Source: Dehalococcoidia bacterium (GTDB taxonomy: Bacteria; Chloroflexota; Dehalococcoidia; Dehalococcoidales; DAOWJH01). Taken from it: a stretch of DNA of 32,895 bases. Below, one piece after another: positions 1 to 32,895 of this stretch; positions within the stretch are counted from its first letter, which is position 1, and every line of letters begins with the position of its first letter. The DNA lies in the NCBI GenBank assembly GCA_030640495.1, contig DAOWJH010000086.1, positions 1 through 32,895 on the forward strand, written 5' to 3'. A model generated the notes under the pieces. That model was not told the origin of the DNA, made no database searches, and saw only the letters and a program-made list of their open reading frames with translations. The translations under genes and the position numbers were made by a program.

Positions 1-384
<384 letters not shown>

Positions 385-406
385 ACTGGTGAACGAGCTG
401 GAATAA

Positions 407-1429
407 ATGAAAAAAATTGGTATTACCACCACAGTTCCGATAGAGATATTACTGGCGGCTGGCTATCAGCCGGTTGACCTGAATAATGTGTTTATTACCG
501 ACCCCAGCCCAGAGCGGCTAATAAATATTGCTGAAAGAGCCGGCTTTCCCCTGAACTGCTGCAGTTGGATTAAAGGAATCTACGGGGTTTGTATGGACTA
601 CGGAATTGACACCATCCTTTGCGTTACCACCGGCGATTGCTCCAATACCATTATGTTAATGGAAGTCCTGAAACTTAAAGGGCTCAGGGTTATACCCTTT
701 GCCTACCCCGACCAGCCAGATATACAGCGAATGCAGTATGCCCTAGAGACACTAGCTGAGACCTTGGGGACCACCTTAGAAGACGCCAACAGGGTTAGGG
801 ATGAACTTAAGTCGAGCCGCCACCTAGCTCTAAAACTTGACCGGCTTACCTGGGGGCAAGGTTTGGTCAGCAGTTGGGAGAACCATCTGTGGCTGGTGTC
901 AACCTCTGATTTTAATCAAGACTACCATAAATACTACCATCAGCTACAAAAATTATTAGCCGAGTGTCACCAGCGTCAGTCCTACCCAACAGACTGGCTT
1001 AGACTGGCATATATTGGCGTGCCTTCTGTCTATGGGCAAGACCTTTACCGTTACCTAGAGAGCAACAGGGCAAGGGTGGTATTCAACGAAATTCAGCGCC
1101 AGTTTGCTATGCCCAAACCAGGAAAGTCCCTGGCAGAACAATATTCTAACTATACCTACCCCTATTCTATATACCAGCGGCTAAAGGACATCACCACCGA
1201 GCTTGAGCGACGCCAAGTTGACGGGGTTATTCACTATGTCCAAGCCTTCTGCCATAGAGGCATTGGTGACATCATTTTCCGAGATGGCCTGAAATTGCCC
1301 ATCCTAACCCTAGAGGGAAATGACGACTTTTTCTTAACCACCCATATAAAAACACGAATTGAGGCTTTTCTTGACATGGTAGAGCGAAGTCGCCAAAATC
1401 TAAAGTATAGTCAGCAGGCTGTGGTCTAG
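407..1429 (+). CDS. 2-hydroxyacyl-CoA dehydratase family protein (HgdB/BcrB-like, HGD-D type); family-level call only
   Basis: 340-aa ORF. The N-terminus MKKIGITTTVPIEILLAAGYQPVDL and spaced Cys motifs (CCSWIKG, TGDCSN, AFCHRG) resemble the D-component family of Fe-S dehydratases/reductases. This rests on recollection of the family and no HMM was run. Confidence 0.55.
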   Translation: MKKIGITTTVPIEILLAAGYQPVDLNNVFITDPSPERLINIAERAGFPLNCCSWIKGIYGVCMDYGIDTILCVTTGDCSNTIMLMEVLKLKGLRVIPFAYPDQPDIQRMQYALETLAETLGTTLEDANRVRDELKSSRHLALKLDRLTWGQGLVSSWENHLWLVSTSDFNQDYHKYYHQLQKLLAECHQRQSYPTDWLRLAYIGVPSVYGQDLYRYLESNRARVVFNEIQRQFAMPKPGKSLAEQYSNYTYPYSIYQRLKDITTELERRQVDGVIHYVQAFCHRGIGDIIFRDGLKLPILTLEGNDDFFLTTHIKTRIEAFLDMVERSRQNLKYSQQAVV

Positions 1430-1473
1430 GGTAAGCAACCATACAGGCTAAAAATTGCTAAGGAGGTATAAAG

Positions 1474-2487
1474 ATGGTAACCAGAATCGGGATTAATGGC
1501 TTTGGGCGTGTTGGCAGATTAACCCTCAAGGCAGTTAACCAATACCACAGTGGCAAACTAGAGGTGGCGGCTATTAATGACCTTACCGATACTAAAACCA
1601 ATGCTCACCTATTAAAATGGGATAGCACCTACGGTGCCTATCCTGGCAAAATAGAGGCAACCGAGGATTCAATTATGGTTGATGGTAAAAAGGTAAAGGT
1701 GCTCTCAGAGCGCAATCCGAGTAACATCCCATGGCAGAATTACGGTGTTGATATAGTAATAGAGGCGACGGGGCTATTTAAAGACGCTACCAAGGCGGCG
1801 GCTCACCTAGAGGGTGGTGCCAAGAAGGTGCTAATTTCAGCGCCGGCGCGTAATGAAGATATAACCATTGTCCTCGGTGTTAATGAAGGCCGGTATATCC
1901 CAGATAAGCATAACATTATATCCAATGCCTCCTGCACTACCAATTGTATTGCTCCGGTGGTTAAGGTATTGCACCAAAGCTTTGGAGTAAGCAAGGGGTT
2001 AATGACCACCATTCACGCCTATACCAATGACCAGAGGCTAATGGATATGTTCCACAGTGACCTGCGCCGAGCCCGAGCCGCAGCCTTAAATATTATCCCC
2101 ACCACCACTGGCGCTGCCAGAGCAGTAACCCAGGTTATTCCTGAGCTCAAAGGCAGACTTGATGGGTTAGCCTTCAGGGTTCCAGTACCCACCGTCTCCG
2201 TGGTTGATTTTGTCGCCGTCTTAGATAATGAGGTTACCGTTGACCAAGTCAACCAGGCTTTCCAAACTGCCGCTGAGGGGGCTTTAGCCGGAATCCTAGA
2301 GTATTGTCAGGAGGAGCTGGTCAGTATGGATTTTAAGGGCAATCCTGCCAGTTCTATTGTTGATGCACCGAGCACTATGGTGGTGGCTAATAATATGGTC
2401 AAGGTGCTTGCCTGGTATGATAATGAATGGGGCTATAGCTGTCGTTTGGCTGACCTAGCTGCTTATGTTACCGATAAAGGAGTATAG
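1474..2487 (+). CDS. gap: Type I glyceraldehyde-3-phosphate dehydrogenase
   Basis: INGFGRVGRL NAD-binding N-terminus, catalytic SNASCTTNCIAP motif and WYDNEWGYS C-terminal motif. AAGGAGG Shine-Dalgarno site at 1461-1467. Confidence 0.96.
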   Translation: MVTRIGINGFGRVGRLTLKAVNQYHSGKLEVAAINDLTDTKTNAHLLKWDSTYGAYPGKIEATEDSIMVDGKKVKVLSERNPSNIPWQNYGVDIVIEATGLFKDATKAAAHLEGGAKKVLISAPARNEDITIVLGVNEGRYIPDKHNIISNASCTTNCIAPVVKVLHQSFGVSKGLMTTIHAYTNDQRLMDMFHSDLRRARAAALNIIPTTTGAARAVTQVIPELKGRLDGLAFRVPVPTVSVVDFVAVLDNEVTVDQVNQAFQTAAEGALAGILEYCQEELVSMDFKGNPASSIVDAPSTMVVANNMVKVLAWYDNEWGYSCRLADLAAYVTDKGV

Positions 2488-2526
2488 CTGGAAGAGGCAC
2501 TTGCTTCCCTTTTGAGGGGGAACAAA

Positions 2527-2555
2527 TTGACTTTATCACATGAGTATGCTTAAAA
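2527..2555 (+). promoter_or_regulatory. Candidate sigma70-type promoter for the tubulin-like gene pair
   Basis: TTGACT (2527-2532), exactly 17 nt spacer, TAAAAT (2550-2555). It lies ~30 nt upstream of the ATG at 2586 and downstream of the gap stop codon. Confidence 0.45.
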
Positions 2556-2585
2556 TAGCAAAAGTATTTAATAGTGAGGTGGGAA

Positions 2586-3761
2586 ATGAAGTTAGTGGTT
2601 ATAGGCTTTGGGCAATGCGGATGCAGGATTGCCGATGAGTTTGCTCGACTAAATAAGAAAGCACATGGTCAACGTGGGATTGATATAATTATTGGCGCTT
2701 TTGCGATTAACACCGATGCGGCTGATTTAAGTGGGCTATCCAGTATAAGGTCTGATTACCGGCACAGGATTCTCATTGGGGGTCGGAAGACCGGGGGGCA
2801 TGGGGTAGGTAAAATAAATGAACTTGGCGCCGAGATAGCTAAGGAAGATGGCGATAAGGTTATTGATGCCATAAGAGGGACCAGGCGACTCTATGAGTCA
2901 GATGCCTTCTTACTAATAGCCTCTGCTGCTGGTGGCACTGGCTCTGGGGCAATACCAATAATGACGCAATATATAAAAGAGCGCCATATGGATAAACCAG
3001 TATACGACCTTATTGTCTTGCCTTTTGAGCACGAAGAGACAACGGAAGAAAGAGCTATCTATAACACAGCCACATGCATTAAATCTGTCAATTCAATAGC
3101 TGATGCCGTAATTCTGGTGGACAACCAAAGGTATATTAGAAAGAACTCCTCGCTTAGAAGCAACATGGCTAAGATTAACGCCTTGATAGTTGAACCATTC
3201 TATAATCTACTCTGTGCTGGTGAGGAGAAAAAAGCTAAATACATTGGGTCAAAAACCCTTGATGCCGGGGACATAATACAGACTTTAACCGGATGGACAG
3301 CAATAGGCTACGGCAAATCACCGGTACCAATGTTTAATTTGCCCTTTGTCCGAAAGTCTGACTTCAGGAGCAAGAGCACCGAAACCCACAAGGGAACTCA
3401 GACGATGGACGAAGCTATGAGCGAGCTATCAATTGGCTGTAACCCAATTGATGCAAGTCGGGCACTATATCTCCTGTCAGCACCATCCAAGGAAATGAGT
3501 ATGAGCTTGGTTAAGGAACTTGGAGACTATCTAAGAAGTATAGCGCAAAAGGCTATCATAAGGAATGGTGATTATCCCAGGGAAAAAGCCATTGTGGAGG
3601 TTGCTTTAATCCTGTCCGGGCTTAGCGATGTGGAAAAAATCAGGGAATACTATGATAAATCAACGAGCCTCATCCCTGAGTTTGAGAGGAGACGAGAGGA
3701 AATAGAAGGCAGACTTAAGAGTATGGAAGAGGTAGGAAAAGACTTACCGACACTACTGTAG
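2586..3761 (+). CDS. CetZ-type tubulin/FtsZ-superfamily GTPase, paralog A (391 aa)
   Basis: T1 loop GFGQCG; NTDAADL; GHGVG; tubulin-signature T4 GGTGSG (nt 2931-2948); T7 loop LDAGDIIQTL (from nt 3258). The C-terminal domain has RNGDYP...LILSGLSDVEKIREY, which parallels archaeal CetZ (RGGDYP...ILLSGVSNVPRIKEL). I prefer the ATG at 2586 (GAGGTGGG Shine-Dalgarno site just upstream; N-terminus parallels paralog B) over the GTG at 2574 in the ORF track. Confidence 0.8.
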   Translation: MKLVVIGFGQCGCRIADEFARLNKKAHGQRGIDIIIGAFAINTDAADLSGLSSIRSDYRHRILIGGRKTGGHGVGKINELGAEIAKEDGDKVIDAIRGTRRLYESDAFLLIASAAGGTGSGAIPIMTQYIKERHMDKPVYDLIVLPFEHEETTEERAIYNTATCIKSVNSIADAVILVDNQRYIRKNSSLRSNMAKINALIVEPFYNLLCAGEEKKAKYIGSKTLDAGDIIQTLTGWTAIGYGKSPVPMFNLPFVRKSDFRSKSTETHKGTQTMDEAMSELSIGCNPIDASRALYLLSAPSKEMSMSLVKELGDYLRSIAQKAIIRNGDYPREKAIVEVALILSGLSDVEKIREYYDKSTSLIPEFERRREEIEGRLKSMEEVGKDLPTLL

Positions 3762-3830
3762 ACAAAGTAGCAATACTGTGTAAGTACGATTAAACTAAAA
3801 TAATATACTTCTCTAGTATCAAGGTGGAAG

Positions 3831-5003
3831 GTGAAATTACTAGTTATAGGTTGTGGGCAGTGTGGCGGCAGGATTGCCGATGAGTTTGCTCTGCTAAATA
3901 GAAGGGCACATGGTCAGCGTGGAATTGATATAATCACTAATACCCTGGCTGTCAATACCGATGTTGCTGATTTAAGCGGGCTATCCTTTATAAGACCTGA
4001 TTACCAGCACAGAATCCTCATCGGAGGTAGGAAGACTGGTGGTCATGGTGTAGGTAAAATAAATGAACTGGGTTCTGAGATAGCCAAGGAAGATGGCGAC
4101 AAGATTATAGAATGTATTAGAACAACACGGCATCTCCATGAGACAGATGCCTTCCTGCTTATCGCCAGTGCTGCTGGTGGTACCGGCTCAGGGGCAATAC
4201 CAATACTAACGCAATACATAAAAGAGCACTACGGGGAAAAACCATTATATAATCTTATTGTCCTTCCTTTTAAGCATGAAGAGAAAATAGAGGAAAGGAC
4301 TATTTATAATACAGCGACATGTCTCAAATCGGCTTACTTAGTGGCTGACGCCATATTTCTGGTTGATAATCAAAGGTATGTTAGAAAGGATTTCTCGATT
4401 CAGAGCAACCTAGCCAAAATTAACGCCCTAGTAGTTGAGCCGTTCTACAACCTACTTTGCGCTGGTGAGGAGAAAAAGCCTAAATACATTGGGTCAAGGA
4501 TTCTTGATGCCGGAGACATAATACAGACTCTGTCGGGATGGTCAGTAATAGGCTATGGTAAATCGCAAATACCGCTGTTCAAGTTTCCTTTTGGGGCGTC
4601 TAATTTCAGGGAGAAAGCCAGTGAAAGCCAAAAGGGAGTTCAAGTAATGAACGAGGCCATAAACGAATTATCGCTCAAGTGCAATCCCTCAGATACGAAG
4701 CGAGCCCTTTATCTTCTTTCGGCGCCAGCCGAGGAAATGAATATGAGCCTGATTAATGAAATCGGGAATTGCCTAAAACGTATAGCCACAGAGGCTATCA
4801 TAAGGAGCGGCGATTATCCCAGGGAAAAACGCTCGATAGATATCACTGTAATTCTGTCCGAGCTGATTAATGTGGGGAAGGTTATGGAATACTTTACCCA
4901 AGCCATCCTCTATATCTCTTCTTACAAGAAGAGATGGGAGGGGTTAGAGCACGAACATGAAGGAATTGAAGAGGCCTTTAGGGATATACCTTCCCTGCTG
5001 TAA
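3831..5003 (+). CDS. CetZ-type tubulin/FtsZ-superfamily GTPase, paralog B (390 aa)
   Basis: GTG start preceded by AAGGTGGA. Carries the same motifs as paralog A (GCGQCGG, NTDVADL, GGTGSG, LDAGDIIQTL, RSGDYP). By eye it is ~75-85% identical to A over the GTPase domain and lower toward the C-terminus. It lies 69 nt downstream of A on the same strand. Confidence 0.8.
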   Translation: MKLLVIGCGQCGGRIADEFALLNRRAHGQRGIDIITNTLAVNTDVADLSGLSFIRPDYQHRILIGGRKTGGHGVGKINELGSEIAKEDGDKIIECIRTTRHLHETDAFLLIASAAGGTGSGAIPILTQYIKEHYGEKPLYNLIVLPFKHEEKIEERTIYNTATCLKSAYLVADAIFLVDNQRYVRKDFSIQSNLAKINALVVEPFYNLLCAGEEKKPKYIGSRILDAGDIIQTLSGWSVIGYGKSQIPLFKFPFGASNFREKASESQKGVQVMNEAINELSLKCNPSDTKRALYLLSAPAEEMNMSLINEIGNCLKRIATEAIIRSGDYPREKRSIDITVILSELINVGKVMEYFTQAILYISSYKKRWEGLEHEHEGIEEAFRDIPSLL

Positions 5004-5055
5004 TTACTCAATCCAAGCCTATCAGGTAACAAGGTATCAGCCGATTTGAAGCCGG

Positions 5056-5577
5056 CTATCTCTTCTCCTTGGAGAAGATTTTCCAAGCTCGCTCTATAGC
5101 CTCGGTGCGAGTTGCCCAAGCTTGGTCTATAGTCTCCTGACGAACTATTAAGGCTTGCCTCACATTCTCATCAACAGTCCTCTTGATTTGCTCTTTAGTT
5201 CGTCTAGATGTTTCTTCGGCTTGTTCTCTCGCTTTCTGATATGCCTTCTCGGCTTGCTGCTCAGCCCCCTCACGAGCCCTTAAGGCTTGTGCTATGGTCT
5301 GCTCACAGGTGCTATTGGCTTGCTGTTCAGCCTCCTTATAGGCTTCCTCCATTTGTTGTTCATTGGCCTTATATGCCTTCGCCACTTCCCTCTCAGCATC
5401 CACATAAGCGGCATAGGCTGATTCAACTCGCCCCAGAACCTCAGCAAGAGGTTCCCTAGCCTGTTCCTGAACCTCAGCAGCAGCTTCTTCCGCCTGTTCT
5501 TGAGCCTCAGTAACGGGTTCTGCCGCCTGCTCTTCAGCTTTTCTATCGGCCTTTTTCTCCAACTCCCTCGGATTCAT
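5056..5577 (-). CDS. Glu/Ala/Gln-rich predicted coiled-coil protein (173 aa), function unknown
   Basis: Uninterrupted ORF with a Shine-Dalgarno-like AGGGGG and its own candidate promoter. Low-complexity helical sequence with recurring AY-x-x-A/EQQ motifs. No transmembrane segment or signal peptide. Coding status is supported mainly by length and start context. Confidence 0.6.
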   Translation of the reverse strand: MNPRELEKKADRKAEEQAAEPVTEAQEQAEEAAAEVQEQAREPLAEVLGRVESAYAAYVDAEREVAKAYKANEQQMEEAYKEAEQQANSTCEQTIAQALRAREGAEQQAEKAYQKAREQAEETSRRTKEQIKRTVDENVRQALIVRQETIDQAWATRTEAIERAWKIFSKEKR

Positions 5578-5621
5578 TGTAAGCTACCCCCTTTAACCCG
5601 AAATCTACCAAATATGACACA

Positions 5622-5650
5622 AGTATATTGTTTGCCCAGTTAAAAGTCAA
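5622..5650 (-). promoter_or_regulatory. Candidate promoter for the 173-aa coiled-coil gene
   Basis: On the minus strand: TTGACT (5650-5645), 17 nt spacer, TATACT (5627-5622). About 40 nt upstream of the start at 5577. Confidence 0.4.
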
Positions 5651-5686
5651 GATATTGGCGGTCAATTACCTCCCGCCGATAATCAG

Positions 5687-7468
5687 TTATGATTCCTCTT
5701 CTTCATCCTCTTTCGCAGCTTGCTTGGCTTTATTAGCCTCATACATTCTGGCTAAGAACTCCAAGCGACTCTCAATCTTTCCCTTGTGAACCCCTTCCTC
5801 CTTTCTTTTTTCTTTGGCACTAGTTTTCCCAGCCTTACTTATTATTGCTTCCCGGGGTGTTTCTACTGGTGCCTTGGCAATCTCCTTGACCATCTCTCTG
5901 GTTACTTTGTCCGCCGCTTCAGCGCCGCCTATTGCTTCCTCAAATGCTTTTATTGATACCTTGGCAGCCTCTTTGGCAGCTCTCATTGATTGCTCAGCAG
6001 CCTCCCTGGCGGCTCTGGCTGATGCTTCAGCAGCTTCCCTAGCTGATTTACTTGCTTCTTCAGCCCTGGTTATTGCCTCCTGTGATGCCCTTGCCGATGC
6101 CCCAGTAGCCTTTTTGACAGCCCTTATTGATTGCTCAACAGCCTCTTTGGCTGATTCACTTGCCTCCTCAGCCCTGGTTATCGCCTCCTGTGATGCCTTT
6201 GTCGATGCCTCAGCAGCCTCCCTGGCTGATTTACTTACCTCCTCAGCCTTGATTATCGCCTCCTGCGATGCCCTTGCCGATGCCTCAGTAGCCTCCTTAG
6301 CCGATTTACCTGCCTCCTCAGCCCTGGTTATCGCTTCCCGTGATGCCCTTGCTGATGCTTCGGCAGTCTCCCTAGCTGATTTACTTATTTCTTCAGCCCT
6401 GGTTATCGCTTCCTGAGATGCCCTTGCCGATGCCTCGGCAGTCTCCTCGGCTGATTTGCTTATTTCCTCAGCCGTGGTTATTGCTTCCTGTGATGCCCTC
6501 TTTGATTCCTCAATAGTCTCTATAGACAGTTTGCTTATTTCCTCGGCTCTATCTATAGCTTCCTGTGACACTCTCTTTGATTCCTCAGTAGCCCCCCTGG
6601 TAGACTGGATTGTTTCCTCAGCCCGGCCTACTACCTCCTGAGATACCCTTACCGCCTCTTCAGCCGCATCCTTGGCCGATTGAATTGTTTCCTCAGCCTT
6701 GCTTATCGCTTTCTCAAAGGTCTTTGCTGAGGTGCTAGCAGCCTCCTCAGCCGACTTGGTTACTTTATCAGCCTTGCGCACTGCTTCCCGTGATGCTTTC
6801 TTTGATTCCTCAGCAACCTTCTTGGTCGCCTTGCTTACTTCCTCGGCCTCGCTTACTGCTTCCTTGGATACTCTTACTGATTCTTCAGCCGCTCCCTTAG
6901 CCAACTGGCCTACTTCTTCAGCCCGGCTTACCGCCTCCTGGGATACACTCACCGCTTCCTCAGCTGCCGCCTTAGCCAACCGACCTGTTTGCTTAGCCCT
7001 ACTTAACGCCTCCAAGGATATTCTTACCAATTCTTCAGCCGCCGCCTTAGTTGATTGGATTGTTTCCTCAGCTCCGCGTATTGCTTCCACGAATGCTTTC
7101 TTTGATGCCTCAGAGGTCTCCTTAGCTACCCTGTGTGTTTCCTCAGCTTTGCTTAGCGTCTGCTTAAAAGCATCCCTTGACTCCCTAGTAGCTTCCTCGG
7201 TTGCTTTGATTATTTCCTCAGCCCTATGCACCGCTTCCCGCGATGCTCTTTTGGCAGCATTAGCCGCCAGCTTAGCTGCCTTACTTATCTCCTCAGCCTT
7301 GGTTATGGCTTCCTGGGATACTACTATTGAGCCTTCAGCCGCCTGCCTAGCCAACTGGCTAAGTTTCTCAGCCCTAGCCACTGCTTTTTCAAAGGCTCCG
7401 GTATCACCTTCTGTATCCCCTAAGACTTCAAGGGGGACATTACCCAGTTTCTTGGCTTTACTATCCAT
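5687..7468 (-). CDS. Repetitive Ala/Glu/Ser-rich coiled-coil protein (593 aa) built from 25-residue repeats, function unknown
   Basis: Long ORF with no transmembrane segment or signal peptide. The consensus unit SQEAIxRAEExxKxAxExAExSxRA recurs at residues 51, 76, 101 ... 426, exactly 25 aa apart. Acidic C-terminal tail EDEEEES. Confidence 0.7.
   Translation of the reverse strand: MDSKAKKLGNVPLEVLGDTEGDTGAFEKAVARAEKLSQLARQAAEGSIVVSQEAITKAEEISKAAKLAANAAKRASREAVHRAEEIIKATEEATRESRDAFKQTLSKAEETHRVAKETSEASKKAFVEAIRGAEETIQSTKAAAEELVRISLEALSRAKQTGRLAKAAAEEAVSVSQEAVSRAEEVGQLAKGAAEESVRVSKEAVSEAEEVSKATKKVAEESKKASREAVRKADKVTKSAEEAASTSAKTFEKAISKAEETIQSAKDAAEEAVRVSQEVVGRAEETIQSTRGATEESKRVSQEAIDRAEEISKLSIETIEESKRASQEAITTAEEISKSAEETAEASARASQEAITRAEEISKSARETAEASARASREAITRAEEAGKSAKEATEASARASQEAIIKAEEVSKSAREAAEASTKASQEAITRAEEASESAKEAVEQSIRAVKKATGASARASQEAITRAEEASKSAREAAEASARAAREAAEQSMRAAKEAAKVSIKAFEEAIGGAEAADKVTREMVKEIAKAPVETPREAIISKAGKTSAKEKRKEEGVHKGKIESRLEFLARMYEANKAKQAAKEDEEEES
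5936..7318 (-). repeat. In-frame 75-nt (25-codon) tandem repeat array inside the 593-aa gene
   Basis: 16 consecutive units with exact 25-codon spacing, then an 11-codon insertion and ~2 more units. The most similar units span about 6011-6493 (SQEAITRAEE(I/A)SKSARE(T/A)AEASARA). Confidence 0.85.
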
Positions 7469-7487
7469 CTTTCTAAACCTTCCCTCT

Positions 7488-7516
7488 ATTGTATGCTGAG
7501 GCGCTCAATTTTTCAA
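7488..7516 (-). promoter_or_regulatory. Candidate promoter for the 593-aa repeat-protein gene
   Basis: On the minus strand: TTGAAA (7516-7511), 17 nt spacer, TACAAT (7493-7488). It is very close to the start codon at 7468, which implies a short 5' UTR, so confidence is low. Confidence 0.3.
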
Positions 7517-7630
7517 CATTTGGCTTCTTTTATTTAATAACCGTCCTTCCCCCACCTAAAAACTCAAATTTATCCCAGCGGAACCACCTTTAGAAACTGG
7601 ATAATATAGAGTATAATAGAGACGAAAGAA

Positions 7631-9244
7631 ATGGCTTCCCAAGTATTTTATCGTAAGTGGCGCCCCCAAACCTTGGCTGAGGTGGTCGGTCAAGAAGCGG
7701 TAACACGGACGTTATGCAACGCCCTCAATAGTGGTCGTGTATCTCACGCCTATCTTTTTTATGGTCCACGAGGGACAGGTAAGACCAGCACCGGGCGCAT
7801 CCTGGCTAAGGCAGTGAACTGTCTTACCAATGGCAAGGGTGAACCGTGTAACACTTGCCCTATGTGCCAGGCAATCACCGAGGGTAGGGCTCTGGATGTG
7901 ATTGAGGTTGATGCTGCCAGTAATCGTGGCATTGATGACATCCGAGGCCTCCGCGACCGGGTTAATTACGCCCCTAACCAAGCCCGCTACAAGGTCTACA
8001 TCATAGACGAGGTCCATATGCTGACCAAGGAAGCCTCCAATGCTCTACTTAAGACGCTTGAGGAGCCACCGCCACATGCTATCTTCATCCTAGCCACCAC
8101 TGAAATCCACAAAGTCCTACCCACCATCCTGTCACGATGCCAGCGCTTTGATTTCCGGCGTATTTCCCAAGCAGATGTAGTGTCAAAACTAACCCGTATT
8201 TGCGAGACAGAAGGCATCCACATAGAGCCAGAAGGGCTACAGCTTATCGCCAAGAGTGCTACAGGTAGCCTACGAGATGCAGAAAACATACTGGAACAAC
8301 TAACTACCTACTATAGCGATAACATTGAACTCCGTCAGGTTCAGGCCACCCTGGGCATCACCGGAGACTGGAGAGCCAAAGAGCTAGTGAAGCACATTAT
8401 GAATAATGATGTTGCTGGCGGGGTGGTAACTATAAACAGTGTTAATAGCGATGGGCTGGACTTAAAGCAATTCAATCGGGAAGTAGTGGAATACCTCAGA
8501 GGATTACTGTTAATAAAGGCTGGCTCCGATGAGGCGGTAGACCTTACTGCCGAGGACAAAGCTGAGCTGAAGAGTTTAGCAGCTAAAGCCTCCCTAGCTC
8601 AGATATTGAAGGCAGTCAAGCTCTTCGGTCAGCTTGAGCTTGGTTTTGATAACTACTCTACCTTACCCGTGGAGCTAGCCCTAGTTGACTGTGTCCTGCC
8701 CTCAGAAGCAGAAAGGGAAACCCCCGCCAGCCAAACAGGACGTGAAACTGGTCAACCGGTGAAAAGGGCGGCGCCGCCAGTTGCCCCCGCTCACCCAGCC
8801 AAGCCACCGCCTGAGCCGGTAAGTGCCCCCCCACCAGCAGCACCGGAGGCGGCTATAACTCCCCCACCAGCAGTACCAGAGGTTACGGCTATAACTCCCC
8901 CACCAGAGCCAGGGAGTGAATTGGAGCAACTGAAATTAAACTGGAAACAGGTTATGGCACAAGCTCCGGAAGATACCAAAAGAACGTCGGCTATTGCCAT
9001 TCTGAGGAGCGCTGGCGTCAAGCCGGTGGCGTTTGAAGATGATACTGCAGTCCTAGCCTTTAGATATTCGTATCATATGGAGAAAATAGAAGAACCTGAA
9101 AATCAAAAGGTAACTGAAAAAATTATCGGCAACTTCCTGGGGCGTTCTTGCCATGTGCGCTGTATTTACCAGCCAGAAGATAACCACCTAGTACGGGAAG
9201 CACAGAAGATGGGTGGTCAAATTATTGATATGGAGGAAAAATGA
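7631..9244 (+). CDS. dnaX: DNA polymerase III subunit gamma/tau
   Basis: FYRKWRPQTLAEVVGQE, Walker A GPRGTGKTS, Zn-module CNTCPMC, DEVHML, SRCQRF. Followed by a Pro/Ala-rich linker and a C-terminal domain. Confidence 0.95.
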   Translation: MASQVFYRKWRPQTLAEVVGQEAVTRTLCNALNSGRVSHAYLFYGPRGTGKTSTGRILAKAVNCLTNGKGEPCNTCPMCQAITEGRALDVIEVDAASNRGIDDIRGLRDRVNYAPNQARYKVYIIDEVHMLTKEASNALLKTLEEPPPHAIFILATTEIHKVLPTILSRCQRFDFRRISQADVVSKLTRICETEGIHIEPEGLQLIAKSATGSLRDAENILEQLTTYYSDNIELRQVQATLGITGDWRAKELVKHIMNNDVAGGVVTINSVNSDGLDLKQFNREVVEYLRGLLLIKAGSDEAVDLTAEDKAELKSLAAKASLAQILKAVKLFGQLELGFDNYSTLPVELALVDCVLPSEAERETPASQTGRETGQPVKRAAPPVAPAHPAKPPPEPVSAPPPAAPEAAITPPPAVPEVTAITPPPEPGSELEQLKLNWKQVMAQAPEDTKRTSAIAILRSAGVKPVAFEDDTAVLAFRYSYHMEKIEEPENQKVTEKIIGNFLGRSCHVRCIYQPEDNHLVREAQKMGGQIIDMEEK

Positions 9245-9546
9245 ACTTATCAATGTTAAATCAAGCTCGGGAATTCAAAGCAAATCTGGACAAGGCCCAG
9301 CAGGAGTTAGGCAACACTATTGTAGAAGCAAGCTCAGGCAAAGGCGCAGTTAAGGTTACCATCAATGGTCAACAAAAAATACAGTCAATAAAAATATCAC
9401 CAGAGGTGATAGACCGGGATAAGGCAGAGCAACTGGAAGATTTGGTGTTAAAAGCGGTAAGTGAAGCGGTTGCCAAATCTCAGAAGCTGGCTGCCAAGCA
9501 GCTAAAGGGACTTACCGGCGGGCTCAAAATCCCGGGGCTAATTTAA
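9241..9546 (+). CDS. ybaB: YbaB/EbfC family nucleoid-associated protein
   Basis: 101 aa. The start overlaps the dnaX stop (ATGA at 9241-9244). The classic dnaX-ybaB-recR gene order is present. Sequence includes ...GKGAVKVTINGQQKIQSIKISPEVID. Confidence 0.88.
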   Translation: MNLSMLNQAREFKANLDKAQQELGNTIVEASSGKGAVKVTINGQQKIQSIKISPEVIDRDKAEQLEDLVLKAVSEAVAKSQKLAAKQLKGLTGGLKIPGLI

Positions 9547-9563
9547 TATAAGGCAGGCTAACA

Positions 9564-10175
9564 TTGAATGAAGGTTTTACCCCTACCACCGACGCGGTAT
9601 CCAAGCTCATTCAGGAGCTGAATAAGCTGCCGGGGATTGGACCCAAGAGTGCCCAGCGACTTGCCTACTACCTGCTGCGCACTCCTGAAGAGCAAACCAA
9701 GCTGCTGGCTGAGACTATATTATCAGTAAAACAGAAGGTTACACTATGCTCCGTCTGTTTTAATGTTACTGAATCCAACCCCTGCGCTATCTGCGGCAGT
9801 GACCGGCGAGACCGGGGTAAGATTTGTATTGTTGAGCAGCCACAGGATATTTTGGCTCTAGAGCATACCAAGATTTATAACGGGCTGTATCATGTGCTTC
9901 ACGGTGCCATCTCACCTACCGAGGGAGTGGGAACTGGCGATATAAAAATAGATGAGCTTATGAAGCGTCTGCAAGACGGCTCAATAAATGAGGTTATTTT
10001 GGCTACCAACACTAATCTTGAGGGCGAGCAAACCGCTATGTATCTAAATAAGCTGATTTCACCCCTGGGTATCCGGGTTACTCACCTCGCCCGGGGACTG
10101 CCCTTTGGCACCGAGCTGGAATACGCCGATGATGTTACCCTGACCCGAGCCCTTGAGGGAAGACAGGAGTTTTAG
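9564..10175 (+). CDS. recR: Recombination protein RecR
   Basis: [17 protein letters not shown] helix-hairpin-helix, Cys4 zinc motif CSVC...CAIC, and a Toprim region (ICIVEQPQD). TTG start as given by the ORF track. Confidence 0.92.
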
Positions 10176-10199
10176 CCAATAAACGGGGAGGTAATATTT

Positions 10200-10685
10200 A
10201 TGGCCAATGTATATGAGCAATCAGAAACAGGGTGCTGCCCGAGATTTAATCCTGAGCCGTGGGATGAAAAAGAGATAAGTTGGGAGGATAACTTATTTAT
10301 TAAAGACCACGTCAGGAGTTTTTTGCACATCCCTTTGGGCTTCGGGAAAGTAATGGTTAAAAATATGGAAATGATTAAGGCGGCAGACGCCCTTGCCCCC
10401 GAACCGCTTATGCTTTCGGATGAAAACTCTCTCTGGGGAAGTGATGTTTATATTGCCGTTAGTAAAGAAGTGCCGCAGGCGGAGATGGTAAGAATATCAG
10501 GGACTTTTCTGACCAAGGTTTTTGAGGGGCCATATAAAAATATCGGCAAATGGGTCAAAGAAATGAAGGCTCATGTCAAAGCAAAGGGTAGAGAGATGAA
10601 AAAAATGTATTTCTTCTATACTACCTGTCCGGCATGTGCCAAGGTTTATGGCAAAAATTACACAGTTATCCTGGCAGAGGTTTAG
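10200..10685 (+). CDS. Conserved hypothetical protein (161 aa) with N-terminal CCP and C-terminal CPAC motifs
   Basis: Good Shine-Dalgarno site (GGGGAGG) and a clean ORF. No family was recognised with certainty. Confidence 0.55.
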   Translation: MANVYEQSETGCCPRFNPEPWDEKEISWEDNLFIKDHVRSFLHIPLGFGKVMVKNMEMIKAADALAPEPLMLSDENSLWGSDVYIAVSKEVPQAEMVRISGTFLTKVFEGPYKNIGKWVKEMKAHVKAKGREMKKMYFFYTTCPACAKVYGKNYTVILAEV

Positions 10686-10747
10686 GCGAGAAATTTTGGA
10701 AGAGAAGGCAGGAGTTTTAGTAACGGAGGCTGCTTAAAGAGTAGTTT

Positions 10748-10770
10748 GAAGGGGCGAAGCCCCTTCTTTT
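10748..10770 (+). terminator. Candidate intrinsic terminator after the 161-aa gene
   Basis: GAAGGGGC-GAA-GCCCCTTC forms a perfect 8-bp stem with a GAA loop, followed by TTTT. Confidence 0.5.
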
Positions 10771-10820
10771 AATCCATCCCCCTCTCCTTGATAAGGAGAG
10801 GGGGATACAGGGGGAGAGGT
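10748..10820 (+). repeat. Intergenic two-hairpin repeat element, copy 1
   Basis: Hairpin 1 has a GCGAAGC core. Hairpin 2 is TCCCCCTCTCCTT-gat-AAGGAGAGGGGGA (13-bp stem, 10777-10805). It is followed by ATACA and GGGGGAGAGG (10810-19). By eye it is ~75% identical to 15305-15378. Confidence 0.65.
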
Positions 10821-10948
10821 TCAATCGAAATAAGGTAAATTTGGATTAAGTGAACTTTGAGTTTATCTATGTGGTAGGCATATACTATTTTTAAAAGGGG
10901 TCCCCCAAATGCCCGATGAAACACCAGCGGCTACAAAGGAGACTAGAT

Positions 10949-12322
10949 ATGGGCATGTCGGATTTATTTAACCCAAATGTGGAAAGGCTGAAAGCTAAGG
11001 GAGATGTTAAAGGCTTGATAAAAATGTTGGAGAACAAGAGAGAGCGGAGTGCTCGATTGGGTGCAGCCGACGCTCTGGGAGATATAGGCGATGCAACAGC
11101 AGTAAAACCCCTCATCCAGGCATTAAAAGATGAAAATAGTGATGTTCGGATGGTATCAGCATGGGCTCTTGGAAAAATACCAGATACAGCAACGGTAGAA
11201 CCCCTCATCCAGGCGTTAAAGGACGAATACCGAGGTGTTCGCTCGGAAGCAGCACGCGCCCTTATAGACATAAGAGACACGAGAGCAGTAGAACCCCTCA
11301 TCCAGGCTCTGAAGGATGACCACTGGGAAGTTCGGTTGCACGCAGCGGAAGCTCTTAAACAGATAGGGGGTGCAACAGCGGTAGAACCGCTCATGGGTGC
11401 CTTAAAGGATGAATATGACGATGTTCGAACGGCAGCATCAGAGGCTCTGGTAAAGATAGGGGACGCAAGGACAGTAGAACCTCTCACCCAGGCTCTAGAG
11501 CATTCGCTTCATCATGTGCAATATGAGGCAGTAGAGGCTCTGGCAAACATAGGAAAACCAGCACTGGAAGGTCTAATTCAAGCCTTGAACAGTGAGGATA
11601 TAGTTGTTCGAGCGAGAGCAGCAAAGGCTCTGGCAGAGATAGGGGACGCAAGGGCAGTAGAACCCCTCATTCAGGCTCTGAAGGATAAAGATTGTCGGGA
11701 TGATGCACTATTGGCAGTAACAAACGCGCTTGAAAGGATGGGAGATGCGGCAGTAGAACCACTCATTCAGACTTTGAAGGACGAAGATAGCAGCGTCCGA
11801 TGGAATGCAGCAACAGTTCTTGAAAACCTGGACTGGGAGCCTAGAGGTGATGCTGAAAGGCTTGACTACTTGGTTGCCATGCAAAGGTGGGATGAACTAG
11901 TAACATTAGGAGCACCGGGGCTGGAGCCAGCCATCCAGGCATTGAACCATGAAAGTCGCTTTATTCGCCTCGCTGCAACACATGCTCTTGAACAGACAAG
12001 GGATGCAAGAGCAGTAGAAGCCCTCATCCGTGTGTTGAGGGATGATGAAGACTGGTATGTTCGAATGAGTGCAGCACACACCTTGGGGGAGATAAGAGAT
12101 GAGAGGGCGATAGAGTCCTTCATACAGGCTTTGTTAGAGGATGAAGATAGCAGTGTTCGGGGGAAAGCAGCAATGGTTCTTGGAAAGATAGGTGATGAAA
12201 GAGCGGTAGAAGCCCTCACTCAGGCACTAAAAAAGGAGAAAAATGAATTTGCTTGGGACAATGCGAATGAAGCTTTAAGCAAGTTGAAAAAGAAGAAAAA
12301 CGAGGATGTTAAACAAGAGTAG
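10949..12322 (+). CDS. HEAT-repeat protein (PBS-lyase/EZ-HEAT-like repeats, about 13-14 units)
   Basis: A ~31-aa unit [31 protein letters not shown] is repeated throughout. I prefer the ATG at 10949 (AAGGAG at 10936-10941, 7-nt spacer) over the ATG at 10916 in the ORF track. Confidence 0.85.
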
Positions 12323-12328
12323 TTAAAA

Positions 12329-13114
12329 ATGCCTAAGCCAAGAAGTTATCAGACGGAAGCGATTATTATTAAGAAAACCAAGCTGGGGGAGGCGGATAGA
12401 ATCCTTACCTTCTATACTCCTCACCTGGGCAAGATTCAGGCGGTAGCCAAGGGGGTCAGGCGGCCGAGGAGCAAGATGGCGGGGCATCTTGAGCTTTTAA
12501 CCCACAGCCTGGTGTCGTTGGCCAGGGGGCGAAATCTGGATACGGTAACCGGGTGTCAAACTATCAACAGCTTCCTTCTTCTAAAAAGCGACCTAAGGCT
12601 TGCTTCTTACGGTCTTTACGCCACCGAGCTAGTTAACCAGTTCACCGCTGACCATATTGAAAATTATCCCCTGTTTCAGTTGCTACTGGAGACAATGCAC
12701 CGCCTGTGCCAGAGCAGCAATAATGAACTAACCCTGCGCTACTTTGAGCTTCAGCTATTAAACGAGGTTGGCTACCGACCTCAGCTTCAGCAGTGCGTCT
12801 CCTGCCACCTGCCACTGGAACCTACAACCAACTCATTCAGCCCCAGCGCTGGCGGTGTGCTGTGCCCCAATTGCAGTCAGAGCCAGCCTTTAGCCTACCC
12901 CCTCTCAGTTAACGGCCTAAAGGTGCTAAGACTTTTGCAGAGCAGCGATTACAGCACTGCCGAGAAACTAAAAATGAACCCAGAACTAGCCGGTGAGTTA
13001 GAGGGGTTAATGAGGAACTACCTCAAATACCTCCTGGAACGAGAGATAAAGTCAGCCGCCTGGCTGGATAGCCTGAAGGAGCAAACCAAGGAAACGGCTT
13101 TACTACAGGAGTAA
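12329..13114 (+). CDS. recO: DNA repair protein RecO
   Basis: N-terminal OB-fold-type sequence (YQTEAIIIKKTKLGEADRILTFYTPHLGKIQAVAKGVRR) and zinc motif CVSC...CPNC. Length of 261 aa is typical. Confidence 0.85.
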   Translation: MPKPRSYQTEAIIIKKTKLGEADRILTFYTPHLGKIQAVAKGVRRPRSKMAGHLELLTHSLVSLARGRNLDTVTGCQTINSFLLLKSDLRLASYGLYATELVNQFTADHIENYPLFQLLLETMHRLCQSSNNELTLRYFELQLLNEVGYRPQLQQCVSCHLPLEPTTNSFSPSAGGVLCPNCSQSQPLAYPLSVNGLKVLRLLQSSDYSTAEKLKMNPELAGELEGLMRNYLKYLLEREIKSAAWLDSLKEQTKETALLQE

Positions 13115-13206
13115 GAAAATATATAATAGCCAATAAGTAAAAATACGGCTGAGAGGCTAAGAACCCTCGGTCTTTTTACTATGATATATGTGAGGACAGG
13201 AGAGAG

Positions 13207-14685
13207 ATGACATCCAGATTAGACCGCATAGCTCAACAACGATTGGAAAAGCTGGAGAGGCTTCGGGCTCGTGGCATTAACCCCTACCCACATCGCTATC
13301 ATCGCAGCCACACGACACAGCAAGCCATTGCCCTACTCAAGCAGCAAGAGGAAGGCGGTGGTAAGGGTGAAACCCCGGTAGTTAATATTGCCGGGCGAAT
13401 TATGGCAAGACGGCGTATGGGTAAAATTTCTTTCCTTGATATACGCGATGGTTCAGGGAAAATTCAGCTATACTTTCATAGCGACCTTGTCAGTGAAGCC
13501 AACCTCAAACTGCTCAAGGATATAGATATAGGCGATATTATCGGAGCCAGTGGTAAGCTTTTCCGAACAAAGAGTGGAGAGCCTACCCTTGAGGTAGAAA
13601 ATTTTACCCTGCTGTCTAAATCACTCCGACCCCTGCCTGAGAAGTGGCACGGGCTTAGTGATATTGATACGCGATACCGTCAGCGCTACCTTGACCTCAT
13701 CGCCAATACCGAAGTTGGAGAAATCTTTAAGGTGCGCAGCCAGGTTATTACTGGCATACGGCAATTCATGGATAGGCGAGGGTTTCTAGAAGTAGAAACG
13801 CAGGTGCTGCAACCGTTAGCCGGGGGTGCTTTAGCCCGACCATTCATTACGCACCATCTTGCCCTTGACCAAGATTTCTACCTGCGCATTGCCCTTGAAC
13901 TCCATCTTAAGAGATTAATTGTAGGTGGTTTTGATAAAGTCTATGAGGTGGGGCGTATTTTTCGCAATGAGGGTATCTCTACCAAGCACAATCCTGAGTT
14001 TACCATGCTTGAAAGTTACGAAGCCTATGCTGACTACAATGATGTGATGGAGATGGTAGAGAAAATGGTATCGGGCACCCTTAGAAAAATCACAGGCGGA
14101 TATAAGATTAGGTTTGGTGATAATGTGCTTAACTTTAAACCTCCGTGGCAGCGACTTAGCCTGCACCAGGCGATTATGAACTACGCCGGCGTTAACTTTG
14201 ACAAATTTCCTGACACCGATTCGCTCAGAGGTGAGATGCTAAGGTTAAAAATGGAGGTTGACCCTCAAAAGGACAGGGGGAGGCTGATAGATGAGCTAAT
14301 TTCAACCTATGTTGAGCCCAATTTGATACAGCCTACCTTTCTTCTGGATTATCCGATAGAGATATCGCCCCTAGCCAAGAAGAAGCCTGATAATGAGTGT
14401 CTGGTAGAGCGTTTTGAAGGCTTTGCTGGTGGAATGGAAATTGCCAACGCTTTTACCGAGCTTAATGACCCTATAGACCAAAGACAGCGTTTTCTCCAGC
14501 AGCAAAAGCAGCAGGCAGAGGGTGAGGCAGGGGTTATTGATGAGGATTTTGTGCTGTCACTGGAGTATGGTATGCCTCCTACCGGGGGGCTGGGACTTGG
14601 TATTGACCGCCTGGTGATGCTAGTAACCAATCAGCAATCAATTCGTGAGGTAATTCTGTTCCCTCAGCTCAGGGAGAAGACATGA
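13207..14685 (+). CDS. lysS: Lysine--tRNA ligase, class II
   Basis: N-terminal OB anticodon-binding region, then class II motifs (FLEVETQVLQ, RIALELHLKRLIVGG, YEVGRIFRNEG, GLGLGIDRLVML). Confidence 0.95.
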   Translation: MTSRLDRIAQQRLEKLERLRARGINPYPHRYHRSHTTQQAIALLKQQEEGGGKGETPVVNIAGRIMARRRMGKISFLDIRDGSGKIQLYFHSDLVSEANLKLLKDIDIGDIIGASGKLFRTKSGEPTLEVENFTLLSKSLRPLPEKWHGLSDIDTRYRQRYLDLIANTEVGEIFKVRSQVITGIRQFMDRRGFLEVETQVLQPLAGGALARPFITHHLALDQDFYLRIALELHLKRLIVGGFDKVYEVGRIFRNEGISTKHNPEFTMLESYEAYADYNDVMEMVEKMVSGTLRKITGGYKIRFGDNVLNFKPPWQRLSLHQAIMNYAGVNFDKFPDTDSLRGEMLRLKMEVDPQKDRGRLIDELISTYVEPNLIQPTFLLDYPIEISPLAKKKPDNECLVERFEGFAGGMEIANAFTELNDPIDQRQRFLQQQKQQAEGEAGVIDEDFVLSLEYGMPPTGGLGLGIDRLVMLVTNQQSIREVILFPQLREKT

Positions 14686-14694
14686 GGAGAGAAA

Positions 14695-15270
14695 ATGTCG
14701 CTCGTGCCAGCCTTTGAAATAGGTGTGTGGAATGCCTGGATTTTCACGCTTTATCTCCCATTACATCCTTTCTTAATAATGCTGATTGTTAAAGATGCCA
14801 ACAAAAAAATGGAATTTCCTGCCTATAACAAGACCGAGAAAATAATTAGCACTTTTACGAACTTTATTTTATTTTTTGGGCTCTTTATATATTCTGTATT
14901 TCTGCCCTTACAATTAGGCACGATATGGTTTTATGTAGGCCTTGCTCTTTGTGTATCGGGAGTGATTGTGTGGACAATGGCTATGGTGAATATTGCTAAT
15001 ATTCCTCTTGGTGAGCCATGGGTCAAGGGACTTTATCGTTTTTCAAGACATCCCATGGTTCTGTCTTCGTTTCTAATATTCATAGGTGCAGGTATAGCTT
15101 CAGCCTCATGGGTTTTCTTATTGTTTTCGATTGTGCTCATAATCTTGTCGGCTATTCTTATAACTGCCGAAGAGCGCTTCTGCCTTGAGAAATACGGCAA
15201 CGCCTACCGTGAATATATGAATAGAACGCCAAGATGGATAGGAATACCGCAATCGGGGGAAAGTGATTAA
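14695..15270 (+). CDS. Membrane methyltransferase family protein (ICMT/PEMT-like)
   Basis: Multi-transmembrane ORF with the C-terminal signature RFSRHPMVLSSFLIFIGAGI...AEERFCLEKYGNAYREYMNRTPRWI, typical of isoprenylcysteine carboxyl/phospholipid methyltransferase-like proteins. Confidence 0.65.
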   Translation: MSLVPAFEIGVWNAWIFTLYLPLHPFLIMLIVKDANKKMEFPAYNKTEKIISTFTNFILFFGLFIYSVFLPLQLGTIWFYVGLALCVSGVIVWTMAMVNIANIPLGEPWVKGLYRFSRHPMVLSSFLIFIGAGIASASWVFLLFSIVLIILSAILITAEERFCLEKYGNAYREYMNRTPRWIGIPQSGESD

Positions 15271-15304
15271 CATGCCCCTTCATAAGAAAAACAAAAGGAG
15301 TTAA

Positions 15305-15378
15305 AGAGAAGCGAAGCCTCTCTTATATAACTACTTCCCCCTCTCCTTTGAAGGGGAGGGGGATAAAGGGGGAGAGTT
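15305..15378 (+). repeat. Intergenic two-hairpin repeat element, copy 2
   Basis: AGAGAAGC-GAA-GCCTCTCT (8 bp, 1 mismatch). Then TCCCCCTCTCCTT-tg-AAGGGGAGGGGGA (15336-15363, 1 mismatch). Then ATAAA and GGGGGAGAG (15368-76). It has the same architecture and the same position (between two + strand genes) as copy 1. Confidence 0.65.
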
Positions 15379-15405
15379 GGCAATCAATTTTATGAGGGAA
15401 GAGGT

Positions 15406-16653
15406 ATGCTTGACCTGAAGTTTATACGGGAGAATATAGATTTGGTGCGAGAGGCAGTAGAGAGTCGCCAGGATACTGCCCCGCTGGATGAAATTCTAGG
15501 GCTTGATTCGGAGCATCGCCAGAAGATACTTGAGCTGGAGGGCTTCAGGCACGCCAGAAAAGAGGTTGCCCGGGAAAGAAAAATGGGCAAAGAGATTATG
15601 GATGAGGGGCGGGGACTGCGCACCAAGATAAGGGCATTAGAGGAAGAGGTAAGAAGCCTAGATAAACAACTGGAAGAGCTTCTATTACAGGTGCCTAATA
15701 TCCCCCAGCCAACAGTGCCCTCAGGCAAGGGTGAGGAGGATAATGTGGTGGTGCGCTCGTGGGGAGAGCCTAGAAGCTTTGATTTTCAGCCAACTCCCCA
15801 CTGGAAATTGGGCGAGTCTCTGGACATCATTGACTTTGAAAGGGGGGTAAAGCTATCAGGCACTCGTTTCTACGTGCTCAAGGGGTCAGGTGCCCGACTG
15901 CAAAGAGCCCTCATCTCTTTTATGCTTGACCTGCACACCACCGAGCACGGCTATCAGGAGGTATATCCGCCATTTATGGTCAAGAGGGAGTGTATGGTAG
16001 GCACCAGTAATCTGCCCAAATTTGCTGATCATTTATATCATGATGAAGAGGATGACTTCTGGTTCATACCTACGGCTGAGGTGCCACTTACCAATCTACA
16101 CCGTGCTGAAATTATACCGCCGGGAACTCTACCCATTTATTATGTAGCCTATACCGCCTGTTTTCGTCGGGAAAAGATGTCAGCAGGGAAGGATACACGG
16201 GGCATAAAACGAGGTCACCAGTTTGATAAGGTGGAGATGTACAAGTTTACCGAGCCATCCACATCTAGCCAAGAGTTGGAGAAAATGGTACATAACGGGG
16301 AAGAGGTCTGCCAGAGGCTTGGGCTGCCGTACCGGGTGAAGCAACTGTGCACTGCTGATTTAGGCTTTGCGTCTACTAAATCCTATGATATTGAGATATG
16401 GGCTCCGGGGTGTGGTGAGTGGTTAGAGGTAAGCTCCTGCTCCAACTGCGGTGATTTTCAAGCCCGGCGAGCCAGCATCCGCTACCGCCCCTCCCCTGAG
16501 GCTAAACCCCAGTTTGTCCATACTCTAAACGGCTCAGGGCTAGCCCTGCCCCGGGTGCTCATTGCCGTAATGGAGAACTACCAGCAAGCCGACGGCAGTA
16601 TCTTAATTCCCGAAGTGCTCCAGCCATTTATGGGAAAGAAGGTGATTAGATAG
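15406..16653 (+). CDS. serS: Serine--tRNA ligase
   Basis: N-terminal coiled-coil arm (MLDLKFIRENIDLV...) and class II core (GTRFYVLKG, TAEVPLTN, FRRE, GSGLALPRVLIAVMENYQ). Confidence 0.95.
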   Translation: MLDLKFIRENIDLVREAVESRQDTAPLDEILGLDSEHRQKILELEGFRHARKEVARERKMGKEIMDEGRGLRTKIRALEEEVRSLDKQLEELLLQVPNIPQPTVPSGKGEEDNVVVRSWGEPRSFDFQPTPHWKLGESLDIIDFERGVKLSGTRFYVLKGSGARLQRALISFMLDLHTTEHGYQEVYPPFMVKRECMVGTSNLPKFADHLYHDEEDDFWFIPTAEVPLTNLHRAEIIPPGTLPIYYVAYTACFRREKMSAGKDTRGIKRGHQFDKVEMYKFTEPSTSSQELEKMVHNGEEVCQRLGLPYRVKQLCTADLGFASTKSYDIEIWAPGCGEWLEVSSCSNCGDFQARRASIRYRPSPEAKPQFVHTLNGSGLALPRVLIAVMENYQQADGSILIPEVLQPFMGKKVIR

Positions 16654-16792
16654 ATTATTAGTAATTCCGTATTCGGTCCGAACTTAGAGATGAATATAAA
16701 AAAATTTGAAGTAATAACAGAATAGATGGATAAAGTCAATGCCAGTGTTTAACAGCTATATCCTGACTTTAGTAGTTGTGCATTGATACCCC

Positions 16793-16821
16793 TTGACAAA
16801 GCCTGAATAATATGTTATTAG
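16793..16821 (+). promoter_or_regulatory. Candidate promoter of TRAP operon 1
   Basis: TTGACA (16793-98), 17 nt spacer, TATTAG (16816-21) preceded by TGT. The same TTGACA-N17-(TGT)TATTAG arrangement is found upstream of TRAP operon 3. Confidence 0.5.
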
Positions 16822-17075
16822 TTAAAGTCCATAAGGAGATATGGTGCCCAGACCAAGGGTGACCAGTCAGGTGGTGAGCTGGGTTGAACAGGAGCTTCGC
16901 CGCCACCGAGTTCCATTAATAAGAACAGCGTCCGATGCTTTGCCTCGGAGTGGCTCAATAAGGCTACGGAGATTGTAAAAAGTAAGCGGGGAGACCTGGA
17001 AGGGGGTGATATTGGCAGAGATAAAATTTAAAAACCAGCAGTAAAAGTCAGCAAAATATATGACGAGGAGGAAAT
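16822..17075 (+). promoter_or_regulatory. Long conserved 5' leader of TRAP operon 1 (candidate cis-regulatory RNA)
   Basis: About 250 nt lie between the promoter and the dctP start. The core at 16934-17014 aligns at roughly 70-75% identity (by eye) with the leader of operon 3 (29974-30055, minus strand). Confidence 0.4.
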
Positions 17076-18275
17076 ATGATTGGAGGTAAAAAGATTAAGC
17101 CTTTAGTGTTTGTTAGTTTAGCTTTAGTTCTAGCGCTCTCTCTAGTGGCTGGTGCTTGTGCTCCAGCGGCACCAGAGGAGGCTGCCGAGGAGGTTGCCGC
17201 GCTGGAATCAAAGTTAGCTGCGGAAAAGTCCAAAGTCTCTAGTCTGGAGGGCGAGGTTTCTGACCTGGAGGGCGAGGTTTCTGACCTGGAGGGCGAGATT
17301 GCTGAGCTAAGAGCACCGGCTGAGGTGTTTGAGTGGAAGTTCCAAACGTGGGCTACCCCGGGAGACATAGACTTTGCGGGCTACCAACTTTCAATAGAAG
17401 AGCTTAAGGCGGCATCTGACGGCCGGATAGATATTGAACTATTTGGTGTCGGGGTGCTAGTGGGAGGGGTTGAGGCAATTGAAGCTGAGGGCGCAGGAAT
17501 AATTGATGGAAGTTTCGCCTTTGGTGGCTATTATTCGGGTTATGACTTCGCCTTTGGAGTCGCCGGCTCCCCAGCCTCCCTCTTCCCAGACTTTAGGACC
17601 CATACGCTGTGGTTCGAGGAGTTTGGCGGTATCGAGCTAATGAGAGAACTTTACGGCGGGTACAATATTTATTATGTCTGCCCAATAGAGCTGGTTGCCG
17701 AAGCTATAAACTCCGTGGTCCCCATCAGGAACCTTGATGACCTTCAGGGATTAAAAATCAGATTGGGGGGTGGGGGTTTTTGTGCTGAGGTCTTTACCAG
17801 GGCGGGAGCCGTAGTTCACTTTATATCTGGAGGCGAGATTTATTCGGCGCTGGATACAGGGCTTGTTGAAGCTGGTGAATTCGTAGGCCCAACCACGAAT
17901 TGGGCGCTCGGTCTCCATGAGGTTACAGACTATGTCTTATGGCCGGCACCTCATAATAGAACGATATACACCGAGCTGACGCTAAATATGGATGTCTGGG
18001 AAGGGTTGCCTGACAACCTCAAGGATCTCATTCATGCGGCGCGACATACAATTTCAGCGAACAACCGTTACAGAATACTGGCTGCCGATTTGGACACAAT
18101 AGACAAGATGGTTGCTTTAGGTCTAGAGCACACAGTGTTCGCACCTGAGAGTTGGAAGGTGCTGGAGGAGTTGAGTTTTGAAGTCGCTTTAGAGTCCAAG
18201 GAGAAGAGCCCAATGAGTGAGAGGATGATTACCTCACAACTTGATTTGTTGGAGCGCCTAGGGTACATAGATTAG
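17076..18275 (+). CDS. dctP: TRAP transporter solute-binding protein (DctP-type) with lipoprotein signal and N-terminal coiled-coil stalk
   Basis: Signal peptide with lipobox-like LVAGAC. Heptad segment at residues ~40-80. DctP-family features (GLKIR, YSALDTGLVEAGE). Followed by dctQ and dctM. Confidence 0.8.
   Translation: MIGGKKIKPLVFVSLALVLALSLVAGACAPAAPEEAAEEVAALESKLAAEKSKVSSLEGEVSDLEGEVSDLEGEIAELRAPAEVFEWKFQTWATPGDIDFAGYQLSIEELKAASDGRIDIELFGVGVLVGGVEAIEAEGAGIIDGSFAFGGYYSGYDFAFGVAGSPASLFPDFRTHTLWFEEFGGIELMRELYGGYNIYYVCPIELVAEAINSVVPIRNLDDLQGLKIRLGGGGFCAEVFTRAGAVVHFISGGEIYSALDTGLVEAGEFVGPTTNWALGLHEVTDYVLWPAPHNRTIYTELTLNMDVWEGLPDNLKDLIHAARHTISANNRYRILAADLDTIDKMVALGLEHTVFAPESWKVLEELSFEVALESKEKSPMSERMITSQLDLLERLGYID
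17244..17306 (+). repeat. 21-nt (one heptad) tandem repeat: two perfect copies and one imperfect copy
   Basis: CTGGAGGGCGAGGTTTCTGAC at 17244-17264 and 17265-17285, then CTGGAGGGCGAGATTGCTGAG at 17286-17306. This encodes LEGEVSD LEGEVSD LEGEIAE. Confidence 0.95.
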
Positions 18276-18301
18276 TGGTATAGACGACTATAGTTACAAG
18301 T

Positions 18302-18337
18302 CTGGGGGGTGTAGGGTAGTTTCACTATGCCCCCCAG
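18302..18337 (+). other. Intercistronic hairpin between dctP1 and dctQ1
   Basis: CTGGGGGG (18302-09) and CCCCCCAG (18330-37) form an 8-bp GC-rich stem with a 20-nt loop. There is no clear U-tract. Confidence 0.35.
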
Positions 18338-18423
18338 TGTTTGTGAACTTCATTAGAATTTTGATTAAAAACTTAATACATTCCATAATATAGCCCTTAT
18401 TATATAAGGACGGTTCATAAGGA

Positions 18424-18927
18424 ATGAAGTCTTTTTTGTCAGTTATTGACAGCATGAGTGAATGGTCGGGAAAAATCTTTTCCTTTTTAGTGTTGGCGGC
18501 AGTCCTGGTAGCAACCTACGAAGTGGTAATGAGGTATGCCTTTAACGCCCCTACCGTGTGGAGTCTTGACCTGACCATATTTTTGTGTGGTGCCACCTAT
18601 GTGATGGCGGGAGCCTATGCCCATTACCATAACGCCCATGTTAAGATAGAGGCATTGTATGGGCGCTGGACGCCACGGACGAGGGCTATGGTTGACTTGT
18701 TGGTTACTGCTCCGCTGTTATTTGGCTTTTGTGGTGTGCTGGTATGGGTAGGGATAGGATGGACTTGGGAGGCCATAGTCGGAAAGATAACCTATTATAC
18801 AGAGTGGCACGCGCCCATCTGGCCGATGAGGCTGATAATAACCTTAGCCGCCTTTCTTCTGCTACTTCAGGGATTGGCTAAATTCATTCGCGACCTGGCT
18901 ACTATCAAGGGAAAGGGAGCAGTATGA
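18424..18927 (+). CDS. dctQ: TRAP transporter small permease
   Basis: 167 aa with 4 predicted transmembrane segments. Its stop overlaps the dctM start (ATGA). It is a paralog of 22438-22950 and 28164-28679. Confidence 0.85.
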   Translation: MKSFLSVIDSMSEWSGKIFSFLVLAAVLVATYEVVMRYAFNAPTVWSLDLTIFLCGATYVMAGAYAHYHNAHVKIEALYGRWTPRTRAMVDLLVTAPLLFGFCGVLVWVGIGWTWEAIVGKITYYTEWHAPIWPMRLIITLAAFLLLLQGLAKFIRDLATIKGKGAV

Positions 18928-20243
18928 GTCCCGAGCTGGTTACTGTGGTGATGGTGGGCTCCTTTTTTGTATTGCTGGCAGTAGGGGTTCCTCTTGCCTG
19001 GGCTGCTGCCGCCGTGGGTCTGGCAGTCGGTTTCATCCTGTCGGGTCCCGACATTTTCCCTATGCTCGTTTACCGCATCTGGAACACAATGTGCAGCTGG
19101 AGTCTGATAGCTGTTCCCCTGTTTGTCTTCATGGCGAATATGCTGCAACATTCTGGAATAGCCGATGACCTGTATGAAGCCTTTTACCGTTGGTTGGGTC
19201 CGATTAGAGGCGGCCTGGCAATGGCCAGTGTGGCAGTCTGCACCCTTGTGGCGGCGATGCTGGGGACAGCCGGAGCCGGTGTAACCATAATGGGGCTCAT
19301 TGCTCTCCCGGCTATGCTCAAGCGCAAATATGACAAACGTTTAGCCTGTGGGAGTATTGTTGCCGGTGGTAGTCTAGGAGTGCTCATCCCACCCAGCATA
19401 ATGTTTATCATTTATGGCATGTTCGCCGGCGTATCAATAGGGAAGTTGTTCATGGGTGGCATCCTCCCAGGCTTGCTCCTTTCTTTCTTGTACATTAGCT
19501 ATATAGGCATCAGGTGTTACTTGAATCCACAGGCTGGTCCAGCACCATCCAAGGAAGAAAGAGCAGCAATTACCTTACGCCTAAAAATCACTGCTACCAG
19601 GAGCTTAATCCTACCCATCTTGCTCATCGTGGCCGTTTTAGGGTCTATTTTCAGCGGAATAGCTACCCCTGGGGAAGCAGCCGGGGTAGGGGCTATAGGG
19701 GCGATGTTATGTGCTGCTGTCCGTCGCCAATTTACCTGGCAAAATTTGAAGCTATCACTCTACGGAACTATGAGGACCATCGGTCTGGTTATGTGGATTG
19801 TATTTGGAGGTATGATCTTCATCACTATTTATACACTTGCCGGCGCCACCGACTTTGTAAGTGGGGTGCTATTTGCACTGCCCTTAGGTCCTTGGGGCAC
19901 CCTCATTGTAATCCAAGTCATACTAATCCTCCTGGGAATGGTTCTTGAGACTATCAGCATTATTGTGCTATGTGTGCCCATCTTCGTCCCCGTTATCACC
20001 GCCTTGGGCTTTAGCCCCCTATGGTTCGGAGTTCTGTTCAACATTAATCTGCAGATAGCTTACTTATCGCCGCCCTTTGGCTACTCCCTGTTCTATCTGA
20101 AAGGGGTGGCGCCTCCGGAGATAAGTGTCACCGACCTTTACCTTAGCGTCTGGCCTTTTATAATACTTCAGTTGATTGGTCTGGTTCTGTGCATGATATT
20201 CCCCCCGATAATCCTGTGGCTTCCTGGTATGATGATAAAATAG
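18924..20243 (+). CDS. dctM: TRAP transporter large permease
   Basis: 439 aa polytopic membrane protein. Conserved segments GGLAMASV...GLIALPAMLKRKYD...GSLGVLIPPS...LSPPFGYSLFYLKGVAPP are shared with the two other copies. Confidence 0.9.
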   Translation: MSPELVTVVMVGSFFVLLAVGVPLAWAAAAVGLAVGFILSGPDIFPMLVYRIWNTMCSWSLIAVPLFVFMANMLQHSGIADDLYEAFYRWLGPIRGGLAMASVAVCTLVAAMLGTAGAGVTIMGLIALPAMLKRKYDKRLACGSIVAGGSLGVLIPPSIMFIIYGMFAGVSIGKLFMGGILPGLLLSFLYISYIGIRCYLNPQAGPAPSKEERAAITLRLKITATRSLILPILLIVAVLGSIFSGIATPGEAAGVGAIGAMLCAAVRRQFTWQNLKLSLYGTMRTIGLVMWIVFGGMIFITIYTLAGATDFVSGVLFALPLGPWGTLIVIQVILILLGMVLETISIIVLCVPIFVPVITALGFSPLWFGVLFNINLQIAYLSPPFGYSLFYLKGVAPPEISVTDLYLSVWPFIILQLIGLVLCMIFPPIILWLPGMMIK

Positions 20244-20471
20244 AAGCATTAGAAGGTTATGCCAGTTAAGGAGTACACAGTTCTCCCTTGAAGAGAGTGC
20301 TTATGGGTTGACTTTCTATTCTTTCGTCTCATGTTTTGCGCTGCCTCAAATAACCCCTGCTCTTTCATACAATAAAGCCTCTTGCCCACTGTGATTAAAA
20401 TCATAAATATTTTAGACCAAGGGGCTTGACAAGCGGTTGTATAATAGGATTAATATAGGTTAGCCTAGATG

Positions 20472-20497
20472 AGTGTCGTATAAGAGTATCGTATAAG
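20472..20497 (+). promoter_or_regulatory. Tandem 13-mer direct repeat upstream of marR (candidate operator)
   Basis: AGTGTCGTATAAG (20472-84) is immediately followed by AGTATCGTATAAG (20485-97), 12/13 identical. It lies between a TTGACA box (20426-31) and the marR start. Confidence 0.4.
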
Positions 20498-20522
20498 GGT
20501 GTTCTTATTTAATGGAGAGGCG

Positions 20523-20996
20523 ATGAAAGAGTTTGACCCAACGGATGAAGATTATAACCTATGGCTATTTTTAGCCCAAGTAAGAGCTGTAATGTTCAAG
20601 GCTAGACAGAAAGAGGTAAGTCGATACGGTATTACTGCAGGGCAGGCCTCAGCTTTGTTTGTTATTAATGCCCTTGGCGATAGGGCAACGCCTGCCGAAA
20701 TATCAAGGTGGCTTTTCCTGAAGTCTCACTCGGTTTCTGCACTCCTGAATAGGATGGAGAAGCAAGGACTGGTGAAGAGAGCCAAGGACTTACCTAAAAA
20801 GAACCTGGTGAGAGTTGCGTTAACTGAGGAAGGACGTGAACTCTATGGTAACTGTACCAAGCGAGAATCTATGCATAAAATAATGGCTTCGCTAGATAGC
20901 AACTTGCGCCAACAACTGATGGGATGCTTAGAGAAATTACGCGATGCGACGCTGAAATATCTGGAAGAGGAGCGGGAAATGCCGTTTCCGTATTAA
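20523..20996 (+). CDS. MarR family transcriptional regulator
   Basis: Winged-helix region (YGITAGQASALFVINALGDRATPAEISRWLFLKSHSVSALLNRMEKQGLVKR). I prefer the ATG at 20523 (GGAGAGG Shine-Dalgarno site) over the GTG at 20499. Confidence 0.85.
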   Translation: MKEFDPTDEDYNLWLFLAQVRAVMFKARQKEVSRYGITAGQASALFVINALGDRATPAEISRWLFLKSHSVSALLNRMEKQGLVKRAKDLPKKNLVRVALTEEGRELYGNCTKRESMHKIMASLDSNLRQQLMGCLEKLRDATLKYLEEEREMPFPY

Positions 20997-21143
20997 GGGT
21001 CATCGTTGACTCAATAGAGTGATGCTCAGGTCTTCTAGAAGCTTTCCTTTTCATGCCTGACACTGAGACCGACAACATTGCTAAAGGAGGTGGGAAATGA
21101 GGTAGTTAATTAAATACCCAGGGTGACTAATTTTTAGGAGGTT

Positions 21144-22304
21144 ATGGAATTGAAAACTAAAAGACTATTGATGCTAGTTGGTAGTGTTTGTCTAGCCGTG
21201 ATGCTAGCACTGCCGCTGGTGGCAAGTTGTGGTCCAGCAGCACCAGAGGAGGGTGCCGAGGCTGAGCTAGAAGCGAAGCTAGCTGCAGAGAAGGCGAAGG
21301 TCTCTAGTCTGGAGGACGAGGTTGCCGACCTGGAGGACGAGATTGCCGGGCTAAGAGCACCAGGTGAGGTATATAAATGGAGACTGGCTGATGAATATGG
21401 CGCCGCGATGACTAGCTGGTGTCTCGACCCCCTTATTGCTGATATTAGCGACATGAGCGGTGGGCTAATTAAAATTGAGGGATACGCTTCAGGAGTGCTA
21501 GTGCCGGATGACCAGGCGCTTGATGCCTTAGATAAGAATATCATTGATATGGCACGTACTGCGTCAGCCTACTTTGCTGATAAGATGGACACCGCCATGC
21601 TCAATTGTTTGCCCTTTATTTGGCAAGATGATGTAGAGTGCGAGATACTCCTTCATAAATTAGGGCTTGAGGACATTATCCGTGAAGGCTATGCTGATCT
21701 TGGCGCTTACTATCTAAGCGAAAGTATGTCAGGTCCATACTATATGTTAACAAACACGCCTGTCACCTGTATTGCAGATTTACAACCGCTCAAGATCAGG
21801 GCTACCGCCACTAATACTCCCTGGCTAGCGGAGCTAGGGGTGTCAAGCACCTACTACCCTGCCGCCGAACTCTACACTTCATTATCTACAGGTATTGTTG
21901 ATGGGGCTATCTACGGGGGAGCGACTGACTACACAGATCTGGGGCTATTTGAGGTTGCCACATATATTATAAAGCCGACGGTTTACAATCCAGCATGCGA
22001 CCTGTACCTAGTAAGCCTGGACCTGTGGAACTCACTGCCTAAGAATCTTCAAACAATCCTGACCGCAGCAGGTAGGAAAAGCAGCCGCTTTATATACAAT
22101 GAGTTCCAGAGAAGAGAGATTGTCGACCTGGCGGCGGCCATGGAAACTTATGGCGTCACTGTAACCCATCTTCCAGCTGAAGACCAAGCACTGATATTCC
22201 AAGCAGCCGACAAGCAGTGGGACGAACAAGCTGCACGGAGTGAGCGCACTGCAAGAGGAATTGAAATTATCAGAAGCTGGCACGAAATTCTACGCGGCTC
22301 GTAG
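21144..22304 (+). CDS. dctP: TRAP transporter solute-binding protein (DctP-type) with lipobox and coiled-coil stalk
   Basis: Lipobox LVASC, then PAAPEE and the heptads LEAKLAAEKAKVSSLEDEVADLEDEIAGL. Also LKIR and LSTGIVDGAIYG motifs. AGGAGG Shine-Dalgarno site. Confidence 0.8.
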   Translation: MELKTKRLLMLVGSVCLAVMLALPLVASCGPAAPEEGAEAELEAKLAAEKAKVSSLEDEVADLEDEIAGLRAPGEVYKWRLADEYGAAMTSWCLDPLIADISDMSGGLIKIEGYASGVLVPDDQALDALDKNIIDMARTASAYFADKMDTAMLNCLPFIWQDDVECEILLHKLGLEDIIREGYADLGAYYLSESMSGPYYMLTNTPVTCIADLQPLKIRATATNTPWLAELGVSSTYYPAAELYTSLSTGIVDGAIYGGATDYTDLGLFEVATYIIKPTVYNPACDLYLVSLDLWNSLPKNLQTILTAAGRKSSRFIYNEFQRREIVDLAAAMETYGVTVTHLPAEDQALIFQAADKQWDEQAARSERTARGIEIIRSWHEILRGS

Positions 22305-22437
22305 GAAGATTTGGTCTGCCGAAGTTCCCGGTGCACAAGCAATATTTGTCACTCGTGGTCGCCTTGGCTCCTGGAGAGGGGGCTAGGGTGGCCACGAAAA
22401 CAATAAGCTTAAATCAAGAAAGGGAAAGTTGGACTAA

Positions 22438-22950
22438 GTGCTGAAATTAAAGCGTGTCCTCAGCACAATTGATGCCATAAGTAAGTGGTCAGGCTATGTC
22501 GTCATGTTCGGGACACTGGTGATAACTCTTTTTCTAACCATCGAAGTGGTAGCCCGATATGTATTTAATGCCCCTACTCTATGGGCTACAGAGTCTACCT
22601 CCATTGCTTATGGTATTATGGTACTCATCGCCGGAGCGTATGTCCTTATCACCGGTGGGCATGTCAATATGGATGCACTATACAACCGCCTCTCCCCAAG
22701 GAGAAAAGCCGCTCTGGACATATTTACTTCTGTTTTTTTCTTTACCTTTTGTGTCATATTGTTGCGGAATGGAATTCCATTGGCAATTAAGGCTATAGTA
22801 TTGCAGGAGCACTCTCAAAGTGCCTGGGGAGCCCCATGGTGGCCAACAAGGATAGCAATACCCATAGGGGCTTTCTTAATACTGCTTCAAGGATTGGCTA
22901 AGTTAATCCGTGATTTTTATACTGCTGTGACGGGAAGTAAGTTGGTATGA
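22438..22950 (+). CDS. dctQ: TRAP transporter small permease
   Basis: 170 aa with 4 transmembrane segments. GTG start per the ORF track. 4-nt overlap with the dctM start. Confidence 0.8.
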   Translation: MLKLKRVLSTIDAISKWSGYVVMFGTLVITLFLTIEVVARYVFNAPTLWATESTSIAYGIMVLIAGAYVLITGGHVNMDALYNRLSPRRKAALDIFTSVFFFTFCVILLRNGIPLAIKAIVLQEHSQSAWGAPWWPTRIAIPIGAFLILLQGLAKLIRDFYTAVTGSKLV

Positions 22951-24275
22951 GCATTGAACTTATTTCGTTATTGATGTTCGGCAGTATGCTATTACTCATA
23001 TTAAGCGGATTACCTATAGCTTTTGCCTTAGGTGGTCTATCAGTTATATTTGTTTCTTTGCTATGGGGTCCTGAAGCAATAGAGCTGATTCTCTACGCAA
23101 CCATGGATGTACAAAATATGTACACTATCGTGTGCGTTCCTGGTTTTGTCTTCACCGGGATTATTCTACAAAACTCTGGCATTGCCGATGACATGTTCGA
23201 CACAATACGAAAATGGTCTGGCCGACTCAAAGGTGGGTTGGCAATCGGTGTGGTGATTATTTGTGCTCTCTTCGGCGCTATGGTAGGAATAGCTGCAGTG
23301 GGTACCCTGACTATGGGGCTCATTGCCCTTCCGGCTATGCTTAAGCGCCACTATGATAAAGAACTAGCGATGGGGACCATTCAGGCTGGAGGTGCACTGG
23401 GTTGTCTCATTCCCCCTAGCGTCGTCTTCGCTCTTTATGGAGTTATCGCCCGACAGTCAATTGGGCAACTGTTCATGGCAGGGCTTTTCCCCGGGCTGCT
23501 GCTTGCCGGTTTATTTATTATCTATATAGTGATAAGGTGTCATTTTCAGCCCCACCTCGGGCCTGGACTCCCCCCTGAAGAGAGGGTTTCCTGGAATGAG
23601 AAGTTTGCTTCCCTCAAGGGGCTTATATTTCCTTTCCTTTTAATCTTCCTGGTTCTGGGGCTAATCATGCTGGGTGTTACTACCCCTACTGAAGCCTCTG
23701 CCGTAGGGGCTCTAGGTAGCATTATTGTGGCTATTATTCGTCGGAAGTTTAATTGGCCTATGTTGAAGGATGCCCTCCTGAGTACCATGAAACTCACTGC
23801 CATGGTTGCCTGGATCTTTATAGCCGCTCTGTCCTTTAGCCGAATATACACCGGCTTAGGAGCTGTTGAGCTGCTGGCTGGCTGGCTAGAGGGTATTGGA
23901 TTGGGACCTTGGGGTACCATCATACTGATGCAGGTCAGCTTCTTTCTTATGGGATTCGTCTTGGATGAACAGGCTATGCTTTTCATTGTTGCTCCTATCT
24001 ATATACCCATAGTTGCCGGCTTGGGTTTTGACCTCGTATGGTTTGGGGTTCTCTATGTCATGAATACAGAGATGGCTTTGCTGACACCGCCTTACGGTTT
24101 CAACCTGTTTTACATGAAAAGTATCGTTCCTAAAGGTATAACCATGATGGATATTTATAAATCGGTCATTCCCTACGTAGGGCTTCAAGCGCTGGGGTTA
24201 GCCATGGTCATGATATTTCCACAAATAGCCATGTGGCTTCCAGGCCTGGTATCGGCTAGATTAGCTCAAGGTTAA
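22947..24275 (+). CDS. dctM: TRAP transporter large permease
   Basis: 442 aa and a paralog of 18924-20243 (GLIALPAMLKRHYD, LTPPYGFNLFYMK). Confidence 0.9.
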   Translation: MSIELISLLMFGSMLLLILSGLPIAFALGGLSVIFVSLLWGPEAIELILYATMDVQNMYTIVCVPGFVFTGIILQNSGIADDMFDTIRKWSGRLKGGLAIGVVIICALFGAMVGIAAVGTLTMGLIALPAMLKRHYDKELAMGTIQAGGALGCLIPPSVVFALYGVIARQSIGQLFMAGLFPGLLLAGLFIIYIVIRCHFQPHLGPGLPPEERVSWNEKFASLKGLIFPFLLIFLVLGLIMLGVTTPTEASAVGALGSIIVAIIRRKFNWPMLKDALLSTMKLTAMVAWIFIAALSFSRIYTGLGAVELLAGWLEGIGLGPWGTIILMQVSFFLMGFVLDEQAMLFIVAPIYIPIVAGLGFDLVWFGVLYVMNTEMALLTPPYGFNLFYMKSIVPKGITMMDIYKSVIPYVGLQALGLAMVMIFPQIAMWLPGLVSARLAQG

Positions 24276-24352
24276 GTCTCTAATTTCCGTAAACTTAAAT
24301 AAGTGGATAGCCAAGGTTTGGTAATATGATTAAATACTAAGGAGGTATTAAG

Positions 24353-25414
24353 ATGACTATTACCAAGAAGGAACTTACTGGAAAGGCTCAAACTGTGTTG
24401 GGCCCGATTGATGTGGAGGAACTGGGAATAACTCTACCTCATGAACACTTTCTTCTTGACATGGGGGTTTGGTTTGACCCGCCCAAAATAGCCAGCGAGA
24501 AGGCACTGGCATACCAACCAATCACCATGGAAAACCTCGGCTGGGTGCACTATAACGAGTATAAAAACCTGGATAATGTGCAATTGCTGGATGAAGAGTT
24601 AGCTATTAAGGAAGCTATGCTATTCAAAAAAGAAGGCGGTAAGACAATTGTTGATGTTACCAATGTTAACCTTAGCCGTGACCCTGCAGCCCTAGTGCGT
24701 ATTTCCCAGGTTACAGGTCTCAATATAATTATGGGCTCAGGCTACTACGTAGGTGAGGCACAGGGGGAGGACTTTGACCGTAAGTCTGAAGAGGAGATTG
24801 CAGAAGAAATTGTGCGAGATATTACGGTAGGAGTTGACGACACAGGGATATGCTCTGGGATTATTGGGGAGGTTGGCGGCTCATGGCCTTTACAAGACAG
24901 AGAGAAAAAGAGTTTGCGTGCTTCTGCCCGTGCCCAGAAACTTGCCGGGGCACCAATTACTTTACATACCGGTCGTAACGAAGGTTCACCACTAGAAATG
25001 AGCCAAGTGCTGGATGATGCTGGCGCTGATATGAGCCATGTGGCGGTAGGGCATTTAGACCGCGAGGTCTACTCCCTCAAAAGTCTCCTGGACTTAGCCA
25101 AGGGAGGTTGCTATCTTCAATATGATGGCTTTGGAGACACAGTATTTTACTCGCTGCATCTTGGAGTATACGATAGGCCAAGTGATATACAGCGCATCAG
25201 GCAAATTATGGAACTCATTGACAAGGGATATTTAAACCAGATTCTCATATCGCATGATGTTTGCCTGAAGACAAAGCTTGTTGCTTATGGCGATGGTGGC
25301 TATGCCCATATCTTGCGCAATATCGTACCTCAGATGCGAGCCAGAGGTGTCTCCGCAAAAGAAATACATACCATACTAGTGGAAAACCCAAAACGCTTTC
25401 TGCAGTTTCACTAA
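24353..25414 (+). CDS. Phosphotriesterase-family (PTE/PHP-like) amidohydrolase-fold hydrolase, possibly a lactonase
   Basis: N-terminal metal-binding GITLPHEHFLLD (HxH), an internal HTG, and a later ISHD. It lies 77 nt after dctM2 with a strong Shine-Dalgarno site (AAGGAGG), so it is likely in the same operon. Confidence 0.75.
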   Translation: MTITKKELTGKAQTVLGPIDVEELGITLPHEHFLLDMGVWFDPPKIASEKALAYQPITMENLGWVHYNEYKNLDNVQLLDEELAIKEAMLFKKEGGKTIVDVTNVNLSRDPAALVRISQVTGLNIIMGSGYYVGEAQGEDFDRKSEEEIAEEIVRDITVGVDDTGICSGIIGEVGGSWPLQDREKKSLRASARAQKLAGAPITLHTGRNEGSPLEMSQVLDDAGADMSHVAVGHLDREVYSLKSLLDLAKGGCYLQYDGFGDTVFYSLHLGVYDRPSDIQRIRQIMELIDKGYLNQILISHDVCLKTKLVAYGDGGYAHILRNIVPQMRARGVSAKEIHTILVENPKRFLQFH

Positions 25415-25421
25415 AAGTGAG

Positions 25422-25543
25422 ACGGGCTCTGCCAGGGGAAACTGAGGTAAACAGGGGTTTTTATAATCTTTTTACCCTTAGTTTTTGATTCCTCCCCCTC
25501 CCGTGTGGTAGCCTCAGCTGTAATCGGGCAAGTGGCATCCCGT
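25422..25543 (+). repeat. ~120-nt structured repeat element, copy A (possible ncRNA or 3'-UTR element)
   Basis: Starts 7 nt after the PTE-like stop codon. Near-identical to the reverse complement of 31333-31450 in its 5' 26 nt (1 mismatch) and 3' ~54 nt (3 differences). The middle is divergent. The terminal helix is ACGGG...CCCGT. Confidence 0.7.
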
Positions 25544-25646
25544 CTAAAAGACAAAAAGGGAAGAAGGTGGTTAGGTAGAAACATTCGGTCTTCCAGAGCA
25601 AAAATAGCAACTTGGAAGAAGTGTAGAGTACTCTTAGCGATTACGA

Positions 25647-26612
25647 TTATGATTTTGATGGAAAGACAGCTCCCATGAAGTGGAGAATTAACGCAGCGAT
25701 TGTTCGAGAAGTCATATTGCTACAGTCATAAGCAGGACAAAAACAAGCCACGTCAAAACCGACCACCCTTCCCCTTTTGGCTATCCCAACAAGGGTCTGC
25801 TGGACCTCTAAGAAGCTTAACCCACCTGGCTCCTGAAAGGTTGTGCCCGGTGCCACCGATGGGTCCAAAGCATCGACATCAAGGCTTACATAGATATTCT
25901 TAGCCTCGGGAATGCTCTCTACCACCTTACTAACTCCCATCTGTCTGAACTTATTAGCTGTAATGATTTTCTCGCCATACTTCAAAGCTGCGTCATAGGC
26001 TTTCCTAGAACTAGGTGGTAAAGGAGCTCTGAAGCCAATCAGCGTTATGTTATGAACGAAAGGAAGCTCAGAGCAGCGCCTAAATGCACTGGCGTTGAAG
26101 ACTTTTACCCCCTCCTCCGTCTCATCTTCAAAGTCCAGGTGGGCGTCAAGATACACAATATCAAGAGGTTCATATCTCTCAAAAGCTTTTACCACCAGAA
26201 AGGGAATCGTATGGTCCCCCCCGATGACCACGGGAAGGCTACCACGAGCCAATATCTGCCTGACCGTTTTAGCTACCCTCTCAAAGTTCCCCTCATTTTC
26301 AGTAGGTAGAATATTTACATCACCGCAATCAGCCATAGTAACACCCTTTAATTCCTCTACACCAGTATCAACATTGAACCACCCACAAGCAGCCTCAGCC
26401 TGGCCATCGTCGGTATAGGAATATTCGCTCTGGGCTTGGCGGACTGCTGCCGGACCCCACCTAGTGCCACCCCGGCACCACCTTCTCGAGCCGTAGTCGA
26501 AGGGAAGCCCTAGGAAGGCGATATCCGCTGAGAGCTCATCAAGATTGCTACAGGTAGGCATACCGAATAGTGTCTTAACCCCTGACAGAACATCCCTCGT
26601 TTTTTTTCTCAC
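25647..26612 (-). CDS. Arginase/agmatinase/formiminoglutamase-family ureohydrolase
   Basis: Mn-binding motifs GGDHTI, DAHLDF and SLDVDALDP. GTG start with an AAGGAGA Shine-Dalgarno site. It lies downstream of TRAP operon 3 on the same strand. Confidence 0.85.
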   Translation of the reverse strand: MRKKTRDVLSGVKTLFGMPTCSNLDELSADIAFLGLPFDYGSRRWCRGGTRWGPAAVRQAQSEYSYTDDGQAEAACGWFNVDTGVEELKGVTMADCGDVNILPTENEGNFERVAKTVRQILARGSLPVVIGGDHTIPFLVVKAFERYEPLDIVYLDAHLDFEDETEEGVKVFNASAFRRCSELPFVHNITLIGFRAPLPPSSRKAYDAALKYGEKIITANKFRQMGVSKVVESIPEAKNIYVSLDVDALDPSVAPGTTFQEPGGLSFLEVQQTLVGIAKRGRVVGFDVACFCPAYDCSNMTSRTIAALILHFMGAVFPSKS

Positions 26613-26847
26613 TGTCTTTCTCCTTATTCCTAAATTTTTGGATTTTGGGGGTCTTCAGTCCACATGCTGGTGCTAATGCTCTTTAATTGAGGTCATCGTT
26701 CCCCCAGTAATGCTTGCTCAGCAGCAGCTTTTGCTTACTATAAAACTTGCCGGTGAAAATCCCCCTTTGAGTATTTCTTTTATTCCAGGGCGCATCAGCC
26801 TTAGTAAAACACCCTCTGCTATCCTTACCTTCTACCGCTACTATTCC

Positions 26848-28167
26848 TCACCCAAGCGCAAAAACTGTTTCAGGAAGCCATAAGGCTAACTGCGGGAAGA
26901 GTAGAACCAAAACTAACACAGATGCTTGGATTATTAAAAAGGGCCAAATAGAACGGTAGATATCTGTTATGGTTACTCCAGGTGGAGCCACTCCCCTCAT
27001 ATAGAACAGACAATAGCCGAATGGAGGAGTCAAGTAGCCTAGCTGCATATTAATTATGAAAAGAACTCCAAACCATACCGGGTCAAAGCCAAAAGCCACA
27101 AGAATTGGGGCATACACGGGAATTGTCAATGTTATCATAGTTATTTCTTCTACAATGCAGCCTAAAAGTATGTAGCTTAACTGCATAAATACAACAAGCA
27201 TAATGGGTGACACTGTTAAGTCTGTCAATACTCCGCGGACTAACTGGGCAGTACCTATATCAATAAATATAGTAGCAAATATTTTCGCCCCGAAAATGAT
27301 CCACATAATGATACAGTTAATTACAAAAGTTCGGTAGCATGCCTCTTTAAATAGCTGCCAGCTAAGTTTGCGGCGAATAGCAATGGAAACTAAAATGGCA
27401 ACAGCTCCTACAGCAGCAGATTCCATAGGGGAGGCTATACCCAGAAAGATCGAACCTAGCATGATGACGATAATAACAATAGGTATAATTACTCCCCTGC
27501 TTAGAGCAAGCTTCTGCCTAAAAGGTAGCCTGTCTTCAGGGGGCACAACGGGACCAAGGCTCGGTCGAAAATGACATCTCAGACCTATATAGGTCATATA
27601 GGATGCTGATAGAATAACTCCCGGGATAAGCCCTCCGGCAAACAACCTTCCTATAGATGTGTGTGTCAACATACCAAAGATGATGGCGGTAACGCTGGGA
27701 GGGATGAGGATTCCCAATGCTCCACCAGCCATGATAGGAGCCAGTGCTATACTTTTGTCATACTTGTACCTGAGCATTATGGGAAGGGCGATAACTCCCA
27801 TGGTGATTACGCCAGCAGCGGCTACTCCTGACATGGCGGCAATTACAGTGCAAACTACCACTGTGGCTATGGCTAGGCCGCCAGGTACCGCTGCCAACCA
27901 GTGGCGTATAGCTGCATATAGTTCTTCTGCTAGGCCAGACTTTTCCAAGAGGCAAGCTATAAAAATAAATAGAGGCATCGCAACCAGGGATAGCGATACC
28001 ATTCCAGAATAGACCTGCATGGCAGCGATGGTAAGCACACGCGTCCCCCCGTAGATAAAGCCAACTACTATGGCGCTAGACCCCAAAGTGAAGGCCATGG
28101 GAAAGCCTAGAGCCAAACCAACAAAGAGGCAGGCAAGGAGTATAATTAGCAGTGTAAGAGGAGTCAC
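26848..28167 (-). CDS. dctM: TRAP transporter large permease
   Basis: 439 aa and the third paralog (GVIALPIMLRYKYD, LTPPFGYCLFYMRGVAPP). Confidence 0.9.
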   Translation of the reverse strand: MTPLTLLIILLACLFVGLALGFPMAFTLGSSAIVVGFIYGGTRVLTIAAMQVYSGMVSLSLVAMPLFIFIACLLEKSGLAEELYAAIRHWLAAVPGGLAIATVVVCTVIAAMSGVAAAGVITMGVIALPIMLRYKYDKSIALAPIMAGGALGILIPPSVTAIIFGMLTHTSIGRLFAGGLIPGVILSASYMTYIGLRCHFRPSLGPVVPPEDRLPFRQKLALSRGVIIPIVIIVIMLGSIFLGIASPMESAAVGAVAILVSIAIRRKLSWQLFKEACYRTFVINCIIMWIIFGAKIFATIFIDIGTAQLVRGVLTDLTVSPIMLVVFMQLSYILLGCIVEEITMITLTIPVYAPILVAFGFDPVWFGVLFIINMQLGYLTPPFGYCLFYMRGVAPPGVTITDIYRSIWPFLIIQASVLVLVLLFPQLALWLPETVFALG

Positions 28168-28679
28168 TTTAGCTCTTCCCTTTTAATAACTAACCAGAAA
28201 TTTCGTATAGCTAGAGCCAAAGTTTGAAGTAACATTAGCAAGGCGGCTAGAGGTATACATATCTTAACCGGATATAATGGAGAACGGAACATGGTACACG
28301 TAGTTTCTCTGGCTAGTGTAGAGCTTAGTGCCATGTTAAATCCTTGTACAAATATGAGGATGAGCAGCATAAAGAGAAGGGGGAAGGCTATTAAATCACA
28401 AATTGCCTTCCCCCTTTCTGAGAACCGGGCATAGATAACATCTGACCTAATATGCTGGTTAAGCAAAAGGGCGTAACCACCACCAATAACTGAATACGCA
28501 GCAAAGATAGCGCAGGTTATTTCATGCGCCCAATGCGTAGGTGAGTTAAATCCGTATCTTAAAACAACTTCATAGGCCAATATCAAAGTCATGAATATAA
28601 TGAGCACACTGAGAACCTTCCCGGTGTGCGCATTAATCATGCCAATAATACGCAAAAAACGTAAAAGATGATTACGCAT
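28164..28679 (-). CDS. dctQ: TRAP transporter small permease
   Basis: 171 aa with 4 transmembrane segments. 4-nt overlap with dctM. Confidence 0.85.
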   Translation of the reverse strand: MRNHLLRFLRIIGMINAHTGKVLSVLIIFMTLILAYEVVLRYGFNSPTHWAHEITCAIFAAYSVIGGGYALLLNQHIRSDVIYARFSERGKAICDLIAFPLLFMLLILIFVQGFNMALSSTLARETTCTMFRSPLYPVKICIPLAALLMLLQTLALAIRNFWLVIKREELK

Positions 28680-28703
28680 CCCTTAGGCCTGTAACTAAAA
28701 CTC

Positions 28704-29912
28704 CTATTTTAGCCCGGCTAGCTCGGCTATACCTGGCTCGTATTTGATTAGGAAATCTTGAAGTATTTGGAGTGCTTCTTGACTGGGCGCATCAGTGGAG
28801 AACTCCTCTGTAGCATCAAGCACTGCCTTCTGATATATGAGAATATCCTCAGCAGACCAGTCTATTATTTCAATTCCGCGCTCTTCTGCTATCTCCCAAG
28901 CCTCGGCATTAACCTTAGCCCCATCGTAAATTGCATAGGTGTCTGCCGCTCCAACCGCTGTGCTTACTATAGCCTTAAGGTCATCAGTAAGTTCGCCCCA
29001 TTCCGCTTCATTTACAGCGAACCAGTAACCCATCGTGTCTTGCGTATAAGGCTCTCGAATCCAATAGTCAGTGACGTCATCCCAGCCCATTTCCAGGTAA
29101 TCTGAAGCACAGGCGTAGGAAATGGCATCCACGAGGCCAGTGGCTAATGAGGTGTAGCATTCCCCCCCTGGGAACCACGTTGTTGCCGCCCCTAACGACT
29201 CCCAGGCTCCAGCGTCTGCTGTAGCCCCAGTCCTATACTTTATCCCTGGAATATCTTCTATACCATAGATAGGAACTGTTGAAGCAGTGCAACAAAACTC
29301 TCGCGTAACAACTACTGGTGTGACAATGTGTATACCAGGATAATATTTGTCAGTTTCCTCCCTTATTAGCTCAAGCACCCGACCGTTAGCCTCATATTGA
29401 AGATACTGCCTAATCTCCCAGGGTTTATATAGGACATGCGAGGCGTTGGATGCCAACATATAAAGAGGAACTTTACCTTCCCAGTAATCAAGATAGAGAA
29501 ACATCGCCGGGGTTGCGCCCGTAGAGACGAATTCTATCTGTTGTGGCACAGCACATAGCGCCCCCGGTAGCGTGGGCTCAGCAACTATGCGCCCGTCCGA
29601 CGCCTCGGTTATGTAATCGCATATATTACACAAGCAACGCCAGTGGATTCCTGCACTTGCCCAACATGATGGCTTCCATTTCAGCACCTCAGCCGGTTTT
29701 TTCAGGGCTGCAATCTCATCCTCCAGGTCGGCAACATCATCCTCCAACCCGCTAGACTTCGCCTTTTCCACAGTTAATTTTGATTCCAGCTCGGCAATCT
29801 CCCCGGCAGCCTCCTCTGGTGTCGCTGGAGCACAGCTTGCCACCAGCGGCACTGCCAGCATCAGAGCTAGACAAACACTGCCAAGTAACGTCAATAATCT
29901 TTTCCTTTTCAA
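28704..29912 (-). CDS. dctP: TRAP transporter solute-binding protein (DctP-type) with lipobox and coiled-coil stalk
   Basis: TTG start after an AAGGAGG Shine-Dalgarno site. Lipobox LVASC, then PATPEE and the heptads LESKLTVEKAKSSGLEDDVADLEDEIAAL. Also IKYR and LATGLVDA motifs. Confidence 0.78.
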   Translation of the reverse strand: MKRKRLLTLLGSVCLALMLAVPLVASCAPATPEEAAGEIAELESKLTVEKAKSSGLEDDVADLEDEIAALKKPAEVLKWKPSCWASAGIHWRCLCNICDYITEASDGRIVAEPTLPGALCAVPQQIEFVSTGATPAMFLYLDYWEGKVPLYMLASNASHVLYKPWEIRQYLQYEANGRVLELIREETDKYYPGIHIVTPVVVTREFCCTASTVPIYGIEDIPGIKYRTGATADAGAWESLGAATTWFPGGECYTSLATGLVDAISYACASDYLEMGWDDVTDYWIREPYTQDTMGYWFAVNEAEWGELTDDLKAIVSTAVGAADTYAIYDGAKVNAEAWEIAEERGIEIIDWSAEDILIYQKAVLDATEEFSTDAPSQEALQILQDFLIKYEPGIAELAGLK

Positions 29913-30139
29913 TTTGATAACCTCCTTATTCTTGAATTTCTGGTAGCTCTGTTTTTCAATCCTTTATCTTTGTCAGTATCACCCCCTTTCCGGGTCTCCC
30001 CGCTTAGTCTTCATAATCCCTCGGCCTTTCTTAAACCACTCCTCGTCAAAGCATCCTTACTTTGTTCAGCTTTTTTCGCTTCTGGCTTCCTCAATCCACT
30101 CACCATCCATTTGATAAACTTTTTTAGTAATACAGTATT
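29913..30139 (-). promoter_or_regulatory. Conserved 5' leader of TRAP operon 3
   Basis: Its reverse complement aligns with the operon 1 leader. Shared blocks are GGTGAG..GG.TTGA.., GATGCTTTG..GGAGTGG and TAAGCGGGGAGACC.GGAA.GGGGGTGATA.TG. Confidence 0.4.
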
Positions 30140-30168
30140 CTAATAACACAAATCACAGAGTTTGTCAA
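30140..30168 (-). promoter_or_regulatory. Candidate promoter of TRAP operon 3
   Basis: On the minus strand: TTGACA (30168-63), 17 nt spacer, TATTAG (30145-40) preceded by TGT. The same boxes and spacing occur at 16793-16821. Confidence 0.5.
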
Positions 30169-30302
30169 TATCTTCTCGGGCAATAGCTCGATCGCTTAGA
30201 TTCAAAGGTGCCCAGCTTCATGACATTCGCCATGCTCATGCTACAATCTTGTTAGCACGAAAAATTGATAACGGCTTGGAAGGTACTCCGACCGAAGAGT
30301 AA
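30147..30302 (+). pseudogene. Tyrosine recombinase (phage-type integrase) gene remnant, C-terminal fragment
   Basis: The short frame translates to ...AIARSLRFKGAQLHDIRHAHATILLARKIDNGLEGTPTEE*. LHDIRHAHATILL matches the integrase box II motif (HDLRHT.AT.LL). There is no N-terminal domain and the frame ends before the catalytic Tyr region. Confidence 0.55.
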
Positions 30303-30372
30303 ACTGAGGTTCGCCAGGAAAATATCGGCAAATTTGCCTTGAGAGGCTATTCTGAGGTAAAATTCAAAGCTA

Positions 30373-30462
30373 GGAGGGGTGTCCGAGTGGTCTATGGTGA
30401 CGGTCTTGAAAACCGTTGTTCCTGCAAGGGGACCGTGGGTTCGAATCCCACCCCCTCCGCCA
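30373..30462 (+). tRNA. tRNA-Ser (anticodon UGA) with long variable arm and encoded CCA
   Basis: Acceptor stem GGAGGGG/CCCCTCC. D-arm TCCGAGTGGTC. Anticodon stem ACGGT/ACCGT with loop CTTGAAA. Long variable arm. T-arm GTGGG-TTCGAATC-CCAC. Discriminator G followed by CCA. Confidence 0.92.
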
Positions 30463-30556
30463 TTTTGAAGCTAAATTAGCATGAGAAACAATTATTAAGG
30501 TTCCCTATAAATGGGGGCTTTTTCATTTTTGCTAACAGATTGCTAACGGCGAGTTT

Positions 30557-31201
30557 TCAACACTCTCTTCTTTTCCTCAACCGCCATAAACCCAAGATGA
30601 AGTTAAATCCTGGGACTTCTTTCATATACTGTTGATATTCGTCACCCCATTTTTCTATATCAAGCTTCTCTTCCATATGGATTCCATAGTAAAAGTAAAT
30701 AATCATTATGACGATTGCAGCAATTGAAAGGATGGTGAACGAAACATATTCACTGATTATGATGGGTAACAGAAAAGGCCACATCATCCCACCTGAAGCC
30801 TGGGGATGTCTCATAACACTGTATGGGCCTTCTTTATATAGAATGATGGCTTCGCCGGTTCGTTTAAGCCCTCCTCTTTTACGATGTGAAAGAATTCCCC
30901 AAACGAGAAAAAAGGTTCCGACCACCACGAGGACTATCGAAATATAGATTGCAACCGATGGGAAAGTGATGGCTCGCAGTTGGGCGAACCACTCCAAGAA
31001 ATCCAATTTAAAATGCCTTGCCCACGTGGGAAGAAGCCAAAGTATAAAATAAATGACCCACGGGATAAACTCCCAAGATCCCCCCTGTGTTCCTTCCGTG
31101 AGTTTTCTTTCTTCGAGCTTTTTGAACACTCCCTTGGAAGTGAGCTCTCCTCTTTGCAGTTTCTCTACTAAATCTGTTACTTTGCCTTTTTTCTTTTCCA
31201 T
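30557..31201 (-). CDS. Membrane methyltransferase family protein (ICMT/PEMT-like) with a ~45-aa soluble N-terminal extension
   Basis: Transmembrane-rich ORF with VMRHPQASGGMMWPFLLPI and HMEEKLDIEKWGDEYQQYMKEVP motifs. It is a distant paralog of 14695-15270. Confidence 0.6.
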   Translation of the reverse strand: MEKKKGKVTDLVEKLQRGELTSKGVFKKLEERKLTEGTQGGSWEFIPWVIYFILWLLPTWARHFKLDFLEWFAQLRAITFPSVAIYISIVLVVVGTFFLVWGILSHRKRGGLKRTGEAIILYKEGPYSVMRHPQASGGMMWPFLLPIIISEYVSFTILSIAAIVIMIIYFYYGIHMEEKLDIEKWGDEYQQYMKEVPGFNFILGLWRLRKRREC

Positions 31202-31210
31202 CTATCCCCA

Positions 31211-31224
31211 TCCTAAATTTAGGA
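31211..31224. promoter_or_regulatory. Perfect 14-bp palindrome just upstream of the ICMT-like gene start
   Basis: TCCTAAATTTAGGA is its own reverse complement. It lies 10 nt upstream of the start codon at 31201. It is followed by the tandem 10-mer CTTCAGTTGA x2 (31237-31256). Confidence 0.35.
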
Positions 31225-31332
31225 CACTGAGGGCAACTTCAGTTGACTTCAGTTGACTTAAGTGTAACAGTCTTAGCTGCAGTTGAACATTATGGACTTT
31301 CGTTCAATGGTGAAGTGAAAGGTATGGGAAAG

Positions 31333-31450
31333 GCGGGGTGCCACTTGCCCGATTACGGCTGAGGTACCACACGGGAGGGGGAGGAAGCTAAGCTAACAGG
31401 GCAAAAGGATAAAAATTCCTAGCACCTCAGTTTCCCCTAGCAGAGCCCGC
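31333..31450 (-). repeat. ~120-nt structured repeat element, copy B (inverted relative to copy A)
   Basis: On the minus strand it starts 8 nt after the alr stop codon. The terminal helix is GCGGG...CCCGC, a compensatory change relative to copy A (ACGGG...CCCGT). Confidence 0.7.
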
Positions 31451-31458
31451 ACTAGTTT

Positions 31459-32574
31459 TTATTTAGTAATATAGATACGGCGTAACCCAGCCCCTACTCT
31501 AGTAAATACCTCATTGCTTATAGTATCAGCCCAATTCGCAATCTCATCAGCATTGATTTCCTGGCTGCCTTGGTATCCCAGCAATACTACTTCATCACCG
31601 ACTTTTACCTCGGGCACAGTAGTTACATCTACAATGCATTGGTCCATACATACCCTTCCCCGAATAGGTACTCGTTGTCCATGTATCAGAACCTGCCCCC
31701 GATTAGATAGTAAGCGGGGCAAACCGTGTCCATAGCCAAAGGGGACCAGTGCCATTAAAGCATCTGTCTTAGCAGTCCAGGTCAGACCATAACTTACGCC
31801 CTCGCCTGGCCTTATCCAGTGAAGGCGGACTACCCGCGATTTGAGGCTGAGAACTGGTCGCAAGGGAACAGTCTTCTCAGTAGCTGGGGGCGGGTAGACT
31901 CCATACATCGCTATACCTACGCGAACTAGGTTCAGATGGGTCTCAGGAAACCTCAAGGCAGCAGCACTGTTAGCAGCATGCAGGAATCTTAGCTCGGGAT
32001 GGTTAGCGGCTACCTCGAGGAACCGCTGCAACTGAGTTTCAGTAACCCTTCGGTCTGGCTCATCTGCTGAGGCAAAATGCGTGTATAATCCTCCAATCCT
32101 TACCCGCCCCAGACTATAAATAAAGTGAAGTAAGTGGGGAATATCCTCAATGCTAGCCCCAGAGCGGTTAATGCCAGTATCTACCTTGACATGCACAGCA
32201 ATGGTGGTGCCGAGCTCCCGGGCTGCTCTATCTAGAGCGAGGGGAAGTTTGGTTTCGGTTACCGTGGGAGTCAGTTTTTTCTCAACTATTGCAATTGCCT
32301 GAGCGAGTGGTACCCCACCTAATATCAAGACTGGAGCCGTAATGCCAGCATTCCGTAGTTCCAACCCTTCTTCCAGAGAATGAACACCGAGCCACTCAGC
32401 ACCTGCTGCCACTGCTGCTTTCGCAATTTGAACAGCACCATGCCCATAAGCATTTTTTTTTACTACTGCCATTAACTGTGTCCCTGGTTGCAGGTGCTGA
32501 CGCAAGTTTCTGATATTATGAGTAAATGCTGACAGATTTATTTCGGCCCAGCTCAGCAAATCACCTTTAGTCAT
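31459..32574 (-). CDS. alr: Alanine racemase
   Basis: PLP-lysine motif AVVKKNAYGHG near the N-terminus. The C-terminal beta-domain has VSYG and MDQCIVDV motifs. Length is 371 aa. Confidence 0.9.
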   Translation of the reverse strand: MTKGDLLSWAEINLSAFTHNIRNLRQHLQPGTQLMAVVKKNAYGHGAVQIAKAAVAAGAEWLGVHSLEEGLELRNAGITAPVLILGGVPLAQAIAIVEKKLTPTVTETKLPLALDRAARELGTTIAVHVKVDTGINRSGASIEDIPHLLHFIYSLGRVRIGGLYTHFASADEPDRRVTETQLQRFLEVAANHPELRFLHAANSAAALRFPETHLNLVRVGIAMYGVYPPPATEKTVPLRPVLSLKSRVVRLHWIRPGEGVSYGLTWTAKTDALMALVPFGYGHGLPRLLSNRGQVLIHGQRVPIRGRVCMDQCIVDVTTVPEVKVGDEVVLLGYQGSQEINADEIANWADTISNEVFTRVGAGLRRIYITK

Positions 32575-32894
32575 ATTCCCTTCGGATATGCATGCTCAAG
32601 GCCTACTTGAGCAAACCAAGTCCCCTCTATTTTCTTGAGTTCTTTGACCAAATCTTCGGACAGCGGCTTTGGTTTATAAGTTTTTAATATTTTGAGGGTT
32701 TTTTCGTTTAACAGTTCCTCACAATTCTTTACACCTTCGCCTTTTACCAAGCTACGGTCAAAGACCGTTGGTACCCAAAATTTACGAAAATGCTTTAATG
32801 TGTGAGCCTGGGAAAGATAGTCCCCTCTCGGTCCCACACGCTCAATAAGGTCAAGGGGAAGGGTTTCATCATTGATTTCCAAACCACCCATCAT
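32571..32894 (-). CDS. MttB-superfamily (trimethylamine/glycine-betaine type) methyltransferase, C-terminal ~107 aa; the N-terminus lies outside the window
   Basis: The ORF runs to the window edge. VGPRGDYLSQAHTLKHFRKFWVPTVFDR resembles the conserved C-terminal region of MttB-family proteins. Its stop overlaps the alr start (ATGA). Confidence 0.65.
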   Translation of the reverse strand: MMGGLEINDETLPLDLIERVGPRGDYLSQAHTLKHFRKFWVPTVFDRSLVKGEGVKNCEELLNEKTLKILKTYKPKPLSEDLVKELKKIEGTWFAQVGLEHAYPKGI

Positions 32895-32895
32895 A

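Follow-up and report, generated by a model that had tools for sequence, protein, structure and literature searches.

The 32,895-nucleotide stretch of Dehalococcoidia DNA analysed here (the window) contains two adjacent paralogous genes, A and B, for CetZ-like GTPases of the tubulin/FtsZ superfamily, which form with two genes for coiled-coil proteins (cc173 and cc593) a conserved four-gene module. This module is functionally unstudied, and no description of it was found in the literature. The A and B proteins are probably GTP-dependent filament formers, which would act at the cell envelope as an accessory to FtsZ. The features of the locus are the following:

2527..2556, + strand: sigma-70-like promoter candidate TTGACT-18-TAAAAT, 5′ of gene A (consensus scan, 10/12 matches; consensus match only)
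2586..3761, + strand: gene A, CetZ-like tubulin/FtsZ-superfamily GTPase, 391 aa (Pfam, PDB, AF2/Foldseek, diagnostic residues Y356 and N327)
3831..5003, + strand: gene B, CetZ-like paralogue, 390 aa, GTG start (Pfam, 67% identity to A, diagnostic residues)
5056..5577, − strand: cc173, 173-aa all-helical charged protein (orthologues adjoin B in about 30 species, 37-65% identity)
5622..5650, − strand: promoter-like site TTGACT-17-TATACT upstream of cc173 (consensus scan, consensus match only)
5687..7468, − strand: cc593, 593-aa Ala/Glu-rich protein with 25-residue repeats (orthologues of about 440-820 aa, 34-48% identity, in the same position)
7488..7516, − strand: promoter-like site TTGAAA-17-TACAAT upstream of cc593 (consensus scan, consensus match only)

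GTPase motifs and catalytic residues

A preliminary description of this DNA, made from the sequence alone, had pointed to two adjacent co-oriented paralogues, and both ORFs are present on the + strand, with 67% identity between A and B over their full length. The start of A was placed at the ATG at 2586, with a Shine-Dalgarno element (GAGGTGG) 6 nt upstream, in preference to an alternative GTG at 2574, because of the position of that element and the MKL… N-terminus of all orthologues.

Every GTPase motif quoted in the preliminary description was found in the two proteins: GxGQCG (residues 7-12), GHGVG (71-75), GGTGSG (116-121) and LDAGDIIQTL (225-234), accompanied by NTD(A/V)ADL, R(N/S)GDYP and ILS(G/E)L…EY(Y/F). 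The T1, GHGVG, T4, DN and T7 motifs are at least 95% conserved among 47 Dehalococcoidia sequences, and the alignment adds N160, D179-N180 and N198 to the conserved residues of the nucleotide site. Both paralogues had been said to keep the acidic T7 residues, and these are indeed invariant (D226 and D229, 47/47), aligning with D215/E218 of CetZ1 and D209/D212 of E. coli FtsZ. For each of the two proteins, it is shown here that the nucleotide-binding site is complete and the T7 activating loop intact. An Ala replaces the Gly preceding GGTGSG (AAGGTGSG) in 44/47 members of the family, and since the ftsZ84 and CetZ1 G108S mutations affect this first signature Gly, the GTPase kinetics of A and B may be atypical. 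CetZ1 itself polymerises with GTP, and its E218A and G108S mutants are non-functional (bioRxiv 10.1101/2024.04.08.588506).

Family assignment and predicted fold

The two proteins had been proposed to be of the CetZ rather than the FtsZ type, and the HMM search suggested at the time as a check agrees, with two Pfam domains above cut-off in both: Tubulin (PF00091; A 116.4 and B 111.8 bits, cut-off 33) and CetZ_C (PF21011; 66.4 and 59.0 bits, cut-off 21.6, with 175/180 profile positions covered). These matches are far beyond chance. The NCBIfam FtsZ equivalog TIGR00065 stays far below its cut-off of 295.2, with 62.8 bits for A and 53.0 for B confined to the GTPase half, and these scores, together with the absence of ftsA/dcw linkage, speak against a canonical FtsZ. 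A TubZ/PhuZ identity is discarded by the scores for the TubZ-type Tubulin_2 profile (PF13809; 16.6 and 19.4 bits, cut-off 27), by the chromosomal site and by the lack of bacterial plasmid or phage matches. A BtubA/B or eukaryotic-type tubulin is likewise out, as neither protein matches the tubulin C-terminal domain (Pfam Tubulin_C), and BtubB (28 bits) and gamma-tubulin (about 27 bits) are hit only over partial regions in a PDB sequence search. Two divergent FtsZ-like families, FtsZl-1 and FtsZl-2, were reportedly defined by Makarova and Koonin in 2010, each with characteristic operons; membership of A and B in either is unlikely, given the strong CetZ_C match.

The best sequence match in the PDB is CetZ1 (4b46, E = 4.7e-44, full length), with CetZ2 at E = 7e-28 and FtsZ structures at about 1e-9 over the GTPase domain only; the phmmer scores against the PDB were 155 bits for CetZ1, 101 for CetZ2, 57 for M. 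thermophila CetZ, 40 for the best FtsZ and 33 or less for tubulins. An AF2 model of A (pLDDT 91.8, pTM 0.90) predicts a two-domain tubulin/FtsZ fold: the GTPase domain is Rossmann-like, and the H7 core helix and a C-terminal activation domain are also present. In a Foldseek search with this model, which gave more than 1,100 PDB tubulin/FtsZ matches at E ≤ 0.001, CetZ structures took ranks 1-3, among them CetZ1 (TM 0.93, rmsd 1.8 Å) and CetZ2 (TM 0.92), and FtsZs reached about 0.84.

In a neighbour-joining tree (124 sequences, 374 columns, 200 bootstraps, one FtsZ outgroup and no labelled sequences of the Thermococcales CetZ that mark the boundary of the canonical CetZ clade), the bacterial proteins branch as a clade of their own (83% bootstrap), outside an unsupported cluster with CetZ1/CetZ2, the deep nodes being unresolved. 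Because of this placement, "CetZ-like" is a safer name than "CetZ".

The C-terminal peptide

Both proteins end in an almost invariant peptide, (K/R)D(I/L)P(S/T)LL, which is present in 116/120 close homologues and occurs with variants throughout the bacterial clade. It lies at the extreme C-terminus, where a MAFFT alignment sets it against the DIPAFL of E. coli FtsZ. To judge from its sequence, this tail resembles the C-terminal docking peptide of FtsZ, a likeness of which no earlier description was found. The FtsZ peptide binds FtsA, ZipA and SepF. For CetZ1, a tail mutant (LESLF to AESGG) forms no rods (bioRxiv 10.1101/2024.04.08.588506).

Genomic context and conservation in Dehalococcoidia

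The genes flanking the module in the window (gap, dnaX, ybaB, recR and recO) are all bacterial, in accordance with the preliminary description, which had also noted the absence of canonical division genes nearby; none of ftsZ, ftsA, ftsQ, sepF, mraZ or mraW occurs in the window. In the subset of related loci that were compared, no protein was closer by score to E. coli FtsZ than to A. More than 50 Dehalococcoidia species have these genes in the gap…dnaX-ybaB-recR context, and closed chromosomes are among the carriers (CP070693.1 and CP070645.1; one complete genome is of 1.12 Mb).

From the GC content of A and B (0.44, slightly under the 0.47-0.51 of their neighbours) and from the general view of CetZ as archaeal, one could suspect an assembly or binning error that put archaeal DNA into a bacterial contig, or else a very recent horizontal transfer without wider significance. 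However, more than 50 species-level genomes, the two closed chromosomes included, carry these genes in this bacterial context, which effectively refutes such an explanation, hardly conceivable any longer, and bears out the contig as bacterial and non-chimeric. The proteins also form a monophyletic clade (83% bootstrap) with only 28-32% identity to Haloferax CetZ1/CetZ2, so that, given this monophyly, the low identity and the conserved bacterial synteny, any transfer must have been ancient.

A synteny survey of the pair, as first proposed with the preliminary description, revealed the four-gene module in dozens of species, with the layout gap-B-cc173-cc593-A-dnaX or gap-A-B-cc173-cc593-dnaX. 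In most related species, some 3 kb separate the paralogues, in the order gap>B><cc173<cc593 A>dnaX, so the tandem A-B arrangement of the preliminary description is not the defining feature; this adjacency is specific to the lineage of the source genome, and no earlier description of it was found. In most relatives A is the paralogue directly upstream of dnaX, and B is followed by convergent cc173 and cc593 in 33/35 loci. Since the other two loci lack the cc genes, and some species have only A between gap and dnaX, the module is not obligatory at one locus. The A and B sets differ in all their members at diagnostic column 356 (Y in A, F in B), and column 327 holds N in A-type and S in B-type proteins. 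A and B are old and separately maintained paralogues, which we have not found described in the literature. The bacterial clade comprises about 7,500 matches at 90% clustering and 52 species loci. A deeper subclade (P0148/P0297) has resolvases and transposases as neighbours, and a partner gene is conserved there.

The position of A, nearly always immediately 5′ of dnaX-ybaB-recR, where YbaB is a nucleoid-associated protein, would suit a TubZ/PhuZ-like system for chromosome or nucleoid segregation or positioning, whose filaments push or pull DNA, and so would the subclade among resolvases and transposases. Such a role is improbable: Tubulin_2 stays at 16-19 bits, short of its cut-off of 27, tblastn found no bacterial plasmid match among 72,556 plasmids and no phage match, the module lacks a gene for a TubR-like DNA-binding adaptor, and as neighbours gap and dnaX are simply housekeeping genes.

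The coiled-coil partner genes

Neither the C-terminal peptide nor cc173 and cc593, directly downstream of B, had been mentioned in the preliminary description. The cc173 protein shows no Pfam or PDB family match and carries the conserved motifs AYAAY…VA.AY and EQAW…EQAW, with Tyr and Trp invariant in the alignment. In cc593 the repeat has a period of 25 and the hydrophobic residues one of 3.57; its conserved ends are an N-terminal FEKAVARAE.LS and a C-terminal helix, IESRL(E/D)FLARMYEA, followed by an acidic tail. Its Pfam search yields a faint Phasin_2 match only.

Previous reports and relatives in Dehalococcoides mccartyi

CetZ-like proteins of Chloroflexota-Dehalococcoidia, with C-termini that match the CetZ_C HMM, were reported by Santana-Molina, Saz-Navarro and Devos in 2023, in one or two sentences, as a sparse and paraphyletic group and with no gene context (PMC9871819). 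That group is evidently the one of A and B, which in the present data is instead large, with two maintained paralogues, conserved synteny, partner genes and the tail peptide. NCBI names the A/B homologues "tubulin/FtsZ family protein". In D. mccartyi, the products of DET0589 and DET0636, annotated as "FtsZ", have been detected in transcriptome and proteome studies (PMC8163811; PMC5102406); matched by annotation and locus-tag order, these two are probable homologues of A and B. To call the system undescribed, as had been done at first, was therefore an overstatement. CetZ is still introduced in the literature as archaea-specific.

A tubulin-like protein of D. mccartyi (btf_0551), an "FtsZ" (btf_0595) and a neighbouring hypothetical protein (btf_0548) are abundant in the disc-shaped cells of pure cultures and lower or absent in the barrel-shaped cells of co-cultures, a correlation of shape and proteome that is confounded by growth state and that its authors read as reduced cell division (PMC8163811). 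Solvent (membrane) stress elicits a response of DET0586, DET0587 and DET0588, the genes that adjoin DET0589. By annotation and the order of the locus tags, we infer that the DET and btf genes are orthologues of A, B and the cc genes. D. mccartyi has ftsA-ftsZ (DET0342/0343) beside mraZ and mraW, and every high-quality genome of Dehalococcoidales and SAR202 that has been investigated contains ftsA-ftsZ (PMC10608941; PMC5102406), Dehalococcoidales being without a dcw cluster and peptidoglycan (PMC10608941).

Proposed function

The most likely model would start with an anciently duplicated CetZ-like pair in a Dehalococcoidia-specific module (A, B, cc173 and cc593) between gap and dnaX. By analogy with archaeal CetZ1, and in view of their intact interfaces and motifs, A and B would each bind GTP and assemble head-to-tail into protofilaments, whose turnover would be driven by GTP hydrolysis. 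A helical extension past the globular core carries the (K/R)D(I/L)P(S/T)LL peptide, which could serve as a docking motif for an adaptor or tether, with FtsA or the neighbouring coiled-coil proteins as candidate partners, and the long, repetitive cc593 (25-residue repeats) and cc173 may act as scaffold or regulator. Because canonical ftsA-ftsZ are reported elsewhere in Dehalococcoidales genomes, in literature on the order rather than on the source MAG, A and B would not be the primary division ring. Instead, they could form an accessory envelope cytoskeleton for shape control or membrane remodelling in disc-shaped cells that lack peptidoglycan and are covered by an S-layer.

A different, rather doubtful role would be that of extra division paralogues in an FtsA-tethered divisome, recruited after the loss of peptidoglycan and most dcw genes, which would co-assemble with FtsZ or support it in constriction, docking to FtsA through DIPSLL, by analogy with wall-less archaea and their dual system of FtsZ1 and FtsZ2. 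The tail's resemblance to the peptide by which FtsZ docks to FtsA, ZipA and SepF could fit this role equally well. Also in its favour are the FtsA of these genomes (PMC10608941; PMC5102406), the missing dcw cluster and peptidoglycan of Dehalococcoidales (PMC10608941) and the drop of the tubulin-like proteins of D. mccartyi, together with further proteins associated with division, in co-culture cells whose division is slow or abnormal (PMC8163811). However, A and B are never linked to ftsA, ftsZ, mraZ or mraW, being linked to coiled-coil genes instead; their sequences are distant from FtsZ (22% identity to the E. coli protein); and CetZ1 and CetZ2, the nearest relatives that have been characterised, are proteins of shape and motility, not of division.

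The accessory envelope cytoskeleton could be extended, quite speculatively, to the whole module: A, B, cc173 and cc593 would be a self-contained archaeal-type cytoskeleton, acquired or elaborated when peptidoglycan was lost, in which A and B form a heteropolymer or cooperating filaments, anchored through DIPSLL to a coiled-coil scaffold of 25-residue repeats under the membrane and S-layer, and which sets the flat disc shape and answers membrane stress. If this is true, CetZ-driven morphogenesis would have a counterpart in bacteria, with filament-associated partners that were not known before.

There is a large and well-conserved bacterial clade with the CetZ fold and C-terminal domain, in organisms that, as many archaea, have an S-layer and no peptidoglycan. 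For the bioremediation of chlorinated solvents Dehalococcoides is the key organism, and neither the odd disc shape of its cells nor their slow division has an explanation. Should the module shape the cell or remodel its membrane, CetZ-type cytoskeletons would not be confined to archaea, cc173 and cc593 would be the first candidate partners for any CetZ-like filament, and these organisms would offer a natural test case for tubulin-like filaments beside a canonical FtsZ/FtsA ring in wall-less prokaryotes. The annotation of these genes as "cell division protein FtsZ" is misleading and affects the interpretation of omics data (PMC8163811; PMC5102406).

Comparison with known systems

As with A and B, TubZ/PhuZ and BtubA/B are tubulin-superfamily GTPases in bacteria, and BtubA/B are also an adjacent paralogue pair, but the A/B locus has neither the kinesin-light-chain-like bklc gene nor a TubR-type partner. 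Bacterial FtsZ shares with A and B the superfamily fold (TM about 0.84), the D-x-x-D of T7 and, behind a linker, the C-terminal peptide D-(I/L)-P-x-(F/L)-L, but it has GGGGG instead of GQCG in T1 and GGTGTG instead of GGTGSG in T4, and the identity to E. coli FtsZ is only 22%.

In the neighbour-joining tree, the bacterial clade has as its nearest neighbours non-canonical tubulin-superfamily proteins of Nitrososphaerales (Thaumarchaeota), with a sister bootstrap of only 11%. These proteins share with A its length, domain layout and NCBI name ("tubulin/FtsZ family protein") and are 30-31% identical to it, but they lack the DIPSLL tail and, with 40% identity to CetZ1, are closer to that protein than A is.

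The archaeal CetZ proteins (CetZ1 and CetZ2 of Haloferax volcanii; PDB 4B46/4B45) have the same two-domain architecture as A and B, including CetZ_C (PF00091 and PF21011), the acidic pair in T7, a short conserved hydrophobic C-terminal tail and multiple paralogues per genome. In our own alignment, the pocket motifs GQxG, GHGVG, GGTGSG and RxGDYP are common to CetZ1/CetZ2 and A/B as against E. coli FtsZ; according to Brown and Duggin (2023), CetZ-specific residues are said to surround the GTP pocket, unlike in FtsZ. However, the identity of A and B to CetZ1/CetZ2 is 28-32%, as compared to 51% between CetZ1 and CetZ2, and their host is a bacterium (Dehalococcoidia/Chloroflexota) in which all the neighbour genes are bacterial. 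A linkage to coiled-coil genes was not found reported for archaeal cetZ neighbourhoods. The M-loop of A and B is short, that of CetZ1 being long and amphipathic, and three residues are inserted after LPF with respect to archaeal CetZ. The Ala before GGTGSG and several insertions set A and B apart from both CetZ1/CetZ2 and E. coli FtsZ, and their DIPSLL tail, with its Pro, is nearer to the FtsZ peptide than to the LESLF tail of CetZ1.

Two CetZ-like genes in a bacterial context

The neighbouring paralogues A and B of the tubulin/FtsZ superfamily, together with the two coiled-coil genes beside B (cc173 and cc593), occupy the following positions in the window:

2586-3761, plus strand: A, 391 aa, ATG start
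3831-5003, plus strand: B, 390 aa, GTG start
5056-5577, minus strand: cc173, charged, helix-prone protein with invariant Tyr/Trp (AYAAY…VA.AY…EQAW…EQAW)
5687-7468, minus strand: cc593, protein with 23% Ala, 18% Glu and 25-residue repeats

A preliminary description of the region, based on the nucleotide sequence, had proposed two co-oriented CetZ-type genes, and both reading frames were found where it had placed them, with matches far beyond chance to the Pfam families Tubulin/FtsZ GTPase (PF00091; 116 bits for A and 112 for B, cut-off 33) and CetZ_C (PF21011; 66 and 59 bits, cut-off 21.6). From end to end, A and B share 67% identity. For A, the start at 2586 is preferred over an upstream GTG alternative at 2574, since its ATG is preceded by a GAGGTGG Shine-Dalgarno sequence and every A orthologue begins with MKL…. 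All the tubulin/FtsZ motifs quoted in that description are present, with the single refinement that an Ala, not a Gly, directly precedes GGTGSG. This residue, at the ftsZ84 / CetZ1-G108 position, may modulate GTPase kinetics, and it need not impair function, since gamma-tubulin carries AGGTGSG as well. The T7 residues D226 and D229 align with D215/E218 of CetZ1 and D209/D212 of FtsZ and are invariant in 47/47 Dehalococcoidia sequences. Both the nucleotide pocket and the T7 loop are intact, and the alignment gives no sign of a loss of GTP-binding residues. The GC content of A (0.446) and B (0.437) is lower than that of their neighbours (0.47-0.51) and the window mean (0.472). As the module is deeply conserved, composition or expression is a likelier cause of this difference than recent transfer.

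All the other genes of the window are bacterial: HGD-D, type I gap, dnaX, ybaB, recR, recO, class II Lys/Asx-type and Ser tRNA synthetases, three TRAP transporters, MarR, a phosphotriesterase, an arginase-family protein and alanine racemase. The close relatives of A bear Dehalococcoidales/Chloroflexota database labels. Moreover, a block composed of eno, HGD-D, gap, two tubulin-like genes, dnaX, ybaB, recR and recO occurs on independent long contigs and in the closed 1.12 Mb Dehalococcoidia chromosome CP070693.1. A scan with A, limited to a single genome for each species, yielded 52 loci, every one in a Dehalococcoidia-type MAG. This synteny across independent genomes rules out a chimeric or archaeal contig and upholds the bacterial context initially claimed, and an artefactual origin of the pair is unlikely.

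One locus (L040, CAZSTM010000153.1) is labelled "uncultured Gemmatimonadales" yet carries the typical gap-B-cc173-cc593 block; this label is probably a binning error, since its B clusters among Dehalococcoidia B sequences with 100% bootstrap. Elsewhere in the window, a 468-aa HEAT/PBS-lyase-repeat protein is encoded between a Bact_hydrolase gene and recO (10916-12322, plus strand), and is a local insertion or replacement, as the closest relatives (L005 and L006) carry a different 182-aa gene at this place. The three TRAP transporter sets (DctP, DctQ, DctM) lie within 13 kb (17076-20243, 21144-24275 and 26848-29912), with the MarR regulator and the phosphotriesterase-family and arginase-family genes between them, and the N-terminus of one DctP is extended by a segment that weakly matches PspA_IM30.

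Family membership and phylogeny

Among solved structures, the best match to A is CetZ1 of Haloferax volcanii (4B46; residues 1-380, E = 4.7e-44), followed by CetZ2 (4B45; E = 7e-28) and a Methanosaeta CetZ (3ZID; 2e-14), while matches to FtsZ structures stop at ~1e-9 and cover only the GTPase domain, and those to tubulins are at 1e-5 or worse. The confident model of A that AlphaFold2 predicted from 66 aligned sequences (pLDDT 91.8, pTM 0.90) gave the same picture in Foldseek, with CetZ1 as the best match (TM 0.93, rmsd 1.8 Å), then CetZ2 (TM 0.92) and 3ZID, and FtsZs next (TM ~0.84). Canonical FtsZ membership is rejected by the NCBIfam FtsZ equivalog TIGR00065, whose scores for A (63 bits) and B (53 bits) fall far under the cut-off of 295; with CetZ_C above its own cut-off, the profiles agree with the original assignment as CetZ-type and not FtsZ-type. 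At the motif level, A and B resemble CetZ1 and CetZ2 and differ from E. coli FtsZ in the T1 loop (GxGQxG versus GGGGG), in GHGVG (versus GLGAG), in the T4 loop (GGTGSG versus GGTGTG) and in the RxGDYP of the C-domain.

The tubulin superfamily also includes TubZ and PhuZ, and a TubZ-like role in DNA segregation could be considered for the pair. Tubulin_2 scores below its cut-off, a tblastn search of 72,556 plasmids gave no bacterial match (all 33 matches were CetZ-type genes of haloarchaeal megaplasmids), and tblastn against phages gave no match. A TubZ/PhuZ affiliation or a plasmid or phage origin is therefore rejected, and the segregation role is unlikely.

An exhaustive search of 1.84 billion cluster representatives returned 1,382 matches at E <= 1e-3 and 78 at E <= 1e-30, where labelled representatives down to ~44% identity are Dehalococcoidia and the 33-35% tier corresponds to Nitrososphaerales archaea. 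A neighbour-joining tree of 124 sequences and 374 columns (200 bootstraps, with E. coli FtsZ as the outgroup) unites every Dehalococcoidia-type sequence, along with a few deeper representatives, in a single clade (83% support). The Nitrososphaerales come nearest to it, at only 11% support, and Haloferax CetZ1 and CetZ2 fall in a separate, unresolved cluster; supports for the monophyly of A versus B are below 20%.

Further paralogue types are dispersed in Dehalococcoidia. In two loci (L046, 5679-6887; L047, 6726-7934), A is immediately preceded by an extra copy with 44% identity (gap>A'>A>dnaX), and another 44% paralogue (P0131), with only a weak CetZ_C match, occurs by itself next to a nuo/complex I operon (L062 and L063, 10001-11167). 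The P0148/P0297 cluster (418 aa, ~38% identity to A, Tubulin and CetZ_C domains) belongs more deeply to the bacterial-type clade and was found on two contigs of a single sample (ENA ERZ25072076; L060, 10001-12305, and L061, 10001-12296), whose coverage labels differ (7x and 81x). In every case its gene is followed by a co-oriented one of 324-327 aa without a Pfam match, and resolvases, IS605 OrfB/TnpB, IS66 transposases and an RT of a group II intron surround it. This locus looks like a mobile-element-borne tubulin-like system.

A conserved module and an old A/B split

The retrieved loci, annotated by BLAST against the proteins of the window, most commonly show the order gap> B> <cc173 <cc593 A> dnaX> ybaB> recR>.

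Gene orders around A and B
gap> B> <cc173 <cc593 A> dnaX>: L008-L013, L015, L017, L018, L020, L024, L026, L028, L033, L037-L039, L042, L048, L049, L056
gap> A> B> <cc173 <cc593 dnaX>: window, L001, L005, L006, L058, L029 (flanks of L029 not visible)

Of the tandem pair first described, the adjacency of A and B stands for the window, but it is a lineage-specific rearrangement, as it is confined to the window's lineage and the commonest order separates B from A. On the other hand, B is followed by convergent cc173 and cc593 in 33 of the 35 loci with a visible downstream region (the exceptions are L007 and L003). Some species show A alone between gap and dnaX, and none of the loci compared with E. 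coli FtsZ contains a canonical ftsZ. In L007 (8774-10894, minus strand), the genes found downstream of B in place of the coiled-coil ones encode a 352-aa protein that starts with MRVIGIDPGTGSFD and looks actin/ASKHA-like, and a 318-aa protein with a GGEPLL motif that looks radical-SAM-like.

When the A and B sets were fixed purely by synteny (21 and 20 sequences, respectively), residue 356 was invariably Tyr in A and Phe in B, with further fixed differences at positions 327 (Asn vs Ser), 170 (Ser vs Leu) and 372 (Glu vs Gly). These diagnostic residues indicate that the duplication predates the divergence of the sampled lineages and that the two copies have been kept distinct.

Pfam and PDB profile searches gave no family for cc173, only low-complexity helical noise (phasin, LEA, designed helical bundles), and its homology search returned just 2 matches, apparently owing to a word prefilter saturated with low-complexity candidates. 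The cc593 protein has a hydrophobic period of 3.57 residues (25/7), and its orthologues vary from ~440 to 820 aa while conserving both ends, an N-terminal FEKAVARAE.LS and a C-terminal IESRL(E/D)FLARMYEA helix with an acidic tail. Sites matching the sigma-70-like consensus, as consensus matches only, precede each of cc173, cc593 and A, and a terminator scan gave nothing beyond shuffle expectation, with no terminator-like site between B and cc173. Two Ala/Ser/Leu-rich frames opposite cc593 (5814-6416, plus strand, 200 aa; 6699-7499, plus strand, 266 aa) are almost certainly by-products of its repetitive, GC-skewed coding sequence and not genes.

An FtsZ-like C-terminal peptide

Both A and B end in (K/R)D(I/L)P(S/T)LL, a motif present in 116/120 close homologues, with variants (ELPLLL, DIPLLL, GLPSLL…, EVPSLL…) throughout the bacterial-type clade. 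MAFFT aligns this tail with DIPAFL, the C-terminal peptide of E. coli FtsZ, and the ending D-I-x-x-L-(F/L) is common to many representatives of archaeal CetZ. In FtsZ, this peptide docks FtsA, ZipA and other partners. The model of A places the tail beyond the long C-terminal helix, where confidence falls, which is consistent with a flexible docking element. In CetZ1, the tail mutation LESLF -> AESGG results in no rod formation (bioRxiv 10.1101/2024.04.08.588506).

Possible role and relation to known systems

The occurrence of a CetZ-like pair in a bacterium is real and was correctly recognized in the preliminary description. The same text had regarded it as a candidate for an undescribed system, a claim that goes too far: the pair is not categorically new, since such Dehalococcoidia proteins are already in the literature and abundant in databases. 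The CetZ_C HMM of Santana-Molina et al. matches "bacterial Chloroflexota" sequences (PMC9871819), CetZ-focused papers still call the family archaea-specific, and the part of Cavalier-Smith 2020 available to us has nothing on CetZ in Dehalococcoidia. In D. mccartyi 195, two FtsZ-annotated genes, DET0589 and DET0636, exist in addition to the canonical ftsA-ftsZ (DET0342/0343) (PMC5102406). DET0588 and DET0587, described as operon partners, and DET0586 respond to solvent toxicity. Three proteins of strain BTF08, probable counterparts by annotation and locus-tag order, reached higher levels in the disc-shaped cells of pure culture than in the barrel-shaped cells of co-culture, or could be quantified in the former only (PMC8163811). 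No paper in the literature searched characterises A/B-type proteins or describes their gene module; within it, the four-gene module, the two coiled-coil families, the ancient A/B split and the FtsZ-like tail are unreported, and these features make the system experimentally approachable.

A and B would polymerise head-to-tail in a GTP-dependent manner, and their tails could tether the filaments to FtsA and/or to cc173 and cc593. Such polymers may act at the cell envelope, in shape or membrane remodelling, in these disc-shaped bacteria that lack a wall and carry an S-layer. The main alternative is that A and B take part in an FtsA-tethered divisome, for which the likeness of the tail to the FtsZ peptide could speak. 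The genes mraZ, mraW, ftsA and ftsZ are reported to be neighbours in D. mccartyi and in every high-quality Dehalococcoidales/SAR202 genome investigated, while the dcw cluster and peptidoglycan are otherwise lacking there (PMC10608941), and according to the literature the canonical ftsA-ftsZ is separate from A/B in the order (PMC10608941, PMC5102406). An envelope role, rather than one in primary division, would thus be the preferred reading.

As to the family itself, the proposed CetZ assignment holds for domain and fold and not for the archaeal host, and the neighbour-joining tree does not place the proteins demonstrably within the canonical CetZ clade. For these reasons A and B are best named "CetZ-like": they share the domain and structure of archaeal CetZ in a bacterial host, with an identity to CetZ1 of 32%, as compared to 51% between CetZ1 and CetZ2.

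Follow-up and report, generated by a model that had tools for sequence, protein, structure and literature searches.

The locus studied here raises the question of what a Dehalococcoidia bacterium would do with a 593-residue protein consisting largely of one 25-residue repeat. Its reading frame lies on the reverse strand at positions 5687–7468 of the DNA stretch that was analysed (32 895 nucleotides, hereafter the window), encodes an acidic product (pI 5.4) rich in Ala, Glu, Ser and Lys, and has an RBS-like sequence, AGGGAAGG, 8–13 nt 5′ of its ATG. Comparison with a 61%-identical ortholog (L077) gave dN/dS of ~0.27 over residues 1–555, essentially the rod, and of ~0.04 over the C-terminal motif, and because of this purifying selection we regard the frame as a real gene. 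A first-pass annotation, made from the sequence alone, had seen neither a signal peptide nor a transmembrane segment, and no enzymatic domain or named family, all of which agreed with our results; the N-terminus lacks a hydrophobic stretch of the signal-peptide kind, the highest 19-residue Kyte–Doolittle mean was 0.46, and searches of Pfam and NCBIfam with the window protein gave no match. An acidic, structural protein of the cytoplasm is the best explanation for the product. The features of the locus are collected in Table 1.

Table 1. Features of the repeat gene and its neighbours, with positions in the window.
Feature	Positions	Strand	Basis
CetZ-like paralog A (tail ..EEVGKDLPTLL), found in many genomes where the repeat gene does not accompany it	2586..3761	+	Domain search, locus comparison
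Paralog B, a CetZ-like GTPase of the tubulin/FtsZ family (tail ..EEAFRDIPSLL), in convergent orientation to the two coiled-coil genes	3831..5003	+	PF00091 6.6e-32; PF21011 (CetZ_C) 5.4e-16
Small acidic coiled-coil protein, 173 aa, conserved C-terminal motif W..R.E.I...W.IFSKE; co-directional with and downstream of the repeat gene	5056..5577	-	Ortholog loci
Whole ORF, 25-residue-repeat coiled-coil protein	5687..7468	-	dN/dS and RBS-like motif
Acidic C-terminal tail AKQAAKEDEEEES, residues 581–593	5690..5728	-	Ortholog C-termini, charge
Conserved C-terminal amphipathic helix HKGKIESRLEFLARMYEANK, residues 561–580	5729..5788	-	Invariant residues, dN/dS, AF2
Lys-rich, proline-containing linker, residues 534–560, predicted disordered	5789..5869	-	AF2: no helix 530–553, pLDDT 29–44
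Unit 462–486, 22-residue (2 × 11) insert 487–508 and degenerate unit 509–533; end of the proline-free rod	5870..6085	-	Layout, proline scan
Six-unit block, residues 326–450 and 462–486, 75–87% mutual DNA identity	6011..6493	-	Homogenised locally or duplicated recently
11-residue (hendecad) insert, residues 451–461, equal to the unit's last 11 positions	6086..6118	-	Same insert at the same place in L077
17 consecutive 25-residue units without indels, residues 26–450	6119..7393	-	Register layout
N-terminal head, residues 1–25, acidic; forms with unit 1 the conserved block ..D.E.D...FEKAVARAE.LS	7394..7468	-	Ortholog N-termini
Match to a sigma-70-like promoter (TTGAAA-17-TACAAT), 5′ of the repeat ORF	7488..7516	-	Consensus match only

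Repeat layout and helical periodicity

Written out 25 residues to a line starting with residue 51, the protein shows 16 units without any shift in register, ending at residue 450, as the first-pass annotation had counted (its interval, 5936–7318, corresponds to residues 51–511), but residues 26–50 (FEKAVARAEKLSQLARQAAEGSIVV) match the unit as well and the true uninterrupted run is one unit longer. Self-similarity peaked at lags of 25, 50 and 75 residues, with 41% identity at lag 25, and Tandem Repeats Finder reported 75-nt arrays in the gene. The insert at residues 487–508 consists of the final 11 residues of a unit, present twice. Among orthologs the insertions between units measure 4, 11, 14, 18 or 22 residues or similar, lengths by which the helical phase is kept and which are thereby compatible with a coiled coil. 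The number of repeats varies from 14 to 25, and only the pattern of the rod is kept, length being loosely constrained at 488–800 aa. The C-terminal units had also been described as nearly identical in DNA, which proved an overstatement, as they share only the 75–87% given in Table 1; the other units share 50–73%. Compared with the units at the same positions in the closest ortholog, the block units showed 65–80% identity, below their mutual identity, and since they are more alike among themselves, local homogenisation or recent duplication, as proposed earlier, is supported.

The hydrophobicity power spectrum of the protein, a check that had been suggested beforehand, displayed a single peak at 3.575 residues (25/7), with a power of 785 compared with a shuffle maximum of 60 ± 12. 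This agrees with the proposed division of 25 into 7+7+11, the apolar positions being spaced 3-4-3-4-3-4-4. A period of 3.57–3.58 residues, at 8–15 times the shuffle maximum, was found in 11 of 11 orthologs tested and was coherent over ~475 residues in every one of them. The first-pass annotation had named a loss of periodicity in orthologs as grounds against its reading, but the 25-residue period was kept down to ~31% identity, including in the homolog from Dehalococcoides mccartyi, which is degenerate and also shows the ~3.57 hydrophobic period. Proline is absent between residues 13 and 533, a stretch of 521 residues, and the median of the longest proline-free stretch in 45 ortholog sequences was 520 aa. 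The apolar face of the rod is broad and Ala-rich, comprising ~44% of positions. Structure prediction by AF2, using a 22-sequence alignment, gave a helix over residues 23–529 save for short breaks of low confidence, followed by a separate C-terminal helix that was the highest-confidence part of the model (pLDDT 71–80), within a single-chain model of low confidence overall (pLDDT 51.8, pTM 0.21).

The protein thus combines the two properties looked for in a coiled-coil rod, namely a constant period within 3.5–3.67 residues and a long continuous amphipathic helix. Because there is one coherent 3.57 period, no proline from 13 to 533, and insertions that keep phase, we consider the protein most likely to form one long, weakly left-handed coiled-coil rod. 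Its length is estimated at ~75 nm and its supercoil pitch at ~33 nm, with a free helix taken to have 3.63 residues per turn, compared with ~14.5 nm for heptads; the ~3.57 residues per turn noted earlier therefore stand, while the description 'nearly untwisted' was too strong for a supercoil that is left-handed with such a pitch. Histidine kinases were found to carry the same 25-mer array between their PAS and HisKA domains, a linker that forms a two-stranded, parallel coiled coil, and this shared use gives an indirect hint, by analogy, of the coiled-coil oligomeric state that the rod may adopt.

Relatives and named families

No natural relative in the PDB was found by sequence and profile searches, which matched only helical bundles of de novo design and the coiled coil of a chemoreceptor, both uninformative, and exact-sequence look-ups gave no match for the protein or for its homolog in D. 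mccartyi. A word-indexed homolog search returned seven matches, comprising one true homolog fragment, several array-bearing histidine kinases and two other unit-bearing proteins; a further homolog search gave a single unnamed protein. An exhaustive search of 1.84 billion representatives gave 92 matches, mostly fragments and none below 1e-30, with the long matches (DUF4116, TPR and ankyrin proteins) looking spurious. The family is small and was seen in these searches only in Dehalococcoidia. It does reach the cultivable, bioremediation-relevant genus Dehalococcoides.

Scanning 22 aligned orthologs against Pfam yielded only weak and inconsistent matches to Phasin_2, BORCS6 and Apolipoprotein, which we attribute to composition. 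Could the protein instead be an amphipathic-helix coat or protectant of the phasin, apolipoprotein, LEA or GvpC type, covering a hydrophobic surface or stabilising macromolecules and unrelated to tubulins? It shares Ala/Glu/Lys-rich amphipathic helices with the Phasin_2, apolipoprotein and LEA families, and the broad Ala-rich apolar face would suit such a role, as would weak similarity to Phasin_2 (PF09361) in 11 of the 22 orthologs at E ≤ 0.1 (best 2e-11) and isolated matches to Apolipoprotein and ApoLp-III. However, the window protein scored 14.8 bits (E = 0.035) against a Phasin_2 gathering cut-off of 24.9, and the Phasin_2 matches sum weak stretches and are absent in several close orthologs; when eight orthologs were scanned singly, two exceeded the cut-off (L035 by summed weak stretches, L061 with two passing stretches). 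The isolated Apolipoprotein match reached 21 bits against a cut-off of 90, and lipid-binding repeats of the 11-mer type have a period of 3.67 in units of 11 or 22 residues, against 3.57 and 25 residues here. None of the 61 related genomes gave a match to PhaC_N (PF07167), the N-terminal domain of PHA synthase, with a control genome positive, a count that does not separately cover class III/IV synthases, and GvpA was found in six of the 61, mostly in other genomes and uncorrelated with the repeat gene, the repeat of which has 25 residues and not the 33 of GvpC. On these distributions the phasin and GvpC readings were rejected. As the gene context also differs from that of these families, and a coat would leave the linkage to a tubulin paralog described below unexplained, we regard this whole class of functions as very improbable.

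Conserved ends and the CetZ-like neighbour

Conservation was concentrated at both ends of the protein. Over the head and first unit, A33, A40 and A43 were invariant, A29, A31, E34 and L36 were conserved in at least 90%, and dN/dS was 0.19 over residues 1–50. The best conserved element of the family was the C-terminal helix (IExRLxFLARMY), with R568, L569, L572 and M575 invariant in 22 sequences, a dN of 0.07 and a dS of 1.61 after realignment, and the motif itself detected by regular expression in 31 of 34 full-length orthologs, the other three carrying near-variants. Orthologs have K-rich linkers at the same place, before this helix. Membrane anchoring through the helix was judged unlikely, in view of the acidic tail that follows it and the lack of a transmembrane segment. 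A resemblance between the tails of A-type CetZ-like proteins and the C-terminal motif was also examined and judged too weak for use.

The repeat gene has a conserved convergent neighbour, the CetZ-like gene B, which was classified by a better score against B than against A. Within the order, 30 of 61 genomes carried a B-type paralog, and in 26 of these 30 the repeat gene was found on the same contig, convergent and within ~3 kb; it was not found in two B-type genomes, G006 (84% complete) and G015 (75%). Among the 31 genomes without B, 21 gave no match to the repeat gene and the rest gave only weaker, non-syntenic matches, with the single exception of G029, where a fragment at a contig end adjoins an A-type gene. 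When the loci around CetZ-like genes were retrieved, the repeat gene lay directly downstream of B in 34–35 of 36–37 B-type loci and in none of 15 A-only loci. The genomes compared are relatives, and these counts are therefore not counts of independent events. The adjacency, observed directly and restricted to paralog B, recurs as the same convergent pair in family f94, which belongs to another order of the class, and in genus g56. In most loci, B and the repeat gene are separated by the gene for the 173-aa protein, the second coiled-coil member of the module, and in the commonest layout B is followed by the small gene and the repeat gene, both on the opposite strand, and then by A in the direction of B. 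The B/repeat pair stays together while its surroundings change, from dnaX here to recN in D. mccartyi, or elsewhere with the pair's repeat gene between B and A. The two genes being convergent, the repeat gene is not co-transcribed with B. This neighbourhood, the most informative fact about the locus, was absent from the first-pass finding.

CetZ tubulins govern cell shape in haloarchaea (PMC10869688), whereas bacterial CetZ-like proteins receive a passing mention in one phylogenetic survey that gives neither function nor partners (PMC9871819). A proteomics study mentions 'tubulin/GTPase btf_0551' and a nearby hypothetical protein (Kruse et al. 2021, PMC8163811); by gene order these correspond to paralog A and a different small protein, and they are uninformative here. 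Our literature search found no coiled-coil partner that binds CetZ, and no partner for bacterial CetZ-like proteins.

Since the gene nearly always adjoins one CetZ-like gene in Dehalococcoidia, the repeat protein probably belongs to a bacterial tubulin cytoskeleton as a partner not described before, and on balance we favour a cytoskeletal partnership with CetZ-like B in particular. The conserved linkage to a tubulin-superfamily gene that marks accessory proteins was found, and in this the protein resembles ZapA/ZapB, EzrA and SepF of FtsZ, BtubC of BtubAB, and TubR/TubY of TubZ, which are likewise non-enzymatic and largely helical or coiled-coil, are kept beside their tubulin-superfamily gene and use short conserved elements as likely contacts, as would be predicted here. 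Domain and PDB profile searches showed no homology to any of them, and the putative partner differs in being a bacterial CetZ-like protein. Counting against the partnership, besides the convergent orientation and the two B-type genomes in which the repeat gene was not found, is the acidic nature of the rod and tail, eukaryotic microtubule binders being typically basic; CetZ-like B is itself near neutral in this genome (pI 6.5).

A different view of the adjacency is that the protein assembles by itself, as an intermediate filament-like protein of the crescentin, FilP or Scy kind, into filaments or a meshwork independent of CetZ-like B, with the two genes joined by a shared cell-shape theme or by inherited synteny. 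It has in common with crescentin and with FilP/Scy of Streptomyces a long rod-like coiled coil, short non-helical ends and the lack of an enzymatic domain, and variable repeat number would fit too. As in Scy and FilP, for which Walshaw and colleagues reportedly described it in 2010 (listed in PMC6599971), periodicity is regular and non-heptad and reduces supercoiling. The Scy/FilP repeat is 51 residues long with a period near 3.64, whereas the present unit has 25 residues (25/7 = 3.57), neither heptad nor 51. The presumed cell-shape role belongs to those proteins; no similarity to them and no match to Pfam intermediate filament or filament families was detected in the domain searches, and a core dominated by Ala and Ser offers little hydrophobicity for a protein that forms filaments on its own. 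Self-assembly would also not account for a tubulin-family neighbour that is specifically paralog B across two orders and outlasts relocation of the pair, nor for the missing repeat gene in B-less genomes, save for the weak matches and the fragment given above. We therefore hold independent filaments to be unlikely.

Quite unlikely, too, is a role as adaptor or tether between CetZ-like filaments, or some other structure, and a cargo such as chromosome, membrane or envelope, like TubR/TubY with TubZ, the rod then serving as a distance-setting spacer and not as a filament component. Conserved ends flanking a rod of loose length are in line with this, as are the basic linker before the amphipathic helix and the DNA-metabolism neighbours of some genomes (dnaX-ybaB-recR in the window, recN in D. 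mccartyi). Those neighbours are not conserved, however, being absent from the commonest layout, no DNA-binding or membrane domain was detected, and the acidic tail argues against binding to anionic membranes.

A proposed role and its meaning

Returning to the favoured partnership with CetZ-like B, the architecture would be that of a short conserved head, an uninterrupted helical rod of ~510 residues, and a flexible Lys-rich linker leading to the conserved amphipathic helix and acidic tail. The rod carries one continuous apolar stripe, with Ala/Ser at its centre and Ile/Val on its flanks, and two or more identical chains most likely join in the weakly left-handed coiled coil. The protein may then work with CetZ-like B, often together with the small downstream coiled-coil protein, in an internal cytoskeleton of Dehalococcoidia, in which the rod would be a spacer, cross-linker or scaffold and the C-terminal helix, perhaps also the head, would offer docking sites for CetZ-like filaments or a shared partner. 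The data show the repeat architecture, its helical period, purifying selection, conserved ends and a neighbour restricted to paralog B; from these patterns we infer how the rod oligomerises, that it contacts CetZ-like B physically, and that it serves in division or cell shape.

A strict repeat over hundreds of residues, with indels that preserve phase, is also found in tropomyosin, nebulin, GvpC and SF-assemblin/beta-giardin, and suggests selection on geometry. The repeat protein differs from such ruler or lattice-binding proteins in its 14–25 repeats, the lack of a gvp link, and a unit of ~3.7 nm that does not match the subunit spacing of roughly 4.0–4.4 nm in tubulin/FtsZ-family protofilaments; a ruler with one unit per subunit along a straight protofilament is accordingly unlikely. 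Dehalococcoidia are reported to lack a cell wall. A tentative extension, which we find possible but doubtful, is that the protein binds filaments of CetZ-like B directly, through the C-terminal helix and/or the head, and forms with the small Trp-motif protein a composite cytoskeleton setting disc shape or division geometry. If true, this would give CetZ-type tubulins their first dedicated 'MAP-like' partner, with a 25-residue (7/7/11) coiled-coil lattice tuned to filament geometry.

The protein is a clean natural case of strict 25-residue (7+7+11) periodicity over ~500 residues, useful for the structural biology and design of coiled coils. For the biology of Dehalococcoidia, a coiled-coil protein tied to one CetZ-like paralog provides a concrete, testable handle on bacterial tubulin function.

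The repeat gene and its family

The product of the repeat gene is rich in Ala (135 residues), Glu (109), Ser (64), Lys (62) and Arg (43) and has neither Cys nor Trp. When the protein was laid out in 25-residue rows, the 16 units that the first-pass annotation had described were found in perfect register from residue 51 to 450, and since profile-based tiling counted residues 26–50 as one more unit, the uninterrupted run comprises 17 units. Self-similarity peaked at lags of 25, 50 and 75 residues, and Tandem Repeats Finder detected 75-nt arrays with 81–84% matches in the gene. The C-terminal units, previously called nearly identical in DNA, proved more diverged, as the six of them were only 75–87% identical. 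Those six were nonetheless less similar to their positional counterparts in an ortholog (65–80%) than to each other, whereas units 26, 51, 76, 201 and 276 toward the N-terminus had the positional ortholog unit as nearest DNA relative, and local homogenisation is thus real but moderate. That ortholog has matching inserts at the corresponding positions, and the overall architecture is stable.

Features of the repeat-gene region, with nucleotide (nt) or residue (aa) positions
Feature	Position	Strand	Remarks
CetZ-like A gene	nt 2586–3761	+	PF00091 and PF21011; tail ..KDLPTLL
CetZ-like B gene	nt 3831–5003	+	PF00091 and PF21011; tail ..RDIPSLL
Small coiled-coil gene	nt 5056–5577	-	173 aa; convergent with B, as is the repeat gene
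Promoter-like site of small coiled-coil gene	nt 5650–5622		TTGACT-17-TATACT
Repeat gene	nt 5687–7468	-	593 aa
Sigma-70-like promoter match	5′ of repeat-gene ATG		TTGAAA-17-TACAAT, consensus match
Ribosome-binding site	5′ of repeat-gene ATG		AGGGAAGG
11-residue insert	aa 451–461		after the 17-unit run
Single unit	aa 462–486		3′ of the 11-residue insert
22-residue insert	aa 487–508
Degenerate unit	aa 509–533

With a dN/dS of about 0.27 over residues 1–555, determined against an ortholog of 61% identity, the reading frame is that of a protein-coding gene subject to purifying selection. Long antisense reading frames over it were rejected as genes, being shadows of the repeat. Both the repeat and the C-terminal motif were confined to this one gene in the window's own genome (58% complete).

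No relatives of the protein were found in Pfam, in NCBIfam or among natural PDB entries, and an exhaustive search of 1.84 billion representatives gave 92 matches, mostly fragments, with none below 1e-30. Searching whole genomes of the same order (Dehalococcoidales) turned up homologs in 38 out of 61, Dehalococcoides mccartyi being included in the set. The protein is a member of an unnamed family that was encountered only in Dehalococcoidia. Orthologs span 488–800 aa with 14–25 units and preserve the periodicity, lag 25 giving the strongest self-similarity in all 11 tested; in the divergent 441-aa homolog of D. mccartyi, too, the top lag was 25, and the hydrophobic period was 3.585 residues. 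Conservation is concentrated at both ends. The N-terminal block consists of the head and unit 1 (..FEKAVARAE.LS...), and the C-terminus has a Lys-rich linker followed by the motif (K)IE(S/A)RL(E/D/N)FLA(R/K)MY and an acidic tail. Leaving Ala aside, the columns that never varied across 22 sequences were R568, L569, L572 and M575, and after realignment the C-terminal motif showed a dN of 0.07 at a dS of 1.61.

The 25-residue array was also found in other architectures and behaves, within this group, as a portable rod module. In several histidine kinases among the metagenome proteins (P0003–P0006 and P0071) it forms the linker, about 325 residues long, between PAS and HisKA; a 779-aa protein (L027:1151-3490, G017:C8) has it as the N-terminal 550 residues with TPR repeats at the end. 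Another metagenome protein, P0002 (499 aa), has four to five units N-terminal to an unrelated domain (about 360 aa) with many Cys, His and Gly residues, and could be either a genuine fusion or a product of chimeric gene calling. In D. mccartyi, two Ala-rich coiled-coil proteins encoded side by side (843 and 487 aa; L029:609-3140 and 3282-4745, G054:C1) have in common a motif at the N-terminus and a transmembrane anchor at the C-terminus; they gave weak matches and were rejected as relatives, belonging to a different, tail-anchored family.

Geometry of the rod

Pooling 200 units from 11 orthologs, we found apolar residues at unit positions 1 (S/F), 4 (A), 5 (I/V), 8 (A), 11 (I/T/V/A), 12 (S/G), 15 (A), 18 and 19 (A), 22 (S/A) and 25 (A/V), with Glu, Lys and Arg at the remaining positions. 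The power spectrum of hydrophobicity over residues 26–500 had one dominant peak at 3.57–3.58 residues, equal to 25/7, and therefore a single amphipathic stripe stays in phase across about 475 residues. The same peak, at 8–15 times the shuffle maximum, was seen in 11 of 11 orthologs, in agreement with the original reading of the unit as a 7+7+11 coiled coil. Proline is absent from residue 13 to 533, and the longest proline-free stretch had a median of 520 residues in 45 ortholog sequences (a few duplicates included). In a sizeable ortholog subclade (650–800 aa; L034–L084) the rod contains a single conserved proline after about 110 residues (consensus ..PKEAAEA.., residue ~105–116), absent in the window protein, that may be a hinge. 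Ortholog departures from the 25-residue register are mostly inserts of 4, 11, 14, 18 or 22 residues, lengths that keep the coiled-coil phase and hence favour one continuous helix over a solenoid of helical hairpins.

An AlphaFold2 (AF2) model from a 22-sequence alignment had low overall confidence (pLDDT 51.8, pTM 0.21), with helices at 23–211, 237–368 and 376–529, a disordered linker at 530–553 and a separate C-terminal helix at 554–592 (core pLDDT 71–80). Taking a free helix to have 3.63 residues per turn and each residue to add a rise of 0.148 nm, we estimated the rod at about 75 nm in length and the pitch of its left-handed supercoil at about 33 nm, as compared with about 14.5 nm for heptads, so that "nearly untwisted" was an overstatement. 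Neither a transmembrane segment nor a signal-peptide-like hydrophobic stretch at the N-terminus was found, and the structural interpretation of the first-pass annotation was otherwise largely right. A coat protein of phasin, apolipoprotein, LEA or GvpC type is highly improbable: the hydrophobic period is 3.57 instead of 3.67, the window protein falls below the Phasin_2 cut-off with inconsistent similarity among orthologs, PhaC_N was not found in any of the 61 related genomes searched, and GvpA (PF00741) occurred, uncorrelated with the repeat gene, in six of the 61 (above cut-off in G028, G029, G032, G037 and G051, marginal in G010).

Linkage to the CetZ-like B gene

Classifying each match in the 61 genomes by its score against CetZ-like B compared with that against A, we found a B-type paralog in 30. 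Of these 30, 26 had the repeat gene convergent with B and no more than about 3 kb from it on one contig (one being a weak short match); in G010 and G012 the pieces were split over contig ends, and in G006 (84% complete) and G015 (75% complete) no repeat gene was found. Among the 31 genomes without B-type, 21 lacked any match and ten had weaker, non-adjacent ones, the stronger of which, as examined, were the repeat–TPR fusion in G017 and, in G025, a fragment at the end of a contig; in G029 a repeat fragment, likewise at a contig end, sat beside an A gene. At loci fetched around CetZ-like genes, from genomes overlapping this set, the repeat gene was directly downstream and convergent in 34–35 of 36–37 B-type loci and in none of 15 A-only loci. 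The commonest B-type layout was B, then the small coiled-coil gene and the repeat gene in opposite orientation, then A, oriented like B. The small protein has a conserved C-terminal double-Trp motif (AW..R.E.I..AWKIFSKE), and its gene is missing in D. mccartyi and at several loci where B directly abuts the repeat gene.

Across 251 sampled Dehalococcoidia genomes, 36 had CetZ-like genes, and the repeat gene was detected at E <= 1e-15 in 13 of those and in two of the other 215, both with different architectures. Genus g56 and family f94, the latter from another order, likewise showed convergent B/repeat adjacency. In D. mccartyi, A retains its eno-gap-A-...-dnaX-ybaB-recR locus and B lies together with the repeat homolog beside recN, about 400 kb away; the B–repeat pair is constant, the surroundings are not. 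These adjacency counts are not independent, because the genomes are relatives. Persistence through rearrangements and across orders is nonetheless the strongest available support for functional coupling.

D. mccartyi (G054:C1) has four tubulin-superfamily genes (228901, 439396, 489191 and 842506), of which two are FtsZ-like and the others are CetZ-like A and B. The A locus of D. mccartyi (L086, G054:C1:434000-445000; gene order eno, HgdB-like, gap, A, three small genes, dnaX, ybaB, recR) is syntenic with the window, in which B and the two coiled-coil genes lie between A and dnaX; dnaX-ybaB-recR diverge on the far side of the repeat gene.

We found no relevant literature on the 25-residue coiled-coil repeat or on coiled-coil partners of CetZ. 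The part of Santana-Molina et al. (PMC9871819) consulted describes a CetZ_C HMM matching bacterial CetZ-like proteins and leaves coiled-coil neighbours of the Dehalococcoidia genes unmentioned. In D. mccartyi BTF08, Kruse et al. 2021 (PMC8163811) found a 'tubulin/GTPase btf_0551' at higher abundance in the disc-shaped cells of pure cultures than in the barrel-shaped ones of co-cultures. Gene order makes btf_0551 paralog A, since about 50 kb separate it from a second FtsZ, and that study therefore shows CetZ-like expression and is uninformative on the repeat gene.

Possible role of the repeat protein

The rod would self-associate into a coiled coil. A parallel dimer is plausible by analogy, as the array serves in histidine kinases as PAS-HisKA linker, a segment that forms a coiled coil of two parallel strands; antiparallel or higher-order packing would likewise be compatible with the broad Ala/Ser stripe. 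Docking would probably occur through the C-terminal helix and perhaps through the head. In our preferred reading the protein would act as a scaffold, cross-linker or spacer for filaments of CetZ-like B, in many cases alongside the small Trp-motif protein. A functional partnership with CetZ-like B is rather probable, and direct binding is a tentative proposal; against partnership, the convergent genes are not co-transcribed and the rod is acidic (net charge -13). An independent filament former of intermediate-filament (IF) type would be compatible with the architecture, but is unlikely as it leaves the B-specific linkage unexplained. The conserved ends and variable rod fit an adaptor or tether to cargo, although the protein has no DNA or membrane domain and neighbouring DNA genes vary between genomes, making this quite unlikely as well. 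A simple ruler of one unit per subunit is also unlikely, because a unit spans about 3.7 nm and tubulin-family protofilaments have a subunit repeat of about 4.0–4.4 nm.

Both CetZ-like proteins of the window (3741-3758 and 4983-5000) and at least 70 orthologs end in KD(I/L)P(S/T)LL, resembling the C-terminal peptide ..EELDVPSFLRRP.. (..LDVPSFL..) of the organism's own FtsZ (G000:C46:4044-5187). That peptide of FtsZ is a hub for partner proteins, and given the resemblance A and B may share partners that bind the FtsZ tail. Coiled-coil proteins with cytoskeletal or accessory functions are a bacterial theme within which this family is new, combining a strict 25-residue period with conserved pairing with a CetZ-like paralog.

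Follow-up and report, generated by a model that had tools for sequence, protein, structure and literature searches.

Three TRAP receptor operons of a Dehalococcoidia bacterium encode DctP-type solute-binding proteins (SBPs) in which a heptad-patterned helix of 5-7 nm, here called the stalk, lies between a lipid-anchoring signal and the binding domain. Sequence comparison within and between genomes gives good support for movement of the 5' part of these genes, as a cassette, from one TRAP operon to another through recombination or gene conversion. The proteins are judged, with moderate confidence, to be exported, lipid-anchored TRAP organic-acid receptors that stand on a self-associating coiled-coil tether in a probably peptidoglycan-free Dehalococcoidia envelope, with the 5' cassette being swappable. 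The window, i.e. the whole stretch of DNA that was analysed, comprises 32,895 nucleotides.

Architecture of the three receptors

The three receptors match the DctP model PF03480 (E 2.3e-28, 6.9e-39, and 5.1e-19; 99.8, 134.3, and 69.1 bits for SBP 1, 2, and 3 at a cut-off of 23.4) as well as NF037995 (60.6, 103.1, and 50.8 bits; cut-off 50). Directly 3' of each receptor gene follow dctQ (PF04290) and dctM (PF06808). The preliminary description had reported a lipobox, a PA(A/T)PEE linker, a heptad segment, and then the binding domain on all three proteins. Translations and Pfam matches confirm this order, with a heptad helix of 37-46 residues, and the module coordinates given there proved exact, running in each case from the lipobox Cys to the Pro listed in Table 1. 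In all three, the DctP fold starts after an L-(R/K)-x-P-(A/G)-E-V junction.

The stalk lies outside the Pfam DctP model. The earlier remark that it is not a standard feature of TRAP receptors holds, as the alignments of 60 solved receptors begin only at query residue 68-104. In the literature, no account was found of a coiled-coil stalk or tether on binding lipoproteins or on TRAP receptors, and the heptad-stalk arrangement is, as far as found, undescribed for this transporter class.

Table 1. Position of the receptor operons and their parts in the window.
Feature	Coordinates	Strand	Basis or remark
5' leader, operon 1	16934-17075	+	homologous to operon 3 leader 30055-29913, partly to C16 copy; runs without a gap into the cassette's coding part
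SBP 1, whole ORF	17076-18275	+	
SBP 1 signal peptide, type 'MIGGKKIK...LVAGA'	17076-17156	+	translation; ends just 5' of the lipobox Cys
SBP 1 Cys28, PAAPEE linker, and heptad stalk to Pro81	17157-17318	+	translation, register test, AF2
Tandem repeat, 21 nt x 3, encoding three LEGEVSD heptads	17244-17305	+	TRF
SBP 1 junction AEV and DctP domain	17319-18275	+	PF03480, AF2, Foldseek
dctQ1 (18424-18927) and dctM1 (18924-20243)	18424-20243	+	PF04290, E 1e-24; PF06808, E 2e-85
SBP 2, whole ORF	21144-22304	+	
SBP 2 signal peptide, type 'K(T/R)KRLL...LVAS'	21144-21227	+	translation
SBP 2 Cys29, PAAPEE linker, and heptad stalk to Pro73	21228-21362	+	translation, register test, blastn
SBP 2 DctP domain	21363-22304	+	PF03480
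dctQ2 (22438-22950) and dctM2 (22947-24275)	22438-24275	+	Pfam
SBP 3, whole ORF	28704-29912	-	
SBP 3 signal peptide, TTG start	29835-29912	-	cluster representative P0048 begins at the same place
SBP 3 Cys27, PATPEE linker, and heptad stalk to Pro73	29694-29834	-	translation, register test, AF2
SBP 3 DctP domain	28704-29693	-	PF03480; AF2 fold from residue 77
dctM3 (26848-28167) and dctQ3 (28164-28679)	26848-28679	-	Pfam

Lipid anchor

The lipoboxes (LVAGAC in SBP 1, LVASC in SBP 2 and SBP 3) fit the PROSITE pattern PS51257, and each is preceded by a K/R-rich n-region followed by a hydrophobic h-region. The AF2 helix within the SBP 1 signal peptide covers residues 10-21. The genome also harbours genes for Lgt (PF01790, E 6e-51, contig C99) and LspA (PF01252, E 2e-37, contig C47), and the stalk should therefore be retained on the mature protein. 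Loss of the stalk together with the signal peptide is not expected, as the lipobox Cys precedes it. With acylation and cleavage predicted at this Cys, the heptad helix remains on the predicted mature lipoprotein.

The heptad stalk

Coiled-coil propensity was scored on 26 stalks with a purpose-made register and shuffle test. In each of the 26, at most one of the L/I/V/M residues falls outside the a and d positions of one unbroken register, and the shuffle test gave P(shuffle) <= 0.0005 for every one of them; the register thus lies far beyond chance. In the stalk of SBP 1, L/I/V/M residues occupy 11 of the 13 a/d positions and no other position. When the 26 stalks are pooled with four from related MAGs, position a is V, I, or L, and L predominates at position d (122 L, 33 E, 18 A). 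The register at the end of the stalk is identical in all of them. The helix segments of the 26 stalks cluster at lengths of 36, 39, 43, and 46 residues, which therefore form two pairs, each one heptad apart. The tandem repeat in copy 1 (TRF period 21, 3.0 copies, 95% matches) accounts for one additional heptad, and the orthologue P0211 has only two copies of this 21-nt unit.

AF2 models the stalk as one straight, free helix without contact to the domain, spanning residues 35-79 in copy 1 and 35-71 in copy 3. Its pLDDT is low (54-67), which is usual for an isolated helix, yet the model is no proof of it; from residue 85 of SBP 1 onward, the pLDDT exceeds 90, and the C-terminal helices lie at residues 357-394. 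Compared on its own with the PDB, the stalk matches P22 gp26 (E 1.8e-5), reovirus sigma-1, fibritin, BST-2, and GCN4 constructs, and Pfam coiled-coil models match it weakly. These results support a canonical heptad helix, in which the coiled-coil packing of helices is putative.

The lone straight helix of the AF2 models would also suit a monomeric leash, that is, a single semi-rigid helix that sets the reach of the lipid-anchored receptor without any oligomer. The strong net negative charge, the acidic e/g positions, and the Pro/Thr tethers of similar contour length at the same position in paralogues fit this reading as well. However, a hydrophobic a/d stripe in all 26 stalks is unexpected on a stable monomeric helix, and the one-heptad length steps point to a packing constraint, so that the monomeric leash is regarded as unlikely. 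Single-helix SAH domains are rich in E, K, and R and have no hydrophobic seam. The stalks do not belong to this type, for they possess a V/I/L seam at a/d and are net acidic rather than charge-balanced.

Exchange of the 5' cassette

The mature domains of the three receptors, estimated by eye at ~20-25% identity in the preliminary description, are indeed only distantly related (23-27% as measured). Their stalks are 62-70% identical, and their signal peptides reach 81% (SBP 2 versus SBP 3; 85% at the nucleotide level), while the signal peptide of SBP 1 shares 82% of its amino acids and 83% of its nucleotides with that of a further copy on contig C16. The nucleotide-level likeness claimed for the stalks of copies 1 and 2 is real: the 19-mer quoted for it is exact at 21297-21315 and has one mismatch at 17232-17250, where shuffles expect 0 occurrences. 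By blastn, the SBP 2 stalk matches operon 1 at 75-82% and operon 3 at 78%. A single match joins 16934-17288 of operon 1 to 30055-29703 of operon 3 (71% identity), and a second joins 17000-17287 of operon 1 to C16 (75%). The block GGAAGGGGGTGATATTGACAGAGATAAA is common to operon 1, operon 3, and C16 and is absent from operon 2. Taken along the gene, the DNA similarity between paralogues (70-78%) spans leader, signal, and stalk and ends at 17288-17337.

Between orthologues, the pattern is reversed. The DNA of operon 1 matches contig L013 at ~90% identity across dctM, dctQ, and the receptor gene back to about 17293, whereas upstream of this point the identity is 0-66%. Likewise, P0004 and P0006 share 95% of their mature domain versus 45-48% of signal and stalk. 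Paralogues with mature domains of only 24-35% identity, on the other hand, have signal peptides that agree at 93-96% and stalks that agree at 73-88%. The paralogue pattern recurs in a second genome, where L003 and L004 have 86% DNA identity at the N-terminus, against 36% protein identity in the mature domain. At identical residues, the same codon is used about twice as often as expected in the N-terminal part (P <= 0.001), and the mature domain equals the expectation. On the tree of the mature domains, stalk type requires 33 changes (minimum 25) and signal type 31 (minimum 19), while the orthologue groups, used as a control, require exactly their minimum.

A history without exchange, in which ancient duplicates simply kept their N-termini under stronger purifying selection than their binding domains, is extremely improbable. 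The identity of low-complexity stalks is inflated by the heptad rules that constrain them. However, signal peptides, which normally evolve fast, are 80-96% identical (stalks 70-88%) on paralogues with binding domains that are only 24-36% identical. The sharp breakpoint between orthologues of otherwise ~90% DNA identity, the confinement of the synonymous-codon excess to the N-terminal part, and the 8 extra stalk-type and 12 extra signal-type switches also speak against it. Module exchange or gene conversion and strong selection on the stalk had originally been put forward side by side. The orthologue breakpoint, the shared synonymous codons, and the similarity into the 5' leader bear out the former and exclude selection on the stalk alone. 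The stalk is exchanged, but the unit is larger than had been described, consisting of leader, signal peptide, and stalk. Signal and stalk also carry separate histories. One breakpoint falls where the stalk meets the domain, at the conserved junction, and a second lies close to the lipobox.

The extension of the similarity into the leader and the excess of shared synonymous codons could also reflect conservation at the RNA or DNA level, with the leader and the first 250 nt of coding sequence acting as a regulatory or translation/secretion-coupling element and the heptads being incidental. This explanation is highly improbable, as stalk types of unrelated DNA keep the same a/d and end register, and length changes comprise whole 21-nt heptads. 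Moreover, the shared leader is missing from operon 2 although the module is present, and no Rfam family matches there.

Distribution

The same genome has a fourth copy of the module, located at the end of contig C16. A search for the module on other lipoproteins of the genome, as suggested in the preliminary description, recovered this copy, but about a dozen plausible lipoproteins lack it. The fifth DctP of the genome (contig C17) has a short acidic linker only. Orthologues keep the module: a stalk is present in P0004, P0006, P0007, P0008, P0211, P0049, and P0048, which cover all three copies. One public orthologue record, P0005, begins only after the stalk and may be a cut contig.

In public metagenomes, at least 71 full-length stalked DctPs were found, which form 40 orthologue groups and have stalks of 24-92 residues. 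In genome collections, the module occurs only in three Dehalococcoidia MAGs. A scan of these collections yielded two MAGs. A wide taxonomic spread was considered and dismissed, since in 400 genomes of the class the module profile gave only weak matches, and these were three lipoproteins that are unrelated and have coiled coils of their own. In 200 further genomes of the order of G401, a genome with two different stalk types, the profile found no match. Besides generic coiled-coil proteins, it found no carrier other than DctPs. In two related MAGs that bear the module, further DctPs show Pro/Thr tethers of 20-30 residues at the same position.

Fold, ligand site, and envelope

The best Foldseek match of the SBP 1 domain is TTHA0766 of T. 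thermophilus (2ZZV; target-normalised TM-score, TMt, 0.88 over 324/330 columns). TakP of R. sphaeroides follows (2HZK, TMt 0.83-0.84), and its structure 2HZL is also among the best structural matches. These two receptors fit the binding domain best (TMt 0.82-0.88, in alignments that cover almost the whole target), and the match takes in the C-terminal helical extension. In an alignment of 31 sequences, an Arg in a K-I/Y-R motif, R229, is nearly invariant and may correspond to the carboxylate-binding Arg of SiaP or TakP. Neighbouring genes for a PTE-family hydrolase and a ureohydrolase point to candidate ligands. TakP and TTHA0766 differ from the receptors described here in being soluble in the periplasm; their signal peptides are of the ordinary kind, and they have neither a lipid anchor nor an N-terminal stalk. 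In solution, TakP is a helix-swapped dimer, and its family is described as dimeric (PMC1839085).

No PBP transpeptidase was found in any of the three module-bearing genomes, and each has only one Mur-ligase-type gene; the finding refers to incomplete MAGs (G000 is 58% complete). The envelope is thus probably a cytoplasmic membrane without peptidoglycan, as judged from gene content. The envelope of D. mccartyi comprises an inner membrane and an S-layer and is devoid of peptidoglycan (PMC13721041). By analogy, the stalk would function as a tether in such an envelope.

Self-association of the stalks

From the hydrophobic seam alone, the stalks would be expected to self-associate. Their net charge is -6 to -16, and the e/g positions are mostly Glu. 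Over 30 stalks, parallel g-e' pairs are on average 1.9 attractive versus 2.8 repulsive, and antiparallel pairs 1.8 versus 3.2. The acidic e/g charge would weaken homo-association at low ionic strength. An antiparallel dimer or hairpin, suggested by Lys at e/g in the N-terminal half of copy 1 and Glu in its C-terminal half, was rejected because it offers no charge advantage over the parallel form, and the AF2 helix is straight in both models. A partner helix in DctQ or DctM was also rejected, both proteins being of canonical length and almost wholly covered by Pfam. Most PDB look-alikes of the stalk form trimers; the a/d rule and the TakP-type fold, in contrast, favour dimers. Since the TakP/TTHA0766 subfamily, in which the binding domains fall, is dimeric with swapped helices, a parallel dimer would be the likeliest arrangement, and a trimer is less probable.

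Under the favoured reading, the receptor, once exported, would receive its lipid at the lipobox Cys and be cleaved ahead of this residue. The mature protein would then consist of the acylated Cys, a short PAAPEE Pro/Glu hinge, an amphipathic heptad helix 37-46 residues long, an x-P-A-E-V hinge of 4-5 residues, and the domain. Stalks would pair via the hydrophobic seam and thereby hold the receptors as small clusters on a hinged leash of 4-7 nm beside DctQM. Such a coiled-coil leash would do the job of the Pro/Thr-rich tethers in the paralogues of related genomes. A rigid, upright stalk would keep the receptor from DctQM, and bending at the hinges is therefore assumed. The idea that the stalk holds the receptor at a fixed distance from the membrane is weakened, as the range of stalk lengths across the family argues against one set distance.

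The acidic zipper is ill-suited to homo-pairing, and stalk types are common to receptors with different binding domains in one genome. Both observations would agree with a docking element, in which the stalk pairs with an S-layer or envelope partner or with the stalks of other receptors, and homogenisation keeps the stalks compatible. Two other Dehalococcoidia lipoproteins, one DUF3108-like and one with an esterase domain, also combine a lipobox with an acidic coiled coil at their start. Docking is nevertheless doubtful: the analysis found no basic helix that could serve as partner, DctQ and DctM leave little room for one, G401 carries two different stalk types, and the profile lacks specific carriers beyond DctPs. 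A related and speculative proposal, given only a slim chance, is that the stalk is an assembly code by which receptors of different specificity but of the same stalk type co-assemble in mixed coiled-coil clusters or attach to an envelope or S-layer partner that they share, the recombination of cassettes being selected for compatibility and co-regulation.

Comparison with other tethered receptors

The lipoprotein-tethered SBPs of monoderm bacteria share the lipobox signal, the acylated Cys, a spacer, and a binding domain near the permease without an outer membrane. This form is represented among the paralogues of related genomes and in P0041 and P0042, which have Pro/Thr or short linkers. In monoderm SBPs, the spacer is disordered or Pro-rich, whereas here it is a register-conserved heptad helix of 24-92 residues.

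The likeness to Braun's lipoprotein Lpp of E. coli, drawn in the preliminary description, stands as an analogy only. In both, a heptad coiled coil directly follows the acylated Cys, and in Lpp, too, V/I occupies position a and L position d. Homology finds no support, since the LPP family is absent from the Pfam matches (E <= 0.01) and Lpp is absent among the 60 listed PDB matches of the stalk. Lpp is linked to peptidoglycan by a C-terminal Lys; here, the helix continues into a receptor of 315 residues and there is no such Lys link. The length of Lpp sets an envelope distance (PMC5736177, PMC8824477).

The ABC importers GlnPQ and OpuA of L. lactis likewise keep one or more receptor domains close to the membrane unit, at a distance that is defined (10.1101/2020.12.19.423572, PMC11065425). 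In contrast to the TRAP receptors, their receptor domains are fused covalently to the permease via short linkers, without a coiled coil.

Implications

TRAP receptors are treated as soluble periplasmic or simply tethered proteins. The stalked DctPs represent a radiation of at least 40 orthologue groups with a structured, register-conserved, putatively coiled-coil stalk behind a lipid anchor. The exchange of the cassette is a compact case of mosaic evolution, in which export and display modules are joined to binding domains with a breakpoint at a conserved junction. For annotation and phylogeny, this is a warning that the N-termini and the binding domains of these genes differ in history.

If the stalks oligomerise, they would provide a natural system for studying receptor clustering and the effects of tether length on delivery to DctQM, and would inform the organisation of a peptidoglycan-free envelope consisting of a membrane and perhaps an S-layer. 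Should the assembly code be true, it would be an undescribed way of organising solute receptors on a wall-less bacterial surface.

TRAP operons and receptor architecture

Contig C70, from a Dehalococcoidia MAG of 0.84 Mb (58% complete, 48% G+C), carries three complete dctP-dctQ-dctM TRAP operons in the window. The translations bear out the layout that the preliminary description had claimed for their DctP solute-binding proteins, SBP 1 to SBP 3 (P0001, P0002 and P0003). A K/R-rich signal peptide leads to LVAGAC or LVASC, then to PA(A/T)PEE, a run of heptads (the stalk), L-(R/K)-x-P-(A/G)-E-V and the DctP fold; the module had been delimited exactly from Cys(+1) to the junction Pro in all three genes. 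All three proteins belong both to the DctP family and to the lipoprotein class. A fourth module copy is found in the same MAG at the end of contig C16, where the contig is cut, and contig C17 encodes a fifth DctP in which only a short acidic linker accompanies the lipobox.

The hydrolase, ureohydrolase and MarR genes interleaved with the operons may hint at the TRAP substrates. The surroundings of the CetZ-domain gene pair, which include DnaX, RecR and RecO, are clearly bacterial. The start of the P0003 binding domain (residues 80-100) is unusually Cys-rich, with five Cys in 21 residues (KPSCWASAGIHWRCLCNICDY), and later Cys pairs occur in FCC and YACAS. The Cys residues, also kept in the cluster representative P0048, point to disulfide bonds or metal binding in a receptor that is extracytoplasmic.

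Features of the window and lipoproteins of similar layout from other genomes
Feature	Location	Strand	Remarks
Tubulin/FtsZ-superfamily genes with CetZ C-terminal domain	2574-5003	+	two, adjacent; PF00091 + PF21011
173-aa ORF	5056-5577		neighbour of 593-aa ORF; zero Pfam matches
593-aa ORF	5687-7468	-	zero Pfam matches
TRAP operon 1	17076-20243	+	dctP-dctQ-dctM
21-nt tandem repeat	17244-17305		3.0 copies, in SBP 1 stalk
MarR regulator	20499-20996	+	interleaved with TRAP operons
TRAP operon 2	21144-24275	+	dctP-dctQ-dctM
Phosphotriesterase-family hydrolase	24353-25414	+	interleaved with TRAP operons
Arginase/ureohydrolase-family enzyme	25647-26612	-	interleaved with TRAP operons
TRAP operon 3	29912-26848	-	dctP-dctQ-dctM
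P0003 binding domain	28704-29693	-	Cys-rich start
tRNA gene	30373-30459	+	Rfam RF00005, 54.7 bits; between operon 3 leader and PEMT-like gene
MttB-family (trimethylamine methyltransferase-like) protein, C-terminal part	32571-32894	-	runs past window end
Lipobox + acidic coiled coil lipoprotein, DUF3108-like domain	L006 76-1731	-	genome G156
Lipobox + acidic coiled coil lipoprotein, small, 161 aa	L007 1501-1983	+	genome G246
Lipobox + acidic coiled coil lipoprotein, esterase/abhydrolase domain	L008 1489-2799	+	genome G252

The stalk as a predicted coiled coil

Each of 26 stalks from the window and its metagenome homologues keeps a single unbroken register, with all of its L, I, V and M residues, or all but one, at a/d positions; shuffling gives P ≤ 0.0005 for every stalk. 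When these are pooled with four from related MAGs, position a is V, I or L and position d mainly L. All stalks end in the same register, with L at d and R/K at e, followed by x-P. The helix segments cluster at 36, 39, 43 and 46 residues, so that 36/43 and 39/46 form pairs exactly one heptad apart, and both large gaps in an alignment of 18 N-termini span seven columns. The SBP 1 stalk has acquired one heptad via the 21-nt tandem repeat, which is present in two copies in the near-identical orthologue P0211.

AlphaFold2 models, computed as monomers from a 31-sequence alignment, contain one straight helix at residues 35-79 of SBP 1 and 35-71 of SBP 3 (pLDDT 54-67), a 5-residue linker and then a confident DctP fold (pLDDT >90). 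The helices would be about 6.7 nm and 5.5 nm long, respectively. On its own, the stalk matches PDB entries of coiled-coil fibres, trimeric as well as dimeric (P22 gp26, E 1.8e-5; sigma-1, fibritin, BST-2 and GCN4 chimeras) and, weakly, Pfam coiled-coil models. With the lipobox placed ahead of the stalk, and Lgt and LspA both encoded in the genome, the mature lipoprotein should retain the stalk. The module is present in orthologues, is predicted to escape cleavage with the signal peptide and has coiled-coil propensity; judged by its sequence, the stalk would be a coiled coil.

Exchange of the 5' cassette

The likeness of the stalks had been ascribed to module exchange or gene conversion, or to strong selection. 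Exchange is the best-supported part of that interpretation. The nucleotide likeness reported for copies 1 and 2 is real: a 19-mer occurs exactly at 21297 and with 18 of 19 bases at 17232. Between paralogues whose mature domains are 24-35% identical, identity rises to 93-96% in the signal peptide and 73-88% in the stalk, and the identities of stalk and domain are uncorrelated (Spearman -0.08). Conversely, the mature domains of the orthologues P0004 and P0006 show 95% identity, their signals and stalks 45-48%.

At the DNA level, paralogues within the genome are 70-78% similar over leader, signal and stalk. This similarity ends at 17288-17337, begins at 16934 and 30055 for operons 1 and 3, and is undetectable in the mature-domain DNA. 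Operon 1 is ~90% identical to the metagenome contig L013 from ~17293 through dctP, dctQ and dctM, as against 0-66% upstream (45-nt windows); another contig, L014, follows the window collinearly from ~16784 on. In the N-terminal part, identical residues share a codon at about twice the rate predicted from the codon usage of the genome (P ≤ 0.001, six of six pairs), whereas in the mature domains they do so at the expected rate. Neither strong selection alone nor an ancient duplication without exchange accounts for the breakpoint, the leader similarity and this synonymous excess.

The MAG CSMAG_2702 repeats the pattern. There, L003 and L004 are 86% identical in N-terminal DNA and 36% in mature-domain protein, while identity between L003 and the orthologue P0014 is 94% for the mature domain and 68% for the N-terminus. 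When both types are mapped on a maximum-likelihood tree built from 71 mature domains, the stalk type must change 33 times (minimum 25, shuffled mean 48) and the signal type 31 times (minimum 19, shuffled mean 42), against exactly the minimum number for the orthologue-group control. What is exchanged is a 5' cassette of leader, signal peptide and stalk, whose breakpoints fall at the conserved junction of stalk and domain and close to the lipobox. Copy 1 pairs with the C16 copy in signal type, and copy 2 with copy 3, and the most stalk codons are common to copies 1 and 3; signal and stalk have histories of their own.

The signal type of SBP 2 and SBP 3, M(T/R)RK(K/R)LL...LVASC, also occurs on P0168, a metagenome TAXI-type receptor (PF16868, 340 aa), and on P0105, a stalk-less DctP (390 aa). 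The signal peptide thus moves separately from the stalk, and from one receptor family to another.

Distribution of the module

A genome-collection search finds the module in only two other genomes, the MAGs CSMAG_1256 and CSMAG_2702, both titled 'Dehalococcoidia bacterium'. A module profile run on a sample of 400 genomes of the class finds no genuine copy; its three weak matches there are unrelated lipoproteins, each with a lipobox and an acidic coiled coil of its own. In 200 further genomes from the order of CSMAG_2702 the profile has no match. Among 1.84 billion representative proteins, 52 match at E ≤ 1e-10. The 40 N-terminal matches retrieved from these comprise 34 DctPs (33 stalked), five generic coiled-coil proteins and one TAXI-type receptor that has the signal peptide alone in common with the module. 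In all, 71 full-length stalked DctPs in 40 orthologue groups were collected, the relatives being mostly short metagenome contigs; their stalks span 24-92 residues and are acidic or mixed Glu/Lys.

The stalk had been described as no standard feature of TRAP receptors. In agreement, 60 solved TRAP receptors among the matches listed align from the stalk end onward only, proteobacterial homologues have plain signal peptides, and a literature search found no description of a coiled-coil stalk on such receptors. Other DctPs of CSMAG_2702 and CSMAG_1256 carry Pro/Thr-rich or short tethers where the stalk would sit. Dehalococcoidia lipoproteins with unrelated domains likewise begin with a lipobox and an acidic heptad coiled coil (table), and this layout is therefore not confined to TRAP receptors in the class.

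The orthologue P0005, an NCBI record of 316 aa with 96% identity to P0001 across 79% of its length, begins with MFEWKFQ, directly after the stalk; its signal peptide and stalk have been lost, whether by the gene call or because the contig is cut. Such records conceal the module.

Envelope and proposed function

In the three module-bearing genomes, all incomplete MAGs, no PBP transpeptidase was found, and a single Mur-ligase-type gene, perhaps folC, is present in each. Both observations agree with the Dehalococcoides envelope, described as an inner membrane and S-layer without peptidoglycan (PMC13721041). Receptors in such an envelope would have to be tethered. The stalk occupies the place of the paralogues' Pro/Thr tethers, whose contour length is estimated at up to 8-10 nm; the predicted helices would measure 5.5-6.7 nm.

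The unbroken hydrophobic seam speaks for self-association of the stalks. However, their net charge is -6 to -16, e/g positions are mostly Glu, and repulsive pairs outnumber attractive ones in both orientations. The closest folds to the binding domains are TTHA0766 (2zzv, TMt 0.88, 324/330 columns) and TakP (2hzk/2hzl). TTHA0766 belongs to the same dimeric group as TakP. In solution, TakP is a helix-swapped dimer (PMC1839085). Given the seam and this fold, a parallel two-stranded stalk beneath a dimeric receptor would be the most economical model, although the PDB look-alikes of the stalk are for the most part trimers.

The proposal that the stalk holds the receptor at a single fixed distance from the membrane does not fit the fourfold variation in stalk length across the family, and docking to DctQM would need bending at the PAAPEE and PAEV hinges. 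The suggested resemblance to Braun's lipoprotein (Lpp) holds as an analogy only, because no homology to Lpp was detected among the Pfam hits or the listed PDB matches of the stalk, which also lacks the peptidoglycan link of Lpp. The finding can be described as a tethered TRAP receptor whose heptad stalk is structured and swappable.

Follow-up and report, generated by a model that had tools for sequence, protein, structure and literature searches.

A candidate pseudoknotted mRNA module dispersed among Dehalococcoidia genomes

Two copies of the module in the window

The stretch of DNA analyzed here as a whole, called the window below, is 32,895 nt of a Dehalococcoidia contig (DAOWJH010000086.1). 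It contains two copies, A and B, of one element, inverted relative to each other and 5.8 kb apart. An earlier note, made from the sequence alone, had placed this repeat shortly after two stop codons, and we confirmed the placement: copy A (25422-25543, + strand) lies 7 nt past the stop of the phosphotriesterase-family ORF 24353-25414, and copy B (31450-31333, - strand) lies 8 nt past the stop of alr (31459-32574). The described similarity was also recovered, with one mismatch in the 5' 26 nt (inverted repeat I11, 96%), a match of at least 91% in the 3' half (I9) and a center that is about half conserved. The closing helix P1 can be lengthened by two pairs, so copy A is given here as 25420-25545.

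A covariance model built from 52 copies matched the window exactly twice, at copy A (25420-25545, +; 85.6 bits, E 5.7e-21, cmsearch) and copy B (31453-31331, -; 79.3 bits, E 2.6e-19, cmsearch). Since the third-best match reached 12.4 bits, neither copy is a chance resemblance. Folding of the single sequences gave a weak signal for A (z -2.5) and none for B (z -0.25); this is unconvincing, so the structural support comes from comparative data and folding is left out as evidence. The features of both copies and of the flanking genes are the following.

24353..25414, + strand: phosphotriesterase-family hydrolase, upstream of copy A, last gene of a TRAP transporter operon (Pfam PF02126, E 2.6e-80)
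25420..25545, + strand: copy A, whole module from P1 5' strand to P1 3' strand (cmsearch and orthologous copies)
25420..25426, + strand: P1 5' strand AGACGGG, partner CCCGTCT at 25539-25545 (sequence; family covariation)
25430..25433, + strand: P2 5' strand TGCC, partner GGCA at 25534-25537 (pairs in alignment A3)
25434..25441, + strand: purine-rich junction AGGGGAAA, family consensus GGGGGAAA (near-invariant columns in A3)
25442..25447, + strand: P3 5' strand CTGAGG, partner CCTCAG at 25512-25517 (covariation; RNAalifold)
25448..25490, + strand: hypervariable hairpin P4 and linker (covariation of the P4 base)
25491..25506, + strand: C-rich core CCTCCCCCTCCCGTGT (family core CCCCUCCCGUG), anti-Shine-Dalgarno-like (conservation)
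25507..25519, + strand: pseudoknot helix, GG 25507-25508 with CT 25518-25519, flanking the P3 3' strand 25512-25517 (pairs in A3)
25520..25529, + strand: conserved GTAATCGGGC (invariant columns in A3)
25546..25570, + strand: class-A 3' extension AAAAGACAAAAAGGGAAGAAGGTGG, A-tract and G-rich tract (recurrence after non-orthologous copies)
25647..26612, - strand: arginase-family gene, convergent, downstream of copy A (Pfam PF00491, E 2e-61)
30557..31201, - strand: co-directional gene 127 nt downstream of copy B, weak PEMT-like methyltransferase match (PF04191, 24.6 bits, cutoff 25)
31290..31330, - strand: class-B 3' extension CTTTCCCATACCTTTCACTTCACCATTGAACGAAAGTCCA with a second small hairpin, CUUUC..UUCA-CCAU-UGAA..GAAAG (recurrence; fold)
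31331..31453, - strand: copy B, whole module (cmsearch and orthologous copies)
31450-31446 with 31337-31333, - strand: P1 of copy B, GCGGG with CCCGC
31442-31439 with 31342-31339, - strand: P2 of copy B, TGCT with GGCA
31430-31425 with 31364-31359, - strand: P3 of copy B
31384-31372, - strand: C-run of copy B
31368-31367 with 31358-31357, - strand: pseudoknot of copy B, GG with CC
31459..32574, - strand: alanine racemase gene (alr), upstream of copy B (Pfam PF01168 and PF00842)

The arginase-family gene being convergent, copy A has no co-directional downstream gene in the window strain. The arrangement of copy B and its downstream gene is repeated in locus L011. Orthologues of copy A were found in L005, L006, L016, L023 and L027, and those of copy B in L011 and at L023:11151-11264.

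A family with a covarying, pseudoknotted fold

Besides A and B, pattern scans and the covariance model gave 85 more copies, which occupy 72 distinct sites and come from marine and sediment metagenome contigs and from metagenome-assembled genomes (MAGs) of Dehalococcoidia/Chloroflexota; the scans had yielded 33 loci from metagenomes, 41 from genomes and a single viral contig, and the 85 copies are the model matches therein. The window lineage contributes 28 distinct sites, retrieved by one exact 20-mer scan. Copies measure about 100 to 130 nt, and those of one lineage are near-identical, P1 included. Four are found in the 4-kb locus L021 and three in L059, and tandem copies occur in L022/L025/L032 and L059. 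The exact 20-mer CCTCCCCCTCCCGTGTGGTA had zero matches among the GTDB species representatives, which indicates that the species of the window is absent from that set, and BLASTN with copy A as query found nothing in 72,556 plasmids. With the model, the family is now directly searchable.

The fold was derived from a MAFFT alignment of 52 copies that was not fitted to structure. From 5' to 3', it consists of a closing helix (P1 and P2), the junction GGGGRAAA, the 6-bp P3 and the hypervariable hairpin P4, followed in the 3' half by an A-rich linker, CCCCUCCCGUG, a pseudoknot of 2 to 3 bp around the P3 3' strand, and GUAAUCGGGC. Pairing is found in 89.5% of the cells of the proposed fold versus 32 to 55% with slid partners, double changes affect 21 of the 26 pairs, and none of 500 shuffles reached any of the fold measures. 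This strong covariation backs the suggestion of the earlier note that the repeat is a structured RNA, its helices conserved and its interior variable. G-U cells are far more numerous than A-C cells (118 versus 25), which places the fold on the strand of the neighboring genes.

The three helices proposed from copies A and B alone proved genuine; what had been missed was the pseudoknot, together with the conservation of the 3' extensions and the behavior as a repeat in populations. ACGGG/CCCGT in A and GCGGG/CCCGC in B belong to the P1 of the family, one pair being A-U in copy A in place of the usual G-C (GC 19, AU 2, GU 2). TGCC/GGCA in A and TGCT/GGCA in B are P2 with a G-U pair (columns 11-14 with 131-134 of A3: UA 52; GC 51; CG 42/UG 10; CG 51/UG 1), and CTGAGG/CCTCAG is P3. 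Double changes occur in 8 of 12 pairs of P1/P2, in 5 of 6 pairs of P3 (98.7% of cells paired), which RNAalifold found independently, and in all 6 pairs of the base of P4, a hairpin that varies among copies in length and sequence. The pseudoknot covaries at columns 101-114 (CG 18, GU 16, GC 5, UG 2, UA 1) and 102-113 (CG 20, GC 20, UG 4), and comprises 3 bp in a short subtype (TGC/GCA, TGC/GTA).

The most conserved parts are unpaired segments, whereas P1 is variable yet covarying; judged from the alignment, this is how the core of a functional RNA is conserved. The C-rich core is the same in every copy found by pattern, a conservation subject to retrieval bias since the patterns fixed this and other columns, and it is nearly the same in copies found only by the model (e.g., CCCCTCCTGT in L068:813-912). 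In the modeled fold the C-run is a possible tertiary partner of the purine-rich junction; the columns of the candidate tertiary pairs G-run/C-run and CCCG/CGGG are invariant, partly because the retrieval patterns fixed them. RNAalifold also proposed an alternative pairing of the GGC of GTAATCGGGC with the GCC of P2.

The absence of a known family, already noted earlier, held in a wider search: Rfam 15 gave no match on the module at gathering thresholds in the window and 16 loci (the sole match of the window is a tRNA-Ser at 30373-30459), and at E <= 10 only chance matches of 13 to 19 bits and no ribozyme family.

Gene neighborhoods, 3' extensions and gain or loss of copies

Orientation was counted over the 72 dereplicated sites. 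In MAGs, the downstream gene is co-directional in a ratio of 30:9, and most copies lie in 5' leaders, typically 40 to 250 nt upstream of a co-directional gene. In the window lineage, it is the upstream gene that is most often co-directional (23:2, against 17:7 for the downstream gene); copies usually stand behind such a gene, most of them beginning 1 to 36 nt past its stop codon with no promoter-like site, and about a quarter or more, copy A included, have only a convergent gene downstream and thus nothing to control. The module occupies 5' leaders, spaces between cistrons and 3' UTRs, and the fixed position after stop codons inferred from A and B does not extend to the family: it is true of about 12 of the 28 window-lineage sites, and MAG copies are mostly leaders. 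A role as 3'-UTR stabilizer, also proposed, could fit copy A at best and fails for copy B, an apparent intercistronic leader. A promoter-like TTGACA-17-TATATT lies 2 to 26 nt upstream of the copies in L049, L064, L020 and L054 (copy 52-177) and, in L022, L025 and L032, of the second copy, the downstream one.

The downstream genes code for transport proteins (many SBP_bac_5, DctP, a tripartite tricarboxylate transporter [TTT] binding protein, an ABC permease) and for acyl-CoA dehydrogenase, molybdopterin and Fe-S oxidoreductases, a B12-binding protein and an old-yellow-enzyme-type (OYE) flavin oxidoreductase. These functions are heterogeneous and hence suggest no single ligand. The module as an obligatory leader of SBP_bac_5 genes was ruled out, as close orthologues of the associated SBP genes had no copy in four orthologous or paralogous loci (78 kb; L076 also with filters off).

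Some sequences beyond P1 recur. The class-A extension is also found after non-orthologous copies (L002/L004/L019, L007, L068:813-912), with the related ACAAAAAGGG behind L047, L059 and L060, and the class-B extension is near-identical after seven non-orthologous copies (L001, L003, L010/L030, L021, L026) and diverged in L011, L015 and L020. The diverged versions differ by indels, which rules out a GTG-initiated peptide; likewise, a short ORF from a GUG after P3 was discarded, given that the length changes of P4 shift the frame and that copies do not keep the stop codon. GGAGG occurs at most 16 nt past P1 in 10 of 76 copies, and Shine-Dalgarno-like sequence is modestly enriched after P1 (27/76, versus 15/74 upstream and 20/75 farther off). 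The idea of a conserved GGAGGTGATGCC box, or of a leader peptide, behind P1 was rejected, this feature being confined to a subset of copies with weak enrichment. Hairpins that are strong or resemble intrinsic terminators, their 5' arms G-rich, directly follow L043, L047, L057 and L068:813-912. Around A and B there is no U-tract and no terminator-like site, so that, as the earlier note had concluded, the element is not a simple terminator.

Copies are distributed patchily among close relatives. In the orthologous leader of L054 and L076, a 128-nt gap corresponds to the model match and is bounded at the P1 ends, with TTGA at both junctions in this one empty/filled pair; flank-BLAST among all loci gave no further empty site, and about 28 window-lineage sites share no common target-site duplication. 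Strain rearrangements end beside copies: L027 lacks a 4.7-kb block (25556-30272), and in L023 alr is missing and the orthologue of copy B stands behind the preceding gene. Next to the copies in L001, L015, L016, L023 (11151-11264), L047, L068:813-912 and the viral contig L075 lie genes of integrases, excisionases or prophages.

Possible nature of the module

We take the module for a probable new RNA with a role in regulation or processing, not for an ordinary repeat. The account that we favor, to which we give about an even chance, is that A and B are members of an undescribed cis-acting mRNA module of about 100 to 130 nt, pseudoknotted, riboswitch-like or involved in processing, that also spreads like a repeat. 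It would be transcribed on the strand of its neighbors as part of their mRNAs, and its action would be in cis: as a riboswitch or as a leader bound by a protein, it would serve as a sensor or regulatory domain. When a ligand or protein stabilizes the compact fold, the C-rich, anti-Shine-Dalgarno-like strand may pair with the internal G-run (a candidate pair); alternatively, it may pair with G-rich downstream sequence, either a GGAGG-type ribosome-binding site or the 5' arm of a terminator, and these alternative pairings would act as a gate for the next gene, at translation or at termination. Copy B would then be the intercistronic leader of the gene at 30557-31201, and copy A a terminal 3'-UTR copy with a strain-dependent downstream partner, perhaps only a transcript cap or relic. 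Spreading or being exchanged as a unit, the module would behave as a dispersed repeat in populations. Near-identity within a lineage, even in P1, is unusual for independently evolving riboswitches and speaks against this account, as do the heterogeneous downstream genes, the convergent-only copies, the modest Shine-Dalgarno enrichment and the SBP orthologues lacking the module.

We found no description of the module in the literature. The nearest entry there is WRC-34-1 (rdhA motif), a weak riboswitch candidate from Dehalococcoides located upstream of genes for reductive dehalogenases (Narunsky et al. 2024, PMC11109978); it has 18 representatives, upstream of rdhA where gene data exist (PMC11109978). 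Both are leader RNA candidates from the same bacterial class, but no reductive dehalogenase was found among the downstream genes examined here; the two are set apart by description, their identity being formally possible.

GEMM-I/c-di-GMP-I riboswitches and T-box leaders can number in the tens within one genome, each copy upstream of one of many diverse operons. Like such multi-copy leaders and orphan riboswitch candidates, the module combines a similar length with a closing P1, a conserved junction, a pseudoknot and a variable peripheral hairpin, and it precedes transporter and catabolic genes in several copies per genome, some in tandem. A conserved fold with covariation, pseudoknot included, is what is generally asked of a riboswitch, and it is found here. 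Unlike riboswitch leaders, the module has no Rfam 15 match, lacks a downstream target in a quarter or more of its window-lineage copies, is near-identical within a lineage and was gained or lost as a unit in an orthologous leader.

Marine sediments and aquifers harbor abundant Dehalococcoidia, which are hard to culture and for which, to our knowledge, almost no RNA biology has been described. A conserved, multi-copy pseudoknotted RNA beside their main uptake and catabolic genes is a strong candidate for a device of global control or of mRNA processing. Should it bind a ligand, it would represent a new class of riboswitch whose regulon is unusually broad; should it cleave, a new class of ribozyme. 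Its gain and loss as a unit, the near-identity of copies and the rearrangement and integration end points would make it a rare functional RNA domain that spreads like a mobile element, and a practical marker of genome plasticity in Dehalococcoidia MAGs. A bolder version, which we consider unlikely, holds that a new functional RNA class (either a self-cleaving ribozyme or the aptamer of a riboswitch that answers a global signal) is itself mobile, inserts in sense orientation into transcribed spacers of Dehalococcoidia genomes, rewires how transporter and catabolic operons are regulated or processed and provides repeats for strain-level rearrangements and integrations.

Equally unlikely in our judgment is a selfish dispersed repeat (MITE/ERIC/BOX/bcr-like) that multiplies as DNA, its helices being terminal inverted repeats and its RNA structure secondary. 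The copy number (28 window-lineage sites, up to four per locus), the near-identity, the patchiness, the clean L054/L076 polymorphism with its TTGA junctions and the rearrangements beside copies would all be expected from it. However, conservation is the reverse of a transposon's, since the P1 ends pair, differ among copies and covary while internal unpaired segments are best kept; the internal helices and the pseudoknot covary too, and the excess of G-U cells also argues against it. The earlier note had named terminal inverted repeats, target-site duplications and random orientation in many copies as signs of a MITE: copies are indeed many (72 sites) and polymorphic, but their orientation is strongly non-random, their covariation is strong, no consistent flanking duplication was seen at about 28 window-lineage sites, and no transposase was seen beside copies. 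In an incidental, untargeted look at the neighboring genes inspected, no tnpA or tnpB, the genes expected beside IS200/IS605-derived elements or TnpB omega RNA, was noticed.

Structured intergenic repeats transcribed in mRNAs are found in enterobacteria (ERIC/IRU), Streptococcus pneumoniae (BOX and RUP), the Bacillus cereus group (bcr1) and Neisseria (Correia), and amount essentially to long, imperfect hairpins whose ends are conserved. The module resembles them in length (about 100 to 150 nt), in its many transcribed intergenic copies, often just past stop codons, in its paired ends and presence/absence polymorphism and as a recombination hot spot. It differs from ERIC/BOX/bcr1-type repeats in its variable, covarying ends, its conserved unpaired core and pseudoknot, its orientation bias and the lack of an established target-site duplication. 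The selfish-repeat reading is compatible with the favored one, as a functional RNA module may be mobile as well.

Somewhat less likely again is an autonomous, position-independent RNA processing or stability module, for example a new class of self-cleaving ribozyme or a nuclease-resistant end cap, that makes or protects mRNA ends. It would explain the occupation of all three transcript positions, the tandem copies and copy A, and the compact pseudoknotted core with highly conserved unpaired nucleotides speaks for it, as do the heterogeneous contexts, which include prophage and integrase neighborhoods as in several ribozyme classes; but no ribozyme family matched in Rfam 15 even at the relaxed threshold, no cleavage site could be inferred, and the co-directional downstream bias in MAGs suits a leader better.

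We regard as improbable that the copies are genes for a small stable or trans-acting RNA whose C-rich strand targets the Shine-Dalgarno sequences of other mRNAs, and which would serve as integration sites as tRNA genes do. Some copies (L043, L020, L047) do have a promoter-like sequence upstream and a terminator-like hairpin downstream, and the adjoining integrase, excisionase or prophage genes would fit, but most window-lineage copies follow a stop codon closely with no promoter-like site, most copies lack a terminator, and dozens of copies would be unusual for a small RNA.

Least probable is a DNA recombination site (integron attC-like or another att) folded as single-stranded DNA and marking the ends of gene cassettes: the location past stop codons, the paired ends, the variable center, the length (attC sites measure about 60 to 140 nt), the same-orientation array with one gene between copies in L021 and the rearrangement end points recall attC, but the module ends, (A)GGCGGG...CCCGCC(T) or GCTGGTCC...GGGCCAGC, contain no RYYYAAC/GTTRRRY (R''/R') core, the window copies are inverted with none between gene 32571-32894 and alr and form no cassette array, most MAG copies are single and upstream of genes, the RNA-type constraints (conserved unpaired core, pseudoknot) are foreign to attC, and no integron integrase was seen. 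The integrases near some copies are generic phage-type fragments.

Copies in the window and related loci

The ~120-nt module that the earlier note had flagged as a structured RNA repeat is real, and the finding is considerably larger than was visible from its two copies. The positions reported for them were exact, as was their placement, copy A starting 7 nt past the stop codon of a phosphotriesterase-family gene and copy B 8 nt past that of an alanine racemase:

24353-25414, phosphotriesterase-family gene, upstream of copy A
25422-25543, + strand, copy A
31450-31333, - strand, copy B
31459-32574, alanine racemase gene (alr), upstream of copy B

When aligned, the copies have one difference in the 5' 26 nt, are near-identical over the 3' ~54 nt and are half conserved in the center, also as described. 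Single-sequence folding gave z = -2.5 for copy A and -0.25 for copy B, with similar values for the opposite strands; since folding of lone sequences is unpersuasive, the case rests on related sequences.

The exact 20-mer CCTCCCCCTCCCGTGTGGTA had no match in 185,579 species-representative genomes and matched 33 metagenome contigs, 32 of which have the module, complete or cut off by the contig end (L033, one of the retrieved loci, labeled L001, L002 and so on, is a chance match without the module). Three of these contigs carry a second, more diverged copy behind a TTGACA-17-TATAAG promoter-like site, which revealed the general positions of the module and hence led to the gapped pattern CCCCTCCCGT-N12-18-AATCGGGC-N5-8-GGCA. 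This pattern was found at 41 loci in genome assemblies, 39 of them with the module and nearly all from MAGs labeled Dehalococcoidales, Dehalococcoidia or Chloroflexia; one copy lies on a viral contig. The window accordingly derives from an organism of Dehalococcoidia type, of a species that the representatives do not include. A covariance model of alignment A3 (52 copies) gave 85 matches in 74 loci, including extra copies missed by the pattern; the totals are four copies in 4 kb at L021, three at L059 and two each at L023, L045, L054 and L068. The copy count and gene-relative positions proposed as a check cover 72 distinct sites, after merging orthologous loci. In the window, the model matched exactly twice (85.6 and 79.3 bits; next, 12.4 bits), and a plasmid search found nothing similar to the module.

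Tandem pairs of modules 80-200 nt apart occur at L022:696-979, L032:429-712, L025:1512-1798 and L059:247-689; in the first three, the second copy is of a shorter subtype that lacks the long P4 hairpin and has its own promoter-like site. Copies on contigs binned outside Chloroflexota (L039, a Smithellaceae MAG; L044; L070, an Aenigmatarchaeota MAG) likely reflect mis-binning or horizontal transfer; the SBP gene neighboring the L039 copy resembles those of the "Chloroflexia"-labeled contigs L055 and L063.

No family of Rfam 15 matched the module at gathering thresholds (window and 16 loci) or, for two copies, at E <= 10, which agrees with the earlier failure to place it in a known RNA family, and literature searches found no published description. 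The sole Dehalococcoides RNA candidate found, the rdhA motif, has 18 members and, where gene data exist, is described as preceding reductive dehalogenase genes (PMC11109978); no reductive dehalogenase gene is among the examined genes downstream of the module. By analogy, the module would work most like an orphan riboswitch or leader RNA, and its distribution is most like that of ERIC, BOX or bcr-type transcribed repeats, but it is a member of neither group. It represents a real, uncatalogued and well-supported structured RNA family of Dehalococcoidia, with unusual repeat-like dynamics.

Fold and covariation

Elements of the module read from the MAFFT alignment A3
P2: TGCC/GGCA
Junction: GGGGRAAA
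P3, 6 bp, window type: CTGAGG/CCTCAG
P3, most MAGs: CCAGGG/CCCTGG
P3, other variants: CTAGGG/CCCTAG, CCGGGG/CCCCGG, CAAGGG/CCCTTG
P4: hypervariable hairpin
A-rich linker, then CCCCTCCCGTG
3'-side element after the pseudoknot: GTAATCGGGC

The closing helix varies and covaries (GCTGGTCC/GGGCCAGC, CATCAGATCC/GGGTCTGATG, AGGCGGG/CCCGCCT). A pseudoknot is formed by a short helix whose strands lie on either side of the P3 3' strand, with the variants CC..GG, GG..CT/CC, GC..GT, CG..CG and TC..GA, and with 3 bp (TGC..GCA) in the short subtype. On A3, 89.5% of the cells are paired, compared with 32-55% after displacing the 3' partners by 1-3 columns, and both sides change in 21 of the 26 pairs. Every one of five measures was above all 500 shuffles, so that the covariation test suggested in the earlier note, run by pair counts and shuffling, returned strong covariation. 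Unpaired P1 cells come mostly from the 15 window-type rows, in which a 3x1 internal loop displaces P1 by two columns. RNAalifold recovered P3 independently and gave the GCC of P2 an alternative partner, the GGC of AATCGGGC. G-U cells exceed A-C cells (118 versus 25), which places the fold on the given strand, the sense strand of the neighboring genes.

The A-U of copy A and the G-C of copy B, read earlier as a compensatory change, are states of a true P1 pair; the change amounts to one event, common to the orthologous copy in L023, and L009 has the G-U intermediate. The apparent invariance of some segments was imposed by the retrieval patterns; in copies that only the model found, these segments vary slightly (L068:813-912 has CCCCTCCTGT and ATTCGGGC), and one such copy, L054:52-177, is degenerate.

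Gene context and repeat-like dynamics

In MAGs, the gene downstream runs in the direction of the module in 30 of 39 cases, the orientation of the upstream gene is unbiased (20:15), and a good sigma-70-like promoter stands 2-26 nt ahead of several copies; this bias and these promoter-proximal copies amount to a position in 5' leaders. Among the downstream genes, those for ~600-aa SBP_bac_5 lipoproteins of ABC transporters predominate; the others encode TRAP (DctP) and TTT binding proteins, an ABC permease, acyl-CoA dehydrogenases, molybdopterin, 2Fe-2S and 4Fe-4S oxidoreductases with twin-arginine (TAT) export signals, a B12-binding protein, an OYE-type reductase, a metallo-beta-lactamase-fold protein and enolase. 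Associated SBP genes are not always accompanied by the module, as it is absent from four loci (78 kb in total) encoding proteins 45-79% identical to the SBP of L064.

In the lineage of the window, the upstream gene is co-directional at 23 of 25 sites, ending within 40 nt of the module in 12 of them, and the downstream gene in 17 of 24. Copy B follows the leader pattern (alr, module, 127 nt, co-directional gene), with the same arrangement in L011, while copy A falls outside it because the next gene, of the arginase family, is convergent. No promoter-like or terminator-like sites flank either copy.

Two kinds of conserved sequence directly follow the module in this lineage. Class A, found 3' of copy A, consists of AAAAGACAAAAAGGG and a G-rich tract; MAG copies are followed by related A-tract/G-rich sequences or by strong hairpins with a G-rich 5' arm, and the hairpin in L043 is a classical terminator. 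Class B, a small hairpin of ~41 nt, is found 3' of copy B and of six non-orthologous copies; its diverged versions differ by indels, which rules out a coding extension. GGAGG lies <=16 nt from P1 in 10 of 76 copies, and the overall enrichment of SD-like sequence after the module is modest. A further family of small repeats, at window 10778-10820 and 15337-15376 and in L009 immediately 3' of its module copy, comprises a G/C-rich hairpin, CCCCCTCTCCTT / AAGGAGAGGGGG, with ATAnAGGGGGAGAG after it; these repeats occupy intergenic spacers after genes and at 10745-10770 adjoin a classical terminator hairpin.

Copies within one lineage are nearly identical outside P4, P1 included, and rearrangement end points between related strain contigs and the window adjoin copies. 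Copy A is joined in L027 to the tRNA-Ser region, with 4.7 kb carrying arginase and TRAP genes missing, and in L016 to window region 16788-19232; in L002, L004 and L019, serS (15406-16653) is interrupted by a break 45 nt away from a copy; L023 lacks alr, and its copy-B orthologue follows the preceding gene. Rearrangement or deletion end points no more than a few tens of nt from copies were seen in L002, L004, L016, L019, L023 and L027, at window positions 16312, 25556-25560, 30273 and 31458-32581. The tRNA-Ser gene (anticodon TGA; 30373-30462, +) is ~230 nt downstream of the copy-A orthologue in L027.

Several copies, that of the viral contig included, have integrase, excisionase or prophage genes next to them, and by analogy with tRNA genes the module may serve as an integration site. 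Such neighbors, at L001:428-1069, L015, L016, L023 (near 11151), L047, L068 (near 813-912) and L075:4305-6308, are phage-type integrase genes or fragments, a serine recombinase, an excisionase-like HTH protein and a shared prophage-type protein of 165-169 aa. The leaders of L076 and L054 align on either side of a 128-nt gap that coincides with the L054 model match, with TTGA at both junctions, showing that gain or loss affects the module as a whole; this single case is compatible with either insertion or microhomology-mediated deletion, and the retrieved loci contained no further empty sites.

Candidate functions and other features of the window

A cis-acting regulatory domain is the best single reading and the most likely one. 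It is favored by the placement of MAG copies in leaders, by copies close to promoters, by terminators or SD-like sequences after some copies, and by a C-run that resembles the anti-Shine-Dalgarno sequence and lies opposite an internal G-run. In the proposed mechanism, the C-run would pair alternately with this G-run and with downstream G-rich sequence, and a ligand or protein could set its choice of partner. Two rivals, a module that acts autonomously in processing or stability (possibly a ribozyme) and a selfish dispersed repeat, are kept alive by the diversity of the regulated genes, by 3'-terminal copies such as copy A and by the repeat-like behavior in populations. These readings are not mutually exclusive with cis-regulation, and the module may combine an RNA function with spread as a unit. 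In its conservation pattern the module matches a functional RNA rather than a DNA transposon, a terminator or an attC site: variable but covarying ends, covarying internal helices and pseudoknot, best-conserved unpaired core segments, an excess of G-U pairs and a strong sense-orientation bias.

Other features of the window are the following:

5687-7468, - strand, 593-aa ORF, almost all of it at least 16 tandem 75-nt (25-residue) repeats, with no Pfam match
10916-12322, + strand, HEAT/PBS-lyase-repeat protein, its 93-nt units visible as DNA direct repeats
16934-20243, 21136-25414 and 25647-30055, three paralogous TRAP operons (DctP-DctQ-DctM)

The last gene is the PTE-family gene in one of the TRAP operons and an arginase-family gene in another. 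Their DctP genes have similar 5' ends, and for two of them ~90 nt of upstream leader are also similar (16934-17025 versus 29963-30055), a likeness that may indicate a shared regulatory region.
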